A DNA stretch of 62,950 nucleotides, filler included, from Folioceros fuciformis (taxonomy: Eukaryota), in NCBI GenBank assembly GCA_049999805.1. It is 4 parts of 4 records of this genome, joined end to end, with 100 filler letters (N's around TTAATTAATTAA, not from the genome) between each part and the next. Parts side by side here need not be neighbours in the genome. Positions count along the whole stretch, not along the records: positions 14,270 to 41,669 come from JBNGIO010006186.1; 3 more parts are not named here. One strand, 5' to 3'. Positions 1 to 62,950 of the stretch are shown here, one piece after another. A program made the translations under genes and the position numbers. The notes under the pieces were generated by a model. It did not search any database. It was given only the letters and a program-made list of their open reading frames with translations, and was not told where the DNA came from. How positions within the stretch are numbered: position 1 is the stretch's first letter; each line of letters starts with the position of its first letter.

Positions 1-295
1 GGAATGCTGCCGATGGCCAGGTGATGAAGGGTCGGAATGGCGAATGATTAGAACGGTGCCTGGCCAGGAAGGAAGGAGACGAATGCGGGCTGAAGAGGGA
101 CGTGCGAGCGACGCCGAGACACTGAACTCCCGAGGTTGACCCGGCTTTATAGCGGCTCGGCGCCACTCCGGGGCTCCCAGTTCCAGGCTGGCAGGCAAGC
201 GGGCCCTGAACAGTAGAGGTACAGTGCGGGATACGAATGCGCGTCTTGACCGCCTCGCTGCGCTAACCGCCACTTCCTCCGGATATCCGCGGACA

Positions 296-490
296 TTTCC
301 TGCCCTTGCCTTGCCTTGCCTTTCCTTTCCTTCCCTTGCCTTACCTTGCATTCCCTTGCCCTTTCCCTGCTGCCACGATTCCGTTCCTCCTCACGATCTC
401 TCCCTCCTCCTGGGCCCAGTTTTCCAGGCCGCTAATTAACCCAGGCCAAGCCAAGCCAACCAGAGAACAGCAGAGCAGAGCAGAGAAGAC
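296..490. repeat. Degenerate pentanucleotide microsatellites ((CCTTG/CCTTT)n, then (GCCAA)n and (GCAGA)n)
   Basis: Direct reading: tgcccttgccttgccttgcctttcctttcc... at 301-365; ccaagccaagccaa and cagagcagagcagag at 445-487. Confidence 0.75.
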
Positions 491-1580
491 CCGGCCCGTC
501 CCGAATCCCAACCGCGCTCCCTCCAGCCCGCCCATCCATTACGGAAGATGGGCCTTGTGAGATGTGATCTGCTCCACCCCCGTGATCACTGCTGTTTACC
601 CGTCACCAACCACAAATCCCCATGATCTCATTCCACCCGCTCCGCCGAGCTGGAGCTTTCTTAGCAAGCTCCATCCAGGCAAGGCGATGGGGGCGGGGAC
701 CAGGAAGTGGGGCCTCTCAATCATGTCACGGTAACCCTGGCTCCTTAATAATCGTGCTTGGCCTGCCTTTACCTATTCACATCAGAAATGTTATAAAATG
801 CTTCCTTCGATGGCTCGCGCCATGTTGGAATTCAAGTCCAGCGCAGTCTCGCCCACTCCAGCCCGGGTGACCGGCGTCAACGGCGGGCCAGGACTGACGC
901 CATCCTCCTCCCCCTCCTCCTGCTCCTCAAGAGACACTCCTCCCTGCGGGCGCCTCCAGCCTCCCTTCCTCCTCGCTTCCTTCCTGCCCGAAAAAGAAAC
1001 CCGGGTCCCGCATCCATCTCTGCAACGCTGGCCACTTGTCGCTGAAGCCGTCACATGTCCCGCTCCGCCTCGCGTGCGATTCAAGCCACACTGCACTCCT
1101 CGCTTTCACCCGTCTGTTACATGCATCGCAGGTGTTGGCTGATGAGAGGAACCTCGTGGCCTGGACTCTGGCAACCCTGCTGCGCTGATCTTGTGGATGG
1201 CTATTGCACATTATCCAACTTCAGAATCTTAACTCCGTCTTGTACTTTACTGCGCAGGGCTCCCTCACCCACTTCATTATGTTATTTGTCCTCCGGGATC
1301 ACCTTCTTATTCAAGACGCTGTCCCTGCTCTGCCATCTCCATCCCTAGTTTGTCTTTTCTCTCTTCAGCGGGACCGTATATCACCTGTGTCTTTGGCTTT
1401 GGTGCCAGCGTCTCAAACAAGCATGTCCTGTAAGTGCATTGTACAGCAGCAATCTGCATCGTGTGGACAATCAAGCCAAGCAGTTGAGAATAATGGATGG
1501 CTACAACGCACCTTGCTTCAGCGAGGAGACCGTGCCAGTGCTGCCAACCCATCACTTTCCCATGCCACTTTCCACAACAG

Positions 1581-1632
1581 TCCTAAACCCTAACAGGGTT
1601 AGGGTTTAGGAACTACCCCTAAGCCCTAAACC
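1581..1632. repeat. Interstitial telomere-like repeats with a 14-bp inverted repeat
   Basis: TCCTAAACCCTAAC-agg-GTTAGGGTTTAGGA (1581-1611) followed by CCCTAAGCCCTAAACC; plant TTTAGGG-type units. Confidence 0.8.
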
Positions 1633-4600
1633 ACTGAGATTGTGAAGCTGCGGGATTGATGAGGATGGATCCGCATTTGTGGAAGCAAAATCGATCTGCC
1701 TGTCAGGATTGATACGATGTGCACACCGGTCTACACCAGCTCAACAAATGCGGATTGGATTTTTCGATATCTAGATATTTGCTTGAAATCCCAGGCACCG
1801 ACCAGTGAAACATGTACGTGGTACCCACACCCGTCCTGGTCGGCAACTTGCGGTAGGCCACGCGCGGTCTACTGGTTCTCGAAGACTTCACCGTGTAGGC
1901 AGACCTTGTCGCAAACTTGCCTCGGCTGTCCGGCTTCAGTCAAGGACTGAATTCAATACAGAGGTTGGGGGAGGTAGTGTTTTCAGAATAGCAAAAGGGG
2001 AGGGCGGAACTGGGAGTTGTCTCTTGGACCTCGTTTCACCATTCCATTTTCTGCTGCTTTGTGCGCCAAAAAATATCTGGGGCAGGGCGGACCGGGCCAG
2101 TTGCAACTGGAGGCTGCTCTGCATTGACGTTCTGGTGGCGACTGGGGCGAGGCTGGACAAGCCCAAATTAGTCTGGTTGTGGCCGCGTCTGATATTTGCA
2201 TCTGTCTGTCTTCTTACATATTACCGGCCCAGTTTTGTGCACGTGTGTTGTGCAGGGCCGCCGGTGATGAAGATCTCTCCTCACCTTGGGTAAGGTGGCA
2301 CGAGAGCGTGCGAAATGAGATCTGAGCTTTCTGCCGGTTTCTAGGGTTTCCATTAGGTTAAAGGCAGACTGGGGGTGGACGAGGGACTTGTGATGTGGTT
2401 CGGATTGCAATCAATCACGTTGGCTACCGACGTACTTATGGGCTGTACTGATTGTATGTACCTGTGGCCAGCGGCAAAATTGGTTCTGTTCATGGCTTCC
2501 GTGATTGTTTGTAAGGGTGGGTGTAATCAGGACGATCTTGGAATTATTGTTTTTTGGTCTCAAATCTCTCCGATATTGGGGATATTAGGTTGATTTGTCT
2601 CGTTGTGGAGGAAGGGACAAGATTGGTGGGGGGGGGATAAGATAACGTTCTGAGATGTAGCATAAAGCCAAGGATAGGAGGGAGGCAAAATGCCTAGAGA
2701 ACGGTGTGGATGGCGGGTTGGAAGATTCTGATTGTGGGAAGCTTTTTGGGTTTAGTGCCTGGGAATGGAAGTGGAAGGATTTGTCTAGGAATTGCAGGCG
2801 TGTTGTTTGCGTCCTTTCCGTGCTGTGGCCGCATTGTGGACCAGGTCTATGTGTGATTCGTCGTCGTCGACATTTGTAACTCGTGCTTGCTCGGTCCTCT
2901 CTGTCTGTGGTGGATGGAGTTGCTTAGACTGCACACTATGTTTTCTAGCTGAGTTCTAGTGATTGGGAACTTTCTTCATTCTCGTGGTGGCTGTGTGTCT
3001 TCGGCCTGAAGCTAGCCATACCTTTTTTTAGGGCCCACACTTTGAAAGTGGCGGTCGTCTGGCATTGGAAGAAGGGGTCTCGAGTAGAGGTTGAGGGGAA
3101 GCGCTGACGATATAGTCTGGTAAGTGCTTTGACAAGCGGTGGTTCTGGGTTACTGTGAAATTGCGCAAGTCAGCCGTGGAGGCTGCAGTGTCACCTGCAG
3201 GACGGCGCAGGGCTGTCATGATCTCCATGGCCTCCTCCTTGGCTTGCAGCTCTGGAGCAGGTTGCACTGACCGCATGAGACATTTGGAAACCTAAATTAG
3301 ACAAGCTCCCGACATCCTCAGATTGCTGAAGTGCGGATGAAGGAACACTCACCTGCACCTGTACAAAGTGCCTTCTTCTTGATCAGAGAACCACAAAGCA
3401 GCAAAGTGCAAATTCAACCTCATTCCACCAGGTTCTGAACACACGACACTTGCGAATGACGATATGATTTCTCTACCATCCTCACGGAAGGTTTGGTGAC
3501 TTTGATGCATCCCAATAGGCTCTGAGTCTTTGGGGATCACCCACGACCTATTCCACTTCACTTCGCGCAGAATTGTTGACCCGAAATGGCGGAGATCAGT
3601 CCTCACAGACGTACGTGAACAGGTTTCTGACTGCGCAATTCCTCTGGGAATCTGAAGGAGATGGAATGCACTATACTATACTAGTGCTGAAATGGTCCTC
3701 CTCATGCTCGGTGCTAAAGTGACGTCACCATCGCAAGGTCATATCCAGAATCGAAGCCCTCACCAAGGACGAGATAGATTCGGGCCATCGTACGGAGTGG
3801 ACTTATTACTTCTCATACTCGACGTACAAGAACGGTAGGCTCTGGAACGAGGTAGGAATCAGGAAGTACTGGCATGAGTACTCTGTCATGTAACTCCAAT
3901 CTGACTTGAATGTTATCCGAATCCGATTTCAGAAATCCAGCGCGGGGCTCCCACCTAGGTTACCTGAAAGGATTAGCACTGCTGCTGAACAAAGCTCAAT
4001 CTGAAGAGGACTCTTCTTGCTTGTCAAAAAAATAGACTTACGAAGCGGTCCTTTAGGTAGCTTGGGGCTGTGGAGCTGGATGTGCTCTCCTTCGATCTAT
4101 GCTGCGCAGTAAGGATTGCATCCAGCTCAAACTATGTCGAGGTACTTCCAAAGCCGAAGTACAAGCACCTCCGTGGTTGGAGACATGGATCTGCTCGACT
4201 TGCTCTTGCTCCATCTCCCCATCCTTCACCTGCCAGAAACAGCTTCCTTGTCATTCCAGACCTGGCTCGATCCCTTGTACATTCCCCCGCAAGTGAAGCC
4301 AACTTCCGACTGAGGGGCTCCTGAACATCAGCAGCTCCAAAGTGTGTCGTGAACCTCTTTCTCAGACTGTCAACCTCTCCGCCCAATCTTTCACCCACCC
4401 AATCTTTCACCCGTCACCTCAAAACCATTCAGCAGATCCAGGAATCGACGTTCCTGGATGACGGCCTCCATCGAAGCACAGAAAGGTGCCACCTTTCATG
4501 TCGTGTCTCCATGCCACAATCTTCGGTTGTCGGCCAAACAACCAACCATTTCTCGGTCCTCAGCTAGCCTGATGTGCCCTCGTCCTACACAACGTCTCTT

Positions 4601-5404
4601 CAGCGGCTTGTCCGGCAGGAATGCCATCCATGTGCCCGAGACAGTCACATCTGCTCGTCCATCGCTTGCAGCTTCTCCACGACCGAGAGTGGCGAAACTT
4701 TTTAGACATAGGTAAAGAAACGTTTCTATCATTCCTCGGTCCCAAGCTGGGCGGCTATAACGCGTAGGCCGCAGTCCAAGAGATCTTGTTTCTTTCACGA
4801 AGGACTTGGGAGGCTCTGGCACGACGTGTATGGAGGGCTCCTTGTCTGACCGTCGTATGTATGTATTTGCGACCCAACCGGCCTGATGATCTCTGAACAA
4901 CGGACAGCACTACTTCAATGAACTGGACTTCGAGGGACCGTGGAAAGCTTCGGATATGCCAGACGGCAGCCTTCCAACTCCGTCGACAGAAAGTACACTA
5001 CGGAGACTGAACGAAAAGTGTGTTCAACTCTGACTACGAGATCGAGGCAAGTCTCCGCAACAGTTGGGATTCCGCGTTCGAAGTCCTGGGGAGTCTACCA
5101 CACATTCTGCAGTCAGCAGGGCGCCGGCTGCGTCTCCAAGACGACGAACCCAGGATAAGAGGGAGCTGCCCAGCCATGTCCCTCAACCAGTCCGTTCTTC
5201 TCGTCCAGTTCGCTAATTCGGCTTCTGATCTGGTGTCCACATCGCTTGTCCTACGGGGAGTGTTGAAAGATTTGTGACTGAGCTCGGGACTGGAGGCTCT
5301 GTTGTCTGTTTCTGCAGCCTTGCACGTTTGGAGTCTTGCTGGGTTTTTCGTCCTCTGAAAATTCCAGTGACGTTGCACGAGGAGGATACCATCAAGATTA
5401 CAAA

Positions 5405-6801
5405 ATGACGATCCAGGCGCTCAACAGCTGCGACAACGAGGCCATCCAGGTCGCCAAGTCCAGCATGTCGGGAGGCAACGGGGAAGCCAGCTACGCCAAG
5501 AACTCGCAATCGCAAGCACACGTCTTCAATTTNNNNNNNNNNTGCGCTACCGGCAGTAACACGTTGAATGCCGTGAAGAGCATTTTGGACGTGGTGAAGT
5601 ACAGATACCGGATTCTGAATGTGGAGATGCCGGAGGTGGAGGTCTCCTTTTCCGATCTCCCTTCCAACGATTTCAACACTATGTTCCAAGAATTGCCGCC
5701 TCTCAATCCTGCGGTGGCCAACCGGTCTCTCAAGGACTTCAGGCGAAATGCTAGCAAGAGGATTTTCTACGCCGGCGGTGTTCCCGGCTCCTTCTTTAAG
5801 GAGAGGCTCTTCCCTTCCAGAAGCATGCACATCATCTCATCCTTCTCGGCCCTGCATTGGCTCTCCGAGGTGAGCTTGCATTTCCCAATCTGCATTCCAT
5901 CCCGCCAGCAGCATTGTTGCCGATCCATATGGAGAAGGATGAAACCGACATGGATCTCCGGTCGGCTGTGTGCAGGTTCCCGCAGAGGTCGTAGACAAAC
6001 ACTCTCTGGCCTACAACAAGGACCGCATCTGGTTCGATGGGACCAGCGGACCAGTACGAGATGTCATCACCCAACAATCCGCGGCCGATTTGACGAAGTT
6101 TCTGCAGTTTCGAGCAGAAGAGCTGGTGCCCGGCGGCATTCTGGTGCTCATGTTCGGAGGCCGATTGGAGAAAGACCGTGTGAGGAACGGGGGGCGGGAC
6201 CTGGCTCACGGGGTAGAAGAGTTCCAAGGTCTGAGCGAGGCCGGCGAGTTGCTTCAACAAAGCTTCCAGGAACTCGTTTCCGAGGTACAAAACCAACTAC
6301 TTCCACAACTTCGCTCGCAATGGCTTTAACCCATTCCACCTCAAACCCACCTCCTCCTGCCACACTTCCCCACGATCCAATTCCTCCTGCCTCTCACAAT
6401 CATATGTACCACTCATTCATTCCCAGGGCGTGATCGAGCAAGAGAAGCTGGACACCTTCAACATCTCAGCTTACAGCAGAAGCCTGGCAGAAGTGAAGAA
6501 AGCTGTGAAGGAGTCGAGGCTGTTCGACATCCACTTACTGGACACCGTGGCCAAGGATGACATCATCCCGGCAGAGGAGAAGAAAAGAATGTGGCCTACC
6601 CGGGAAGCTTTTGGCAGGACCTGGGCAAACAAGACGAGGAGCGTGACATCGGGACTGCTCCACAGCCACATCGGGCCTGAGCTTTCAGACCTCTTGTTCC
6701 AGCGGCTGGAGGCCAAAGCCACCCAAAACTACGACAAGTACAGCAACATCAGGATGTGCGCAATCGTTGCAATTCTGGTCCGCCGATCTCAACAATCCTG
6801 A
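5405..6801 (+). CDS. SABATH-family (SAMT/IAMT/JMT-like) SAM-dependent methyltransferase, copy 1; exons ~5405-5869, 5976-6284, 6427-6801; N-gap at 5533-5542
   Basis: Motifs MSGGNGEASYAKNS, SDLPSNDFNT, GVPGSF, SFSALHWLS, FRAEELVPGG, LDTFNI; GT-AG introns restore the frame. The gap hides ~30 aa that are present in the paralog. Confidence 0.9.
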
Positions 6802-6829
6802 GAGGTGCTCCATCACTTACATCCAAGAA

Positions 6830-6910
6830 TTAGGGTTAGGTTTAGTGTTAGGGCTAGGGTTAGGGCTATGATTAGGGCTACGACCCGTAAGTGGGGCTAC
6901 TAAACCCCTA
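6830..6910. repeat. Degenerate telomere-like (TTAGGG/TTTAGGG) array
   Basis: ttagggttaggtttagtgttagggctagggttagggctatgattagggcta ... taaaccccta. Confidence 0.7.
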
Positions 6911-7911
6911 TTCTTACGTGTCAAATCCTTATACGTCATCATCTCCCCCTATGCAATTTTTTAAAACGATTCTTTACACTGTTGTTGCTGTAATGGCGGG
7001 GGTTTGGTTCTTCACCATCCTTTTCTTATCCTCCGATAGGCTAGATGTGGGTCGCGTTGGGTGCATGGGAGGTGGATGTGACGTTGTTTAATATTATATA
7101 ATAATATGTTAGGATTATATAATATTACATTTGTACTGTACCTGGAGCTGACAAACTTGGGTGGCCGAACCGCCATATGTCGCAGGAAGCGGTAGCTGCG
7201 GACTTCAGGGACAGGACACCAACTTTTGGGAGCAAACCAGCTGGCTCGCACGACAGGGGAAAATCTCGTACGTATGAACATAGTACACATTTCGATCCTC
7301 CACTTGGCCCTTGTCGGCTTGTGCCTAATCTCAACATGATCGATCTGGCCGGCCATTAGGGTTTCGCCATCGGCCGGGTGCTGGCCGCGAGTTTTCCTTG
7401 TCAATCTGCACTGCCGACGTGACGTTCCTGAAAGGCAAGGCCTCCAGGGAAATAGCACCGTACTGGGAATTGTCACGAGACGGGCGGAAGGTGAGCACAT
7501 GGCGCACAAGCCTGTCGAGGTCTGAATGACATCGTGACTGAAGACTGAGAACAAATTGCTTTGAACGCTTTTGACTAGTAGCCCCCGAGGCAACTGCGAT
7601 ACCGTGTAGACGGTGCAGACCTCAAGTCTGAACAAGTCGTCCGAACAGGCTGCAGAAAGTGTCGGGACATGCCGGCCAGAGGCTATAAGGGAGCTGTCTC
7701 GACGTCGTCACCAGCCATCACTCCTCTTACACATATTCCATGCACATTGCCACCCTGAGGCTCCTGCCTGAAGTGCGTTGAGACGTTGGAGTAGAGGCCG
7801 AGGGATTGCTTGGGACCGCTCTTTGCGCTCCCGCAGGCCTGAGGTTGCTGCCAACTGGTTTTGTTGCTCCTTGCTTGCAACTTGGAGGAGAGGTATCATC
7901 GAGACTGCAAA

Positions 7912-9386
7912 ATGACGATCGAGGCACGCAACGGCTCCGCCGGCGGGGCCGTTCAGGTTGCCAGATCCAGCATGTCGGGAGGTAACGGGGACGCCAGCTA
8001 CGCCAAGAACTCGCAATCGCAAGCTCATGTCTTCAATTACTGTGAGAGCATTCTCTACACCGCTCTGAGGGAGGTGCGGGACATCCCCGCTCCCCCGCCC
8101 GGTGTGCCAGCTCTAAGGATGGCGGATCTTGGATGCGCCACCGGCAGCAACACGCTGAACGCGGTGAAGAGTATCTTGGATGTGGTGAAATCCAGATACC
8201 AGAATGAGGTTGAAGAAATGCCGGAGGTGGAGGTCTTCTTCTCCGATTTGCCTTCCAACGATTTCAACACCTTGTTCCAGGAGTTGCCTCCGCTACATCG
8301 TGATTCCAACCGCTCCCTCAAGGATTTCAAGCGTACTTCTAGCAAGAGGATTTTCTCCGCCGGGGGTGTTCCCGGCTCCTTCTTCCAGGAGAAGTTGTTC
8401 CCTTCGAGGAGCATGCACATCATCTCCTCTTTCTCAGCCCTGCATTGGCTCTCCGAGGTGATTTACTCGCTTCCTCCTGTCCTTTGGTTCTCAGACGGAA
8501 TGCAGAACAAGCAGTGGCGGTTTCGTCTCACAAGGTCATAGGGAATCAATTTGACATCTTCATCATTTTCGAGTGCAGGTTCCGGCAGGGATCACGGACA
8601 AAGACAGCGATGCCTACAATAAGAACCGCATCTGGTTTGATGGAGCGCCTGGACCAGTGCGAGATGTCATTGCTCAACAGTCCGCATCTGATTTGAGGAA
8701 ATTTCTGCAATTTCGAGCGGAAGAGCTGGTGCCCGGTGGCCTTTTGGTTCTCATGTTCGGAGGAAGGTTGGATAAGGACCGACTTAAGACTGCAGGGGAC
8801 CGCACTAACGGAGTGGAAGAGTTTCAAGGCTTGAGTGAAGCAGGCGAACTGCTGCAACAAAGCTTCCAGGAGCTCGTTTCTGAGGTACGATTAGCTACAA
8901 ATCATTCACATCTCCAAGAACGCATCTCAAATTCAGATCCCCCGACTTTGTGCGGCTTCTTGCGCATGCCTCAACAGGATGGTTTCTTTATCTCATGACG
9001 TCCTCCATCTTCACTGACAGGGAGTGATTGATCAAGAGAAGCTGGACACTTTCAACATCTCCGCTTACAGTAGAAGTCTGGCAGAAGTGAAAAAAGCAGT
9101 GAAGGAGTCGAGGCTGTTCGACATCCACTTGCTGGACAACGTGGCGCAGGAGGACATCATCCCGGCGGAGGAGAAGAAAAGAATGTGGCCCAGCCCGGAA
9201 GCATTTGGAAGGAGCTGGGCCAACAAGACGAGGAGTGTTATATCAGGACTGCTCTACAGCCACATCGGGCCTGAGGTTTCGGACGCCTTATTCCAGCGGC
9301 TGGAGGCGAAGGCCACCCAGAGCTACGACAAGTACAGCAACATAAGGATGTGTGCTATCGTTGCTATCCTGGTCCGCCGACCTTGA
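7912..9386 (+). CDS. SABATH-family methyltransferase, copy 2; exons 7912-8457, 8579-8884, 9021-9386
   Basis: Complete motif set including MADLGCATGSNT and FFSDLPSNDFNTLF; same intron positions as copy 1 and a near-identical protein. Confidence 0.93.
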
Positions 9387-10687
9387 CAATTTTTAGGGCG
9401 GTGAAACATTCTTTATTATCGACTGTGCCGTCAGGTGGGCATAAGAAGGATCTGTTCCTGTAGTGCTTACGCCTCACATGTTCGGGAGACAGGGCATGTC
9501 TCCCACTATGTACATACATAGGTACATCCCAGTCAAGGCGGTCTTGCCTCTTCGAGGCATATGCTTCCCCTCTCCTCCAAAATCTCGCGAGAAGTCTTTG
9601 TCCAGTCGGGGCAGCTGTCTCCGCGATCCTTCACGATCGCTGCTAGCAAGTCATACTGGACAACCAATGCTGTCACCTTGTATACCTGAACAGATTCCAC
9701 TTGGTCAAACTATTGTTTCAAGGCAAAATGTTCGCGCCTGTTCGTCCGCTTTGTCCTTTTACAGAGATGGAAAGGTCCCCGACACGAAAAAACAAACCAG
9801 AAATCGGTGAAAGTGTGTACATCCGTTTTGTAACACACCAATCTCTCTGAGAGCCGCATATATATGTACAGTACGTGCCAAAAGACCTCCCATGGAGGAA
9901 CCCGTTTTCTCCGCAAAACTGAGAACCCAGGCGTCATACCAAAATTCGTTCCATGACGGTACCAACCGTTCTCCTGTCTAGGACCCAGGAGAAATCTGCA
10001 AAATGTCCAGGACGAGAAAGCGTTTCCAAATTGCTAGGTTCCACACCAAGGATTTTGCACCTCTTGAATTGAACTATCCTGATAATGACAACTTCTAGGG
10101 CTGGAACGCTTTCCCCAGCATGTGGCTAGGTCTCTTCATAAGAACAAAATCGCCTTCACTTAGAAATCCGCATAGGTATCCACTGCGGCAGGGGACAGGG
10201 AATGGCTTCACACCTCGAGCTCCTGATGAGGACCGGAAAGTGATAAAAAAATCGGATACACAGCCCTGATCAAACTTCTTGAATCAAGGTGGAAAGGATC
10301 ATAGTCTCCAAGAAACCAGCTCCCACGATATGAGATTGAAAACTCCAGGAACACAATTGGCTCCGACGGTACCACGTTACCCTGCAACTATGCATGAGCA
10401 CTTTACACAAGTCAAAACAACTGTCCCCCGGACAGATTGCACATCTTGCCCTTCTTGACGTTGAACTCTCCCTCAACTTGCGACTGTGCCAGGCCGTCTG
10501 CAGCCATAACGAATCAACGAGCTGGAACAAACAAACCTCGAATGGATACAAAATGAAAATCTGATTCTCGATGCCTGTTCCTGCTCGAGGCACTTCCTAG
10601 CTCCCAGGGAGAGTTGCCATTCATCAAAATGCGGCGGCGTACACAGGGTGGGCTTGCAATACGCCTGCCTGGCCATTAATAAAATAA

Positions 10688-11789
10688 CTAACGCAGCATA
10701 GAGTGTTTGCCATTCTTCGGACCTTCTGAAGTGACGATGTCCAAGTCCCTCATGCCTTGCTTCAAAGCACCTACAATTCTGGATATGGCATCAGTCTGCT
10801 GCCGGATTACTTCACGCATGTCTACCAGGCTCTGGTCATTGATTTTCCCAGCTACAGGCAGCATGGACCCCGAAGTGGTCCCGACCCCAGCCTGCATCCG
10901 TGAGACTGCTAGCAGCACATCCACCCTCCTCAGCAGCTCCACACTGGTCCCCTGCCACAATCCACACAAAACACGTCATCTCACTATGGTCGTACCGCAT
11001 CATCTTCCCCTGTAACGTCACCACTACAAACAATACCAACCTGTAGCTGGCGGTTGATCGATCGCAGCCGCTCTTGCAACTGTGCCTCCCCCCGGGTGAG
11101 AGCTATATGCAAACCCTTGCCCTCCAAACCCTCCACAATGCGCATAAGCTTGAGCAGTCGGCACTGCAACAAAACATATTCCAGTGTCCACTCTGTGAGA
11201 AAAGGTCATACATCCTCTGCAGCCTCGTGCACCAACATGGCCTCAGGGATGCTAGAACATTCGAGTCCATGCAAGTAACAACCCAACGTTCACACAGTAC
11301 AAGTCTGCCATCCTTGTTCCAAAAACACAGCAGAAAAGTTCAAACCTGCAAATCCTGCTCCTTCCGCCGCAACTTTTGTACCCAGGGGAGCGTATCTGTC
11401 TGAAAGTGCCGCTGCAGCACCTTCACATTGGCCTCCGTCGCCCTCAGCCTTTGCACGTCGTCAGCCAGTGCCTGGTCTTGCAGCTGCAGCCGAATGGACA
11501 AATCCTTAAACCCTGACAGCAGCTCCGGCCAAAGCTTCTCCCGCTCCTGCGGCTCCAGGCCCTCCATCTTGTTGATTGCCTCTGCCCACAGAATGTCCGA
11601 TACGCCCAGAGGTTTCACCCTCGTCTTGGGGTCCGTCACAGAGAGCAAGAGATGCCGGAAGCCATAGCGCGGGTTGGCGGGCTCGTGGTTGTACGCATCG
11701 ATGATGGGTTGCACCTCCCTGGCAGGCAGCGTCACTGCCAGGGGCGCCACCGGCGCCATCTGCGTCGTCAACTGGTTGCTGCCGTACAT
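10688..11789 (-). CDS. NUP54: Nucleoporin Nup54 homolog lacking the N-terminal FG region; exons 11789-11346, 11163-11041, 10951-10688
   Basis: QLTTQMAPVAP, NPRYGFRHLLLSVT, LWPELLSGFKDLSIRLQLQD, MRIVEGLEGKG and QSLVDMREVI match plant NUP54 as I recall it; canonical GT-AG introns. Confidence 0.88.
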
Positions 11790-12009
11790 GGTTCCAGATC
11801 ATGTGCCTCAATCCCCGTCCTCCCGACTTCACAAAAATCCACACTCCTGCCACCCACAAGCCAAAATTCTCCCTCGCACCCCGCGTCGCTCACATTATCT
11901 TTCCCGCGTCGTTCACGTTATCTTTCCTTTTGACTACTATCTTGGGTTTACAAGCTTTTCCCTCCTTGCCTCTCGGAAGACGAGCAGGCAGGCTGGTGCC
12001 TCAGCAGAA

Positions 12010-13014
12010 ATGGCGGCTGCAGCGGTCGGGCCCGGTGGGCAAGGAGCGCTGTCTCTCACTCGCCTGACCACTTTGCAATCCTTGTCCAGCGGCTCAGAGC
12101 TGAGATGCCAGACCCGGGGCTCCCGCTGCTCCGCCACCCTGGTGCTGGAGAGCCCGTCTGTGATGCCGGTGCCTTCTACCCGGAGCACCGCTGAGCCAAC
12201 CAGCAGTGGGTCTGGATTGGACGGGACAATCTACTTCTTCGAAGCGATTGGGGTGGATTCCGACACCGTGTTCTCCAAGTACCCTGCCATTGTCACCGTC
12301 CCTTTGAGCAGACTGGAAGCAGCATTTTGCTTCCTCAAGAACTGTGGGTTGCAAGGAAGGGAGTTGTCCAGAATCGCTAGGAACTGGCCGCAGGTCCTGG
12401 GCTGCAGCGTCGAGGAGCGGCTCCAGCCCAACCTTGACTTTCTGCTAACAGAGGTTGGAGTGGAGAAGAAGGATATCAAGAAGCTGCTCACCAGGGCTCC
12501 CAGGATCCTTGCAACTAGTATAGACTACCAGCTTCGGCCGGCACTAGAGTATCTCCGGTCTCTTGGTCTCACTGACTTGGGTGTCCTGGTGTGCAACAAT
12601 CCAACTGTGCTTTCCGCCGGGATAGAGACTAAGTTGAAGCCCAAATTTGAGTATCTCAAGGGCTTGGGTTTCTCACATGAGTGCGCTGTGGGGATGGTGT
12701 GGAGGTTTCCTTCTATCTTCAACTACAGCATCGAAACCAACCTTATTCCAAAGGTTGAGTATCTGACCAAGGAAATGGGGCGTGATGTAGAGGAACTGAG
12801 AGTGTTCCCGCAGTTCTTTGGATACAGTTTGGAGCAAAGAATCAAACGAAGACATGTGTATCTGGTTGAACGAAATCTAAGAATTTCTCTTGCCAACATG
12901 CTCAAGCGTGAGGATGAGTCTTTTTTCAAGATATGCGCAGATGTTTCACTGTGGAAAGGAAGGAGATCTATAGCTGTAGCAGCCTCTTCTCAAGAAGTTC
13001 CAAGACGTGACTAA
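12010..13014 (+). CDS. mTERF-family organellar protein, single exon; likely start ATG 12010
   Basis: mTERF repeats (WPQVLGCSVEERLQPNLDFL, APRILATSIDYQLRPALEYL, FPSIFNYSIETNLIPKVEYL, FPQFFGYSLEQRIKRRH) after an S/R-rich transit-peptide-like N-terminus. Confidence 0.92.
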   Translation: MAAAAVGPGGQGALSLTRLTTLQSLSSGSELRCQTRGSRCSATLVLESPSVMPVPSTRSTAEPTSSGSGLDGTIYFFEAIGVDSDTVFSKYPAIVTVPLSRLEAAFCFLKNCGLQGRELSRIARNWPQVLGCSVEERLQPNLDFLLTEVGVEKKDIKKLLTRAPRILATSIDYQLRPALEYLRSLGLTDLGVLVCNNPTVLSAGIETKLKPKFEYLKGLGFSHECAVGMVWRFPSIFNYSIETNLIPKVEYLTKEMGRDVEELRVFPQFFGYSLEQRIKRRHVYLVERNLRISLANMLKREDESFFKICADVSLWKGRRSIAVAASSQEVPRRD

Positions 13015-14169
13015 TTGCACGGGCGTGTAGGAAACTACTACTGACATCATGTGGCATACTCTGATGATCATTGATACCAACCAATTCGATGTTGTCTTCA
13101 GAGATTATGGTACTGCGGGAGCCGGGTTGCTATGAAAACGGCCGAGCTAGATATGGCAATATCAGACACCGGCGCCAGGCTGCTGTTGTTCGGTTCGTCT
13201 CCGTCTTGCAGGACCTTTGTCGTGCGGTCATCAGGCCCGGAGGTCCGTCTGAACGCCATGTTGTTGTCCGGCTCTATACAGGCCTGGAAGCGTGACAGGA
13301 GGCTACATCGTACGCAGTACATATCTAGCACTGTCAAATCAAAGAATTAATTAAACAATCGTATTGCTTCCAGAAAAAATCAGCCAGCAAGAAGGATTCA
13401 GCTGGGCTCCTTACGACACAGAAAAAGCCCAGCTGTTCGGCCCCTTCTGAGCTCAGCTGTGCCGGTGCACAGGGTGACGGAACTTGTGTGAACAACCCCC
13501 GAGCTTCAAGTCAAAGGAAACTACTTTGAGAGATTATATCCGACATTAGCCGTGGTGGCACCCGTCATGGGCTTCACTGTGATTGACTCGTCAGATGTGA
13601 TGAGCCAGTCCCTCCAAAATCTGCTATACAGCTTGTTGGCTCTATCTGGAGATCAACAAGCTAACCGGTGCAAGATGGCACAAATGTGAGGCCATCTTAC
13701 AATCAGACTGTACAAAATGCACTAGACTGTATTGAGTTGCTGAATAAAAGAGGACGAGGGAAGCTACCTGCTGAGTTACTGCGCCTCCCAAAAATTTCCT
13801 GAACGGTTTCTACCTCAATGTCTTCTACAATAAATAGATAGATGGCATTGCTATCAAACTGACCATAACTCTGGTGTGCAGGAAGTCAGTGACAAGATCA
13901 TGACTTACCTCAAGGAACAAACCCGAAGAAATGAAGTCGATACTCAAATCACCGCATCACCAGGAGCAATTTCCAGGCTAATAGCATCACTCTTCGACAG
14001 AGCGAACTCCTCAAAAGCTCCGTCCAGCAACCTAATGCTGAAGAAATTCACGCCTACCGTCAATTGACCTTGACGTGACAGAGCTCTGCGGGAACTACCA
14101 CCATTCACAATGACCTCAGTCTCCTGTATGACAGTGCACGCATACGTCCCCACCCCAGGGTACTGATTC

Positions 14170-14269
14170 NNNNNNNNNNNNNNNNNNNNNNNNNNNNNNN
14201 NNNNNNNNNNNNNTTAATTAATTAANNNNNNNNNNNNNNNNNNNNNNNNNNNNNNNNNNNNNNNNNNNN
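14170..14269. other. Artificial contig spacer N44-TTAATTAATTAA-N44
   Basis: An identical 100-bp construct occurs three times; TTAATTAATTAA gives stops in all six frames. Confidence 0.95.
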
Positions 14270-15518
14270 GCTAAAAGGCGTTGCCATTGTGGTGATATTC
14301 GTCGGGAGCGCCTCCGGGGTCCTGCTCCCCATCCTCGGCAGGAGATTGAAGCAACTGAGGCCTGACAGCGATGTCTTCTTCGTCACCAAGGTGTTCGCGG
14401 CGGGAGTCATCTTGGCCACCGGATTTGTGCATGTTTTGCCAGAGGGACACGAATTTCTCACACATCCCCGCCTGGATCCTCATCCCTGGCGGGATTTCCC
14501 GTTCACAGGCTTCATGGCAATGTGCGCCACATTTTTCACCCTGGCTGTGCATTTCGCCGCTACGCAGTACTATGAGAACAAGCATGTGCCTGCCTTCCCT
14601 GCCATCGCACCGGATCTAGAGGCTGGAGGTGGCCAACAACAGAGCGCGCGTCATCTGAGTTGCGGTCAGGGAGCTTCTGTGAGTCTGCGTTCTCCGAGTG
14701 AGGAAAAGGACGCTCAAATCCGGAAGATTGTCGTCTCCCAGGTGATCGTGCTCTGAGCTATCAAAGCAAACGGGGACCAGCAGATTAAGCTCAAGCTCGG
14801 TCTATCTTGTCTATTCCTTGTGTAGTCTTTTCGGTTTGTTTCTTTGCAAAGCACTGATCTTGTTGTGGATTACGCAACGGTGACCGTGAATTGATACTTG
14901 CTCGCAGGTCTTGGAGCTGGGAATCGTAACGCATTCCATCATCATCGGAGTGGGAATGGGAGTGTCTAGCAGCCCTTGCTCCTTGCGGCCCTTGATTGCA
15001 GTGCTCGTCTTTCACCAGCTTTTTGAAGGCTTTGCCTTGGGAGGTTGCATAACTATGGTACTTGAACCTAGCTTCTTGTCATCGGACACTTACAAGTGCA
15101 TGCTCAGGACTTTCAGAATGCAGAGTTGGAGATGATGCTTAATTATGTGCAGACAGCTTGCTCCGGTTTACTGAACTTGCAGGAGCTGCAAAATCATCGC
15201 ATTTGTACGCAGGCAGCAGTGAAGACGGTGTCGGCATTGGCAATGGCTTTGTTCTTTGCCGCCACCACGCCGGTAGGGATAGCTATCGGTATGGTAGCGC
15301 AAACTAGGTACGATGCCAGCAGCCAAGCCGCTCTAATTGTGCAAGGTACGTTCAATTCGGTGTCTGCTGGAATTCTCATCTACATGGCTCTGGTCGATCT
15401 CATCGCTACCGACTTCCTCAGCAGCAAGCTTCGATCCAATGTCAAGCTGCAGGTGTCCTCCTACATTGCCCTCTTCACGGGCTCAGGCCTCACATCCCTC
15501 ATGGCCAGAGTTACGTAG
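14270..15518 (+). CDS. ZIP/IRT zinc-iron transporter, 5'-truncated by the spacer; exons ..-14741, 14908-15057, 15213-15518
   Basis: [61 protein letters not shown]. Confidence 0.92.
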
Positions 15519-15805
15519 AGCAACAGAACTATACCTAGTATGTTCACGATTGCACTTGCTTCTCCTTGCGTGCTTGCTTGTCATTTGTGAGGTGCGGAAT
15601 CGTTTCCACACTGTGTACTCGTAGTGTGTTGAGTCATTATAGAGTTAGGTACGGTTGTACCATTTCAAGCATCCCCAGTTTTGCAGATTGTGAAGTTTCA
15701 GCTCCATGGCTGTAACCAAGATTACAACCTACAATATTAATGTACTGGCCTCAGTAGAGCTCCTCTTGTCCGTACAAGGGGAGGAGACGTGTTTCGCATT
15801 TTCAA

Positions 15806-17203
15806 CTAGATTATACGTATGGCTTCACTGCCAAAAAAGGTGGTGAGAGCAGCCCCTGCGATGAGGGCGATGTGCGAACACACCTGCAGCCGCACGTCGC
15901 TGCGCAGCCTCTTGGACAGGAAGGCGGTGGCGATGAGGTCCACCAGGGCCATGTAGATGAGAATGCCGGCGGAGATTGAGTTGAATGTGCCTTCCACCAC
16001 CAGCGCCACGGGGCTGTCTAAGTTGTAGGTGCGTTGCACTCGGAGGCCGATGCCGATACCCATGGGCGTGGTCACGGAGAAGACGGCGGCCATCACCCAC
16101 GCTGCAGCCGCCCTGAATCCAGCCTGTTGCACACTTTGAAGAAGAAGAATGTCATACTTGCAAGGGGCTCGGAGGAAGGCAGCCTTGCTAGTACCCAGAA
16201 CATGGATACATTCCGCAACAAGTGTGTAGAATTCCGGGGTACCTGGGCGATGGAGCCCCCGACGGCCAGGCCCTCAAAGAGCTGGTGCACCACCAGCACA
16301 GTCACCAGTGCCCTGATGGAGCAGGGGCTGTTGGACACTCCCAAGCCCACGCCTATGATCATCGCGTGCGTGCTCACAATCCCCAGCTCCAGCACCTGCA
16401 CATGTTTGCACACAGGTGCGCGAATTTCAATTTTGATTGTTTCTAAGATTATGTGATGCGGAGTCTGACTTCCAGGACCTTCGATAAACCTTGAAGCAAC
16501 CAGCAATTCGGATCGGATGTTCAAAGAGGTGGATCACCTGAGACACCAAGTGAAGCCAAGAAGGCCCTGGGACGTGAACGAGCTTCACTTCCTCCTGCTG
16601 CTGTTGCTTCAGGATCTGCTTCCCGTCCTGCTGCTGTTGATTTTGCTTCTCGTCCTGCTGCTGCTTCTCCAGGACCTGAGGAATCCGATCTTGCTCCTCG
16701 TGTTGCACAATGTGGAGGGTGCAGTCGATCGTATGGCATTGGATGGCATCGTGGCGACCCGCGGCGTCGAGTATGGCGGGGCTGTCGGTGTCGTTGCCGG
16801 CAGGGGCAGGAGGGCAGGCGGCGAGATAATCCCGGCGGCAGTAGTGGGTGGCGGCGAAGTGGGCCAGGAGCGTGATGAGCGAGCCGCACATGGCCAAGAA
16901 GCCGGCGAAGGGGAACACGGACCAGGGGTGCGGGTCCAAGGAGGGGTGGGTGAGAAATTCCTGCCCCTCGGACAAGACGTGCACGAAACCGGTGGCAAGG
17001 ATGACGCCCGCCGCGAACACCTTGGCCACAAATAGAATGCGGCTGTCGGAGCGGAGGAAGTCCAGGCTCCGGCACCACAGAGGGAGCAGCACGCCCAGGG
17101 CGCCGCTGAAGAGGATGGCAACGATGGCCACGCATTTGAGTTGCTCTACATCTGCCACCACTGTGCTCCTGCAGCTCGCTTTGTCCTGGCTGCAGGAATT
17201 CAT
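15806..17203 (-). CDS. ZIP/IRT zinc-iron transporter, paralog 2; exons 17203-16538, 16395-16243, 16123-15806
   Basis: [57 protein letters not shown]-rich cytoplasmic loop. Confidence 0.9.
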
Positions 17204-17811
17204 GGCTGCAGTCCAGTGCAGGCCTCCCTAAATGAAGTGGAATGCGGCTGCTGTCCTGCTCCTACATTGCCATGCTCAGGCCCAAGAGGGCAGGCATTCT
17301 TGACGGAGCTAAGTCCAAGCAGCAGCAGCTCGCGCTTGGGTCTCGCGCTGTCCAACACCCTAGACCTTGATTCGGGGCGGGGAGAATATCACACGTGTCC
17401 CAGGGACAGCAGCGGGAACTGTCTTCCCTGATCGAGCTTGTCTCAACGGGGGACTTCGAAATCCATGTCAGGTGGCTCGGGTTCGGGGCTGGGGCACTGG
17501 GCTGCACATTGGAGGGAAGCAGCGAGACCACGGGGAAATGCACACGTCTCATTGGGTGCATCCAACGCAGGTCAGGTCACGCCGAACACACGTTGATCAT
17601 TGGTTCCCCCGGAACTTATTTTCTACAGGACCTCGTGATCTGACAGTACGACGGGAATGATGGTTCCCCGCACACGACCGGCGTCTCCTAAACTGCATAC
17701 GACAGGAGGACATCTAGAGTCGGGGTTGAGAATAACAGCAACTTGTTCACGTACAGAAGAATTCGTGTAGATCACTATCAAGGTGTCTCCGGAAGGGCAC
17801 ACGTCCTAAAT

Positions 17812-20800
17812 CTATTCGATGTGAGATGGGGTGGTGTGCCGGAGTCGGTGGACCTCGGAGGCAGTGCTTGGCCTCGGCTTGGGCGAGGATATGGTGGCCG
17901 TGTCGTCTGATGAGAGGTTGGGTTTGTGTGCAGTCGACGGGGCTTCTGTCGCGGGGCTAGCGTTGCTCAGAGCCCGTAGGCTTGAATGATGGTCCTTCAG
18001 CTGGGCTTGCCTGTACATGTCCAGGTACACCTTTCGGGTTCTGTTGGTGAGGAGGAGCAGAGCGAGGCAGCCCAAGGTGCATATCAGCGCCATCACCAGA
18101 AACGTGGTTCTGAAGCACTGCGGACCTATACACTTATGAGGGCCCTGCAACACAGTGGAATCGTCTCTGGTTCCTGACAGGGCTAGGGCTTGCCTGTCGT
18201 AAATGTATCCTGCGAGCTTCACTGACAGGAAGTATGACCCCAGAGGAGCCGATATGCTGCAACAGTTGGGTCAGAATGTTAGATGCTGGGAGGTAACATC
18301 GGATGGAGCTGGTTGCTGTTGTGAGAAACGGATAGCTGCGGACGCACCTGAGGGTGTTGTAAAGGGCACCCAAGTTGCGGAGACCGAAGAGCTCGGAAGC
18401 TGTTGCTACCATGAGAGTCCAGTGTGCCCCGTGGGCAAGCCCCACCAAGACTGACCCTGGATACAACATTGCAGGAGCTGCGCGATATCCATGTACGCGC
18501 CTGGTGTCAGCATTCAGATTCAGGAGGATCTACCATGTCCTTGACTTCAGAGGTTGGAAATTCGGCTGACCTGCGGTGGCGAAGAGAAGATGTGATACAC
18601 CCATGACAGCCTGAACCAAGAGCAGGAAAAGTGGTCTTGGTGTCCCGTACTTCTTCATGTACCATTCTGATACGTATCTGTCGAGGAACAGATAACAAGG
18701 GAGATAACACCAGATCTCCTCGGTTGGTAAAAAAGTCCAGGCAGGAGCAATTGCAGCAGGCAAGGCACCATTCATCATCATGACGCGACGCTTACCCGGA
18801 GGCCAAGCGGCCAAGAAAATTCCACACACTAACGAGGGCAACGAGGGACCCCGTGCTCTGAGAGCCAGCAGACTCTGCCATCTGTGGAGGACCATACAGG
18901 TCAGAGATGTTGATTTCTAGTCGTGACGAAATCCACATTCTCTCAAACACATTGCAGCCACATGATCTAACCTGAGCTAGATTGTTGATGGCGGTGAGTC
19001 CGCTGCCAGTGCCACAGCCCATAGCGAAGAACAAAAGCCTGCACACACAACACTTTGTGAGAGCAGGCTCAAACTGGAAACAAACACTGTTGTACGCTTG
19101 AGAGAGGGCCTCGTACCAATAATCTCGACACTGTGCAGCCTCCAACAAGGTATGGTCGTGTCCCAGTCGAGTCTTGGGTGCATCCTTGCGCGAATCGACA
19201 ATCCTGGGACCAACATCAATCGTTGTGCTTCGTCCAAAGTCGTGCTGCACGCCTGCCGCTTTCCACTCCCCTTGATGTTTCGAGCTGCGGTCGTGGACGA
19301 CGGCCAGCGTAGGTGTAGGAGGAGCTTCTGTCGGAAGCTGACTGTATCCTTTTAACTGAGCATCCTTTTGCGCCTTCAACTGTTTCAGAGAAGGTGCACG
19401 ACATATTTGAGCTTAGAGGCAAGCACACATGTTTCGGCTGAGAGGAAGGAGCATTCACCATGGGGATATCAGTTAGTGGAAGCTCACTTACAGGTAGGAG
19501 TCCTGGAAGCAGTAGGATGATAAGCATAACAACCATGAAGACGCGACTGACATTCTTGCTGACAGTGAACATGTCCTGTACAAGACAACATTCATGACTC
19601 AAGATGTGACGACAAGACGAAGTGGAGACGCAGATGTTTTATCAGGATCAGCTAGAAGTCACAGAAAATCGGGCTGCCAAATCTGCATCCGTGTTGGATC
19701 ATAGCAAACAAGTCTATCGAGTAGCCTAACAAGAGCGGAAAGTCTGCAGATACCTGAATGGAGATGACCGTGAGCAGATACAGCGCCAAAGAGATACCAA
19801 TCAGCTGCACCCACAATGTTTTCGGTCTCTAACACATGATGGTAGAAATGCTCGACTACATGAAGGTATTGCAATGGCCAGTGTGACTTACATACAATCT
19901 CGAGAAATAAGACTTGTCTGACTCATTCCTTTGCTTGGGGGCTTCCAATGGGCGAATGATTGCCATCGATATAATCGCAATCAAGGGTGGGACAGCCGCA
20001 CATAGCAACAAGAAAGGACCTGTGTGGGGGGCGTATATCGCAGTATACACCTGTACAGGATAGGAATAGGTGAGTTCAAGTCGCAAGCAATGGAGGGCTG
20101 ATCACAAGGTAAGCATGGAAATGCATTCTTCACCTGAGAGAAAAGGGCACCACTAAGACCGATAAATCCCTTCAGCAGGCCCACGGTCACACCTCTGTCT
20201 GAGGAGAAATTGCGCACACTACACCAGATAACATCCCAAGCTGAGAAACACTATGGGAGATCAAACGTTTGAGAAGAATAGATGACGGGTTTGGAAAGCA
20301 CGTTCTGGTGAAATGAGAGAAGCGACAGCCCCTAAGAGAATTACCAGGTGACAAGAACAGCAGTGTTGAACCATGTTGATCCGTTAGTGCCCAGCATCAT
20401 TATCACACACATCTGCAGCAGCAGCCCCCTTAGTACCACAGCCCTAATAGTCTGAGCAACCAAGAAGGTGATATCGTCTCACCTGCCAATATGTAGGAAC
20501 TATTTGTCCTGTTGCTGCCAGATATAACTGCGAGGAGCGAACAGGGTTGGTGGTCAGAATCACAGCGGACGCATTATCACTAGGATCTATAGGCTTCTGA
20601 GTCCAGGTAGGCCTCTTAGTCAGTGTGAGTTCATTCAGGACGTGTCGTCCAAAGTATCAGGGCACTTGTTTACGGTCATAGATACGTTAGGAAAGGGAAT
20701 CTGTGGTGGGTTCTTACAGATCCAGCCTCACAACATCGTTATTTCCTTTGCCTGAACATTTTCTACGACACGTAATGAAACAGCGCAACAGGGAGAACAT

Positions 20801-21589
20801 GAACCTAGACCAGTAGAAAGTCGAGAAAGAAAAAGTACCATGTGCCTTTGGAATTTGACACCGTACAAGACTGCAACACTAATCCACCGGCTGCTTCCAA
20901 TTGAGATTGGCTCGCCTGTCAAAGCCGAAACGAAAATTCATTGCCACTCTTAGTGGACGCCGCCCTCAACTTGCTTAAACCACACAGGAACGCAAGAAAC
21001 AGACCCACAGAGGAGAGCAAGATTGCAGACAGACTTGAGAGTGAGACTGAGGCTCAAATGATTCTTTCATACGACTCGCTGGAGACTACTCGCACAGCAA
21101 GGTTGCTGAAGTGCAATATGCAGGCAGTCTGAGAGACGAGCTGGGAATGGCTGTGAGCTGGTGCATTACTGGGGTTACTGGGATGACACGATTTATGTCC
21201 TTTCAACAGAGCTGTTCTGGGAAAAATCTACAGCATCAACCCAGGTAAGGGTGGCGTACCAGTGTGAAGAAGGAGAAGTGCAACAGGCCGCCAATAAGGA
21301 GCACAAACCAAGCTGAGGTGACATCGATGAGAAGGCCGGAGACAATGCCGACATTGCCGCCTATGTCCTTGAACGTTCCTATTCCGTCTATGCCCTCTTG
21401 ACTGTAGCCCAGCACTGTCTTCAGATCAGCTGAATAGAGCGAGAAGACATATGATATGCCCCCACAGGCTTGCAGCCACATTCCCAAGCATAGTCCCAAC
21501 CACCTGTCTTTGCAGAGATTTCTGAGCCATGACGCCATGGCTGTACCTGACCCTTCCTGCATCTCAGTTCTGCTCTGTCTGGATGACAT
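17812..21589 (-). CDS. Nodulin-like / NFD4-like major facilitator superfamily protein, multi-exon
   Basis: RWLGLCLGMWLQACGGISYVFSLYS, KDIGGNVGIVSG, RNFSSDRGVTVGLLKGFIGLSGALF, GTGSGLTAINNLAQ, SVWNFLGRL, TASELFGL, CIGPQCFRTTF across successive exons. Confidence 0.9.
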
Positions 21590-22057
21590 CTGCAGCCCAG
21601 ATCCTCATCACCCCGGGGAACCGAACAATGTCACCGTGCAGCCGAAATCTCACATGACCAAGAAGTGTGAAATCGGGAAAGGAGTGAACGCAGCTTGGGC
21701 ACACGAGCTAAATGGATCTGAGAGACCAAAATGCGGGCACTTTCTGAGGAAAGCTCAGGAGCAACCCGGATCACCCAGCCCGTACCAAAATCTTATGCTG
21801 CAAAATAAACAAGTGTTTGTAAGCAGGCACGTATCTCAGTCGGAGGCGATCAGGATTGGAAGACTGTTGAGGCTGGCTGTAGAACGGAAGTTTCCGTACG
21901 TGGCGAAGTGGCACTGCTGCCGAAGATGACGTCAAATTCTCGGCTGAGATAGCTCTTTAAAATTGCAGGATAGCAAGTGGGATTGGAAGACTTTCAGACA
22001 CGAAATTTGTCAAGGACAGTTCTGACACAGCCACGAAAGATGCACAACACTTCTCTG

Positions 22058-25000
22058 TCACTGGCGGTCCCCACATGAACAAAAACCGTCAACAAAATGG
22101 TGGACACGGTGTGCATCTCGCACTATGATCTCTCGCTTTTCGATCCTGGACATGAGCTTCGTGCCACTATGGCAGTCATTGCACATTCTGAGATTCTTTG
22201 TGACCAGCAAAGTTGTGCCAGCAGGGGTGTTCAGCAGACCGTGAGCCAGAGCCAGCTTCTCCGCATGCCCACACAGGCCATCTTCCAGATCTCCATCGGG
22301 TGATGCATTCTGAAGCAACTCCGGGTGTGGGGTATCGTTTATCTCGCCCTCTGCCTGTATATTTACACTCTTCAACTTTGTAGAAATATCGTCCCTTTCT
22401 TCCCCAACCACGAAAGTGTGGATTTTGCTGCTTACTTCAATCCAGGCCCTTGCAGGTTTCTTGCAAATACCTGCGGCCCTTCTCAGGATTTCTAGATTTT
22501 CTACATCCCTCCACCTACCAGCATTTTCGTAAATGCTTGACAAGAGAGCGTACGCAGAAGAATTCTGAGGGTCCACTTTCATGACGCGCTCGAAGCATCG
22601 TCTGCCGCGGTCTATGTCACCATCGCTTCTGCAGGCAGTCAGCAAAGATGTCCAGCCCACTATGTCACTCTCATATGGCATCGTTTGCAGCATATTTTCG
22701 GCCTCCTCTAGCCGGCCTGACCGCCCAAGAACATCAACCACTGATGTGTAGTGGTGGACACTTGGAGTAATACCGTAGTTGTCCACCATCATCTTGAAGA
22801 ATTGCTGTGCCTCACCCACAAGACCTTCATGACTACATGCTGCGAGTAAAGACACAAAAGTGGTGTCGTCAGGCTCAACTCCATGTTTCTGCATCTCTTG
22901 GAAACACTTGATTGCAGATTTGCTCATGTTGTGTTGGCCGTACCCATTCAACAAGGTATTCCATGTCACCACATTTCTCGTGGGCAGTCTGTAGAACAGG
23001 CTGTGCGCATCATCCAAGCTCCCGCATTTGAAGTACATGTCCAACAGGCTAGTGCCGATAACTACATCACCTTCCAGGCCTCTTTCTCGAATTTGGGAAT
23101 GAAGCTGCTTCCCTTGAAGCAGGGCTCCAATACTAGCACAAGCTTTCAATAGCGACACGAATGTAACATTGTTGGCTGGAATGAGACCCTCTTGTTGCAT
23201 TCTTCCATAGAGGTCGAGGGCCGCATCTCCAAGTCCTCGGTCAGCATACCCTGAGATCATAGTATTCCATGTTACTACGTCTCTTGTAGCTAATCCCTCA
23301 AAAAGACGGGCAGCGTCTTCTAGGCTGCCGCATTTGGCATACATGTCCAGCAAGCTGTTGCCAACAACTAATTCAGCTTCAAACCCTCTTTCCCTAATTT
23401 GACAATGAAGTCCCTTGCCCTCTTGTAGAGCTCCTGCAATTGCACACGCTTTCAGCAGGCACACAAATGTCACAATATTGGGTACAGCAAGACCCTCCTG
23501 TTGCATCCTTGCATACAGACTGAGAGCTTCTCGGCCGCAGCCATGCTGAGCATATCCTGCAATCATAGCAGTCCACGTCACAACGTCTTTGGTGGGCAAC
23601 TCTTCAAATGCTCTGAAAGCATCCTCCAGACTGCCACTTTTGGCGTACATATCTACCAGGCAGTTGCCTAGAACCAAACTTGCTCTCAGTCCTCTTTCCT
23701 GAATTTGTGAATGAAGCTGCTTGCCTTCATGCAAAGCTCCCATGTTGGCACAAGCTTTCAAAAGGCACATAAATGTCACTTCGTTGGCAGGACTAAGGCC
23801 TTCCTGCTGCATCTTTGCATAGAGAGCCAGAGCTTCTGCACCATGCTCATGCTCGGCATAACCTGCAATCATAGCATTCCATGTCACCACATCCTTCATG
23901 GGTAATCTGTCAAAGACACCACGGGCATCTTCTAAGCTGCCACACTTGGCATACATGTCTATTAGGCTGTTCCCAATGACCAGATCTATCTCAAGTCCTC
24001 GCTCCCGAATGTGGCCATGAAGCTCCCTCCCTTCATGCAAGACCCCAACACTGGCACATGCTTTGAGGAGGCACACAAAGGTAACCTGGTTGGCTACGAT
24101 TTCACCTTCCTGTTGCATATTTGCATAAAGAGAGATGGCATCGTGCCCGAGCCCATGGTGGGCATATCCACCAATCATGGCAGTCCACGTTACCACATTT
24201 TTTGAGGGCAACCTATCAAACACTCTGCGAGCATCCTCTAAGCTTCCCCACTTGGCATACATGTCGACCAGGCTGCTGCCAACAACTACATCAGCCTCAA
24301 GCCCTCTTTCTCGAATGGCAGCATGCACGGACTTCCCCTCAGGTACCGCTCCAGTCATGGCGCATGCTTTTAGCAGGCACACATACGTCACATCATTGGC
24401 TGGAGCGGTTCCCTCCTTCTGCATCCTTGCATACATAGCAAGAGCTTCTTGAGGCAGCCCATGGTGTAAATAGCCTGCAATCATGGCATTCCATGTCACT
24501 GCATCTTTGGTGGGCAAGCTCTGAAACACACTCTGAGCATCCTGTAAGCTCCCACATTTTGCATACATGTCAACTAAGCTGTTACCTACAAATCTATCAG
24601 GCTCAATAGCACTCTCCAGAAGGTCAGCATGGACCTGCTTCCCATACGCCAAATCTGCCACACTTGCACATGCATTCAGCACAGCCACAAAAACATGATT
24701 GTTGGGCTTCACTGTCGACTGCTGCATCAATTGATACAGTTCCATGGCTTGCATAGGCTGCCGTTGAGCATGTGCAAGGATTATGGAGAACCACATGAAC
24801 GTGTTCGGCGAATCTATTCTGGTGAAAACCTGCATTGCCTCCTGCAACTTCCCATGACCAGCGTACATGCGTATGATGTGGTTGGCTAGAAATTTGTCAG
24901 ACTCGAACCCTGACTTACAAGCAAGGGCATGGACACGCCTTCCAATACCCAAATTCTTCTGTTCAATGCAGCTCTTGAGTAGAGAATATATGAGAGATTG

Positions 25001-25120
25001 TGGAACCCGACATCCTTGATGAACCAGTGAGTCCAAAGCTCCTACGCGCTCTCTCAGCCTCCCCTCCTCATGTAGTTTGGTGCAGATTCCAGGCTCTGAA
25101 GCCGTGCCAAAGCTCGCAAC
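22058..25120 (-). CDS. PLS-class PPR protein (~23 motifs) with E1/E2 and a DYW:KP domain ending in DRQ (DRH-like); true start lies upstream and is unresolved
   Basis: Regular L-S-P triplets; KKPARAWIEV, LCGHAEKLA, CNDCH, HHFVDGFCSCGDRQ*. The frame stays open upstream of the listed TTG (…KLHEEGRLRERVGAL). Confidence 0.9.
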   Translation of the reverse strand, partial: VASFGTASEPGICTKLHEEGRLRERVGALDSLVHQGCRVPQSLIYSLLKSCIEQKNLGIGRRVHALACKSGFESDKFLANHIIRMYAGHGKLQEAMQVFTRIDSPNTFMWFSIILAHAQRQPMQAMELYQLMQQSTVKPNNHVFVAVLNACASVADLAYGKQVHADLLESAIEPDRFVGNSLVDMYAKCGSLQDAQSVFQSLPTKDAVTWNAMIAGYLHHGLPQEALAMYARMQKEGTAPANDVTYVCLLKACAMTGAVPEGKSVHAAIRERGLEADVVVGSSLVDMYAKWGSLEDARRVFDRLPSKNVVTWTAMIGGYAHHGLGHDAISLYANMQQEGEIVANQVTFVCLLKACASVGVLHEGRELHGHIRERGLEIDLVIGNSLIDMYAKCGSLEDARGVFDRLPMKDVVTWNAMIAGYAEHEHGAEALALYAKMQQEGLSPANEVTFMCLLKACANMGALHEGKQLHSQIQERGLRASLVLGNCLVDMYAKSGSLEDAFRAFEELPTKDVVTWTAMIAGYAQHGCGREALSLYARMQQEGLAVPNIVTFVCLLKACAIAGALQEGKGLHCQIRERGFEAELVVGNSLLDMYAKCGSLEDAARLFEGLATRDVVTWNTMISGYADRGLGDAALDLYGRMQQEGLIPANNVTFVSLLKACASIGALLQGKQLHSQIRERGLEGDVVIGTSLLDMYFKCGSLDDAHSLFYRLPTRNVVTWNTLLNGYGQHNMSKSAIKCFQEMQKHGVEPDDTTFVSLLAACSHEGLVGEAQQFFKMMVDNYGITPSVHHYTSVVDVLGRSGRLEEAENMLQTMPYESDIVGWTSLLTACRSDGDIDRGRRCFERVMKVDPQNSSAYALLSSIYENAGRWRDVENLEILRRAAGICKKPARAWIEVSSKIHTFVVGEERDDISTKLKSVNIQAEGEINDTPHPELLQNASPDGDLEDGLCGHAEKLALAHGLLNTPAGTTLLVTKNLRMCNDCHSGTKLMSRIEKREIIVRDAHRVHHFVDGFCSCGDRQ

Positions 25121-26010
25121 CCTGCCAGGCCGAGGGCACTGTGAAGACGAGAAATCTTCAGGTAACTATCCCAATATGATAGGTACAAGAATAATAATTT
25201 TGCATTCTGAGGCAAACAAGAGATCCGAAAGAAGCTTGACCTTCCATGCTCTACATCATCCTCCTCTCTCAGCCTTGCCTCTACACCCGAAGGTTGTAAC
25301 AAGAGCTTTCCTCTCGGTGCGCCATTCAAGTGCATCGGATCCATTTGGTCCCTCTGTCCAAACATCCAATCAGCGCCCACAGTCCCGAAGCCAACACAGA
25401 TGGCAACCACTGGGCGGTGACAGAAAAATCACCTTAGTCGGATACCCCGGAAACCTTTCCTGCAAAGCCTCTGCACCACCTGGAACAGTTCAAAAGTACC
25501 CAACCCATGCATGAGAATCTACGACAATCTTACCCGCAACACAACCCAGCAAAGCTAAGTTGATGCATTACCCACCGGATTTGCGATGCTCTGCTAGTCC
25601 CCAAAAGGAGGAGAAAAATCTGCACCATTCCTCGCAAGGACCGTGTTTGCTTCTTTCGATGAGGCTGCAGAAAGGACCGCTGACTCCACCACCAGTCCTC
25701 ATCTCGTGGTTGCTAACGGATTTACAGACATCTGCAGCTTTTGGATTCCGGGCAGCCTGGAATGGCGCCCCAGTTACAAATCTCATACGGTGTGTCAGCG
25801 CACAAGCAATTCAGAAGGAGGAGGCTCTTTTTTTTGTGTGCTGAGGCATCGATTTTGCCGTGCCCATGTGCAATATGATGCTCACGAGTCACGAGCAGCT
25901 CATGTCAAACCTACTTGATTTGAATTGGACAGCGGAGTTCGAGCAGTCACCAACTTGTCCGACGCTATTTAGGGCTGCGACAGAGCGATCGGCCAGGACA
26001 GCTTGCAACG

Positions 26011-27101
26011 ATGGCAGCCTCGGACGGCACCAGCGTGTCGCCAGTAGCTTCGGCAAGTAAGAAGACCGGCAACCTGAGTGATCCCTACTCCCTCAAGCGC
26101 ATCCTGGACGAAACTGCAAATGAGGTATCTGGAGCTGCGGCGCCGGCCCAGGGACCAGGCAGTGTTGGCTGAGTTGCATTTCTCCGGAATTGTGATGCGG
26201 TCGGGATATTTGCAGCAGGATAACGGAGCTTTTCAAGCCTTGCCAAGGTTTTGTTGAATTTGGAGTGTGTTGGGATTGGCATTGCAGTTAATTCTGGGAC
26301 GCGGGTACACGGAGGATCACACTCTCAGCAATTTGAAGGTGATCATCGGTTTGGCGGCATGTGGTGTAGCTGCTGCTGCGCAGTTCTATCCGAAGAAGTT
26401 TCCGGAGAACAAGCCGGTTCTCATAGCCTGCATCGTGTTATATCCAACCAGGATGAAGCCGAGGAATGACTGTCTTTGTTTGCTTGATGAGGTGATAATT
26501 GACAGCTGTGGTGGTCGTTTGTGGTTGTTGCTTGTGTGGTCTTGCCTGGTTGATTTTGCTGGTGGATTAGGTGCCAAACTGTTGTAAATATTGCCTCCTT
26601 GACTCTGGCAAGTACTTGATTTTGAACGTGCTCCTGCAACTTCTCATGATGGTCAAGGAGAAGAATCATATCCTTTTCACACATCCGTTTCCTGTAAGCT
26701 CTTCTTCCCTGGATGTTCGTTGTTGGACTCTGTGAATGAAGTATGTTCTGCTCGCTGACAGAGGGACTTGCAGGGGTCATTTAGCAGCACAGGGTTGGCT
26801 GTATCAGCAAAGCTTCCACGGTACTCGGATTTGTATTCATTACGCATAGCGAGCTCTGACCCTCGGTCCATTGCGGCACATGCCCCAGTCGAGCTGACAA
26901 AGAGCGTGACGAAGTGGTAGGCTGATCCCCTCACATGTGCATGTTGGAGTCAACCAACTCTAACTCCCCTCAATCGCTAACGATCAGTTGGGTTGCCATT
27001 GTAGGTTCACGAAAGACGGCGTTCTTGCGGAAGGAATTTTTCAAGACGACGTAGAAAGGCTTCTAGATGAGTTTCAAAAGGAGCCTAAGAAGTCCAAATA
27101 G
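26011..27101 (+). CDS. SPCS2: Signal peptidase complex subunit 2 (SPC25); exons 26011-26124, 26288-26439, 26612-26693, 26774-26916, 27005-27101
   Basis: Spliced product has SLKRILDET, GYTEDHTLSN, FYPKKFPENK, KEKNHILFT, SAKLPRYSDLY, KSVTKWFTKDG and a C-terminal KKSK ER-retrieval motif; intron 2 is non-canonical. Confidence 0.88.
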
Positions 27102-27374
27102 CCATGACTGACAGACGGCGTTCTCAGTTCTGGAGGTTCATTTCTACGTTCTGGTGAGAAAAATTGTAGCTGTTCCGTTGTTTTTGCGTAGGACTGCGAA
27201 AACGAGAAGATCGTAATCCAACATATTTGATTCTCGATTTCTTGTACACGGTTGAGACAGTGCATCTACCTTAGCTGCGTTTCATCAGCAGGAACTGCTT
27301 GGACAGCACTAGTGGGAGTGAGATATTTGGAGTCCCAACCAGCCAACCCCAAATTCTTGTACACCATACGTATT

Positions 27375-28670
27375 CTAATTGGACTTGGAGGAGGAGATTC
27401 GTGCCGACTCTTCCTGCGAAGATGGGAAGAGTTCGACATATCTTCTGCCTATGGTCATCTTGTCCTTACACATGGCTGCCTTGGACACTGCAGCATCAGC
27501 AAACTCTACATACGCTTCCCCTGTAGCCCGGCCATCCGAGTGGGTGACGATGTGCACTTGCTCATCCGTGAGGTTAAACCCCCGAAAGAACTCCAGGATG
27601 TCCCGCTTGCAGGTGGAGAAGGGCAGCCCCCGCAGCTTGAGCACCCCGGTGTGCTCCATATTCTCCTTGTCAGTAGAGAGCTTGCTGGCCTGGGCCCCCG
27701 CAGCAGGAGGAGTAGCAGTACCAGCAGCAGCAGCTGATGTTGCTGCTGCTGCTGCTGCTTGGGTTGCAAGAGGAGCATAATCCTCCCTGGGCTCTGCAAC
27801 CTCCGCTGCCACTGCCATGTAGTAGTCCTGCTTCTTGCTGCGGAACACCTCAATGTAGCGGCGGCCCATGTTCAGCCGGTTCCTCTGCAAGGCAAAATCT
27901 ACCTGCATGGGGGCCCCAAAGACCACAAAAGCTTCTCCGGAGAAGCGGCCCCCCTTGTGCTGCAGCAGCACATCCACCACATCCAGGCCTGCAAAAAACT
28001 CAAAGACATCGCTCTCTATGCAGTTAAAGGGCAGGCCCCGAAGGCGAACCACCGGGAACGGTCGAGGCTGCCCCAGCAGCACGGATGCAATCGAGGGGGC
28101 CCCGTATGCAAGCCCGGCCACCTGAAGGGAGGCCGGCGAGCTTGCAAAGTAGGAGCCAGCATCCATCAACCGCTGCCGTTTGGACCCAACCATGTCGTAT
28201 CCACCTGTACCTTCCCCGCTGCCCAACATATTCCTTCATCCCAGCCCGCCCCCCACAACTCACCCGTCAATACATGCCAACCCAACCCTCCCGCAAAGCA
28301 GATCACTTCTGCTCTCTCTTTACCCCTCTCTTTCCCGCAGCAGCTATTCACACCCACACGGCACTGCACTGCACTGCTGGAAATTACGCAAACCCAACAT
28401 GACCTACGACAAGCTGAAAGGGGACTGACTGATGGACTGACTGCCTGAGCGGCTGGAGCATCAAGCACTACGTTGCTCCGATCCATGGCAACCAAAGAAC
28501 CAATACCATAAAGCGGACGCAGAAGCATCAAAAGCCACCGAGCCGGGGCTCAGCATGGCGGCTCCTCTCAGCGTAGGCTGTGCACACCTGAAACAAGGAA
28601 GGAAAGGAAGCAGGTACTTTAACAGGAATGCTAGTATCCTAGCCTTTCACCCTTACCCTCTTGCGAACAT
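27375..28670 (-). CDS. hnRNP F/H-like quasi-RRM RNA-binding protein; micro-exon 1 28670-28657 (MFARG), exon 2 28233-27375
   Basis: Two qRRMs (VVRLRGLPF…GEAFV…MGRRYIEVF; LKLRGLPF…GEAYVEF…IGRRYVELF) joined by an Ala-rich linker. ATG TTC GCA AGA GG|GTAAGG splices in frame. Confidence 0.88.
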
Positions 28671-29039
28671 GGCTCGCTCTGACACCCCTTGCTCCACCAC
28701 CACCACCCCCTCTCTCCCTCCCCGGTCCCTGTGCTGTGATGCGGGATCAAGCACCACCACTTTACTCCCAAGCCATGCAGATGGGTGCATTGGTAACCCC
28801 CACTCAACCCGATCTCCGACAAGCCTCAAGTTCCACACCAACCACAGAGCGGATCCCCTTTACATTTCAAGCTCAGCTATCACATCGCGCCTCCCATGCT
28901 TCCGGATCGTGCATCACCGAGACCATCTCACATCCACCTTCCCCTTGCAAACTCGGATGCACGCACCCTGGAACAAGCTTATTTCCCTCAAACCCTATGT
29001 TGCTTGCTTCTCCAGTTAATCAACATTGTGACAGACAAA

Positions 29040-29596
29040 ATGACGGAAAGGACAATGAGACCTTTCAAAGGGCCCGCAGCGTGCAGGGGCTGTTCATGAC
29101 TCTTCTTTCCCGTTCCGTATGGATTGTCTCAAATCAAAACTTCTGCTGTGCTCTTCAGGAGATGCTCACCCTCTTGGCATCGTGAGATTGACAATCTGCT
29201 GCCAAGATCCGGGGAAAATGTTATTTGAATCTTCTCCGGATTTTGCCTTGTCGTTCGTTCGAACGTTCGTCCCTCTGCTTCGTGTACAAGACTGGCGGAT
29301 TTTTTATGGTATCGGATGTGCTCAGGCTCACTCAGTGAGACAGCACCCCGCACACACACATTCACAGCTGCATTTTGCCTGCACGTTGCCTTCCATCACA
29401 AGGCTTGCCGATCTCAGTTCCCATTGAGTATGCTGAGGGTGCATGGCCTCAGATTAATATGTCGTGTTGCCGTAGAGACCTCGCTGCAGGGTGGTGTGGT
29501 AGACGGATTACTCCCACTCATCTGCTGCGTGTATCGGCAGAATTTTCCATGCAGGAGATTGAGAGCCACAACAAGCCGGAAGCTGAGTTCAAGTGA
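29040..29596 (+). CDS. Putative 52-aa micro-exon protein of unknown function; exons 29040-29080, 29159-29181, 29291-29308, 29418-29438, 29541-29596
   Basis: Four GT-AG introns of 78, 109, 109 and 102 bp join phase-compatibly into MTERTMRPFKGPAARCSPSWHHWRIFYVPIEYAEEFSMQEIESHNKPEAEFK*. Assembled by eye; no homolog recognised. Confidence 0.45.
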
Positions 29597-30463
29597 AGCC
29601 GGTCGCTCACTTTGCGTCTGCCCTGTGGGAGATACTAAGACTCTTCTAATCAAAGTGTCTCTGCGTGCGGCCATTTCAGCTGAGTGCCCGTTCACTATGC
29701 CGCGAAAGCGACGGCAGAAAGTGTGGCAGGAGGATTCAACCTCCACTAAGTCTCTACTCAATATTCCAATATATTCATAATAATTTATCCCATAAATTTA
29801 AACAGTCCGTTGTCGTAACGTCATGCCACAGCAGTTTGCACCCCACGACACGGCTGTGACTGGACCCACAGGGCTTTCTAATTATTTTTTTGTTTGGGTT
29901 GACATTTTCTCTGTGTTCCAGCCCTGGTTGCATCTGAGGCACTGCAAGAAGAAGGCAAACCTTCCGGGAGATTTTTCCGATCTGTTTATTCCAGGCTTGC
30001 TGCAGTTGGTGAGGGGAAGCCCTGTGCTGCTATTTTCCCGCCTTTCTGTGGTGCAATTTTTTCTCCCGAATCTGTGCATCTCCCCTTAGATACAGATAAT
30101 TGATTGTGGTAGATGAAGATTCATTCCTAGAGGCCGACTATAGGCAAGTGGTTGTGGGATAAAAACAAGAAGCTCTCAACAAAACCAATATCAGGTAACT
30201 GGTTGTGAGGAAAATGTAACAAGCTCGCTACCCGAACAGAAATTGCAGCAGAAGCACACACGTACTATCTCGCTGTACCTTTCATGCGTCTAAGTAAAAA
30301 TGTGCAATGCTTTCCTACCTGATGGCGGGGATATGTCAAGTTTTATGACGGGTGGGAGAAGTCCAACGCCATGGTGAAAAGAATCGTGACTTGAAGAACA
30401 GCATGCAATTTTCTCATGCCTCCGGCTCCATGTCGAGCACACACAGATTGTGGGAAGAAGGGA

Positions 30464-32660
30464 TCACCGGAGCTGTAAAATGGAGAGTCCGAGACACAGC
30501 CCAAAAAGTACAGGAACCCAAGCGCTGATAGAGGGAGACAAGATACCCGCGTATCCAGCGCCGCCACACAAACCAGAAATCCCCATGTACAGCACGACAC
30601 AAAGAATTGAGATGACAAAAGGTTTGCTTCTTTTTTTTGAAGACGTGCTTGTGCTAGTACAGCTTGACAGAGTTGCTGTAGCCCCAATCTGCCAAATAGG
30701 AGAATCAGTGCAGTATGTGAGGATGGCATTGAGGGCACAGACCTCATGAGCCTTAGAACCTATCAGGATCACATAATACAGTCATTCATGAAGTGCCTAC
30801 TAAGGTGGAACAAAGCACATGATCACATGTGATAAGCTTACCAAGCCATACGCTATACAAGACACTGCTGCAGCATCACGCTGATGAAGTGCACACTTCA
30901 AAGCTACGACCTCTTTTTCATCTCCTGAAAGGCTTTTCTTCTCCCTCAGCTGCATCCATCTGCTTGTCATAGACCACCTCTGTTCACCACTCTCAAGAAA
31001 GCCCCTTGGACTTGGACTTGGTGCAATATTTTGGCCGGTGGCCTTGCTGCTGGAACCTTTGAGCTCAAGAGTGGCGATGTCATGAAGTAGTTGCATCCTT
31101 GTGCGATTTGCAGGACTGGAACCGCTCCCTGGACTTATATGTGCTAGGCTCATACCAGGGACTTGAAGAGAATCTGCCTGCAAGTTTGCCGCCGTCATGC
31201 ACAATATGCTGCGTTCAACAGCCCACACTCAACGGGTTGAGATACTTTACCTGCAGCATGGGGCAAGTGGACGGATGTTGAGATAATTCGACAACTGCAG
31301 CCTTGCGGAGTTCAAACGCACCCTCATGTGGTTTCCATTCACACTCCTCGGCAAGAACCACCTGTACAGCAGGAAAAGTAGCATTTGTGACTCATGATGA
31401 GTAAGGGCTTGGTAATGGTGGGACATCAAAGCGCTAGCACACGGAACTTCTTGATAACGTACATGCTCAACTTGGCCGCTAGATGACAGATCTAAAAGCA
31501 CAAGACCCGACATATGGGCACCTTTCATCTTCTGGGCATACCAGATCTGCTGCAAGACTCTCTTCGTTGTCGATCTGGCTGGCTCATGTTCCTTGCTGTC
31601 AGTCACAACCGCCGTGCCTGCACAGTGTCACATATTGTCAGTAGCAGAAGAGGACACCATAGCCACAAACAACAAAAACGACCCCCTGACTGACGCAGAC
31701 CATAACGAGGATAAGAAATGTCTTCATTTTGCCGTAGGTTCTGTATGTGCGTTGTGAGAGCGCCTTCGACCATCTTGCGACCACTGGATGTAGCATTGTC
31801 ACCATTCAGACACCAGAGCACCTTGCTTCATGGTGCTCAAACCGGAGTCCATGGCACACAACAACTTACTGGGAGCTACAAAAAGGCACCAGGAAGTCAT
31901 TGCAGGCAAGCTTCAGCAAGACAGCTGCCCCACAAAGACAGGCAGGAGCTATCAGCATCCGCCACAATGGAACTCCTGCAGCCAACAGCGCGACGATTTC
32001 GTTGTCGGCCTGCCACAGCAAAGTCCATCATCCATCAACTTCTGCCAACGCCACCCGCCGACAGGATGAATGTACTCAGATGGACATTCGTCACCACCTT
32101 CAAACGCCCGAGACCAAACAAGGTTGCAACCATGCAAGCCATGGGCATAATCTGCGACGCGAAAAACGGCAGCTGCAGCGTTGCAGCACCCAGTGCAACA
32201 GCCAAAGGCAAACCTGCCCACTCCAAACACCATGACCACCTCAGCCACCCACCAGAATATCATTAGCAAGATGAATCCAAAGCTCAGTACACTGAACCAC
32301 ACCTGATGCCACAACCTCCCTCACAAGGCCTACAAGAGTTCCCAGTGACAGCCCCAAAGTCGTCCCCACACCCAACGCAATAGCAAATGGCGGCACCATC
32401 TCCCTGAACAAGTAGCCATCTAGAAGAGGCAATTTCGCTCCGCCCTTGAATCCCCCCCATCTTCCACTAGACGCCCCAAGCCCAGTATCTCGCCGGCCAC
32501 TTCTCATGCAAAGCCAGATGTGTGAACTCCATGTGGCAGGAACAGGACGCCACTCTTTACCACTCGGTCTCCCGATGCTGCGCCCTCTTCTCCAGCTGGG
32601 AACATGTTTCGCAAGCTCGGCAGGATGCTGGGGCTGCGAGCACACGAGGTGAAGATTCAT
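30464..32660 (-). CDS. LptF/LptG (YjgP/YjgQ, Ycf84-like) permease with a transit-peptide-like N-terminus, multi-exon
   Basis: Spliced segments: LDGYLFREMVPPF; GLPLAVALGAATLQLPFF…MPMACMVATLFGLGRLKADNEIVALLAAGVPLWRMLIAP…NDFLVP; WYAQKMKGAHMSGLVLLD; LHQRDAAAVSCIAYGL; LSPSISAWVPVLFGL. This is the 3TM-periplasmic-3TM pattern of the family. Confidence 0.78.
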
Positions 32661-33151
32661 CGCGCCCCTCACCCATCTGCCAAATTAGTCACACACAACC
32701 ATTACGAGGCCACGAGCGGGCTCTGAAACGGAGGACGATTCTGGTCCAACATGGTTGTTTAGCACATAGCGTGCGTTCGTCACCAGTGCTAACCAAATTG
32801 GGCATGTGCAACGTCTATCCTGCTTTCCTGTCTGATCTTCCTGCTCGCACGGATCTTGGGGTTCTGCCTGAAATGCCTGGTGGACAAATGTAGATTCAGA
32901 ACTGAGGATATGGTGCAGGAGACGCTGGGAAAGAACGTTGGGACATTCACCACTTTCATCAGTTGTGGACATGGCAGGGACGCATGGCTGAATTCAAGGC
33001 CGGGGAATTGCGCTCTCAGTTTCTTTTGCATTCAAGCTCTCCGGCTTCGGGCTAATGGGAGCCAGCTCGTATGCTTTTGTGACGGTACCCGGGCGTCCTG
33101 GCATAGTCTGTTGTTTGACTCATCTTCCGACACCTATCCTATCCCTGAACG

Positions 33152-36040
33152 ATGGCCACAGCATGGCAATCGGACCCGCTGTGGACCCAACACATTGTTG
33201 TGAGTACAGGGGTTCTATTAGGAGCTCCCGCTCACCTCACCGTTGGGAGTGAAGCCCTGGTCAACAAAGTCTCCAGACGCAGCAATGTGAGGAGCCTGGC
33301 AATGGGTGGGAACAGCTTTTCCAACGATGGTAGTCGCCAGAGGCAAGACTACTTGTGGCACCAAGTTTTTGCGGACCCTACCTTATGGTGGGACAGCAGA
33401 CGAGAAAAGAAGAGATCCCGTTCGCCTGACGCCCAGCGTAAGGAGTCTGGCAAGTTGCAGTGTGTAGACAACATGTCTAGGCCAGCTGGGGTTGATGACC
33501 AGCTCATTTCCTTGGATGTACAGATGGGTCAGGGTGCATCTCCTTCGAAATGGAGATCTCCGGATGGGGCTGAACCTGGCAGGCGTGATGGATGGGAAAT
33601 GGACGTCGTAACAGCTGGAACCGTGAGCACGTTATGTCAGCAGGGGAAGCTTTCTGAGGCCATTGGGGCTCTAGAGTCTCTGGCGCAGACAGACTCTGCT
33701 ATTTCTCAGTCTCTGTTGTACAATTTGCTGAAGTTGTGTACAGCTAAGAAGGATTTGGTTGTGGGGCGACGAGTTCATGATCTCGCTGTCAAACTTGGGT
33801 ACGATTCAAATGCATTCTTGGGGAACCATATCTTGCGCATGTATGCAAGGGAAGGGAGGCTAGAAGAGGCCATGGATGTGTTCACCAGGGTGGATAAACC
33901 AAATGCCTTCATCTGGGTTTCCATAATCTCTGCACATGCGAAGTATGGGAGGCCTAAAGATGCCATACAACTGTACCATGAGATGCGTAGGTCAGGACTG
34001 GAGGTGGATGCTCATGTGTTTGTAGCTGCCCTTCAAGCTTGCGCATTTGCCGGCGACTTGGAATCCGGCAGAAGAGTGCACTATGATTTTCTGCAGAGTG
34101 GGATTCCCACAAACTTGTTTGTTGGCACCTCCCTGGTGGACATGTATGCAAAATGTGGAGAACTGGAAGATGCACGTAGGGTTTTTGACAGCTTGGCTGC
34201 AAAAAGTGTGGTAACATGGACTGCCCTGCTTGCGGGGTACGCAAATCATGGGTTCAGCCAAGACGCGCTTCTTTTGTATGGGCAAATGGAGGAGGAGGGT
34301 CTGACTGTGGCCGATCATGTTACTTTTGCTTGCCTTCTGAGGGCTTGTGCAAGCACGGGTGCCATACAGAAGGGCAGGCAGCTGCACTCTCAGATTGTGA
34401 AAAGAGGACAGCTGCCTGACCTCCTTTTGGGCAACTGCCTGGTGGATATGTATTCAAAATGTGGTGAACTGAATGATGCTCGCCAGGTTTTTGACAGCTT
34501 GGCCACAAAAGATGTGGTGACATGGACGTCGATGATTGCTGGGTACGTCCAGCAGGAACTCGGGCATGAGGCACTTATTTTGTACGAACAAATGGAGCAA
34601 GAGGGCCTAGTGTTGGCTAACCATGTCACTTTTGCTTGCCTTCTAATGGCGTGTGCAAGCACAGGTGCCTCACAGAAGGGCAGGCGGCTGCACTCACAAA
34701 TAGTTGAACGAGGACTGCTGGATGACGTAGTGTTGGGCAACTGTCTGGTGGGCATGTATGCCAAATTTGGTGAGATGGAGAATGCACGCCAGGTTTTTGA
34801 AAGCTTGGTCACCAAAAATGTGGTGACATGGACAGCGCTGATTGCTGGGTATGCACAGCAAGGACTCGGCCATGAGGCGCTGGTTCTGTATGGACAAATG
34901 GAGGAGGAGGGCCTCTTTTTGGCTGATGATGTTACATTTTCTTGCCTTCTAAACGCCTGTGCAAGCACTGGCGCTTTACAAAAGGGCCGGCAGCTGCACT
35001 CTGAGCTTGTCAAACGAGGACTGCTGGATGACGTCGTGGTGGGCACCTGCCTGGTGGACATGTACGCAAAATGTGGAGAACTTGTAGAGGCACGCCGGGT
35101 CTTCGACAGCTTGGCCACAAAGAATCTGGTGACATGGAATGCCCTGATATGTGGGTATGGTACCTGCGATGAGGGTCACAGTGCGCTAGCTTGTTTTGAG
35201 GAGATGTTAGCTGCCGACATCCAGCCGGATGGCGTTACTTTTACTTGCCTTCTAGTAGCGTGTAGTCATGCAGGACTGGTTCAGGAGGGTCGCAATCACT
35301 TTGAATCCATCGCTGAACAACATGGCATCAAACCCACTATTGAGCATTACGTTTGCATGATTGATCTTCTTGGGCGTGCAGGCCATTTAGATGAGGCTGA
35401 AAACATGCTCCTATCATGTGAAGGCCAAAGTAATGTTGTGGGCTTGACATCTTTCTTGAATGCCTGCAAAAGTCACGGGGATTTAGAGAGGGCGAGGTGG
35501 TGTTTTGAAAGGATTGTTAAGCTAGATCCGCAAGGGGCATCAGCGTATGTGCTCATGGCCAATGCCTACGCAGATGCAGGTATGTGGATCGATGTAGAAA
35601 GGATTGAAACACAGAGAATGTTAGCAGGAGCTAACAAGAAACCTGCAGTGGCGACTATTGAGGTCAATATGCAGGTACATAGATTTCTGGTGGGAGAAAG
35701 GAGAGAGGATATTGCTCTTAAGGCAGTGAGCACGAATGCACGTATCAAGCAGGAAGGAGGGCACGTTCCTCAAACCAAGCTGGTATTGAAGCCAGGGTGT
35801 GAGAAGGACAAGGAAATTGCACTTTGCGGGCATGCTGAGAAGCTAGCTCTGGCATTTGGTCTCTTGCACACTCCAAGTGGAATACCTCTGGTGGTAACAA
35901 AGAATCTGCGGATGTGCAATGACTGCCACAGGTCCACGGAGATCATGTCAAGGCTTGAACACAGAGTCATTGTTGTCCGAGATGGGTACCGTGTGCATCG
36001 ATTTGCAGCTGGTTGTTGCAGTTGTAAAGGCCGACCTTAA
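33152..36040 (+). CDS. PLS-class PPR protein (~17 motifs) with a GRP-type DYW:KP domain and a degenerate N-terminal PDF-like motif
   Basis: Single ORF; KKPAVATIEV, LCGHAEKLA, CNDCH, CCSCKGRP*; N-terminal LWHQVFADPTLWWDSRREKKRSRSPDA. Confidence 0.93.
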   Translation: MATAWQSDPLWTQHIVVSTGVLLGAPAHLTVGSEALVNKVSRRSNVRSLAMGGNSFSNDGSRQRQDYLWHQVFADPTLWWDSRREKKRSRSPDAQRKESGKLQCVDNMSRPAGVDDQLISLDVQMGQGASPSKWRSPDGAEPGRRDGWEMDVVTAGTVSTLCQQGKLSEAIGALESLAQTDSAISQSLLYNLLKLCTAKKDLVVGRRVHDLAVKLGYDSNAFLGNHILRMYAREGRLEEAMDVFTRVDKPNAFIWVSIISAHAKYGRPKDAIQLYHEMRRSGLEVDAHVFVAALQACAFAGDLESGRRVHYDFLQSGIPTNLFVGTSLVDMYAKCGELEDARRVFDSLAAKSVVTWTALLAGYANHGFSQDALLLYGQMEEEGLTVADHVTFACLLRACASTGAIQKGRQLHSQIVKRGQLPDLLLGNCLVDMYSKCGELNDARQVFDSLATKDVVTWTSMIAGYVQQELGHEALILYEQMEQEGLVLANHVTFACLLMACASTGASQKGRRLHSQIVERGLLDDVVLGNCLVGMYAKFGEMENARQVFESLVTKNVVTWTALIAGYAQQGLGHEALVLYGQMEEEGLFLADDVTFSCLLNACASTGALQKGRQLHSELVKRGLLDDVVVGTCLVDMYAKCGELVEARRVFDSLATKNLVTWNALICGYGTCDEGHSALACFEEMLAADIQPDGVTFTCLLVACSHAGLVQEGRNHFESIAEQHGIKPTIEHYVCMIDLLGRAGHLDEAENMLLSCEGQSNVVGLTSFLNACKSHGDLERARWCFERIVKLDPQGASAYVLMANAYADAGMWIDVERIETQRMLAGANKKPAVATIEVNMQVHRFLVGERREDIALKAVSTNARIKQEGGHVPQTKLVLKPGCEKDKEIALCGHAEKLALAFGLLHTPSGIPLVVTKNLRMCNDCHRSTEIMSRLEHRVIVVRDGYRVHRFAAGCCSCKGRP

Positions 36041-36517
36041 GGCTCAGAATAGTGAAGAATCATCTAGCCAGTTCGATCTTGCTGAGCTACGGAGTCTGAA
36101 AGACCACCAAAATGATTCGTGAGGAATTTGTCTTTCTGCCTAGAAACACAGACGAATCCTTTTTCCCCATCTTAGTTTATCAAAAGTTCGGATTACTATA
36201 TTTCGAAAATAGAAACACTAACACCATTCCTGGTGTCATGGAATACATTATTTCTGTGTCTGAACAGTCATGGTGTCCAAGAACAGTATCCAGCTGTTGA
36301 AGGATCGTTGGGCTTCTTCGCCCGTCCGCCTTGTGAGCATGAGAGGTCCGGAAGACATGTCTCAAGCTGTGGGAACCAAGTTCCACGATGTTTGTCAAGG
36401 GGCCAGTCACAGCGGCCTTGATCCGCCTCACCCACAACTTCGGCGCTATGCTGCCCATCGGGTAGCGATTTGGCGCTCGACCTGGGGAACAGGTTGAGCT
36501 CATTCGCTGCCCTGGCC

Positions 36518-38803
36518 ATGGCTTCGGCAGCGCAACGACTACGCTCCTTGCTGCGAATTTCTCCTGCTGCCTGCTCATTCTTTTCCTCAGCTGCCGTCCG
36601 GAGCGGCGTAAGGAGCCCAGCACTACCGCTTCCGAGAAAATGTGTGGTTGGGGACGGGTTTTCCAGCGATGGTCGTTGCCAGGAGCAGGAGCACCTGTGG
36701 CAACAATTTTTTTTGGACCCTTCCATGTGGTGGGACAACAGACGAGATAAGAAAAGCTCCCGTTCGCCTGACTTCCGCCGTAGGGGATCCGGCGAGGTGC
36801 TGTGGTTGAACAGTATGTCTAAGCCAGCTTGGGTTGATGAGCAGCTCCTCTCCTTGGATCTGGGGGTGGGTGCAGGATCGGAAATGGGCGTTGCAACCGC
36901 TGGAACCGTGAGCATGTTATGTCAGCAGGGAAAGCTTTCTGAGGCCGTTGGAGCACTTGAGAATCTGGCGCAGACAGATTCTGCTATTTCTCAGTCCCTG
37001 TTTTACAGTGTGCTGAAATTGTGTACAGAAAAGAAGGACTTGGTTATGGGGCGACGAGTCCATGATCTCGCTGCGAGACTTCGGTACGAGTGGAGTGCTT
37101 TCTTGGGGAACCATATCTTGCGCATGTATGCATATGGAGGTAGCCTGGAGGAGGCCTTGGATGTGTTCACCAGGGTGGCCAAACCAAATGTCTTCTTGTG
37201 GGTTTCCATAATCTCTGCTCATGCTAAGCACGGGAAGCCTAAAGAGGCCATACGACTGTACCATGAGATGCGCAGATCAGGAGTGAAGCCGAATGCTCAC
37301 GTCTTTGTAGCTGTCCTTCAGGCTTGTGCATTTGCGACCGACTTGGAATCCGGGAAAAAAGTGCATCGTGATGTGGTGCAGAGTGGCATCCCTACTAACT
37401 TGTTTGTTGGCAACTGCCTAGTGGACATGTATGCCAAATGTGGCGAACTGAAAGATGCACGCCAGGTTTTTGACAGCATGGCCACAAAGGATGTGGTGAC
37501 GTGGACGGTGCTGATTGCTGGGTATGCCAAATGTGGAGAACTGGAAGATGCACGCCGGATTTTTGACAGCATGAACACGAAGAATGTGGTGACATGGACT
37601 GCCCTGATAGCTGGGTATGCCCAGCAAGGGCTCGGCCATGAGGCGCTTGTTCTGTATGCCCAAATGGAGGAGGGACTCATTTTGGCAGACGACGTCACCT
37701 TTGCGTGCCTTCTTAACGCCTGTGCAAGCACTGGCGCTTTACAAAAGGGAAGGCAGCTGCACTCAAAGATTTTCGAAAGAGGACGGCTGGATCACGTAGG
37801 GGTGGGCAACTCCCTGGTGGACATGTATGCAAAATGTGGTCAACTGGAAGATGCACGCCGGGTTTTTGACAGCATGAGCACGAAGGATGTAGTGACATGG
37901 AATGCCCTGATATTTGGGTATGGTACTTGTGATGATGGCCGCAGAGCACTAGCTTGTTTTGAGGAGATGTTAGTTGCTGGTATTCAGCCTGATGGTGTAA
38001 CTTTCACTTGCCTTTTAGCAGCATGCAGTCATGAGGGACTGGTTCACGAGGGTCGCAAGTACTTCGATTCCATGGCTGAGCAACACGGCCTCAAACCAAC
38101 AATTGAGCATTACAATTGTATGATTGACCTTCTTGGGCGTGCCGGGCATTTACATGAGGCTGAGAACATGCTCTTATCATGCGGCGGCCAAAGTAATGTT
38201 GTGGGCTTGACGTCTTTGTTGAGTGCCTGCAAAAGTCATGGGGATTTAGAGAGAGCCATGTGGTGTTTTGAAAGCATTATTCAGCTGGACCCTCGGTGGA
38301 CGTCTGCGTACGTGCTCATGGCCAATGCCTATGCAGATGCAGGTAGGTGGACCGATGTGGACAGGATTGAAACACAGAGATTGTTAGCAGGAGCCAACAA
38401 GAAACCTGCAGTGGCGACCATTGAGGTGAACAAGCAGGTACATCGATTTCTGGTGGGAGAAAGGAGAGAGGATATTGCCCTTAAGGTTGAGAGCACGAAT
38501 GCACGCGTGAAGCAGGAAGGAGGGCACGTGCCTCACAGTAATTTGGTGTTGAAGCCAGTGGGTGAGAAGGAAAAGGAGGACGCGCTTTGTGGACATGCCG
38601 AGAAGCTAGCCCTGGCGTTTGGTCTCTTGAACACACCCAGTGGGACACCTCTGGTGGTAACGAAGAACCTGCGTATGTGCAGTGACTGCCACAGTTCGAC
38701 GGAAATCATGTCAAGGCTTGAACAAAGAGACATTGTCGTAAGGGATGGGTACCGTGTACATCGATTCGCAGCTGGGTGTTGCAGTTGTAAGGGTCGACCA
38801 TGA
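36518..38803 (+). CDS. PLS-class PPR protein (~12 motifs) with a GRP-type DYW:KP domain and an intact N-terminal PDF-like motif; likely start ATG 36518
   Basis: Presequence-like MASAAQRLRSLLRIS…; WQQFFLDPSMWWDNRRDKKSSRSPDFRRRGSGEVLWL; KKPAVATIEV, GHAEKLA, CSDCH, CKGRP*. Confidence 0.93.
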   Translation: MASAAQRLRSLLRISPAACSFFSSAAVRSGVRSPALPLPRKCVVGDGFSSDGRCQEQEHLWQQFFLDPSMWWDNRRDKKSSRSPDFRRRGSGEVLWLNSMSKPAWVDEQLLSLDLGVGAGSEMGVATAGTVSMLCQQGKLSEAVGALENLAQTDSAISQSLFYSVLKLCTEKKDLVMGRRVHDLAARLRYEWSAFLGNHILRMYAYGGSLEEALDVFTRVAKPNVFLWVSIISAHAKHGKPKEAIRLYHEMRRSGVKPNAHVFVAVLQACAFATDLESGKKVHRDVVQSGIPTNLFVGNCLVDMYAKCGELKDARQVFDSMATKDVVTWTVLIAGYAKCGELEDARRIFDSMNTKNVVTWTALIAGYAQQGLGHEALVLYAQMEEGLILADDVTFACLLNACASTGALQKGRQLHSKIFERGRLDHVGVGNSLVDMYAKCGQLEDARRVFDSMSTKDVVTWNALIFGYGTCDDGRRALACFEEMLVAGIQPDGVTFTCLLAACSHEGLVHEGRKYFDSMAEQHGLKPTIEHYNCMIDLLGRAGHLHEAENMLLSCGGQSNVVGLTSLLSACKSHGDLERAMWCFESIIQLDPRWTSAYVLMANAYADAGRWTDVDRIETQRLLAGANKKPAVATIEVNKQVHRFLVGERREDIALKVESTNARVKQEGGHVPHSNLVLKPVGEKEKEDALCGHAEKLALAFGLLNTPSGTPLVVTKNLRMCSDCHSSTEIMSRLEQRDIVVRDGYRVHRFAAGCCSCKGRP

Positions 38804-39200
38804 GAGGAATGAAAAACTAGCCAGTGCGATCCGACATCCTGATTATAAATGGGGATTCCCGCTGGGGCATGGTCATCAAACCTGAACTTCGGGCTTCCCT
38901 GTCCCACCTCGCGCTCTCTTAGGCGCATCATTCGCTAACTGGTTCGAGCATGTTGTTCTTGTCGGGGAAAATAACATAGTCGTAACGCTCGTTTGCTTCA
39001 CCTAACAAGGGCTTGACATGTCCGCCCGGACGGTATCAGATCTGGGTCGGCGGGGGAACTTGGAAAGATTTGACAGTCGAGTCCTAAAGATGTTTGCGAA
39101 TTGGCGGGCTTCTGCAATTGTGATCCGGCGCTATGCGGCCCAGCGGCTAGGAACTTGGCGCTCGTCTTGGGCAATTGGTTGAGGTCACAGCTGCCTGGCC

Positions 39201-40089
39201 ATGGCTTCGGCAGCGAGAGGCGTATCCTCCCTGCTGCGCCTGGCGGATGCTGCCTCCCCGTCTTCTGGCTCTGCTGCCGTCCGGAGCAGTGTAAGAAGCG
39301 CATTTCTTCCCCTTCCGAGGAATTGTGTGGGGGATACGGAGCAGGAGCCCTTGTGTCAGGACCCATCCATGTGACGGAACTACAGACGAGATGAGGCGGA
39401 CTCCCATTCGCCTGACTTCCGGCGTAAGGGGTCCGGCGAGGTGCTGTGGTTAAACAATATGTCTAAGCCAGCGTGGGTTGATGCGCATCTCGTTCCCTGG
39501 GACATGCGAATGGGTGGAGGATCCGAAATGGGCGTCGTGACGGCTGGAACCGTCAGACTGTTATGTCAGCAGGGGAGGCTTTCTGGGGCCGTTGGAGCCC
39601 TGGTATCTCTGGCGCAGACAGACTCTGCTATTTCTCAGTCCCTGTTTTACAGTGTGCTGAAATTCGTTACAGGATTTGGCTGTGGGGCGCCTAGTTCATC
39701 ATCTCACTGCCAAACTTGGGTATGAGTCCAATGCGTACTTGGCGAACCATATCTTGCGCATGTATGCTTGGGGAGGTAGCCTGGAGGAGGCCATGGATGT
39801 TTCATCAGGGTGGCCAAACCAAATGTCTTCATGTGGTCTTCCATAATCTCTGCTCTTGCTAAGCACGGGAGACCTAAGAGGCCATACGACTGTACCATAA
39901 GATGCGCAGGTCAGGAGTGAAGCCGAATGCTCACGTCTTCGTAGCTGTCCTTCAGGCTTGTGCAGTTGCTGCCGACTTGGAATCTGGGAGAAAAGTGCAT
40001 CGTGATGTGGTGCAGAGTGGCATTCCTACCAACTTGTTTGTTGGCAACTGCCTAGTAGACATGTATGCCAAATGTGGCGAACTGAAAGA
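39201..40089 (+). pseudogene. Truncated, frameshifted third copy of the PDF-PPR-GRP gene
   Basis: High nucleotide similarity to 36518-37455 with indels and stops (e.g. atgtgacgg for atgtggtgg); similarity stops after KCGELKD. Confidence 0.88.
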
Positions 40090-40098
40090 CTCGGAAAT

Positions 40099-40118
40099 CC
40101 TAAACCCTAAACCCTAAA
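40099..40118. repeat. Telomere-type repeat (CCCTAAA)~3 at the pseudogene breakpoint
   Basis: cctaaaccctaaaccctaaa read directly. Confidence 0.85.
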
Positions 40119-40942
40119 GCCCATCCTGGTCCCTTGTGTGCAACTTTCCAACTCCACAACTGTCATCCCGTCCCAATCTGCAACATTGCATGCACAAAGT
40201 GGGGCCCTGGTTAGTAAATGAGCACACAGGAATATGCACATCCAGGCAGGTAAGGAAGAGGAGTTACTTGCCTCAAACCAATATCTCCTTGGGAAACACC
40301 TGATGCCGCCCTTTGCTGACCACTAACTGCTTTTCTACCCCTTTGCTCTGTGTTGGAAAAGGTTGAAGAGTTCTGATGCTGCCTGTCAGTCACGTATCCG
40401 CAGGGTCAATTCTTCGAATACAGCTACTATTGCACGTAAAAGGAGGAAGAGGCAGATGTCCAGCTTGCACAGTTTTGCATAACCAAGGACCAGGGAAGGA
40501 AGTATTACCATATAGCTCCCGGAGACATAGCGTGCCTAGACTTGAGTCTGGCAGGTTTCGGAGCTGTTTCGCTGCAGCTCATGGTTGCTGTGATGGCACC
40601 CCACGTCTGGGTGGCAGGGATCGTTCAAAGAGCCTTTTTGGCTGCAAGTTTTAGGGCCCATCGACAAGGCATTCGGTGAAAGCAAGCCCGGAGAACGGAT
40701 GCATGCCGCAGACCATATAAAGCAGAACAGATGAGAATACCTAGTGCTCCTCACGAGAAAATTACCCTGCTGTCTCTGAAGCGGAGATCAACCCCAACAC
40801 ACGTCTGTCCACCCCGCAAAAGTATGGGTAGTGACATTCTGCTGTGGTAACATGTCCGATTCGTTTTTAGAATCTCCCTCTATTGAACCGACGGTTCGGG
40901 CTGTGCATGATATCGCATCCGACCTTTGACGTTATCCCTGCC

Positions 40943-41353
40943 CTACCTGTGCCTATACTCGGTGGAACATGCAGGTGAGTCTACCACCACTAAGTGCTTG
41001 GCAATGCCAATGGCAATGGCTATGGCCCTCATCAAAATATCTTCTTCAATGTAAAGCTTCTCCGCCTTGTCTGCTTCACCTAAGCAAACATACTCTCTAC
41101 CATCTTCTTCAGTCTCGCCATGGGCATTAACGCAAAACAGAAAACAATCGTCCTTTTCTAAGTCAGGATGCCTGAGACGGTGCTCCAACGTTGATTTCGC
41201 TTCCTTAAGATCGTCCACCGCACAAGCTATCTCAAACTTCCAGGGCACACCGCGGTGAAGAACGTCAAGTCGCCCTCTGTCTAGCTGTCCTCCATCTCTG
41301 CCTTTTTCTACACTGACCATCATTGCAAGACCTCGCCGGTGACCTTCATTCAC
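40943..41353 (-). other. Caspase/peptidase C14 p20-like reading frame (exon or pseudogene fragment)
   Basis: HRRGLAMMVS…RDGGQLDRGRL…KFEI…DCFLFCVNAHGE…GIAKHLVVVDSPACS follows the motif order of caspase p20. There is no ATG start and an upstream in-frame stop. Confidence 0.55.
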
Positions 41354-41669
41354 TCTTTCGTTTGAATATCATAGTTCCTTCCCTGACTTCAGTAGAGGCG
41401 GTCCCTGTGACTGACTTTGGATATGATGGTTCCTTCCCCGAGGTTCTCCACACACTCAGTCCTGATGATCCCTTCTACTAGTTCAAGTCCAGGATTCCCT
41501 TCAGGAGAAGCACAAAATGTTATCAGTTTCGCAACAATACTCTGCTGGAGAAATTCGATCGTTTGTCTGTGCTCTTGAGTGACGCCATCAAAATGTGAAC
41601 ACGATCACCAATGTCCCCGGTCTCCTCCCCAATATCCCCACTGCTCTCCAACAATACGTCCATACCATA

Positions 41670-41769
41670 NNNNNNNNNNNNNNNNNNNNNNNNNNNNNNN
41701 NNNNNNNNNNNNNTTAATTAATTAANNNNNNNNNNNNNNNNNNNNNNNNNNNNNNNNNNNNNNNNNNNN
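41670..41769. other. Artificial contig spacer
   Basis: N44-TTAATTAATTAA-N44. Confidence 0.95.
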
Positions 41770-42272
41770 TTGAAGAGGTGTGCGTCGCCCGCCCAGCATC
41801 CGTCGGGAAGCTGAGAACGCACCACCCACTCCAGCGCTGCAGGAAACTGCGGCCCCGCCCCGCCGCCCACCGCCGGCACCATCGCCACCCACGCCGCGTC
41901 GTACGGGCTCCCGGAGATCTCCCCGTCCCCGAGCGACTGCAGCATGCTCTTGATGCTTCGGATCAACTCCTGGACTTCAACCACCTCCGGATCCGGCTGC
42001 TCCACCTTCTGCACCTCCAGGTCGAGCGTGGCTTGTATATCTGCAGCCAGAGCTTGCAGTGGACCGAGTCCGAGAACCTGCCGAACTTGCTCCGCCTCAT
42101 GCTTGCCTCGTCCACTACTTCTCTCGATCGAACGCACAACGCTGCCCGCAACCTTTGTGGGTCGGCTTATTTGGTCTCGACTGCTCCACCCTGGTAGACA
42201 CACTCGGCGTTGCAGAAAAGAATTCCAAGATACCGCTGCAGCTCGTGAGGCACCCACTGCAGCCATTGCCAT
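41770..42272 (-). CDS. Diterpene synthase (CPS/KS-type), transit peptide and start of gamma domain; 3' part lost at the contig end
   Basis: IKSMLQSLGDGEISGSPYDAAWVAMVP…PQFPAALEWVVRSQLPDGCW contains variants of the SAYDTAW and QxxDGSW motifs; plastid-transit-like N-terminus. Confidence 0.88.
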
Positions 42273-42690
42273 CTTCAGATAGGATCGAGATTCAAATGGG
42301 TCTCTGCAGTGAGATGGGACGGAGATGAATTGGGACCATGCAGTGAGATGAGATTGAGATGAAATGGGCCTCTGCTCTGAGTGAGCAGATACCTGCTGTG
42401 TGCTGAAACATCAAGCTCTTGCTCATATATGGCATGGCCTTCTTGCGCATGCATTGCACACGCGGACAGGGGAATTAGAATTCCCAGGTTTCCTTGACTT
42501 CCTCGAAGACATCGCCTTCCTTCAAACTAACCAATTACCCGTCCTCTCTCCAACTTTCTATCCTTTGGAGGCTTTGAGTACAACAAGACGTGTGCAAGCA
42601 TATGGCGTTTCCTGTCTTGCACACACCCCGACTCGGAAGCGAATCTCTTTGAAGACCCTACGACACAAGCTTATCACCGGGGATTGAACC

Positions 42691-43560
42691 CTGGTGTCCA
42701 CTTTGCTACATGACGTCTCCCTGATTGCAGACCTGGCATTTCCTGACAAGTTGGTATCCACTTTGCTAAATGGCAACTTCTCATTACATACATGGCATTT
42801 CCTAACAAGTTGGTGTCCACTTTGCTAAACGGCAACTCCGCATTGTAAACCTGGCATTTCCTAACAAGTTGGTGTCCACTTTGCTAAACGGCAACTCCGC
42901 ATTGCAGACCTGGCATTTCCTAACAAGTTGGTGTCCACTTTGCTAAATGGACACCAACTTGCTAAACGGCGTCTCCCTCATTGCAGATCTGGCGTTTCCT
43001 AATAAGTTGGTGTCCACTTGCTAACCGGCGTTTCCTAAATAGCGTCTCCCTCATTGCAGATCTGGCGTTTCCTAACAAGTTGGTGTCCACTTTGCTAAAC
43101 GGCGTCTCCTAAATGGCGTCTCCCTCATTGCAGATCTGGCGTTTCCTANNNNNNNNNNNNNNNNNNNNNNNNNNNNNNNNNNNNNNNNNNNNNNNNNNNN
43201 NNNNNNNNNNNNNNNNNNNNNNNNNNNNNNNNNNNNNNNNNNNNNNNNTGCAGACCTGGCATTTCCCTAACAAGTTGGTGTCCACTTTGCTAAATGGCGT
43301 CTCCCTCATTGCAGACCTGGCATTTCACTAACAAGTTGGTGTCCACTTTGCTAAACGGCGTCTCCTAAACGACGTCTCCCTCATTGCAGACCTAGCATTT
43401 CCCTAACAAGTTGGTGTCCACTTTGCTAAATAGCATACCTCGCATTTCCCTCACAAGTTGGTGTCCACTTTGCTAAATAGCGTACCTCGCATTTCGCTCA
43501 CAAGTTGGTGTCCACTTTGCTAAACGGCGTCTCTCTCATTGCAGACCTATTACCTAACAA
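42691..43560. repeat. ~59-60-bp tandem minisatellite with an internal 100-N gap (43149-43248)
   Basis: Unit cagacctggcatttcctaacaagttggtgtccactttgctaaacggcgtctccctcattg repeated more than 10 times with small indels. Confidence 0.93.
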
Positions 43561-44205
43561 GGGCACCAGGTTTCTATAGTGAATGTGGTGGTGACAAACC
43601 CCACTCGAACAATCTGAGCGAGCACGTTGATACGCCCGGGTTGGGCAGTAGAAGGGACTACAAGGAAGACTTGCCAATATTGGCCCATGTAGCAAGATCA
43701 GTTTTGAAACAATGGGGCTATGGGTAAGGATTTTTCCAAGTTTTTAAGTCATACGCGAAGACCCACAGCACGAGCGGCGTAGGCCTTTCTGTATCTGGCA
43801 TGGTGGTATATTTCCAGCAAGGGATTTTAATTCGTATATGTCCAGCAAGGGATTTTAATTGTGCTACAAAAGTTTTGGCAAATATGATTTTTTGGACAAC
43901 ATCAAGTGCAGCCCAGTGATAAGTAGGCCATACCTTATACCTAAATGTGATAAGAAGGCTTTACCTTATACCTAAATGATCTTTGGGGATCGAGGGGTTA
44001 CGTCTCATTCTTATTTTTCCCCATTGTGGGTTATTCCTCTTGTCAGAGAGTAGGTGAAACTTCATCTATTTTTTTCCTTTCTGTAAAGTCTTCATGTTAC
44101 CCTTTCCTAACCAGGAGCCCACCACTATGCTACTTGGGTTGCTAAAATGCCATGTGGATCACTAGAGCCACGGCCTGTTCAGTTCGGAAAGAAGTTGCAA
44201 GTCCT

Positions 44206-44407
44206 GTCCTTAGTGGACTTGGATAAAATTCTTCACCTCCCTACGCGTGAGAAGCAGTCCTTAGTGGACTTGGATAAAATTCTTCACCTCCCTACGCTTG
44301 AGAAGCAGTCCTTAGTGGACTTGGATAAAATTCTTCACCTTCCTACGCTTGAGAAGCAGTCCTTCGTGGACTTTGGATAAAATTCTTCACCTCCTTCACT
44401 TGAGAAG
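44206..44407. repeat. 51-bp tandem repeat, 4 copies
   Basis: gtccttagtggacttggataaaattcttcacctccctacgcttgagaagca starting at 44206, 44257, 44308 and 44359. Confidence 0.92.
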
Positions 44408-44984
44408 GAGGTGACGGAACTTTCCCATGTCTGGGAAGGTCGGGAAATCTTAAGAGACCGGAAACTATTATGAGGAATGTTTATTATGGACTAGAAATTA
44501 AATGCGGGGCGCAACGCAGCTCGATGGAAGCCCAGATCTTCATAGCATTGCGTACTCCCTAAATAGCCGCATCTTCCTGAGGCTCTGAAAAGTTTCGGGG
44601 GCCATTGTCAGCGTGGTGCACCCCCGGAATCTGGGAAAAGGTGGAGTGCCATTGCAACCTGCCAACCTGCACATGCTACAGCGACACTGGATTCCTCGTT
44701 TCGTTTCCTCTAAAGCGAATTGCGACAACGTTCAGTGGGACGTGCGCGTCTCCTATCTAAACGCGGTGCAGGAGATGCGCGCTCAGCCTGGTTAGATCTG
44801 GAGGCTTGCAAGTACGAAAAATTCCCCGCTGGCCGCACATGTGCGCCGGTATATGTGTACCGATCAGCAGGCTGCAGCGATAGGCGAGTACATCAGAGCA
44901 TTTGTTACAGGTTGATCTGGACACAGCCCTTGGCTTGCCTTGCTTGCTGGTTGTGGAGGATAGGTCTGTGTGCCTGCGCTGTTG

Positions 44985-47269
44985 ATGAGCGTCGCTGGTA
45001 CTAGTGCAATGAAAGGCGTTGTGGAGCCAGAAATTGTGCCACAGGCCCATCGACATCCTGTGTTTCTGCAACTCACCACCTTGCTTGCAGCTTTAGTAGT
45101 GCTCGTGTCTCTGCTCTCCATTCTGCGGAACAGGAGGCGGTCCAACCTGCCGCCGAGTCCGCCAGGGGTGCCAGTGTTTGGCAACTTGGGGGTGTTCGTA
45201 AGCACCAGTCTGCCGCATCAGAAGATTACCCAGCTGGCGCACAAGTATGGGCCAATCATGTCTCTCAAGCTGGGAGCCAAGCTGGCCATCGTTGTCAGTT
45301 CTCCGGAGATGGCCAAGGAAGTTTTCAAGAACTACGACAAAGAGTTCGCTGATCGTCCCCAGTCGACATTCAAGGACGTTGCCTGCTACGGCGACCATTG
45401 CATGCCATTGCTCGAGTACGGGCCTAACTGGCGGAATCTCAGGTACAGTTCCCATTTGTCTGCTAGCCTACATCATTCCACGTTATGTGGCTGTCTCTCA
45501 AGCGCGCGCGCATGGCATAGATCTATCCATGTTATTACCTAGCCTAAGCCGGCAGATGCACGACCAATTTAGTGATCACCAATCAACAATGTCACCGCCC
45601 GCCTATCGCGACCTGCAGGAAAATTGTGACCTTGGAACTCCTTACTGCTAAGAGGATTCAACAATTTGAGGAGGTGAGGAGGGAGGAGGTGTCGGGCATC
45701 ATTCGTTCCATTCTGGAGGACAGTCGAAACGGGGAACATGTCGACATGGACAAAATGACCACCTACGTGATCATGAACATCGCTACCCGCATTCTCATGA
45801 GCAAGCGATTCTACGCCTACAGCAAGGAGTCCAGAGAATACCAAGCCGCCGGCCGTGAGGTATATAGTGCACCAGCTTTCAATATGTACGCTTGTCATCT
45901 CAGTTTCCAAAGACTGCTTCATGAGGAGTAGACATCCCAGGATCCCATCTTGCCACTTGAGTCGATCGCATCTGCGGCATGATCAAACACAACTGCCTCT
46001 AGATAGATCTCGTTCTGATATAATTTGATCGGATGCCCGGAAGAAAAATCAGACTGAGGACCTGAGCGACGAGTTCAAGAGGCTTGTAAGCGAAGTGGCT
46101 TCATTGGCCAGCGTTCCTCTCATTGGGGATGTCATCCCCTACCTGAGATTTCTGGATCGGGTGCAAAACCGCAAGAGCAAGATGGTCAAAGTCCACAACA
46201 GGTACGACTCGTTTCTGGATGGAATTCTGAAGGAGCATCGAGACACCCGGGCCGCGCACGTCGGCGAGCCCCGAGATTTCGTTGATGTTTTGCTCGATCT
46301 GCCGCAAGAACCAGGAGAAAACGAAGAGGTCCGCGACGATCGCATCAAAGCACTTGTCATGGTACGAATATGGACGCCTGTCATCGTGCATGAATAAAGT
46401 TGTCGTTACTTTCGTTGAATGCAGTGATCTGTGATACTACTTCTTGACTGACTGCATACAAGTATATAATTATGCATACATTGGCGGCCTGCAGGATATG
46501 ATCAACGCAGGAGTGCACTCCACCAGCCTGTGCCTGGAGTGGGCCATGGCAGAGCTCATCCGAAATCCTGGTGTCATGGAGAAGCTGCAGGCTGAAATTG
46601 ACGGAATCGTGGGTCGCCACAGGCAGGTGACGGAAGCCGACGTTGCTCACGCCAGCTACCTGCACGCTTTCTTGAAGGAGGTGCTGAGACTCCACCCTCC
46701 TGGACCACTGGCAATTCCTCGTCAGTCTAATGAATGGTGCAAGGTTGCCGGGTACGACATCCCCCCCAACACCCAACTCTTCCTCAACGTCTGGGGCATC
46801 TGCCGGGACCCCACGGTATGGCCAGACCCGCTTCACTTCCAGCCTGAACGATTCCTTACCAGGTAATCTATTGATGTTAACTCTTGCACTAGCAGTGTGT
46901 TCTTCACCAGTATCTCGTTTCTCAACCTCGAATCCCAGACCTCTCAGCGTGTCTGAATGACAAGATTGATAAAACGAAAACTAAGTTACTGCAAGACTTG
47001 CTTTGGCTTGCAGTAACATCGACTTCAAGGGCCATCACTACGAGTTTCTACCCTTTGGAACTGGCAGAAGAGGGTGCCCGGGGATGAACATGGCCTTGAT
47101 TCTGCTGGGCTACACTTTGGCCAGGCTTGTGCACAGCTTCGACTGGGCTCTTCCAGATGGACAAAACCCCCAAGACTTGGACATGACCGAGAAATTTGAG
47201 CTGGCCCTCCCCAGAGCTCAACCTTTGATTGTAGTCGCAACTCCTCGACTACCGCATCATCTGTTCTAA
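44985..47269 (+). CDS. Cytochrome P450, CYP71 clan; exons ~44985-45442, 45619-45859, 46053-46361, 46495-46862, 47014-47269
   Basis: TM anchor plus LPPSPPG, WRNLRKI, KEVLRLHPP (ExxR), FQPERF, PFGTGRRGCPG; atypical I-helix AGVHST. Confidence 0.92.
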
Positions 47270-48041
47270 CGAGTTTTTCAATCACTCGGGATTCCACTTT
47301 GCAATCTGAATTGGAAAGTGGAGAATCCTGAACTTGTAAATAGTGATATTACGAAACATGTAGTGCGAGCGTACAACTTGAGAGGAAGTATGTACTTGGT
47401 TAATGATGGAGCAATATGGAAATTGTACCCACGTCGGTCACGGCTGTTCATTTCCTTTCAACGCAATGACGATCCTTTTTGCATCGATATCCGGTGTCAC
47501 AGAGCTCCATCCTGAGCCACTACTGAATGGGACGGATGCCATTGGATGGCAAGCATTACCCAAGACGAATTCTATTAGAAGAATTCTAGTAGAAGGGGGC
47601 AAACTCTATTCGAGTCACTAACTGGACGAATTTCAGTTGTGGTGTCTTTCACAAGTTCTATCAGAGTGCACATAAAGGGTATCCTTCCCTCTAGGCACCC
47701 AATCTAAGTAGGATCTGAATGCAAGATTCTCAATTCCAGAGTCCCGGAGTTGTTACAAATGTGTGTCGATGATCCGGCCGAAAGCTACACGACAAGTGCC
47801 TCAGGAGTGCAACACTTCCAGCCAATGGGAACCTCAACTCTTGCTTTTACGTGAAAGGGTAGCTCAGTTTCTTGAGTCCGTGATGCACACAGTAGACTCA
47901 GATTGGAGGAAGTAGTCACCCTGGAGCTTTGGAAGAAGAGAGCATTCTGATTCTATAGACAAGGAACGGACGACAATGATCGAGGCGAGCCTGTTGGATC
48001 TCTCTGAAACCGCCTTGGATCTGACCATGGGGTGGAGCAGG

Positions 48042-48123
48042 GCCAGCAGGTTATTAATAGGAGTGCTAGTGCGTGGTGCAGAGCCAGCAGGTTATTATTA
48101 GGAGTGCTAGTGCGTGGTGCAGA
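48042..48123. repeat. 41-bp direct duplication
   Basis: gccagcaggttatta(a/t)taggagtgctagtgcgtggtgcaga occurs twice. Confidence 0.85.
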
Positions 48124-48676
48124 ACTTGGATTCTAAAGAATGGGCATCTTGAAGGAAGAGCTTCGATCGGAAGAATGCCAGGTTTGATTCCGAAGACAAG
48201 GCACATGAGTCCTGGCAAACGGTGGTAGGAAATTGAGGCAAGCATTTTGGATCTCGCTCGGCAACCCCAAATTTGGATCTGGGTTGTGGTGCCAGCGGCT
48301 TACGGGACTGCGTGCTGCAAAGTAACCCAGATTCCAGTGAACGGGTTCTTTCTTGAAGGGAGAGCTTGGGACGTACAGACAAGCGTAATCTGAGATCGAA
48401 ATTCGAAGATGAGTAACCAGAGTCCTGAGGTACGGACGGGAGGGAGGCAAGCTTGTCCGACCTCTCGGCAACGGCGTGGGCTCTGGGTTGCGGTACCTGG
48501 AGCCTCGGTACCTGGAGCCTGCGGCCGGTGGATCCGCATCTAGAGTTTATTATTGCGAGTACAAGAGCCAGCGTGAGCATAGTACATGTGACGGTATCGG
48601 CAGGCTCAGCAAACTGCTCAAGGCAGCAGCCGTGCGTTCCAATCCAATTACTTCGACTGCAAGAAGGTAGCAAGCA

Positions 48677-50563
48677 ATGACAATGGTGGAGGACGCGACA
48701 ATGGTCGTGGTGGTGGCGCTGGCAGCGCTGCCCCTGTGGTTGCTCTGGTGCAGGAGCGTGAGACTTTGGGGGAAGAAGTTACCGCCGGGATCCCTGGGCT
48801 GGCCGCTCATCGGCGAGACGCTGCAGCTGCGCAGGTGCCTGCTGGCCGGAGACGCCGACATCTTCTGTCACCAGCGCCGCAGGCAGCACGGCAGCGTATA
48901 CAAGACGCACCTCTTCGGCAGCCCCTGCGTGATGGTGAGCGGGGCCGACGCGGTGAAGCTCCTGGCCACGTCCGAGGACTCGCTGGTGGAGTCCCACCAG
49001 CTGCTGTCCATCCGCAAGCTGTTGGGCAAGGAGTCCATCGTCAACGTGGTGGGCCAGAAGCACAAGCTCTTCCGCCGGGTGCTCAACGACAAGTTCATGG
49101 GTGACGAGCTCAAGAAGTTCCTGGGCCGGGTGGAGGCCGTGGCGCTGGATCAGGTATCGGCGTGGCAGCCCGGCGAGGTGCGCACCATGGAGGAGGAGGC
49201 CACCCACTTCACCTACAACATCATTGTCGGGCTGACCGTGAGCTGGGGCCGCGGCCACCCGTCCCGCGAGCCCAGCTTGGAGCTGGCCAAGGCCATGGCC
49301 GGCTCCCTGATGGAAGTGCCTCTGGAGTGGCCCGGATTCCCCTTCCGCCGAGGCATGCGGGCCAGGCGCAGCCTAGACCGCATGTTCGCCACCGAGGTGA
49401 GACTGCGCAGAAGCGGACAGATTGTACGAAACGACTTGCTCGCAGAAATGATGAAAGCCACCGATGACTCTTCCCAAATCCTCTTCACCGACGAGCAGCT
49501 CAAGGACAACCTGCACACGCTCGTCATGGGCGGCCATGACACCAGCACCAACATCCTCACCTGGATCGCCAAGCTCCTCTCCGATAACCCACATTGCTAC
49601 CATCGATTGCTGGTGAGCTCTGCAGGGCTGAGCTGCGGCTCATTCCAACAAAAACACAAGCCTAGGTCGTCACTCGTCTCATGACTCAAACACTGAATTA
49701 CATTGCAGGAAGAACATGAAGAGATCAGGCGCAGCAAGGTTGCAGGCGAGCCGCTGCAATGGGAAGATGTGAAGAAGATGACCTACACCACTACCGTGCG
49801 CACCCGACCTAACCTGAACCTGCTCGTAACCTGGAATCACTGGCTGGAGATTTTCCTTTTGACAGCAGCAACATCATCATCTGCTTGCAGGTGATCCAGG
49901 AGGCTCTCCGGATATCAAGTATCGTTTTCTTCTTCCAAAGAAGGGTGAAACAGGACTTCAAGCTGAGTGGTGATCAACCCTAACCCCTTCATCCACTGTC
50001 GTTCTGAAACCAGCAACGTGGGGGTTCGAAAGCCAACGTTGTGGGCTTGGCTTACAGGGTACGACATTCCCAAGGGCTGGATCGTGGTTGTTGACACTCA
50101 TGACCTACATCACGACGTCCACAACTATCCAAGTCCAATCGCATTCGATCCGACTCGCTTTGATGTGAGTTTCAACCTGAAGAGTTGCCTCCTCTAGAGC
50201 ATAAAATGCGTGTTCTTGTACTACTAATGGGTGATATGCTGAATACGTAACAGAAACGGCCAAAGCCTCACTCTTACATGCCGTTCGGGGTGGGGCCAAG
50301 GATGTGCCTCGGCAAGGACATGGCCATGCTGCAAATGTGCGTCTTCCTCCATCACATGGTGCTCAACTGCAAGTGCGTACAGACGGTTCCGATCCTCTGA
50401 AAGGTCATTGCCATCTTGACTGCATCTGCTGCTAATCAATTGTTTGTCCAGCAGATGGACACTCACTCATAACGACAACCTCCGAGAATATCGTGGAGGA
50501 CCGCACATCAAGAACGGGGTGCCTTTCAGAGTGGATACCGTCACGAAAACCACTTACTTGTAA
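48677..50563 (+). CDS. Cytochrome P450, CYP85 clan (CYP716/718/728-like); exons 48677-49612, 49709-49795, 49891-49969, 50058-50164, 50254-50372, ~50455-50563
   Basis: LPPGSLGWPLIGETL, YKTHLFGSP, MGGHDTS, QEALR, YDIPKGW, FDPTRF, PFGVGPRMCLG. Confidence 0.9.
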
Positions 50564-50655
50564 AGCACCTGTGTGCGGCCACCACCTGTATCTGTTTCTC
50601 GCATTTCTTGTACAAACATACATACAGAGAAAGTGAGCATCTGGATTTGTTCACC

Positions 50656-52205
50656 TTATAGAACCGCCTTAGGATTCTCCAAGGAAAGTGTTACACTGTG
50701 GCGGCGGAAAGACACTGTACGCGAGTGCCTGGTTGTTGACCAACGTTCGTCTGTCCGACAAACTTGGTACTGACTCAACTCAGTCAGCTCAATTCCAACC
50801 CACCCTTCCAAAGTCCACTTTTTCCAGCCCGAACCTCTTGGTGGATAGTTGCTAGACACATCCTGTTCCAGGAGAAACAGCCAGCTTCCAAATCCGTCAT
50901 CAAACATGAAGTATTCCTGTACATATGAACTTCTTCCAAACCAGTGCCGAACAGAGCTTGTCTCGCCTTGCTGAATCACATGTTGACATTACCTTGTCGT
51001 CAGTGGGAGCGTCCTCATCATCACTAGTTTCTGGAGATGGATTCAGACCCCAAGTGAAAATCGGATGCCCACAAATACCGCCACCCTGCGAGACGTGGTG
51101 GCAGCATTAGCTGCCAGTTGCTCATTTCAGTAGCTATGAGGAATGGACGAAACCAAGCAAATTATCTGTGTCCATGGTAATCACTCGCACCGTTTCTCCT
51201 ACGAGGATATACTCTAGGACGGAACCAGTAGCTCGAATGTGGGAAGTCCAGTCCACGAGCATTGGCTGCGGTCCACCACAAAAGCCATGAGAGATTGGGC
51301 TGATGATTCGGGGGACCTCAAACTCCAGAGTGAAGAACAAGGTTACCATCCATGAAGCGATGACCATGTGAGGCTTGGTCCTCGTGATAGCCTCTGTAGC
51401 TTCCTCTTTCCTGACTGTTGCACCATTCAAGCCCCTTGACCCACTATCTGTCGCCGTCAAGTGAATGGATACAGCACATGTGTCCTTCAAGACCACGGCA
51501 AACTTGGTGAGGACGTCAAGCCCAAACAGACAGTATTGAACAAGCAAAACAAAAGGTCTCTGTTAACGAAGAAATGGGAACCATTGCAAGCGCAAGCAAA
51601 GGGGACAAGCAAGTAAGAATTACTGCGTTCTCCAGCTGACGGAGAAGCGACTCCAAGTGATAGTTTAGACGACCGCTGCCTGCTCCAACCTAGCACAAAG
51701 CTCCAGAGCATGCACCTCATTGCTTGCGAAAGGGATCGAAGGAGGACGTTGATGGAACCCAATTTGCTTCCGTTGGCAAGTACCTCCAGCACATCCATCA
51801 CGGAAAGCCCATACATCTGTGCTCTGCTCCTGCCAGACAGATGGGAAATGAGTGCCATGCACAGGATGAAGGCAAGGAGAGCAAAATACATTCGAGAAGA
51901 GGGTAGGGAGCAAACCTTATATACTGCGCTAGCCCTAGCAGATGTTCCCGAGTGAAGACTTCGTATTGTGGATCACCAGAGTAAGGCGCTTCAGCACCCA
52001 CAAATGCATGCCAATCAGTGCAGCCATGACAATCGCAGCGTAGCGAGCCCCCTTCGCCGATCTGAGCACTATGAAGGAGGTCAGCAACCAGGAACTCGGG
52101 CGCAACAGGTGCATCGCCCACGTGGTGGCGTCATCTGAGAACCGACCTGGATATCACATGCTGAAGGACCTTTGCCGAAGAGGGAGAAGCGGCCCACAAG
52201 CTCAT
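50656..52205 (-). CDS. Uncharacterised class I SAM-dependent methyltransferase-like protein, multi-exon; start uncertain
   Basis: Spliced VLE|VGAGSGRL (motif I), LTATDSG, PHMVIASWM|PMLVDWT, VLEYILVGET, GGICGHPIFTWG, YQVCRTD…TVSFRR. Confidence 0.65.
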
Positions 52206-54324
52206 CGTGTGATGGCAGAGGTTGGAAGGGGTACATGATGGCTCAAAGACGAATGTCTTGTTTGGCGACAAAACTAGAGGCAGGGACACCACCGACAAGT
52301 TGTAGGGCTGCTCGACAGATTCACATCGCCCACGCTGACGAAAGCTGGTGACCAATTTAGGGCCACACACCAGGACTGACAACAGCACCACAGTGCAGGA
52401 CAGTACACTACTCTGAAAAAAGCAGGGCGGTTCGGCAGGGCCGGGCAGTGCAGGGCTGTGCAGTGCAGAACAGTGCAGTGCACCGAGAAGAAAAAGTTGA
52501 TGTGATGTTCTGTTCTCCATCTGCAGGACTCAGGATGCCTTTGTTCGTGTTAACCCTGGACAACATTGTAGTCTCGCAGACTACGTACATACCTAGCAAC
52601 GAGGATCTCCAGTTGGAAGGCTCCATACCTTCTCGTTGCTGGTTGGTAGGTGGAAAAACAGGGGCGGCGGGCCGTTAGATTAGTGGATAGCATGATAGGG
52701 CAATGACTGCGCAAGGAATCCAATTCCAGCATCTCTCAGCTTCCTTTCGCAGGGTTTCTCACCTGGGTTGTCTGTTGGAAGGTGACCCCGCTTGCAGCAC
52801 ATGGCAAGGGTGCAGTCTTCGCAGTTGCTGTATGTACCTTTCTGTGTGTACTAGTGCTCCACTTAAGGGAATCGGGACCCACAACCGTGAAGATCATCTC
52901 ACACAGGCAGCTGTTTTATGCGCAATGGTCAACAACAACAAGAAACACGAATACTGGGTTACCTTGGACGGTGGGCCTAGCTTTGTTATAATGTAAGTGG
53001 CAACAGGAATTGGAGGCCAGCCCAACGCTGGGCCCAGCTTGCAAGCACCAGGACAGCTCTGCCTGACACCATTCTTATCTATTGACCTTATTTGTGTCTT
53101 GACAAATGTGCATACTGCATATTGTTGATTACAAGCTTGCAAGTTGCAAGCTTGACTTCCTATGCTGCAGCGGTTGTTGCAGCACCAACCAGTGGTAAGG
53201 AGTTGGAGAGAGCAATAGCATTCCCGTGATCAAGCAGGAGTGGATCCAACCGTCCCCGCTACTGGCACACTGGAAAAGTATCCTCCGAGTGAAGTACCAC
53301 AACCTTTCAGCTGTCACTTCGAGTGGTGTCACATCGGCAGCTGAGTGCATCTGCACCGGGAGCAGCACCTCTGCTGAGGCTTTCGTCCTCCAACGCTGCT
53401 TGCTTAGCGCGGGCCAGGTGATAATGCTTCCACATGTACAGGCTGCACCCGTCATGATCTGGCCATCCATTACATCGTGACTTCGTTTGAAGCCTCTAGA
53501 TCTGGCACCCTCGAGCACCATTTCTTAGAGAGAGGCTGGCACCTCCGGCTAGCAGGCTAGTCCAGGCCCAGGAGTACTTAGTACTCGGGAGACTAGTCTC
53601 TCTGGATGAGCGCAGGCTGCCCACAAGTCATCTTTGAGCTAGGCCTCTTTCTGGCTATGACGGACATGATCCACTCGGCCTCGGTTTGCGTGTAGTACAC
53701 CCTCATGAATCATTTGTGCCAAGCTCTCCAAGGACCCTATCTCTTTCCCCTCTCAGGACCCTTTCTCCGTGACAGTATTTGGACCCTACATCGAGTCCCT
53801 TTCTCCACCTTCACAGACAGGACTTCCTCCCTAGTAGCATGCTACTATTGAAAGACGTGCGAAGTGAAGACTGTGTGGGCAGCTCTTGAAAGCCACCGAG
53901 TCCACCTGTATCATTCACTGATTTCCATAGCTTTGAGGCGATGCGTGCAATTTTCTGGAGAACTGTGAAGCCAAGCGGGGAGTGGCACGAAATTCTGCGA
54001 GCTCCAGACCTTGCCAGCATCATGCACGACCTGCACCTGACGACAACCAAGGTCCGTCCTCGAGGATTACGAGCCTATGATGGGTTTGCTCTGGCCCTTG
54101 TCGTGGAGCCGTCACGGTGAAGATGCAGTGTCGGGCGGCCCTCACCTTGTGTGACACAGTGTTGCTCTCCAGTATGTCCAGGAGCGAAACTGCTGCATCC
54201 GCTTGTGTCACATTGCATCTATTTGTTGCTGCTGATGAGCCTGCTAGTGGATGGCGGGAATCTGTGGAGGAGGAGTGAGGACACGAAGAGTGCACCACCT
54301 TTGTGAGGCGAGGTGAACAGGACC

Positions 54325-56410
54325 ATGATGGTGAAGGTACAAAAGAGAAGGCAGGCAGTCCTCAGCAGCTGGTGCACCTGGATGGTGGCATTTGTATGCT
54401 GCTGCAGCGTGCAAGTTGCCAGGGTGAGCCCGGCCCCCATTCCTGCACCAGACTTCGCAACCTGCGCGGACGATCCCACCATTCCCAAGTGCTGCCCTCC
54501 CGTACCTCCGAACGGGAGCAGGAGCAGCAAGCGTTTCGTCAATCCCACAGCATCCTCCCTGCCGCTGCGAACCCGGATGCCAGCCCACCAGCTCGATTCC
54601 GCCACTGTTGCCAAGCTCAACCGGGCGTACAAGCTCATGAGGGCACTCCCATCCACCGATCCCCGAAGCTTGGAGCAGCAGCGAAGGATGCACTGCGCCT
54701 ACTGCTGCGCGTTGTTTCCGCAGGCGTGGGATGTGGATTACTTCGGGGACACCATCCCCGCGGCCCTGCAAATCCATTTCGGCTGGCTTCTCTTCCCCTG
54801 GCATCGCTGGTTCGTCTACTTCCACGAGCGGATTCTGGCGTCCCTGGTGGGCGACAACACTCTGGCTCTGCCATTCTGGAATTGGAGCAACCAGGCCCAA
54901 TCCCAGTCCCAGTCCCCCGCTGCTATGCCCGCCGTGTACCAGACCCCAGGATCAGCCCTGTACGACTCCAAGAGGAGCCAGGCTCACCAGCCTCCTGCCA
55001 TCGCCAACCTCACTTTCAATGCAGGAAAGCGACCCGACAAAGCGCAGATCAACACCCCGCAGCTCGTCCAGGAAAATTTGAATCTCATGCATCAGGTACG
55101 ATCACGTAGTCTCCGATGCAAGCTTTGCACTGCCATCCGAGCTCCAATCTTTCTAATCCTCCGTTCCTTGGCAGATAATGGTGAACGCGCCAACCACACG
55201 AGCCATTTTCTTCGGGCAGCCTTACCGGCTGGGGGCTCAGCTCCTGCCGGGAGCGGGTCCCGGGCAGGGAATTGTGGAGTCAACAGTGCACAACAGCATC
55301 CACGACTGGACGGGAAGCGAGAAGAATGCAGACTATCAGGACATGGGAGCGTTCTTCGTGTCCGGAATCGACCCTATTTTCTATGCCCATCACGGCGAGA
55401 TTGATAGATTGTGGAACGTGTGGAAAAGCCTGGGAGGAAAGGACCTGGATGATCCGGATTATCTCAACACTGAGTTCCTCTTCTACGATGAAACCGCCCA
55501 GCTGGTGAAGGTCACTGTGGGGCAGAGCTTGGACAGCGTCAATCAGCTTCGATACACCTATCAATCTGTAAGCTTCGATACACCTATCAATCTGTAAGCT
55601 TCGTGCCGCTGTCCCTGTCTGAAGGCTCTCCCGATCCAATCCGGCTAGATTCACGAAAGCTAACCCATGAAGGTACTGCTTTTGCACCTGCACACTCAGT
55701 CTCGCTTCGGCTTTGACTTACAAAGGCTGCAATTGCGTGCAGGTGGCCGCAGATACCAACTGGCTCAACTATGCGGCTACCTCTTGCGCATCAGCTGGCG
55801 GTGCCGGTTCCTCTGCTCAATTTCTACAATCGGTGCCCATGTACAAGCACAAGACGGTGAGCATCAACGCAGACGCACCATTCACGGCTCGCTTTCAAAG
55901 GCCTTATCCAGCATCCACACATCAGTTGTCAGGTATGTACCCCTGATACTTCCTGTCACAGCTAGCACTGTGCCCAATATCAACCCACTTCACAGCCCTT
56001 CCTTCTCGTCCGCGTCTCTCCACCACCTTCCTCTGACGGTAGTGACATGTTGTGCACCAGCAAATGATGGGCAGCGAGGAGGAGCATCTGCGGAGGTTCT
56101 TATCTTCGATGGCCTCAAAGTGAACTGGAAGCAACCAGTGCAATTCAAGGTGTTCGTAAACCTGCCGACTGCATCTGCAGCCACGTCTGTAGCCTGTGCC
56201 GAGTTCCTGGGTATTTTCTCCAACATGGCCAACAACGCACCTGTGGATAGTGACAAGATTTCCTTCAGACTAGGGATAGGCAACAAGCTGAAGCAACTGG
56301 GAGCGGAGTCTTCTCTGGGCGTGGTGATCACTGTGGCTCCGGCAATGCAGCATACTGCTGCATCTCCGATTGTGATCGACAGGATCAGATTAGCCTTCGA
56401 GCAAGTCTAA
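54325..56410 (+). CDS. PPO: Polyphenol oxidase (tyrosinase family); exons 54325-55095, 55175-55567, 55743-55932, 56061-56410
   Basis: CuA HCAYC…IHFGWLLFPWHRWFVYFHE; CuB HNSIHDWTG…DPIFYAHHGEIDRLW; DWL-like NWL and KFDV-like QFKVFVN domains. Confidence 0.92.
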
Positions 56411-57149
56411 CGCCACTTCCGTTCACTTCCACAGTCTCAAATAACGCTTGTGCGGTCGTTTCTTCCGACATCACCTTGCATCAGTCTTGCATACTGCTTA
56501 GTGCATAGGGTAACGTAACGGTCTAGTCGGACCTAATAACGACCAAAACGGTCTCTGTCCTCCTACACCACCTACGCAGACAACTTGGAGACTTCATTGT
56601 AGAAAACGAGCTTGCGAAATGGAGGAACCAAGGAGGTGGTACTTCTTCAGCATGATGAGACATTAGAATGAGTGGTACCTGCTCAAAGAGGACGACAAGA
56701 CTACCTGCCTTGCTCGTCATGACTGACTTGTTCTCTTCTAGGTGATGAGCAGCTGATCAAAGTGCCGTGTTTCCAGCATCTCATTCTTTTTCGACGAAAC
56801 ACTGTCGCCGACGAGAAAGTCCAGACTACCCAAGGGCTTTGCGAGGCTTACCCAAGGGATTTTGCCAGAGCGTGCATATCGTTGGTGTTGCCTGGTCTAC
56901 TCAATGGACGCGGGGAACGTGGCAGCTACCCATGGAGAGCTGGAACAGAGCCCTCTGATTTTGCGAGGCCCAGCTGTTGAGCTGCTTGTTTGTCGGCATC
57001 TACCTGGTTGAAGTGTTTGGAAAAGACGTGGAACTGGAAAATGCACGTTCGAGCCCTGCCGGCCTGTGCCTTTGGGTGCTCGAGCTGCATTCGATGGTCT
57101 TCCATGAAAGGATGTAGCCACGCGGACTAGCATAATCGCCGGGTATGCT

Positions 57150-57560
57150 TATGGAGGGTGTGGTGGAGTGACTTGCTTGTCTGCAAGATGTGGGGAACGG
57201 GACGACGCACTCCAGGTTTTTCACATCAGGAACACAAGGAATGTGGTGACATGGAATGCTCTGATCGCTGGCTAGGCACAGCAGGCACTGGAACATGAGG
57301 CGGGTGTCGTCTATGGACAAATGGATCAGGAGGGGCCGATTTTAGGGAACCTTGTTACTGTGATTGCTTCTGAAGGCCTGCCTGAGCCGTGCAACGACTG
57401 GTGCTTTGCAGGATGGTGGACAGCTGCAAATACAGGATGTCGAAAGAGGACTGCTGGATAGCGTGGATGTGCGCAACTGCCTGAACTGGAAGGCGTAGGT
57501 CAGGTTCTGGGCAGTATTAACGCAGAGGGATGTGGAGGCCTGGAACGTCCTGATATCTTA
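57150..57560 (+). pseudogene. Decayed PLS-PPR fragment
   Basis: NTRNVVTWNALIAG*AQQALEHEAGVVYGQMDQEG…TTGALQDGGQL…ERGLLD resembles the GRP genes; stops and frameshifts. Confidence 0.75.
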
Positions 57561-58389
57561 GTATCGTTCTAAGCGTGCTGGGCACAGAACTCTGGCTTGT
57601 TTGCAGGAGATATGCTGCTGCTGATGTTCAGCCTGATGGTGTTACTGTACTTTCCTTCTACCAGCATGCAGTCATGAGCAGTGACTGGTTGGCGATGGAT
57701 AGAAGTCGTCCGTTCATCTATTGGCAACATACAGAAGGCTAGAACTGAAGGCAGCTGCGCAAACACATGTCGAGTCGCTTCTTGGCTGGTATGCAACAAA
57801 GCTCTTTCTTCTCTGCTGTACGACCAGTATTCAAGGCAGTATTTGCAGCTAGGACTGTGTTTTTACTCTTTTTGACATTGCTTAGATTGCCATCGCCAGG
57901 TTTTTGGACCCTATGTCTTTTCATTACCACCACGCCGATGCGGCCATGTTGGAGATCGCTTGACTAACCGATGATGTCACAAGCGACGTTGCTAGAGTGC
58001 TTGGGTAACCAAGCCTTCCTGGTTAATATTTGCTGACAATACAATGAACCATGTGCAATGGACTACAGGGTTTGTGGGTTGCCTCGCACTGTACTCCGAG
58101 TACACAGGTGGCCATACTGGAACAATCTTATGAATATCTCCAAGCCTTGAGAATTTTTTGCCAGCTTTTAAATTGTCTGCATCTGGAAATGAACTGCAGG
58201 CATGAGAGCGTGTAAAAACGAAAGCTAATTTGTTGGGGGAGGGTGTTCCACCTGACTTTCCACTTATAAGAAGTTCCTTTGTTGTACAAATAAACTTGGT
58301 ACAGTATCAAAAACAAAAAACAAAGCCATGGCACATTAAATAACACACGCTCTCACAAGATATGTGTATATCATACAGTTTAATGTCCA

Positions 58390-59678
58390 TTTATAGGAGC
58401 CCTATGACATAAGGTAGGGTGTCATTTTGACTTACTCCTATGTTTGTCCGGGGACCGCCTGGATTTGCCCCGACCGTTAGAGCGTTGCCGCGACCGAGAC
58501 CGGGACCGCCTAGCTTTCCCGGGACAGGGACCGGAACCAGGACCGCCTAGCTTCGCCAGGACCGAGACCCGGACCGCCTAGCTTTCCCGGGACAGGGACC
58601 GGGACCAGGACCACCTAGCTTCGCCAGGACCACCTAGCTTCGCCAGGACCGAGACCCGGACCGCCTAGCTTTACCAAGACCGGAACCGGGACCGCCTAGC
58701 TTTGTGGGGACCGGGACCACCTACCTTTGCCGGGATCGGCCCACTACGTAGGTCTGCTCGTGTACACAGGCTTGCCTCTCAATGGGTTGAACCTCCGTAT
58801 CTTGCTGAGGATTTCCGTAAAGCTGATGCTCATCTTAAAATTAACCCTGGACATGAGCCACAGTCATATACAGAAGCCCTTAGTGAATCTGCAGCTAAAT
58901 AGTGGGAGGCAGTTATTCAATCTGAATATGATTCCCTTATCCAAAATCATGCTTGGGAAGTCTGCCCTCTGCTTTAAGGGAGGACGATCGTCACCTCGAA
59001 GTAGGTCTTCAAGTGGAAATATAAGACTAACGACAATATCTCTAGGTATAAGGCACGATACATCTCATGATACATTCTCTCCCGATTTTGCTATGTCTGT
59101 CTATTTCAAGCTATACATACACCAGATGGATATTAAGACTACATTTCTTCATGGTAAGTTGGAGGGGGAGATATTTATACAACAGCCTAAAGGGTATGAG
59201 CTGCAAGGCAAGGAGCACTAGGTTTGCAAGTTTCTCAAGACAATCTATGGGCTGAAACAAAGCCCACAAGCTTGGTATTATTGCATCAATGAGTTCTTGC
59301 TAGATCTTCGCTTCTAAAAGAGTTTAGTCGACACCAATGTGTATCTCCTATAGCACAAAAAAGGCTATGTTATTTTAGCTCTCTATGTCGACAACTGCAT
59401 ACTTATGGGCACTGACTTGGTAGGAATTGAGAAGGTAAAGTCACTCTTATTTGGTTGTTTCGACATGGTTGATATGGGTGAGCTCTCCTACTATCTTGGC
59501 ACCCAGCTTATGCAAGACATTGAGTTCAAGACATTAGCCATTCATCAAGAGAAGTACATCTATGATATGTTATTCAAATATAAACTCACAGATGCAAAAC
59601 CAACACTTACCTCCTTAGAAGCAGGTTGCAAGCTAAGTAAGTCGTAGTCTCCTCGGTCAGACAGTGAACGTGAGGAGA
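58390..59678 (+). mobile_element. Degenerate Ty1/copia LTR retrotransposon (RT region), cut by the spacer
   Basis: EPQSYTEAL, SEYDSL, HQMDIKTTFLHG, IYGLKQSPQAWY, LYVDN, DMGELSYYLG with several premature stops. Confidence 0.9.
58450..58725. repeat. GC-rich ~30-36-bp tandem array inside the copia relic
   Basis: Repeated ggaccgcctagctt…gggaccg units. Confidence 0.85.
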
Positions 59679-59778
59679 NNNNNNNNNNNNNNNNNNNNNN
59701 NNNNNNNNNNNNNNNNNNNNNNTTAATTAATTAANNNNNNNNNNNNNNNNNNNNNNNNNNNNNNNNNNNNNNNNNNNN
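59679..59778. other. Artificial contig spacer
   Basis: N44-TTAATTAATTAA-N44. Confidence 0.95.
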
Positions 59779-62700
59779 ATGCGTTTCAACACCCGGAAAG
59801 GACCTGCAAAGCGGTAGGTGAGTTTGCTGCGTTGCTGAATCATGTCAAGATACCTGTGGGGCTTGACTCGAAGCCAAACAAACTGGCCAACGGAGTAGTT
59901 GACATCGCGTCGGTGACGGTTTGCTGTGATGCAGGTCCGGTCTTGTGCTGCTTGGAGTTTTGTCGAGCCATCTTGGCCTCGTGCCAGATGTCCTCGGCGA
60001 TTTCAACAGCGCTTCGCCACTTGTCTTGACTGTTGGGCCATAAGCCTGAAGGTGGGGGTGTCTCACCATACAGGAGTTTGAAGGGAGTAACCCCTGTGGC
60101 TACGTGCTTCAAGGAATTGTACGCATACTCCAATAAGGGAAGGAGTTCCTCCCACTTCGTCTGCTTCTCGTGTGTGACGAAGCATGTCTTCTAACACCTG
60201 ATTCTGCTTCTCTGTCTGGCCGTCCCTCTGTGGGAGATAGGCTGAAGACATGTTCTGTTTGATGCCTAGTGTGTCCATGAAGTTCCGCCAAAACCCGAAG
60301 GTGAATTTCGCGTCCTTGTCCGACACAATGTCCTCTGGTGTTTCGTGTAATCAGAAGATTNNNNNNNNNNCAAGTGCCCCGAGATTGGGGAATCATGCAG
60401 ATAATGGAGGATGGCCTGTTTGACAGCAGTGAGCTAGGAGGGGATGACCAACCGGCCCTTACGGTAAACACAAGCATCCTTGAGGGAATAGAGTTGGGTA
60501 ATTGTTGTGGGAATACTTGTTCCTGCATCTGCTAAGAGATTTTGATACAGCTGCCACAACTCTAGGTCTTGAGGCAATCCATCCCGGACTAACTGCACCG
60601 TTTGGGACTGTGTGGTCATGAGTGTGCAGGCTCTCCTGCTCAAGGCATCTGCGACCACGTTAGAAGTCCCAGTGACATACTTGATCTTGAGGTCAAAATC
60701 CTCCAGGTATTCGGCCCACCTGCGTTGTCTGGAGTTGAGGTTGGGTTGTGAGAAGAAATGTTGCAAGGAGTGGTGGTCTGTGTGACACACCACCTTCTGG
60801 CCTAAGAGGTAAGGCCTCCACACCTTGAGAGCATGGGTGATCGCCAACATCTCTTTGTCATGTATAGCGTAATTCAACTGTGCCCCTTGCAACTTCCTGG
60901 ATTCGTAGACAATAGCTCGACCCTGTTGTGACAGTACTGCACCCATAGCAAAATCTGATGCGTCTATGTGCAGGGTGTATGGGGCATGGGGGTCTGCCAC
61001 CGCTAGCACGGGAGCCGACCTAAGGGCTTGCTTGAGCTGTTCAAATGCCTGGATGGCCACTGGCCCCAATTGTAAGGGTTTGGTGGTTGAGTGCCTGAGG
61101 GCATCCGTTAGGGGAACAGCTATCTTACTGAAACTTTGGATGGAGCGGCGGTAAAATCCGGCCATGCCCAGGAACCCACGTAGTTTGTGTGATATCCTGG
61201 GGTAGGGACCAGTCCACCACGGCTTTGACCTTGCGCGGATCTACCCGGATACATGTTGCACTAATGATGTGGCCCAGGTATTCACAATCTTGCCTCATGA
61301 AGTCACACTTACTTCTTTTGGCCAACAACTTGTTTGCACGTAGCAGCTCAAGTACCTTTCTGACCAAGGTGTAATGTTTCTCTAGGTCAGGTGTGTATAT
61401 GAGGATGTCATCGAGGAAAACTTCTACGCCGTGCCCCAACAATGGTTGTAAGATGTCTTGCATGAGACATTGGAATGTTGAAGGTTCGTTTGTCAAGCCA
61501 AACGGCATGACCCTGAACTCGAAGTGGCCATGTCTTGTACGGAAGGCGGTTGTAGACTCATCCCCTTCCTTGATCCTGATATGGTGGAAGCCGGATCTCA
61601 GATCAATCTTGGTAAACCACTTTGCACCGTGAAGTTGGTCCAGGATCTCATCGATCCCCGGCATCTGGTAGACATTTCTGACTGTGGCCCGGTTGAGTCC
61701 TCGATAGTCAATGCATAGTCGCCAACCACCATCTGGTTTGCCAACAAGAAGGACTGGGGCTCCGAAGGGGGACACTGAAGGGCATACAAACCCTTTCTGT
61801 AGAAGTTCACCTACTTGTTTTTTTATTTCCTTGTTTTCAGTGGCTGACGTACGGTATCGCTGAATACTGATGGGTTTATGGCCTGGCAGGAGCTCTATGG
61901 CATGGTCGATAGGACTTCTAGGGGGGAGTTTTGCTGGTTCGGTGAACACATCTTGGAACTCCTGTAGTTGTGACTTCATGGTGGGTGGTAGGAGTTCCTC
62001 ATGAGCCTTGGCTTCTACAGCTCTGGACTCTGGGGTTCCTTCTAGGGGTAAGAATTTTTTCAGCTTAGCTATGTACATGAACCTGCCAGAGGCAATGGCT
62101 ATATTGAAAGCAGATACTGCACACAACTGTTTGTCGGGGGTATACTGTTCACCCTGCATGGTGTATGTCTTGTCCCCCTTTGTAAGACTCACTATGTTAG
62201 ACAACTAGTCTATGTCTAATGTGTGGGTATGCTTGGCCAGCCAGGGCTTACCAATAATGATGTCATGACACAAGGACGGCATTACAGTTAGCTTGAAGAC
62301 TTCTGCAAAACCACCTGGGAAGGTGACTAGTGCATCAGTCCACTCTTCCTTGCTGGTTTCATGCTCGCCCAACGCTGTCACTACTGTGGACACATGTCAT
62401 GAGGTACAGATCTGCAGGCCAACCTTTTCATCAGCGGATCTCGACACATAATGATGATTGGCACCAAAGTCTAGCAGAGCTGTGGCTCAGGCACCTTCTA
62501 GACCAACCTCTAGTTTGATGGGCACGTGGGTAAGGTAACCCTCTTGGAGATTTGACTTCCTTGAGATCACTGCAGCTATGGCATGGGTACTAACCTCGGT
62601 TGTGTTGATGGCATGTCCGCTCTTGGGAGGGTTTGGGTTTGGTTGGCTCACTCTGGTGGTCTTCCCAGTTTCTCTCAACCAGCTGATGAAGTCCTTGCGG

Positions 62701-62950
62701 AAAGGGCAGTTCTTTGAACCGTGGTCTTGTGCCATACAAGTGAAACATTTCCTCTTCTCACTGTATCCCTTCTTCTCCTCCTCCGTCAGTATTTTGAAAG
62801 TTGGTTTCTTGTATGACGCGCTAGCTGTCTTGTTCCACTTAGGCTTGGAGGGTTGGTTCACATCCGCTCTCATGTTGAATTTCACTCCGTCGATGAATTT
62901 CTCGATCTTTTGCTCCTCATCCAGCCTGGGCATGTCAAGTGTGAGTTGGA
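59779..62950 (-). mobile_element. Degenerate Ty3/gypsy LTR retrotransposon (gag CCHC, PR, RT, RNase H, IN)
   Basis: CFTCMAQDHGSKNC; ALLDFGA (mutated protease site); WRLCIDYRGLN, MPFGLTN, FLDDILIY; DASDFAMGAVL; DGQTEKQNQVLEDMLR; frameshifts and stops; PR-RT-RH-IN order. Confidence 0.93.

Follow-up and report, generated by a model that had tools for sequence, protein, structure and literature searches.

LptF and LptG are hallmarks of outer-membrane biogenesis in Gram-negative bacteria and are targets of antibiotics. In seed plants, the chloroplast envelope contains a lipid transporter composed of TGD1, TGD2 and TGD3 (Mla-like) and the LptD-like TGD4, which imports ER-derived lipid, and the plastid peptidoglycan retained in bryophytes offers a further comparison for leftover endosymbiont machinery. 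Plants also keep the lipid A biosynthesis (Lpx) genes, and we know of neither a role nor a transport route for the product of this pathway. Here we analyze a stretch of 62,950 nucleotides (the window) from the assembly GCA_049999805.1 of Folioceros fuciformis, in which an initial annotation had noticed an intron-containing gene resembling LptF and LptG. The product is a divergent member of the LptF/LptG family, and the nuclear gene that encodes it is expressed in this land plant. An expressed, intron-bearing nuclear copy suggests that, in some lineages of plants, part of the Lpt machine survived beyond endosymbiosis.

The gene lies on the minus strand and runs from an ATG at 32660 to a TGA at 30464-30466, so that the coordinates first given for it (30464..32660) are those of its stop and start codons. 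Its eight exons are separated by seven GT..AG introns (73-153 nt); the joined open frame is 1524 nt long and encodes 507 residues, translation of the joined exons stays open through all eight of them, and an in-frame stop at 32685-32687 stands just 5' of the ATG. The features are as follows, with joints taken from contigs of the public run X1 and matches to the Pfam family PF03739 (LptF_LptG) given where found:

32303..32660, minus strand: exon 1, with the basic extension of about 75 residues after which come the conserved N-terminus and the first of the hydrophobic segments (LLDGYLFREMVPPF...); placed by the frame, a GT donor at 32302-32301 and the X1 joint 32211->32301 (cut +2), 89 nt being skipped.
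32098..32213, minus strand: exon 2, which encodes the second hydrophobic segment (PMACMVATL...GRLK) and is flanked by X1 joints; it matches PF03739 at profile positions 38-76 (E 1.7e-6, 27.8 bits).
31870..32009, minus strand: exon 3, which supplies the coupling helix, its conserved Glu (ADNEIVALLAAG, E162) and the third hydrophobic segment, X1 joints; PF03739 profile positions 77-120, E 6.1e-8, 32.5 bits.
31701..31783, minus strand: exon 4, where the large loop domain begins; X1 joints 31783->31870 and 31616->31700 (cut +1), frame kept.
31463..31617, minus strand: exon 5 in its long, in-frame form; X1 joints 31359->31461 and 31359->31540.
31251..31361, minus strand: exon 6, loop domain, X1 joints; aligns with the relative P0002.
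30842..31177, minus strand: exon 7, Ser/Pro-rich part of the loop and beginning of the fourth hydrophobic segment (HQRDAAAVSCIAYGL); X1 joints 31176->31250 and 30688->30842, aligns with P0001 and P0002.
30464..30688, minus strand: exon 8, with hydrophobic segments five and six, PSISAWVP and the TGA at 30464-30466; PF03739 profile positions 292-351, E 8.9e-8, 32.0 bits.
30133..30463, minus strand: 3' untranslated region; a spliced X1 contig (record 1) aligns to 30133-30688 with no mismatch.
32560..32676, minus strand: an out-of-frame ATG further upstream (context CAGATGG), which begins a frame of 39 codons overlapping the main ATG.

The spliced transcript that the initial annotation made a requirement exists: contigs of X1, a run presumed to be RNA from the spliced state of its contigs, have all seven introns removed and match the exons with no mismatches. 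Eight joints are present, each CT..AC on the plus strand and hence GT..AG on the minus strand (seven constitutive introns and one alternative donor), and the exon boundaries predicted from reading frames and GT/AG sites are the joints found in these contigs. Two other public runs, X2 and X3, yielded nothing that could be placed on the gene region.

Membership of the family, as first proposed, is confirmed by the profile search suggested with it. The Pfam scan was run on stop-to-stop exon pieces, three of which (of eight) match PF03739 (cut-off 27.9 bits) colinearly with the gene order; the whole spliced product was scored against our own profile of six bacterial LptF/LptG domains and reaches 95.7 bits, against 5.9 for the best of 2000 shuffled sequences. 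Its full-length relative P0002 matches PF03739 with 139.8 bits (E 1.5e-40), 17 of its 18 matches to PDB sequences at E<=1 are LptG or LptF chains (all five at E<=1e-3 are LptG), and all 30 of its feature matches in the ESM Atlas carry PF03739. Both LptF and LptG are nevertheless distant: P0002 falls far below the NCBIfam equivalog cut-offs for LptG (TIGR04408; 91.4 versus 240 bits) and LptF (TIGR04407; 89.5 versus 230), and we therefore call the protein LptF/LptG-like at the level of the family, and neither LptF nor LptG. The exon pieces of the window score 11.8-22.4 bits against the same two equivalogs, and identity of the product to bacterial LptF/LptG domains is 16-25% (16-17% to E. coli LptF and LptG).

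The layout of the protein is that of the family. By Kyte-Doolittle hydropathy, the one method used for this purpose, six hydrophobic segments are arranged 3+3 around a loop of about 220 residues (windows above 1.5 at approximately 88-113, 116-154, 162-202, 423-441, 454-480 and 480-507, with the loop at approximately 205-420). The hallmark motifs named at the outset are all present in the spliced product (LLDGYLFREMVPPF, PMACMVATLFGLGRLKADNEIVALLAAG and PSISAWVP), and so is the basic presequence said to precede them, in the form of 78 N-terminal residues that include 9 Arg, 4 Lys and 9 Ser. The Glu of the coupling helix is kept in all eight aligned sequences, being E162 in the product, E230 in P0002, and E84 and E88 in E. 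coli LptF and LptG; PMC5082905 describes this residue, which contacts LptB, as strictly conserved and required for LptB binding. Identity between the product and P0002 is 51% in segments 1-3 with the coupling helix and 45% in segments 4-6, compared with 27% in the loop, and conservation, as judged from this alignment, peaks where function predicts. For the loop domain, which in the family folds as a beta-jellyroll, the evidence is weak: an AlphaFold2 model of P0002 has a mean pLDDT of only 46.8 and places strands at 295-398, between helical blocks, where pLDDT is mostly below 60; in a Foldseek search with this low-confidence model, the 14 matches listed of 22 at E<=1e-3 are all LptF/LptG chains, at an rmsd of 11-15 A.

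Close relatives seem to be few. When exon 8 was used as a query against 1.84 billion representative sequences, three matches were obtained at E<=1e-3 (P0001, P0002 and P0003), and the eukaryote-like relatives among these representatives number two; so thin a representation points to loss of the gene in most sequenced plants. P0002 is 36.6% identical to the product over 453 residues (E 1e-84). P0002 and P0004 are proteins of 600 aa from 2.5-kb contigs and P0001 is a partial sequence of 225 aa, all with Logan as their source. These sequences come from other organisms, are 37-46% identical to the product, and have lineage-specific traits in common with it, namely QRDAAA.SC ahead of the fourth segment, VWYA..M.G within the loop and an N-terminus with a long extension. 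P0001 also carries a 30-residue insert, apparently intron read-through, exactly at the junction of exons 7 and 8, consistent with an intron position common to another species.

Word searches, which depend on shared words of five residues and whose null results are weak evidence of absence, gave no match at E<=1e-3 among 141 candidates when longer proteins were searched with exon 8, recovered P0002 alone with its residues 140-600, and with residues 145-290 (E<=10) recovered P0002 and two bacterial fused LptF-LptG proteins (E 0.4 and 1.5). Scans of bacterial genome contigs produced 56 pattern matches with P0002 and 216 with the alignment A2, none of them confirmed, and tblastn of P0002 against plasmids found no match. 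Metagenome contigs scanned with A2 gave at least 596 pattern matches and one confirmed locus (L004), which we rejected as a close relative: it is a bacterial lptF-lptG pair with a GC content of 0.61 and only 24-32% identity. Among the window's 86 long ORF pieces, a Pfam scan detected no Lpt partner (LptB, LptC/A, LptD or Lpx). Our literature search retrieved no paper describing LptF or LptG in plants or plastids and no occurrence of the term 'Ycf84'; two apparent reports were set aside, PMC13381928 (the match is a misspelt LTPG20, not a plant LptG) and PMC1403754 (chlamydial YjgP only). Prior automatic annotation in plant genomes, if present, would lower the novelty of the finding.

On balance we favor the reading that this is a functional, expressed plant nuclear gene for an LptF/LptG-type precursor, which would act as a subunit of an ABC transporter of an organelle inner envelope by a mechanism modeled on that of the family. 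The precursor, with its basic extension of about 75 residues, would be imported into the inner envelope membrane of an organelle, with the plastid favored and the mitochondrion possible. Two subunits, either a homodimer or the product and an unseen paralog, would form the membrane part of the transporter; an LptB-like ATPase would dock, on the matrix or stromal side, on the coupling helices that carry the conserved Glu; and the hydrolysis of ATP would drive a lipid or glycolipid out of the inner membrane's outer leaflet and into the enlarged loop domain, which would face the intermembrane space. The analysis itself shows the structure and splicing of the gene, its family membership, a topology-like hydropathy profile and the Glu of the coupling helix. 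We infer where the protein is sent, its ATPase partner, the state of the dimer, what the substrate is (lipid A-like or other) and any bridge to the outer envelope, which the initial annotation had proposed together with a putative cyanobacterial origin.

The findings suggest that part of the machine by which Gram-negative bacteria transport lipid to the outer membrane has been kept in some plants, probably in an organelle envelope. Only tentatively would we extend this to the proposal that non-seed land plants, along with at least two more eukaryotes (the sources of P0001 and P0002), may keep a working Lpt-type ABC extractor in an organelle inner envelope, a leftover of the outer-membrane biogenesis machinery of the endosymbiont that would export an Lpx-made, lipid A-like glycolipid toward the outer envelope. 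Such a dedicated extractor, if real, would supply the missing transport step for the lipid A-like product of plants, and would make it possible to test, through the knockout of a single gene, what lipid A-like molecules do in plants, which has long gone unexplained.

Divergence within the family bears on cargo. Scores of P0002 so far under both equivalog cut-offs mean that function may have drifted, and the permease scaffold might have been repurposed as an ABC-type extractor for a different lipid of the envelope or for a lipoprotein-like cargo, operating without an Lpt-type bridge to the outer membrane. The low identity to bacterial domains (16-25%) and the enlargement of the loop by a Ser/Pro-rich insert in exon 7 would fit such a change, as would the family's wider distribution: PF03739 also has matches in our control genomes of Thermus, Deinococcus and Thermotoga, which are not known to have classical LPS, so that membership leaves the substrate unfixed. 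Against this, the coupling-helix Glu and the 3+3-plus-loop layout are kept, and the plant Lpx genes would supply a lipid A-like substrate; we regard repurposing as doubtful.

Location is a separate question, and here the N-terminal extension, from its composition a putative organelle presequence, can be read in two ways. Its 78 residues contain only 3 acidic ones and carry a net charge of +10, and an extension so rich in Arg suits a transit peptide and a mitochondrial presequence equally. The same protein and mechanism could thus reside in the mitochondrial inner membrane, have a non-cyanobacterial (for example, alphaproteobacterial) ancestry and serve the plant lipid A-like pathway, whose enzymes in Arabidopsis are reportedly mitochondrial (Li, Wang and Raetz, PNAS 2011). 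Our searches also yielded no sign of closeness to cyanobacteria: the top three of 30 look-alike clusters in the ESM Atlas are commonest in Abditibacteriota, Spirochaetota and Pseudomonadota, and the bacterial proteins recovered by word search are all fused LptF-LptG. The extension is nonetheless Ser/Gly-rich and acid-poor in the manner of plastid transit peptides, and the Atlas taxa do not amount to a phylogeny; a mitochondrial site appears unlikely, and the plastid envelope continues to be the location that we favor.

Several details of the transcripts would suit a transcribed relic, that is, a gene still expressed from which a working protein is no longer made. The upstream out-of-frame ATG is in a better context than the main one; an alternative donor at 31542 produces a form of exon 5 that is 79 nt shorter, shifts the frame and leads to a stop in exon 7; one X1 piece is unspliced over intron 3; and database relatives are as few as described above. 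The upstream ATG matters only if transcription begins 5' of it (record 4 of X1 continues unbroken to 33500, past exon 1), and together with the frame-shifting splice form it could reduce protein output. A relic is very improbable, however, given a frame that is open through all eight exons, conservation against P0002 that is concentrated in the membrane segments and the coupling helix, and the retention of the key Glu.

That the assembly is contaminated with bacterial DNA, or that the gene was transferred horizontally very recently, is effectively refuted already, although the family is otherwise bacterial and protein searches found no named eukaryotic homolog: as the initial annotation had argued, contamination is contradicted by seven GT..AG introns that are removed in transcripts, and it is excluded by a location among plant nuclear genes (PPR-DYW, mTERF, SABATH, PPO, P450, ZIP and Nup54, on both sides within the window), to which are added a base composition equal to that of the neighbors (GC 0.525, GC3 0.50), the eukaryote-type features common to P0001 and P0002, and the lack of any confirmed relative in two motif scans of bacterial genomes from 185,579 species.

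With the expressed, LptF/LptG-type plant gene as the preferred reading, its closest described counterparts are the bacterial LptF and LptG of the LPS extractor LptB2FG(C) (E. coli lptF/lptG, our locus L001; PDB 6MHU, 6MIT, 5X5Y and 8FRL), with which it has PF03739 in common, together with the 3+3 segments, a large loop separating the third from the fourth of these, the coupling-helix Glu and a C-terminal motif resembling P..SAW.P. Unlike them, the plant gene is nuclear and intron-bearing, encodes an N-terminal extension of about 75 residues and a loop that is about 70 residues longer, with its Ser/Pro-rich insert, and has neither an adjacent paralog nor an operon. Fused bacterial LptF-LptG proteins (P0005, 788 aa; P0006, 742 aa) are the best bacterial word-search matches to P0002, at E 0.4 and 1.5 for a database of 5.8 billion sequences, and another member of this fused group, P0007, bears the JGI name 'LptG/LptF'; the product is nearest to the N-terminal halves of P0005 and P0006 (23.6% and 25.1% identity), which have two PF03739 domains per chain, whereas the plant protein has one. 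The plastid-encoded 'ycf84' that the initial annotation had mentioned as an LptF/LptG-type gene of some algae differs in its location, the plant gene here being nuclear. The TGD system belongs to another protein family (MlaE/MlaD/MlaF type), with no sequence relation seen, but it provides a precedent for the keeping of a bacterial outer-membrane lipid machine, driven by an ABC ATPase, in the envelopes of plastids.

The initial annotation had set the bounds of an intron-containing LptF/LptG homolog at 30464..32660, and these are exactly the stop and the ATG of a minus-strand gene. From stop-to-stop frames and a base-level reading of candidate GT/AG sites, we built an eight-exon model:

Exons of the LptF/LptG-like gene, from frames and GT/AG sites
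32660-32303, minus strand, exon 1
32213-32098, minus strand, exon 2
32009-31870, minus strand, exon 3
31783-31701, minus strand, exon 4
31617-31463, minus strand, exon 5
31361-31251, minus strand, exon 6
31177-30842, minus strand, exon 7
30688-30464, minus strand, exon 8

Joined, the exons give 1524 nt encoding 507 residues and ending in TGA, with an in-frame stop directly upstream of the ATG; all seven introns are GT..AG, 73-153 nt long, with a GC of 0.44-0.53. A second, out-of-frame ATG, 16 nt 5' of the main start, has the stronger context of the two (CAGATGG versus GCGATGA) and opens a 39-codon frame (32560-32676, minus strand) that overlaps the main ATG; it is a possible means of translational control, provided that the message begins upstream of it.

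Splicing is documented by X1, a public sequencing run stored as contigs, its type guessed as RNA, which covers 0.67 of the sampled words in 30300-32800 and comes from a 2017 study whose remaining two runs carry the names of two other organisms. Over 29500-33500 its contigs match without a single differing letter and contain eight joints, every one of them CT..AC on the plus strand (GT..AG on that of the gene), and seven of them correspond one to one to the introns of the model; the predicted spliced transcript is found. With the eighth, an alternative donor at 31542, exon 5 loses 79 nt, and the shifted frame meets an early stop in exon 7; this form, and a short contig (31754-31899) that spans intron 3 unspliced, are non-productive forms alongside the productive one. 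The 3' untranslated region is about 330 nt long, as the spliced contig ends at 30133. A further contig covers exons 3 to 1 and continues without interruption over 32301-33500, crossing the intergenic space into the start of a divergent pentatricopeptide repeat (PPR) gene at 33149, and so marks no transcription start. Either the 5' ends of the two genes overlap in a head-to-head arrangement, or the run contains some unspliced or DNA-derived material. As the contigs lack seven canonical introns, an origin other than RNA is hardly possible, and that X1 is a DNA run containing a processed retrocopy is very improbable.

The homology claimed for the product is borne out by profile searches. Three of the eight stop-to-stop pieces match PF03739, the LptF_LptG family; in the order of the gene they fall on profile positions 38-76, 77-120 and 292-351 (E-values 1.7e-6, 6.1e-8 and 8.9e-8), and the remaining five have no Pfam match at E<=1. 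On a local profile of six bacterial LptF/G domains, taken from E. coli LptF and LptG and from the two halves of each of two bacterial fused LptF-LptG proteins, P0005 and P0006, the spliced product scores 95.7 bits, against 5.9 for the best of 2000 shuffles. By hydropathy it has the LptF/G layout, with three hydrophobic segments on either side of a loop of about 220 residues. Its E162 shares a MAFFT alignment column with E. coli LptF E84 and LptG E88, with glutamate in all eight rows; according to PMC5082905 this glutamate is strictly conserved, and is needed both to bind the ATPase LptB and to couple to it.

An exhaustive HMMER search with exon 8 (74 residues) against 1,835,955,588 representatives returned three proteins at E<=1e-3, none of them named:

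Relatives found with exon 8
P0001, 225 aa, 46% identity, E 3.7e-12
P0002, 600 aa, E 3.4e-4
P0003, an 88-residue metagenome fragment

Logan assemblies are the sole source of P0001, P0002 and P0004 (the cluster mate of P0002). P0001 aligns to exons 7 and 8 and has, exactly at their junction, a 30-residue insert (residues ~121-150, V first, Q last) that resembles an in-frame intron read through by the gene caller in another species, and would therefore indicate a conserved intron position. P0002 covers the entire mature part of the product (36.6% identity over 453 residues, E 1e-84); an N-terminal extension of its own, about 145 residues long, precedes that part. It clearly belongs to PF03739 (139.8 bits, E 1.5e-40), with only 91.4 bits on the NCBIfam LptG equivalog (cut-off 240) and 89.5 on that for LptF (cut-off 230); PF03739 occurs in 30 of 30 of its ESM Atlas feature matches. 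Of 18 sequences from solved structures at E<=1, 17 are chains of LptF or LptG, and LptG alone accounts for the five at E<=1e-3.

Identity between the product and P0002, by region
First three segments and coupling helix, 51%
Last three segments, 45%
Loop, 27%
Extension, 31%

This pattern is as would be expected from selection on the transporter core; bacterial LptF/G domains have 16-25% identity with the product. In an AlphaFold2 model of P0002 from a five-row alignment, helices, strands (295-398) and helices follow in the family order, and a Foldseek search of the PDB gave 22 matches at E<=1e-3, of which the 14 listed are all LptF or LptG chains (target TM-scores 0.49-0.62), but the model is poor (mean pLDDT 46.8, pTM 0.39) and the rmsd is 10.6-15.3 A, so that it weakly supports an LptF/G fold.

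The window is plant nuclear DNA, as Pfam scans of 10 and 76 ORF pieces reveal:

Neighbouring genes (Pfam)
5282-6798 and 7843-9383, plus strand, two tandem SABATH-type (Methyltransf_7) carboxyl methyltransferase genes, three ORF pieces each
14226-15515 (plus) and 15809-17227 (minus), two convergent ZIP metal transporter genes
22061-25165 (minus), 33149-36037 (plus) and 36422-38800 (plus), three intronless PPR genes with E and DYW-deaminase domains
44964-46863, 48671-49681 and 54307-56407, plus strand, two cytochrome P450 genes and a polyphenol oxidase gene
58700-62204, retroelement remains: an RVT_2 piece (plus), RVT_1 and RNase H pieces (minus)
In the window, an mTERF gene, a Nup54 piece and a Nodulin-like/NFD4 gene

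The polyphenol oxidase gene has Tyrosinase, PPO1_DWL and PPO1_KFDV domains, the last two being plant-type. The PPR C-termini carry KKPA[RV]A, with DRQ, GRP and GRP endings in place of DYW. In hornworts, some lycophytes and ferns, this 'KP' variant is associated with U-to-C RNA editing, and its presence would limit the plant groups from which the window could come. Contamination, against which the initial annotation also argued, and recent transfer can be set aside, since the LptF/G-like gene lies among plant nuclear genes and its GC (0.525) and GC3 (0.50) equal theirs.

Two scans of a 185,579-species genome collection yielded no confirmed relative, and a plasmid search no match. The metagenome scan confirmed a single locus, L004 (355-1894, on a contig with a GC of 0.61), an ordinary bacterial pair in which an lptF-like and an lptG-like gene adjoin; the coupling helix of its LptF, KDNEIVALAASGVS, resembles the plant motif, with an overall identity to the product of just 24-32%. 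A full-text literature search, with most subscription journals outside its coverage, turned up neither an account of LptF/G in plants or plastids nor the term ycf84; automatic PF03739 labels may well exist in plant genome annotations. An LptF/G-like gene in a plant is a real and rather unexpected occurrence, and its functional reading is attractive, if unproven.

The first 78 residues (9 R, 4 K, 9 S, 11 G, 3 acidic) have a composition that would fit either plastid or mitochondrion. Starting from a spliced gene of this family whose product combines the 3+3 plus loop layout with the coupling-helix glutamate, we propose a mechanism carried over from bacterial LptB2FG (PMC5082905; PDB titles): the product would reside in an organelle inner membrane, pair with itself or with a paralog, bind an LptB-like ATPase through its coupling helix, and use ATP to raise a lipid out of the outer leaflet and into the loop domain. 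Other cargo is possible, as P0002 falls below both equivalog cut-offs and the PF03739 family is also found in the Thermus, Deinococcus and Thermotoga control genomes. Plants retain Lpx genes, and a lipid A-like molecule may for that reason be the substrate.

Follow-up and report, generated by a model that had tools for sequence, protein, structure and literature searches.

In plant organelles, RNA editing takes its specificity from PPR proteins of the PLS class, which also underlie programmable RNA base editors. Another set of plant proteins, the organellar ssDNA-binding proteins OSB1-4, together with their PDF motif, was reportedly described by Zaegel et al. in 2006. In the available portions of three reviews (PMC6963530, PMC4166229, PMC6451138), the OSBs are presented as carrying the PDF motif in one to four copies, C-terminal to an OB/SSB-like domain, and the motif is reported to bind single-stranded DNA; one of them (PMC4166229) adds that OSB1 and OSB2 prefer ssDNA over dsDNA or RNA.

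On the editing side, the closest described systems are the DYW:KP U-to-C editors, candidate and synthetic (PMC9478123, PMC11845758, PMC13386178), a subgroup marked by a KP box and a non-DYW end (PMC9478123). The synthetic KP editors are described as an N-terminal tag, PLS triplets and a DYW:KP domain, and U-to-C editing by them has been reported (PMC9478123); an N-terminal PDF motif goes unmentioned in the available portions of these editor designs and family surveys. Two further systems offer partial parallels. Maize PPR4, according to the accessible part of PMC9459714, has an N-terminal RRM, a second and general module of the RNA-binding type, before its PPR tract, much as the PDF motif precedes the PPR tract here, but the domain belongs to another family, and PPR4 is of the P class and acts in splicing rather than as a PLS editing factor. 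The MORF/RIP helpers of seed-plant editosomes are, like the PDF motif here, accessory to PLS editing factors, whereas they act in trans and are unrelated to the motif in sequence; in the available text of PMC13386178 they are reported only in seed plants. In the literature searched, including the accessible part of a 2026 kingdom-wide domain-fusion survey, the PDF motif is missing from the catalogued accessory domains of editing factors, and no published account of its fusion to a PPR protein was found, in agreement with the original prediction, in which none was known.

PDF motifs in a tandem group of DYW:KP genes

The window, i.e., the whole 62,950-nucleotide stretch of Folioceros fuciformis DNA analysed in the present study (assembly GCA_049999805.1), contains an intact PDF-PLS-E-DYW:KP editing-factor gene, here called gene B, on the plus strand at 36518..38803. 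Translation gives a single uninterrupted ORF of 761 aa, from the first ATG at 36518 to a TGA stop ending at 38803, with Pfam matches to PPR (1.7e-68), E_motif (5.8e-14) and DYW_deaminase (4.6e-32). Its first 59 residues (36518..36694) are basic, Ser/Ala-rich and presequence-like, and residues 1-50 are disordered in the full-length model (pLDDT <50). The well-preserved PDF motif (copy B, about 52 aa, residues 60-111, 36695..36850, delimited by its profile match) comes next and is followed by a short low-confidence linker (residues 112-127, 36851..36898), in which residues 116-124 again fall below pLDDT 50 and are modelled as disordered. The PLS-class PPR tract (residues 128-624, 36899..38389), recognised by Pfam PPR families and by helix pairs in the model, forms a solenoid starting at residue 128, the helix pairs H128-H624 being mostly above pLDDT 90. 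The C-terminal region with the DYW:KP deaminase domain (residues 632-761, 38411..38800) is modelled as strands and helices over 632-751, and the Pfam DYW_deaminase match spans 685-775 of the 777-aa ORF counted from TTG. All these features lie on the plus strand. Positions 36695-36856 translate exactly to the sequence quoted in the original prediction, and the motif is placed, as predicted, between presequence and PPR tract. The profile envelope of copy B stops at 36850, six bases short of the end proposed earlier (36856).

An intact tandem paralogue, gene A (33152..36040, plus strand, 962 aa), was defined by its ORF, Pfam and alignment with gene B. Both genes possess a PPR tract, an E motif and a DYW deaminase domain by Pfam, gene A being similar to gene B in this respect, and both have the KP box KKPAVATIEV and the non-DYW end ...CSCKGRP instead of the PG box (xPGCSWIEV) and ...DYW end that form the pattern of canonical homologues. 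They match the described DYW:KP editors in PLS tract, E motif, deaminase domain, KP box and non-DYW end.

The whole window was scanned in six frames with a profile built from 428 motif instances of other proteins. Exactly three motif copies were recovered, with the next-best matches below 0 bits, a result far beyond chance. Copy B scored 73.7 bits (E 2.5e-24). The degenerate motif of gene A (33353..33505, plus strand), with F27 changed to A, L36 to Q, W37 to C and W46 to G, scored 37.8 bits and, against a profile of SSB proteins only, 33.0 bits; it reads SPDA, so the SPDF signature present in copy B and in the pseudogene copy is absent there. The third copy belongs to pseudogene C (39201..40115, end approximate, plus strand), a third paralogue that is truncated and whose translations are interrupted by stops and a frameshift. 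Its broken motif (39351..39491, plus strand; 39.1 and 29.1 bits against the same two profiles) contains an in-frame stop at 39372-39374, and its first half is damaged while its second half is intact. Hence the degenerate PDA copy and the broken pseudogene copy that had been noted beside gene B were both recovered. A fourth KP-type PPR-DYW ORF, gene D (22058..25036, minus strand; KP box KKPARAWIEV, end ...CSCGDRQ), has no PDF motif in it or upstream of it according to the profile scan of the window. As for the sequencing reads, the exact contigs of read set X1 continue through intergenic DNA and the set is therefore probably genomic, and the other runs provided solely pile-ups of ~100-nt paralogous PPR contigs.

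Homology to OSB proteins and predicted fold

A phmmer search with the motif against 1.84 billion proteins returned 577 matches at E<=1e-3, 109 of them at E<=1e-10. Among the best 150 of these 577, which were inspected, 44 carry a Pfam SSB domain upstream of C-terminal motif copies and nine are PPR proteins; two matches, P0121 and P0033, bear the name OSB1-like and a third, P0048, the name OSB3. Word-index protein searches found no relatives (three candidates for the motif, five for the N-terminal region), which we ascribe to a limit of that tool given the phmmer result. Against a profile made from OSBs only, to which 36 SSB-domain proteins contributed 65 motifs, copy B scored 69.0 bits (E 8.4e-23), and BLASTP aligned it over 51 aa with a Populus OSB1-like protein at 55% identity (E 9e-18). 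By homology, then, the motif in the window is almost certainly a genuine OSB-type PDF motif, and the match to the OSB motif put forward in the original prediction holds.

The OSB1-4 motifs and the PPR-borne ones have in common a length of ~50 aa and 14 conserved columns (W2, P9, W12, D14, R16, K19, P25-D26-F27, K30, L36-W37, P44 and W46). Conservation at each of these columns is at least 85% across 63 OSB motifs and 90-100% across 51 PPR-borne motifs of other species. Of the 14, copy B retains 13 and copy A ten. Genes A and B carry the PDF motif, yet they are not OSBs: the OB/SSB domain is absent, with no SSB domain in Pfam for either gene even at E<=1, and the motif is N-terminal. In gene B, unlike in the OSBs, it is also single-copy and forms part of a PLS-PPR-E-DYW editing factor. 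This extends the PDF motif to proteins other than the OSBs.

The motif alone matched no Pfam family. Modelled alone with AF2 (pLDDT 90.8, pTM 0.73), it is predicted to fold by itself into a small unit of helix, short strands and helix, which provides a confident model where no structure of the motif has been solved. Within the full-length model of gene B the same region reaches pLDDT of just 46-69, with no confident docking. Foldseek of the motif model against the PDB gave no clear match (best E 3.6), a wide VIA-align search gave a best Z of 3.2 with none at Z>=5 among 48,161 chains, and a sequence search of PDB chains with the motif gave a best E of 0.31. Taken as searches with a predicted 62-residue model, the structural comparisons identify the fold neither as new nor as known.

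Distribution across PLS-PPR homologues

From 4276 PPR homologues the 120 nearest of the PLS class were inspected, and 31 of them bear the motif. Divided by C-terminal type, it occurs on nine of the 63 with a canonical DYW end and PG box, on four of the 21 with variant ends and on half of those with no DYW end (18/36). The special link to DYW:KP reverse (U-to-C) editors that had been proposed does not survive these counts, and enrichment in DYW:KP versus canonical DYW proteins, examined with the profile over the 120, is rejected, in a comparison limited by several KP-like homologues that are N-terminally truncated gene models. Judged from these sequences, the architecture occurs on PLS proteins regardless of whether they are of the C-to-U type, of the U-to-C type or without a DYW end.

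The motif-bearing homologues among the 120 come from lycophytes, ferns, a moss and a liverwort, and the profile check placed the motif on none of the 28 named seed-plant homologues. In this limited sample, where PDF-PPR proteins are found in seed-free plants only, their distribution looks complementary to that of the MORFs, without a shared mechanism being implied. Some homologues have two or three tandem motif copies, reaching residue 327, and motif remnants and losses are common, with sub-threshold remnants in P0290 and P0257; on PPR proteins the motif thus seems often to be decaying, as in gene A. A motif tree requires only four changes between PPR and OSB labels, where 500 shuffles needed 38 on average and never fewer than 30; as this tree is built from 52 columns and sequence relatives carry the same labels, a single origin of the PPR-borne motif is only suggested by it. 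Furthermore, the PDF-PPR architecture appears to be old, because the PPR-borne motifs cluster apart from the OSB motifs and occur in all four plant groups above.

A putative accessory clamp and its alternatives

Between genes A and B, the motif shows 26 non-synonymous and eight synonymous changes in 52 codons (dN/dS 0.80), against a dN/dS of 0.20 in the other 626 codons. Since the otherwise intact gene A has lost four of the 14 conserved columns, the motif looks dispensable locally. This decayed copy, together with the reported U-to-C editing by synthetic KP editors whose description in the available part of PMC9478123 includes no such motif, disfavours an essential role.

The explanation we prefer, which as a whole we would give an even chance of being right, is that a genuine PDF motif, built into what would be the mature N-terminus of a PLS-class editing factor, acts as an accessory clamp on single-stranded nucleic acid. 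On bound RNA, the N-terminal end of a PPR tract points to the 5' side of the target; we therefore infer that the clamp, joined to the first PPR repeat by the putatively flexible linker, would sit just 5' of the PPR-recognised element. There it might hold single-stranded nucleic acid independently of sequence, adding affinity or keeping the upstream RNA unfolded, and it would be an accessory rather than a catalytic requirement.

RNA is not the obvious ligand, however, because OSB1 and OSB2 are reported to prefer ssDNA to RNA (PMC4166229, in its available part). In the next alternative, already put forward in the original prediction and unlikely in our judgement, the motif would bind ssDNA as in the OSBs and hold the editor at transcription bubbles, R-loops, or replication or recombination intermediates of the nucleoid, so that editing would be co-transcriptional. 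Such tethering draws on the ssDNA binding of OSB PDF motifs, as given in the accessible portions of the three reviews (PMC6963530, PMC4166229, PMC6451138), and on the retention of the 14 OSB-conserved columns in PPR-borne motifs, whereas the presence of the motif on DYW-less PLS proteins too, and the readiness with which it is lost, speak against it.

Another reading, which we consider decidedly unlikely, is that an ancient fusion has, in this lineage, little or no function left in its motif, which awaits removal by mutation. One of the two intact motif-bearing genes in the window has a decayed copy, the dN/dS of the motif is well above that of the remaining codons, remnants persist in P0290 and P0257, and the named seed-plant homologues lack the motif altogether. 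Nevertheless, the conserved columns in copy B and in the 51 PPR-borne motifs argue for long-term purifying selection, and the intact second half of the motif in pseudogene C suggests that decay there is recent.

It is very improbable that the motif serves not nucleic-acid binding but protein-protein contact, whether self-association or an interaction with OSBs and other proteins bearing PDF motifs: a tetrameric state has been reported for AtOSB2 (PMC6963530, available in part) and motifs are found in tandem arrays, but the function that the accessible portions of the reviews give to the motif is ssDNA binding and not oligomerisation (PMC6963530, PMC6451138). Finally, that a motif just ~60 residues from the start codon is a chance resemblance, or part of a cleaved targeting peptide irrelevant to the mature protein, can be dismissed as exceedingly improbable, since the OSB-only profile match (E 8.4e-23) contradicts chance, the stand-alone fold is confidently predicted, the motif is conserved across land-plant lineages, and homologues whose tandem copies reach residue 327 indicate that it is no transit peptide.

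The accessory clamp may be placed in a wider setting. As a speculation that we regard as improbable, PLS editors of the MORF-less seed-free plants could have a built-in helper in the PDF motif, an ancestral single-strand clamp that coupled editors to R-loops or nascent transcripts in the nucleoid and was lost in seed plants once trans-acting MORFs took over. At any rate, an OSB-type module, conserved and predicted to fold independently, is carried by roughly one in four of the seed-free-plant homologues sampled, and it offers leads on editing without MORF helpers, on a coupling between editing and nucleoid DNA, and on a 55-aa add-on that may raise the affinity of engineered PPR editors. If the built-in-helper reading were true, OSB-type motifs would be dual DNA/RNA tools, and in bryophytes, lycophytes and ferns a physical coupling would link organellar editing to transcription or DNA metabolism.

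The motif in gene B and its copies in the window

The stretch at 36695-36856 (+) translates as LWQQFFLDPSMWWDNRRDKKSSRSPDFRRRGSGEVLWLNSMSKPAWVDEQLLSL and lies within a single unbroken ORF, gene B, which runs from a first ATG at 36518 to a TGA stop ending at 38803 and encodes 761 aa. Pfam recognised PPR repeats (1.7e-68), the E motif (5.8e-14) and the DYW deaminase domain (4.6e-32) in this ORF and no SSB domain, and the 54-aa stretch alone matched no Pfam family. Because a KP box, KKPAVATIEV, stands at the position of the PG box of canonical homologues and the protein ends in ...CSCKGRP, gene B encodes a DYW:KP-type PLS protein. Upstream lies gene A (33152-36040), an intact paralogue sharing this C-terminal end, and downstream a truncated pseudogene with stops and a frameshift (about 39201-40115).

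A general PDF-motif profile, built from 428 instances of the motif in other proteins, was run over the window in six frames and returned exactly three copies above 0 bits, namely a well preserved one in gene B (36695-36850; 73.7 bits, E 2.5e-24), one in gene A with SPDA in place of SPDF (33353-33505; 37.8 bits), and one in the pseudogene with an in-frame stop at 39372-39374 (39351-39491; 39.1 bits). The profile thereby recovered all three parts of the original observation: the motif in gene B, the degenerate PDA copy and the broken pseudogene copy. A fourth PPR-DYW ORF of KP type (22058-25036, minus strand; KP box KKPARAWIEV, end ...CSCGDRQ) had no copy within it or upstream, by translation or by the general profile. 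It opens at TTG with no in-frame ATG upstream, which points to an N-terminus encoded in a separate exon or to a truncated gene.

By their motifs, ORFs 5336-6433 and 7861-8541 resemble two tandem SABATH-type methyltransferase fragments; ORF 11674-13014 is presumably an mTERF-like protein, ORF 27375-28229 (-) an RRM protein, and ORF 41718-42272 (-), beside an N run, a copalyl-diphosphate-synthase-like fragment. The window holds nine N runs, summing to 384 N.

Homology with the PDF motif of OSB proteins

Since Pfam has no model for the PDF motif, homology was tested directly, by phmmer with the 54-aa stretch of gene B against 1.84 billion representative proteins. This matched 577 proteins at E<=1e-3, of which 109 reached E<=1e-10 and 15 reached E<=1e-30. 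Among the best 150 of the 577, to which the architecture counts refer, 44 carried the Pfam SSB domain (PF00436) upstream of at least one C-terminal motif copy (20 of the 73 tested with a threshold of E<=1e-3 and 24 of the 77 tested at E<=1e-4, a few of these matches lying under Pfam's own cut-off); nine were PPR proteins, one had a kinesin motor domain, and the remainder showed no Pfam match or weak unrelated ones only. Reviews describe OSBs as having PDF motifs after an OB/SSB-like domain (PMC6963530, PMC4166229 and PMC6451138). Three matches have source names: those from Drosera capensis (P0121) and Populus nigra (P0033) are both called "OSB1, mitochondrial-like", and one from Euphorbia peplus (P0048) "organellar single-stranded DNA binding protein 3". 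In BLASTP the gene B stretch was 55% identical to the Populus protein over 51 residues (E 9e-18), and 47% identical to its second motif.

A control profile drew its 65 motifs exclusively from 36 SSB-domain proteins, with the Drosera OSB1-like protein as seed. It scored copy B at 69.0 bits (E 8.4e-23), copy A at 33.0 and the pseudogene copy at 29.1 bits, with a mild ascertainment bias in that the 36 proteins came from searches with the gene B stretch as query; the query had no bearing on which SSB domains and names they carry. Taken together, the SSB-domain and OSB-named homologues and the score on the SSB-only profile bear out the claim that the stretch is an OSB PDF motif, and both the observation and the homology are strongly supported.

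A Coptis chinensis protein (P0056, 1526 aa) has three PDF-motif stretches N-terminal of the kinesin motor domain, which may reflect a genuine fusion or the merging of an OSB-like gene and a kinesin gene in one gene model. Two further matches, P0003 from Kingdonia uniflora (1160 aa) and P0004 (719 aa), bear 13 and 9 stretches, far above the one to four copies that the reviews give for OSB proteins.

Distribution among PPR proteins

With the whole gene B protein as query, we scanned the best 120 of 4276 PLS-PPR homologues (E<=1e-20), a sample biased to relatives of gene B, with the motif profile. The motif was present on 31 of these 120, always N-terminal, in one to three copies and reaching residue 327. 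It occurred on 9 of 63 proteins with a canonical xYW/xFW C-terminal end (the nine carriers having a PG box, in one case PE), on 4 of 21 with a variant end, mostly with a KP box, and on 18 of 36 without a DYW end. The special tie to DYW:KP reverse editors that had been proposed does not hold up in this comparison with canonical ends; within the best 120 of 4276, the fusion is not particular to KP. Pfam found no DYW domain in any of the nine PPR proteins among the best 150 of 577 phmmer matches (Adiantum 2, Ceratopteris, Pteridium, Selaginella, Diphasiastrum 2, and two further records).

By source, in a hand tally of source names against profile matches for the same 120, carriers made up 23 of 33 proteins from Diphasiastrum complanatum, 2 of 8 from Adiantum capillus-veneris, the single proteins from Sphagnum fallax and Calypogeia fissa and one JGI-named protein (1/1 each), and 3 of 26 Logan records; there were none among ENA records (0/22), Cryptomeria japonica (0/13), "Gb_" records (0/13), Taxus chinensis (0/1) and Tetracentron sinense (0/1). 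The fusion was not seen in seed plants among the best 120 of 4276. Several KP-like homologues without the motif are N-terminally truncated models. Two profile-negative KP-like homologues (P0290 and P0257) retain short, sub-threshold N-terminal remnants, so loss by decay seems frequent and the carrier counts are lower bounds. Within the limits of this sample, the PDF-PPR fusion is general among the PLS proteins of seed-free plants. According to a 2026 survey of editing-factor domain fusions in 364 genomes, DYW:KP occurs only in hornworts, lycophytes and ferns, and MORF genes only in seed plants (PMC13386178).

Many contigs of ~100 nt from three runs (X2, X3 and X15) of other organisms, with >=90% likeness, cover the motif region 36505-36751 as heavily as the PPR repeats, which hints at large PDF-PPR families in relatives.

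Constraint, fold and putative role

Fourteen columns are at least 85% conserved across 63 OSB-borne motifs (W2, P9, W12, D14, R16, K19, P25, D26, F27, K30, L36, W37, P44, W46), and the same columns are 90-100% conserved across 51 PPR-borne motifs of other species, which indicates selection on a shared set of residues, whether the motif sits on an OSB or on a PPR protein. In copy B 13 of the 14 are intact, K30 being R. A FastTree of 116 motifs needed 4 PPR/OSB label changes, against a shuffled mean of 38 and minimum of 30 (500 shuffles), in a short alignment (52 columns) where related sequences share labels. In it, 51 of the 53 PPR-borne motifs grouped into three neighbouring clades free of OSB motifs; the other two, both from a single Adiantum protein, were placed among OSB motifs. 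A tentative reading is that the motif was captured long ago, once or a few times, and then spread as the PPR family did. In copy A, 4 of the 14 columns are gone (F27 to A, L36 to Q, W37 to C, W46 to G), and comparing gene A with gene B gives a dN/dS of 0.80 for the motif (26 non-synonymous and 8 synonymous differences, 52 codons), against 0.20 over the other 626 codons; gene A therefore appears to do without a working motif.

When 62 aa from the window were aligned with 35 single-copy matches, columns W6, D18, R20, K23, P29, D30, F31, W41 and W50 were invariant. The motif-only AlphaFold2 model built on this alignment is confident (pLDDT 90.8, pTM 0.73), with a first helix (2-11), short strands (16-18, 31-33) and a second helix (50-59). 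No clear structural relative emerged: the best Foldseek match in the PDB had E 3.6, the top VIA-align score among 48,161 chains was Z 3.2, and a sequence search of PDB chains gave E 0.31 at best, blanks that say nothing about fold novelty in so small a domain. In the full-length gene B model (31-row alignment, pLDDT 82.5), residues 1-50 and 116-124 fall under pLDDT 50, the motif region lies at 46-69 and is not confidently docked onto the PPR tract, and the solenoid begins at residue 128 with pLDDT >90. The predicted layout runs from a presequence through a small, separate module and a flexible linker to the PPR tract. After the linker, a conserved helix of pattern LC..G.L.EA...L (gene B residues ~128-150) is present in almost every homologue, motif-bearing or not, and marks the solenoid start.

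The motif probably survives import, given its conserved folded nature and the homologues' tandem copies far past any presequence. PPR tracts bind RNA with the N-terminus toward the 5' end, so the motif would most likely clamp the strand non-specifically, 5' of the recognised element. Putative binding of single-stranded nucleic acid is argued for by the shared conserved aromatic and basic columns and by the OSB function reported in reviews (PMC6963530, PMC4166229, PMC6451138). The main rival is the nucleoid or ssDNA tether of the original prediction, in whose favour OSB1 and OSB2 are reported to prefer ssDNA over RNA (PMC4166229). An essential catalytic role is unlikely, since copy A has decayed and synthetic KP editors (tag, PLS triplets and KP domain) are reported to edit U-to-C (PMC9478123).

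As had been surmised, no description of the PDF-PPR fusion was found in a search that covered main texts, mostly of open-access papers. Papers using the term 'PDF motif', OSB ones included, do not mention PPR fusions, and pairing OSB or OSB1 with DYW, PPR or PLS gave nothing relevant. 'OSB', 'PDF' and 'ssDNA' are absent from the main text of the 2026 survey (PMC13386178); the synthetic KP editor paper lacks 'OSB' and has its sole 'ssDNA' in a reference on designer PPR proteins (PMC9478123); and a Physcomitrium PPR review makes no relevant mention. The fusion is apparently unreported. We conclude that it is genuine, occurs widely among seed-free land plants and has no tie to reverse editing; it joins a motif and a protein family, each already known, in an architecture that is new and recurs.

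What the first reader, a model, noticed from the sequence alone, without database searches (positions are those of the whole stretch)
40330..41400. Caspase-like (p20-type) protease domain in a plant genome
Seen: HRRGLAMMVS…RDGGQLDRGRL…FEI…DCFLFCVNAHGE…KHLVVVDSPACS. By eye it parallels metazoan caspase p20 (RRG.AL, R.G...DR..L with the S1 Arg, DCF....SHG, K..IIQAC) more than plant metacaspases, with catalytic His and Cys in order. A weak, stop-interrupted p10-like stretch (LRAIVAVFEE) lies at ~40330-40440. Established: plants encode metacaspases, not true caspases. Caveats: no ATG, an upstream stop, two extra residues before the Cys, and a position near a contig end. It may be an exon (AG|GTAGGG donor) or a relic of horizontal transfer.
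Basis: inference. Interest (0 to 1): 0.75.

Follow-up and report, generated by a model that had tools for sequence, protein, structure and literature searches.

The report
Decayed caspase-type gene copy in plant
This is a broken, half-length copy of a gene for an animal-style caspase protease, a kind of gene that liverworts and hornworts turn out to carry although plants are usually said to have only metacaspases.

Summary
The peptide strings are real. They lie on the minus strand in a 141-codon stop-to-stop frame, 40943-41368. Pfam does not recognise the frame itself. An exhaustive phmmer search finds 6 relatives (E 1e-6 to 2e-4), and all 6 pass Pfam Peptidase_C14. The named ones come from Marchantia and the hornwort Nothoceros; a later profile search adds Riccia. 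A family HMM built without the window row scores the frame at 85.5 bits.

This family resembles animal caspases much more than metacaspases:
- Profile against PDB: caspase-6 at E 4e-36.
- Structure: Z 27.6 to caspase-3/8/9, against 18.9 for AtMC4.

The window copy is not an intact gene:
- The homology stops before the catalytic-Cys motif.
- No p10 half exists anywhere in the window, so the proposed p10-like stretch is unsupported.
- A TGA directly precedes the domain, and the N-terminal remnant lies in another frame.

The 1.55-kb stretch behaves as a multi-copy, diverged repeat in the organism's DNA runs. It abuts a truncated PPR pseudogene at a telomere-like repeat.

Verdict: a pseudogene relic of a real, little-described plant caspase-type family.

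The parts
40943..41368 (-). Stop-to-stop frame of 141 aa: the p20-type half of a caspase-type (Peptidase C14) domain. R24 is at 41299-41297, H83-G84 at 41122-41117. Homology to the family ends near residue 124-126.
41369..41371 (-). In-frame TGA one codon before the conserved Y-x-N that opens the domain. No ATG lies in frame before M16/M17, which are inside the first strand.
   Evidence: The HMM alignment reads through it as X.
40999..41026 (.). Hexamer microsatellite (TGGCAA x4.7 on the + strand) inside the frame, read as AIAIAIGIA. It replaces the family's conserved segment before the Cys strand.
   Evidence: alignments; HMM alignment
40964..40978 (-). It is 3 residues out of register with the family's NACRG and lacks the Arg-Gly that follow the Cys.
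41389..41604 (-). Remnant of an N-terminal domain shared with the Nothoceros caspase-type transcript, in a different reading frame from the caspase frame. It ends in a stop 20 bases before the caspase frame opens.
   Evidence: tblastn P0006 residues 18-63 to 41580-41440, E 0.005; frames; no Pfam family
40119..41669 (.). The 1.55-kb stretch that behaves as a multi-copy, diverged repeat in the organism's DNA runs. It is cut on the right by the scaffold end.
   Evidence: depth 6- to about 100-fold above the unique flank; short contigs with 2-18 differences; loose ends at 40118. No second copy in the window.
40095..40118 (.). Telomere-like repeat (AAACCCT x3.4) at the junction between the truncated PPR pseudogene and the repeat.
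   Evidence: loose ends at 40089 and 40118
39125..40093 (+). Third, truncated and frame-shifted copy of the neighbouring DYW-type PPR gene (residues 7-346 of 793, three frame pieces).
   Evidence: Pfam PPR_2 1.6e-7 on 39878-40117

Best explanation
The locus is a decayed, truncated copy (pseudogene fragment) of a caspase-type cysteine-protease gene. The gene belongs to a small family found in non-seed land plants; named members come from Marchantia, Riccia and Nothoceros.

Intact family members carry a full p20+p10 caspase domain with these motifs: R-x-G...DR, SAHG, (F)INACRG, FSTEEG..S.R and GT.FVQAL. They therefore keep the His-Cys dyad and a basic Arg / Asn (in place of Gln) / Arg S1 pocket. 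I infer from this that they cut after acidic residues, as animal caspases do, rather than after Arg/Lys as metacaspases do.

The window copy keeps only the first about 125 residues: strand 1, the S1 Arg, and the His-Gly. It has lost the Cys motif and the whole p10 half. It is preceded by an in-frame stop, and its N-terminal domain remnant lies in another frame. It most likely makes no active protease.

The 1.55-kb stretch that holds it is one of many diverged copies in this genome. It ends at a telomere-like repeat against a broken PPR gene, in a scaffold end made of decayed duplicates.

Shown: the homology, the fold, the missing parts, and the multi-copy behaviour. Inferred: Asp/Glu specificity of intact relatives, lack of function here, and the way the copies spread.
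For: Homology:
- 6 phmmer hits at E 1.2e-6 to 2.1e-4, and 6 of 6 pass PF00656.
- The family HMM built without the window row scores 85.5 bits.
- The protein Atlas gives a first hit of 0.92 to 'Caspase domain-containing protein', with 20 of 30 hits in that set.

Caspase type:
- Profile against PDB: caspase-6 at 4.1e-36 over p20+p10. R, (N for Q)ACRG and S.R align with caspase-6's R, QACRG and SHR.
- Foldseek on the family model: caspases at E 1.2e-18, TM 0.74/0.81.
- VIA Z: 27.6 for caspases, 22.3 for MALT1, 18.9 and 17.9 for AtMC4 and AtMC9, 15.1 for Yca1.
- The window model's best hits are caspase p20 chains, at E 7.6e-6.

Decay:
- The HMM match covers positions 24-157 of 319 only. No p10 match appears in any frame of 39500-41669 or of the whole window.
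- TGA at 41371-41369, and three different frames for the upstream pieces.
- A hexamer repeat lies inside the frame.
- The Cys is out of register, and pLDDT is below 50 from residue 132.
- The tree gives an end branch of 3.97 against a median of 0.17.
- Of the 10 listed differences from other copies inside the frame, 8 change the residue and 2 are silent.

Multi-copy:
- Summed contig depth on 40109-41669 is 73-440 (X1), 64-441 (X2) and 117-1809 (X3). The unique flank 38900-39364 gives 11.4, 7.45 and 18.7.
- The listed pieces are 122-282 nt long with 2-18 differences each.

Context: a truncated, frame-shifted PPR copy ends at 40093.
Against: - The 141 codons have no internal stop, and every invariant p20 column is kept. 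Decay is therefore recent, or the p20 half may still be under some constraint.
- A good donor-like AG|GTAGGG closes the frame, so an exon reading is not excluded.
- Other copies continue past 40118 with different sequence (loose ends). The missing Cys and p10 parts might therefore lie downstream in other copies, and the junction at 40095-40118 was not shown to be bridged by any listed contig. A chimeric scaffold is possible.
- Depth from contigs is not a copy number (tool caveat).
- Pfam alone does not see the domain in the window frame.
- The Atlas match shares 165 of 256 features, just under the 170 typical of same-family hits.
- The extra base that would join the two upstream frames is seen in one X3 contig only. 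X1 and X2 contigs at that place do not have it.
- Substrate specificity of the family is untested.
Confidence: 0.75

Rival explanations
1. It is a genuine exon of a working caspase-type gene. The exons with the catalytic Cys and the p10 half lie elsewhere because the scaffold is short or wrongly joined at the telomere-like repeat. The upstream stop and frame changes would then be intron sequence.
For: - The frame is open for 141 codons with all invariant p20 residues.
- AG|GTAGGG lies at the end of the frame.
- Two Nothoceros isoforms differ exactly before GKPK, which suggests an intron near this point in hornworts.
- Other copies run on past 40118 into other sequence.
- No listed contig bridges 40089-40186.
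Against: - The family segment before the Cys strand is already replaced by a hexamer repeat inside the frame.
- The TGA sits one codon before the conserved Y-x-N, with no acceptor-like site that keeps the frame (by eye).
- No Cys or p10 exon appears in the 825 bases downstream in any frame.
- The unnamed relatives P0002 and P0004 carry the whole domain in one uninterrupted frame.
Confidence: 0.12
2. It encodes a p20-only, Cys-less pseudo-protease that acts as a decoy or regulator of intact family members, as c-FLIP does for caspase-8.
For: - Invariant p20 residues are kept.
- Marchantia P0001 (186 aa) and Nothoceros isoform P0006 are also p20-only and end near the same point.
- The c-FLIP protease-like domain is a close structural match of the family model, Z 22.2.
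Against: - There is no start codon before the first strand, and a TGA lies directly upstream.
- The N-terminal remnant is in another frame.
- 8 of 10 listed copy differences change the residue.
- P0001 and P0006 may be gene-model or intron-retention artefacts.
Confidence: 0.07
3. A gene fragment picked up and multiplied by a mobile element, with the caspase-like piece as passive cargo.
For: - The coding and non-coding parts of 40119-41669 are raised in depth alike.
- There is a sharp boundary at 40118, with other flanks in other copies.
- The stretch interrupts a PPR gene copy.
- Many insertion/deletion variants exist among copies (tables 4 and 5).
Against: - No transposase, reverse transcriptase or other family was found. 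Of the 8 flanking frames tested, only 2 had any family at E <= 1, and the only significant matches were the PPR models on the PPR fragment.
- No terminal repeats were found, only a 26-nt direct repeat and two short inverted pairs.
- The element is cut by the scaffold end, so its other end is unseen.
- This reading overlaps with the best explanation rather than excluding it.
Confidence: 0.3
4. Contaminating animal or microbial DNA, or a chance resemblance.
For: - The stretch lies at a scaffold end beyond an odd telomere-like junction.
- The nearest solved structures are animal caspases.
Against: - The nearest sequences are plant proteins and unnamed relatives. No animal caspase reached E 1e-3.
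- The stretch is held by 3 runs from 2 studies under the same organism label, at depth above the unique flank.
- G+C is 0.515 for the scaffold, like the other scaffolds at 0.50-0.53.
- E-values and 85.5 bits exclude chance.
Confidence: 0.02

Closest known systems
Caspase-type proteins of bryophytes: Marchantia polymorpha PTQ31690.1 / Mp6g00900 / Mp6g00860 ('Caspase family p20 domain-containing protein', 'protein SERAC1'), Mp5g08650, Riccia sorocarpa R1sor_005734, Nothoceros aenigmaticus TRINITY_DN748 transcripts (names as given by the sources)
   Same: - They are the best sequence matches (E 1.2e-6 to 2.1e-4, 32-42% identity).
- They share the same spacing Y-x-N...RRG, R-x-G..DR and (S/N)AHG.
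- The N-terminal remnant matches the Nothoceros N-terminus.
   Different: - The window copy lacks the NACRG motif and the p10 half and is interrupted.
- It has no alpha/beta-hydrolase (SERAC1-like) domains such as the 807-aa Marchantia proteins carry.
- It has a very long branch and no supported placement in the tree.
Metazoan caspases (MEROPS subfamily C14A; e.g. caspase-6, -3, -8, -9)
   Same: - The family profile aligns over the whole p20+p10, with R, xACRG, S.R, G(S/T).(F/Y)(I/V)Q and the C-terminal K.(L)(Y/H) matched.
- Z 27.6, rmsd 2.1-2.8 over 215-222 residues, 25-27% identity.
- The window model matches caspase p20 subunits with TM 0.55-0.62.
   Different: - Asn replaces the Gln before Ala-Cys.
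- The N-terminal domains differ: no CARD or DED was found by Pfam.
- They occur in plants.
- The window copy is not intact.
- Cleavage after Asp has not been tested.
Plant and fungal metacaspases (C14B; Arabidopsis MC4 and MC9, yeast Yca1)
   Same: The same clan CD fold and His-Cys order. This is the only C14 kind that the reviews I saw ascribe to plants (abstracts of PMC9104976, PMC10896300, PMC5756287 in the listings).
   Different: - They are structurally more distant from the family model: Z 18.9, 17.9 and 15.1, at 12-15% identity.
- None appears among the 60 rows shown of any PDB sequence search.
Catalytically dead caspase homologues (c-FLIP protease-like domain)
   Same: A caspase fold without a working Cys. 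Z 22.2 to the family model.
   Different: c-FLIP keeps both halves of the fold and is expressed. The window copy is half a domain with no start codon.

Membership tests
Peptidase C14 (Pfam PF00656) | The sequence itself passes the Pfam model | tested here: not met
   Window frame: 0 families at E <= 10.
Peptidase C14 (Pfam PF00656) | Significant homology to proteins that pass the model | tested here: met
   6 of 6 phmmer hits pass, at 28.7-116.4 bits against a cut-off of 21.4. The family HMM without the window row scores 85.5 bits.
Peptidase C14 (Pfam PF00656) | Caspase-type alpha/beta fold | tested here: met
   Half-domain only. Window model: pLDDT 74.1, pTM 0.64. Its best PDB matches are caspase p20 chains, at E 7.6e-6 and TM 0.55-0.62.
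Peptidase C14 (Pfam PF00656) | Catalytic His in the (S/A)HG motif | tested here: met
   H83-G84 (NAHG) fall in invariant columns.
Peptidase C14 (Pfam PF00656) | Catalytic Cys at the end of the fourth strand (xACRG) | tested here: not met
   The window has SPACS, 3 residues out of register and without Arg-Gly. The HMM alignment stops before it. One search gives an alternative placement on the p10 strand. pLDDT is below 50.
Peptidase C14 (Pfam PF00656) | p10 half (strands 5-6, S.R and G(T/S).F motifs) | tested here: not met
   No match to HMM positions 158-319 in any frame of the window.
True caspases (C14A) | Closer to caspases than to metacaspases or paracaspases in sequence and structure | tested here: met
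   Family profile: caspase-6 at 4.1e-36, and the 60 shown of 233 rows are all caspases. P0016 and P0015 alone: 2.1e-9 and 7.2e-16 to caspases. Z 27.6 against 22.3 (MALT1) and 18.9 (AtMC4). Metacaspase E-values in the same sequence searches were not visible, because only the best 60 rows are shown.
True caspases (C14A) | Basic S1 pocket: Arg after strand 1, Gln before Ala-Cys, Arg in p10 (caspase-1 numbers 179/283/341, recalled) | tested here: inconclusive
   Family: Arg, Asn (not Gln) and Arg align with caspase-6's residues. Window copy: only the first Arg (R24) exists; the other two positions are lost.
True caspases (C14A) | Cleavage after Asp | not testable with these tools
   Needs an enzyme assay of an intact relative.
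Functional gene | Start codon, uninterrupted frame, transcript | tested here: not met
   TGA at 41371-41369. The first in-frame ATGs are M16/M17. The upstream remnant is in another frame. Whether the locus is transcribed could not be tested (see Tried and rejected).

The most novel reading that the evidence does not exclude
Land plants outside the seed plants carry genuine caspase-type (C14A-like) proteases with an Arg/Asn/Arg S1 pocket. This genome holds a recently multiplied set of them, of which the window copy is a dead member. Intact copies would be Asp- or Glu-directed proteases used in plant cell death or immunity. In Marchantia they are fused to SERAC1-like alpha/beta-hydrolase domains. 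That would contradict the standing statement that caspases are restricted to animals. It would also offer a sequence-level candidate for some of the 'caspase-like activities' long measured in plants.
Probability: 0.3. Interest if true: 0.85.

Novelty: new member of a known kind. Interest (0 to 1): 0.55.

Why it matters
Reviews state that caspases are restricted to animals and that plants have only metacaspases. I saw this in the abstracts of PMC10896300, PMC5756287, PMC9104976 and PMC13272413, in the listings.

The window copy itself is dead. It nevertheless led to a small family in liverworts and hornworts that is much closer to animal caspases than to metacaspases in both sequence and predicted structure. 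Databases label these proteins automatically as 'Caspase family p20 domain-containing protein'. In 7 full-text searches I found no paper that describes them. Klim et al. 2018 (PMC5982838, passages read) report caspase-like proteins outside animals only for Reticulomyxa and viruses.

If intact members cut after Asp, a long-standing question becomes testable in Marchantia, a tractable model: do plants have real caspases, and where did caspases arise? The locus also extends the family to another plant genome, where it is multi-copy.

Tried and rejected
- Pfam and PDB sequence searches with the window frame alone gave nothing useful.
- The word-index search at near length found 23 candidates, none at E <= 1.
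- No whole genome is held for this window. Other copies of the repeat therefore could not be fetched, and no paralogue lies in the window.
- RNA evidence: no RNA holder is listed. X3 is only guessed to be RNA and covers the intergenic flank like a DNA run. Expression is untested.
- The junction at 40089-40186 was not shown to be bridged by any listed contig. Only 24 of 1664 pieces were listed.
- Pattern scans for relatives, all with narrow reach:
  - Viral contigs: 0 of 48 stretches confirmed.
  - Genome contigs: 0 of 21.
  - Metagenome contigs with the profile: 0 of 86.
  - With P0004: 1 locus, L001, which looks like an animal caspase exon at 33% identity.
- The tree of 21 rows gave no supported place for the window frame. 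The one animal-like outgroup row is not separated from the unnamed relatives. No metacaspase or named animal caspase sequence was at hand for a proper phylogeny.
- A search with the neighbouring PPR protein did not identify the plant lineage. The nearest named proteins are 38-46% identical, from Cryptomeria, Diphasiastrum, Ginkgo, Calypogeia and ferns.
- The + strand frame 40440-40679, which looks hydrophobic, has no Pfam or PDB match.
- The bacterial promoter/terminator scan found 0 and 0 sites and does not apply to a plant.
- The search of earlier findings returned nothing.
- By-eye attempts to link the upstream frames by a short intron failed, and I dropped them.
- Supplements of the genome papers were not opened. 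They might list these genes.
Full report
WHAT IS THERE

The window is a chain of unplaced scaffolds joined by N44-TTAATTAATTAA-N44 linkers at 14170-14269, 41670-41769 and 59679-59778. The finding lies in the scaffold 14270-41669, about 300 bases from its right end.

They lie on the minus strand in one stop-to-stop frame, 40943..41368, 141 aa.

The same scaffold carries two intact DYW-type PPR genes, at 33149-36040 and 36422-38803. A third copy covers only residues 7-346 of 793. It is split over three frame pieces and ends at 40093. A telomere-like repeat (AAACCCT x3.4, 40095-40118) separates that broken PPR copy from the 1.55 kb that holds the finding. The setting is plant nuclear DNA.

IS THE CASPASE LIKENESS REAL?

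Searches with the frame alone failed:
- Pfam gave no family at E <= 10.
- PDB phmmer gave only three chance-level rows, at E 0.12-1.2.
- The near-length word search gave nothing.

An exhaustive phmmer search over 1.84 billion representatives gave 6 proteins at E 1.2e-6 to 2.1e-4, with 32-42% identity. All 6 pass the Pfam Peptidase_C14 gathering score.

Their sources name three of them. Two are from Marchantia polymorpha: a 186-aa protein, and an 807-aa protein with two SERAC1-like alpha/beta-hydrolase regions followed by the caspase domain. One is a transcript of the hornwort Nothoceros aenigmaticus. The other three come from unnamed metagenome or SRA assemblies.

A profile search added 9 further proteins, giving 15 at E <= 1e-3. 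All 15 carry PF00656, and they include a Riccia sorocarpa protein.

An HMM built from 19 relatives without the window row scores the frame at 85.5 bits over HMM positions 24-157 of 319. It is the only hit in the whole window. The protein-language Atlas independently puts the frame next to 'Caspase domain-containing protein' clusters, with a score of 0.92 and 20 of 30 hits. The shared-feature count of 165 is slightly low.

WHICH KIND OF C14?

- The family profile hits metazoan caspases over the full p20+p10 length, with caspase-6 at E 4.1e-36. All 60 rows shown, of 233, are caspases.
- In that alignment the family's R-x-G, (N)ACRG, S.R, GT.FVQ and C-terminal K.LY columns pair with caspase-6's R, QACRG, SHR, GSWYIQ and KKLH.
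- The named plant proteins alone give the same answer. Marchantia P0016 has its best hit at 2.1e-9 and Nothoceros P0015 at 7.2e-16, and every row shown is a caspase.
- An AlphaFold2 model of the family representative P0004 (pLDDT 87.8, pTM 0.89) matches caspase-6/7/3/8 by Foldseek at E 1.2e-18.
- In a search of 48,161 representative chains, the model gives these Z values:
  - 27.6 for caspase-3/8/9, at 25-27% identity.
  - 22.3 for MALT1.
  - 18.9 and 17.9 for Arabidopsis metacaspases 4 and 9.
  - 17.8 for a Geobacter homologue.
  - 15.1 for yeast Yca1.
  - 12.9 for TbMCA2.
- The model of the window frame (pLDDT 74.1) also finds caspase p20 subunits first, at E 7.6e-6.

The mapping of the three S1-pocket positions to caspase-1 numbers 179/283/341 is recalled.

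WHY THIS COPY IS NOT A WORKING GENE

1. Homology stops near residue 124-126. The segment before it is a hexamer microsatellite read as AIAIAIGIA (TGGCAA x4.7, 40999-41026).
2. One alignment places VVVDSPACSTEYRHR on the p10 strand LL.FSTEEG..S.RH instead, which would mean the Cys strand was deleted. The model is unreliable from residue 132.
3. No p10 half exists in any frame of 39500-41669 or of the whole window with filters off.
4. A TGA (41371-41369) sits one codon before the conserved Y-x-N that opens the domain. The spacing from that Y to RRG is identical in the window, Marchantia and Nothoceros. The first in-frame ATGs are M16/M17, inside strand 1.
5. The 71-aa frame upstream (41389-41604) matches the N-terminus of the Nothoceros protein (residues 18-63, E 0.005), but it lies in another reading frame. 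The piece upstream of that lies in a third frame.
6. In the tree the window frame has an end branch of 3.97 against a median of 0.17, and no supported placement. Its nearest row by path is Nothoceros.

THE STRETCH IS REPEATED IN THE GENOME

Three public runs from two studies under one organism label hold 36-42% of the stretch's sampled words.

Laid on 38900-41669, their contigs give a summed depth of 11.4 / 7.45 / 18.7 on the unique flank 38900-39364. On 40109-41669 the depths are 73-440 / 64-441 / 117-1809. The listed pieces there are 122-282 nt long and differ from the window at 2-18 places each. At many places every covering contig differs from the window.

The tool warns that contig depth is not a copy number. 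The pattern is what a family of diverged copies gives.

Loose ends at 40089 show that other PPR copies run on with normal PPR sequence. Loose ends at 40118 show that other copies of the repeat have a different left flank. The repeat boundary is therefore at the telomere-like tract. No listed contig bridges that tract, so a chimeric join cannot be excluded.

One X3 contig (depth 313.5) has one extra base behind 41564, which would put the two upstream frames into one. X1 and X2 contigs at that place do not have it.

Of the 10 listed differences inside the caspase frame, 8 change the residue and 2 are silent. This is a small sample, consistent with relaxed constraint. No mobile-element protein or terminal repeat was found in the 1.55 kb.

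MOST LIKELY EXPLANATION

The locus is a decayed, truncated member of a caspase-type gene family of non-seed land plants, and one of many diverged copies in this genome. It sits in a scaffold end made of broken duplicates.

Intact relatives keep the His-Cys dyad and a basic S1 pocket, and several have Asp residues in the linker between the halves. I infer from this that they are acid-directed, self-processing proteases. This has not been tested.

The rivals are an exon of a working gene whose other exons are missing from the scaffold, a p20-only decoy, cargo of a mobile element, and contamination. They are weighed in their own sections.

IS IT KNOWN?

The family is in public databases with automatic caspase labels. 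Seven full-text searches found no paper that describes caspase-type genes in bryophytes.

The review abstracts I saw say that caspases are restricted to animals (PMC10896300, PMC5756287), that caspase homologues 'do not exist in plants' (PMC9104976), and that plant genomes lack genuine orthologues (PMC13272413). In passages of Klim et al. 2018 (PMC5982838), caspase-like proteins outside animals are reported for Reticulomyxa and viruses only.

Subscription journals and supplements were not covered, so the family may be mentioned somewhere I could not see.

LIMITS

- The plant's lineage was not identified.
- The organisms behind the unnamed relatives are unknown.
- No metacaspase sequences were at hand for a rooted phylogeny.
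- Expression could not be tested.

VERDICT

The locus itself is a dead copy. Interest is moderate for the locus and higher for the family it points to.

Noticed in passing
window 14170-14269, 41670-41769, 59679-59778: The window is a chain of separate scaffolds joined by N44-TTAATTAATTAA-N44 linkers. Plain N runs also lie at 5533-5542, 43149-43248 and 60361-60370. Neighbours across a linker are not neighbours in the genome.
   Followed up: yes
window 33149-36040, 36422-38803, 39125-40093 (+): A tandem array of DYW-type PPR genes: two intact copies and a third that is frame-shifted and truncated. The read-laying shows very high summed depth over conserved PPR segments.
   Followed up: partly
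window 40095-40118: A plant telomere-type repeat (AAACCCT x3.4) lies exactly at the join between the truncated PPR copy and the caspase-bearing repeat. It could be a scar of break repair, the end of a mobile element, or an assembly join.
   Followed up: partly
window 41361-41386 and 41416-41441: A 26-nt direct repeat (22 of 26 identical) spaced by 55 bases straddles the start of the caspase frame. In the upstream copy the codon that matches the TGA reads TCA, and the frame reads ..KEPSYPKS.., like the family's ..SYPS.. lead-in.
   Followed up: partly
window 40248/40249 and 40972/40973 (+ strand): By eye, two canonical donor-like sites lie on the plus strand (CAG|GTAAGG and CAG|GTGAGT). A variant contig keeps GTAAGT at the second. 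A hydrophobic plus-strand frame 40440-40679 lies between them, with no Pfam or PDB match.
   Followed up: partly
window 41770-42410 (-), next scaffold: An open frame reading ..SIKSMLQSLGDGEISGSPYDAAWVAMVP.. reminds me (recalled, not tested) of the N-terminus of copalyl-diphosphate/kaurene synthase-type terpene synthases. Pfam gave no family at E <= 1 for the frame with its N run.
   Followed up: partly
P0005 / P0007-P0010 (Marchantia), P0028 (Riccia): In liverworts the caspase-type domain is fused behind regions that match alpha/beta-hydrolase models (SERAC1-like by the sources' names). Marchantia has several near-identical loci (Mp6g00860, Mp6g00900 and others).
   Followed up: no
L001 959-1609 (+): A 2.1-kb A+T-rich metagenome contig holds a caspase exon (..SHG.., ..INACQG.., ..STVPGHASFR.., ..GSWY..) that looks animal. 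It is 33% identical to P0004.
   Followed up: partly
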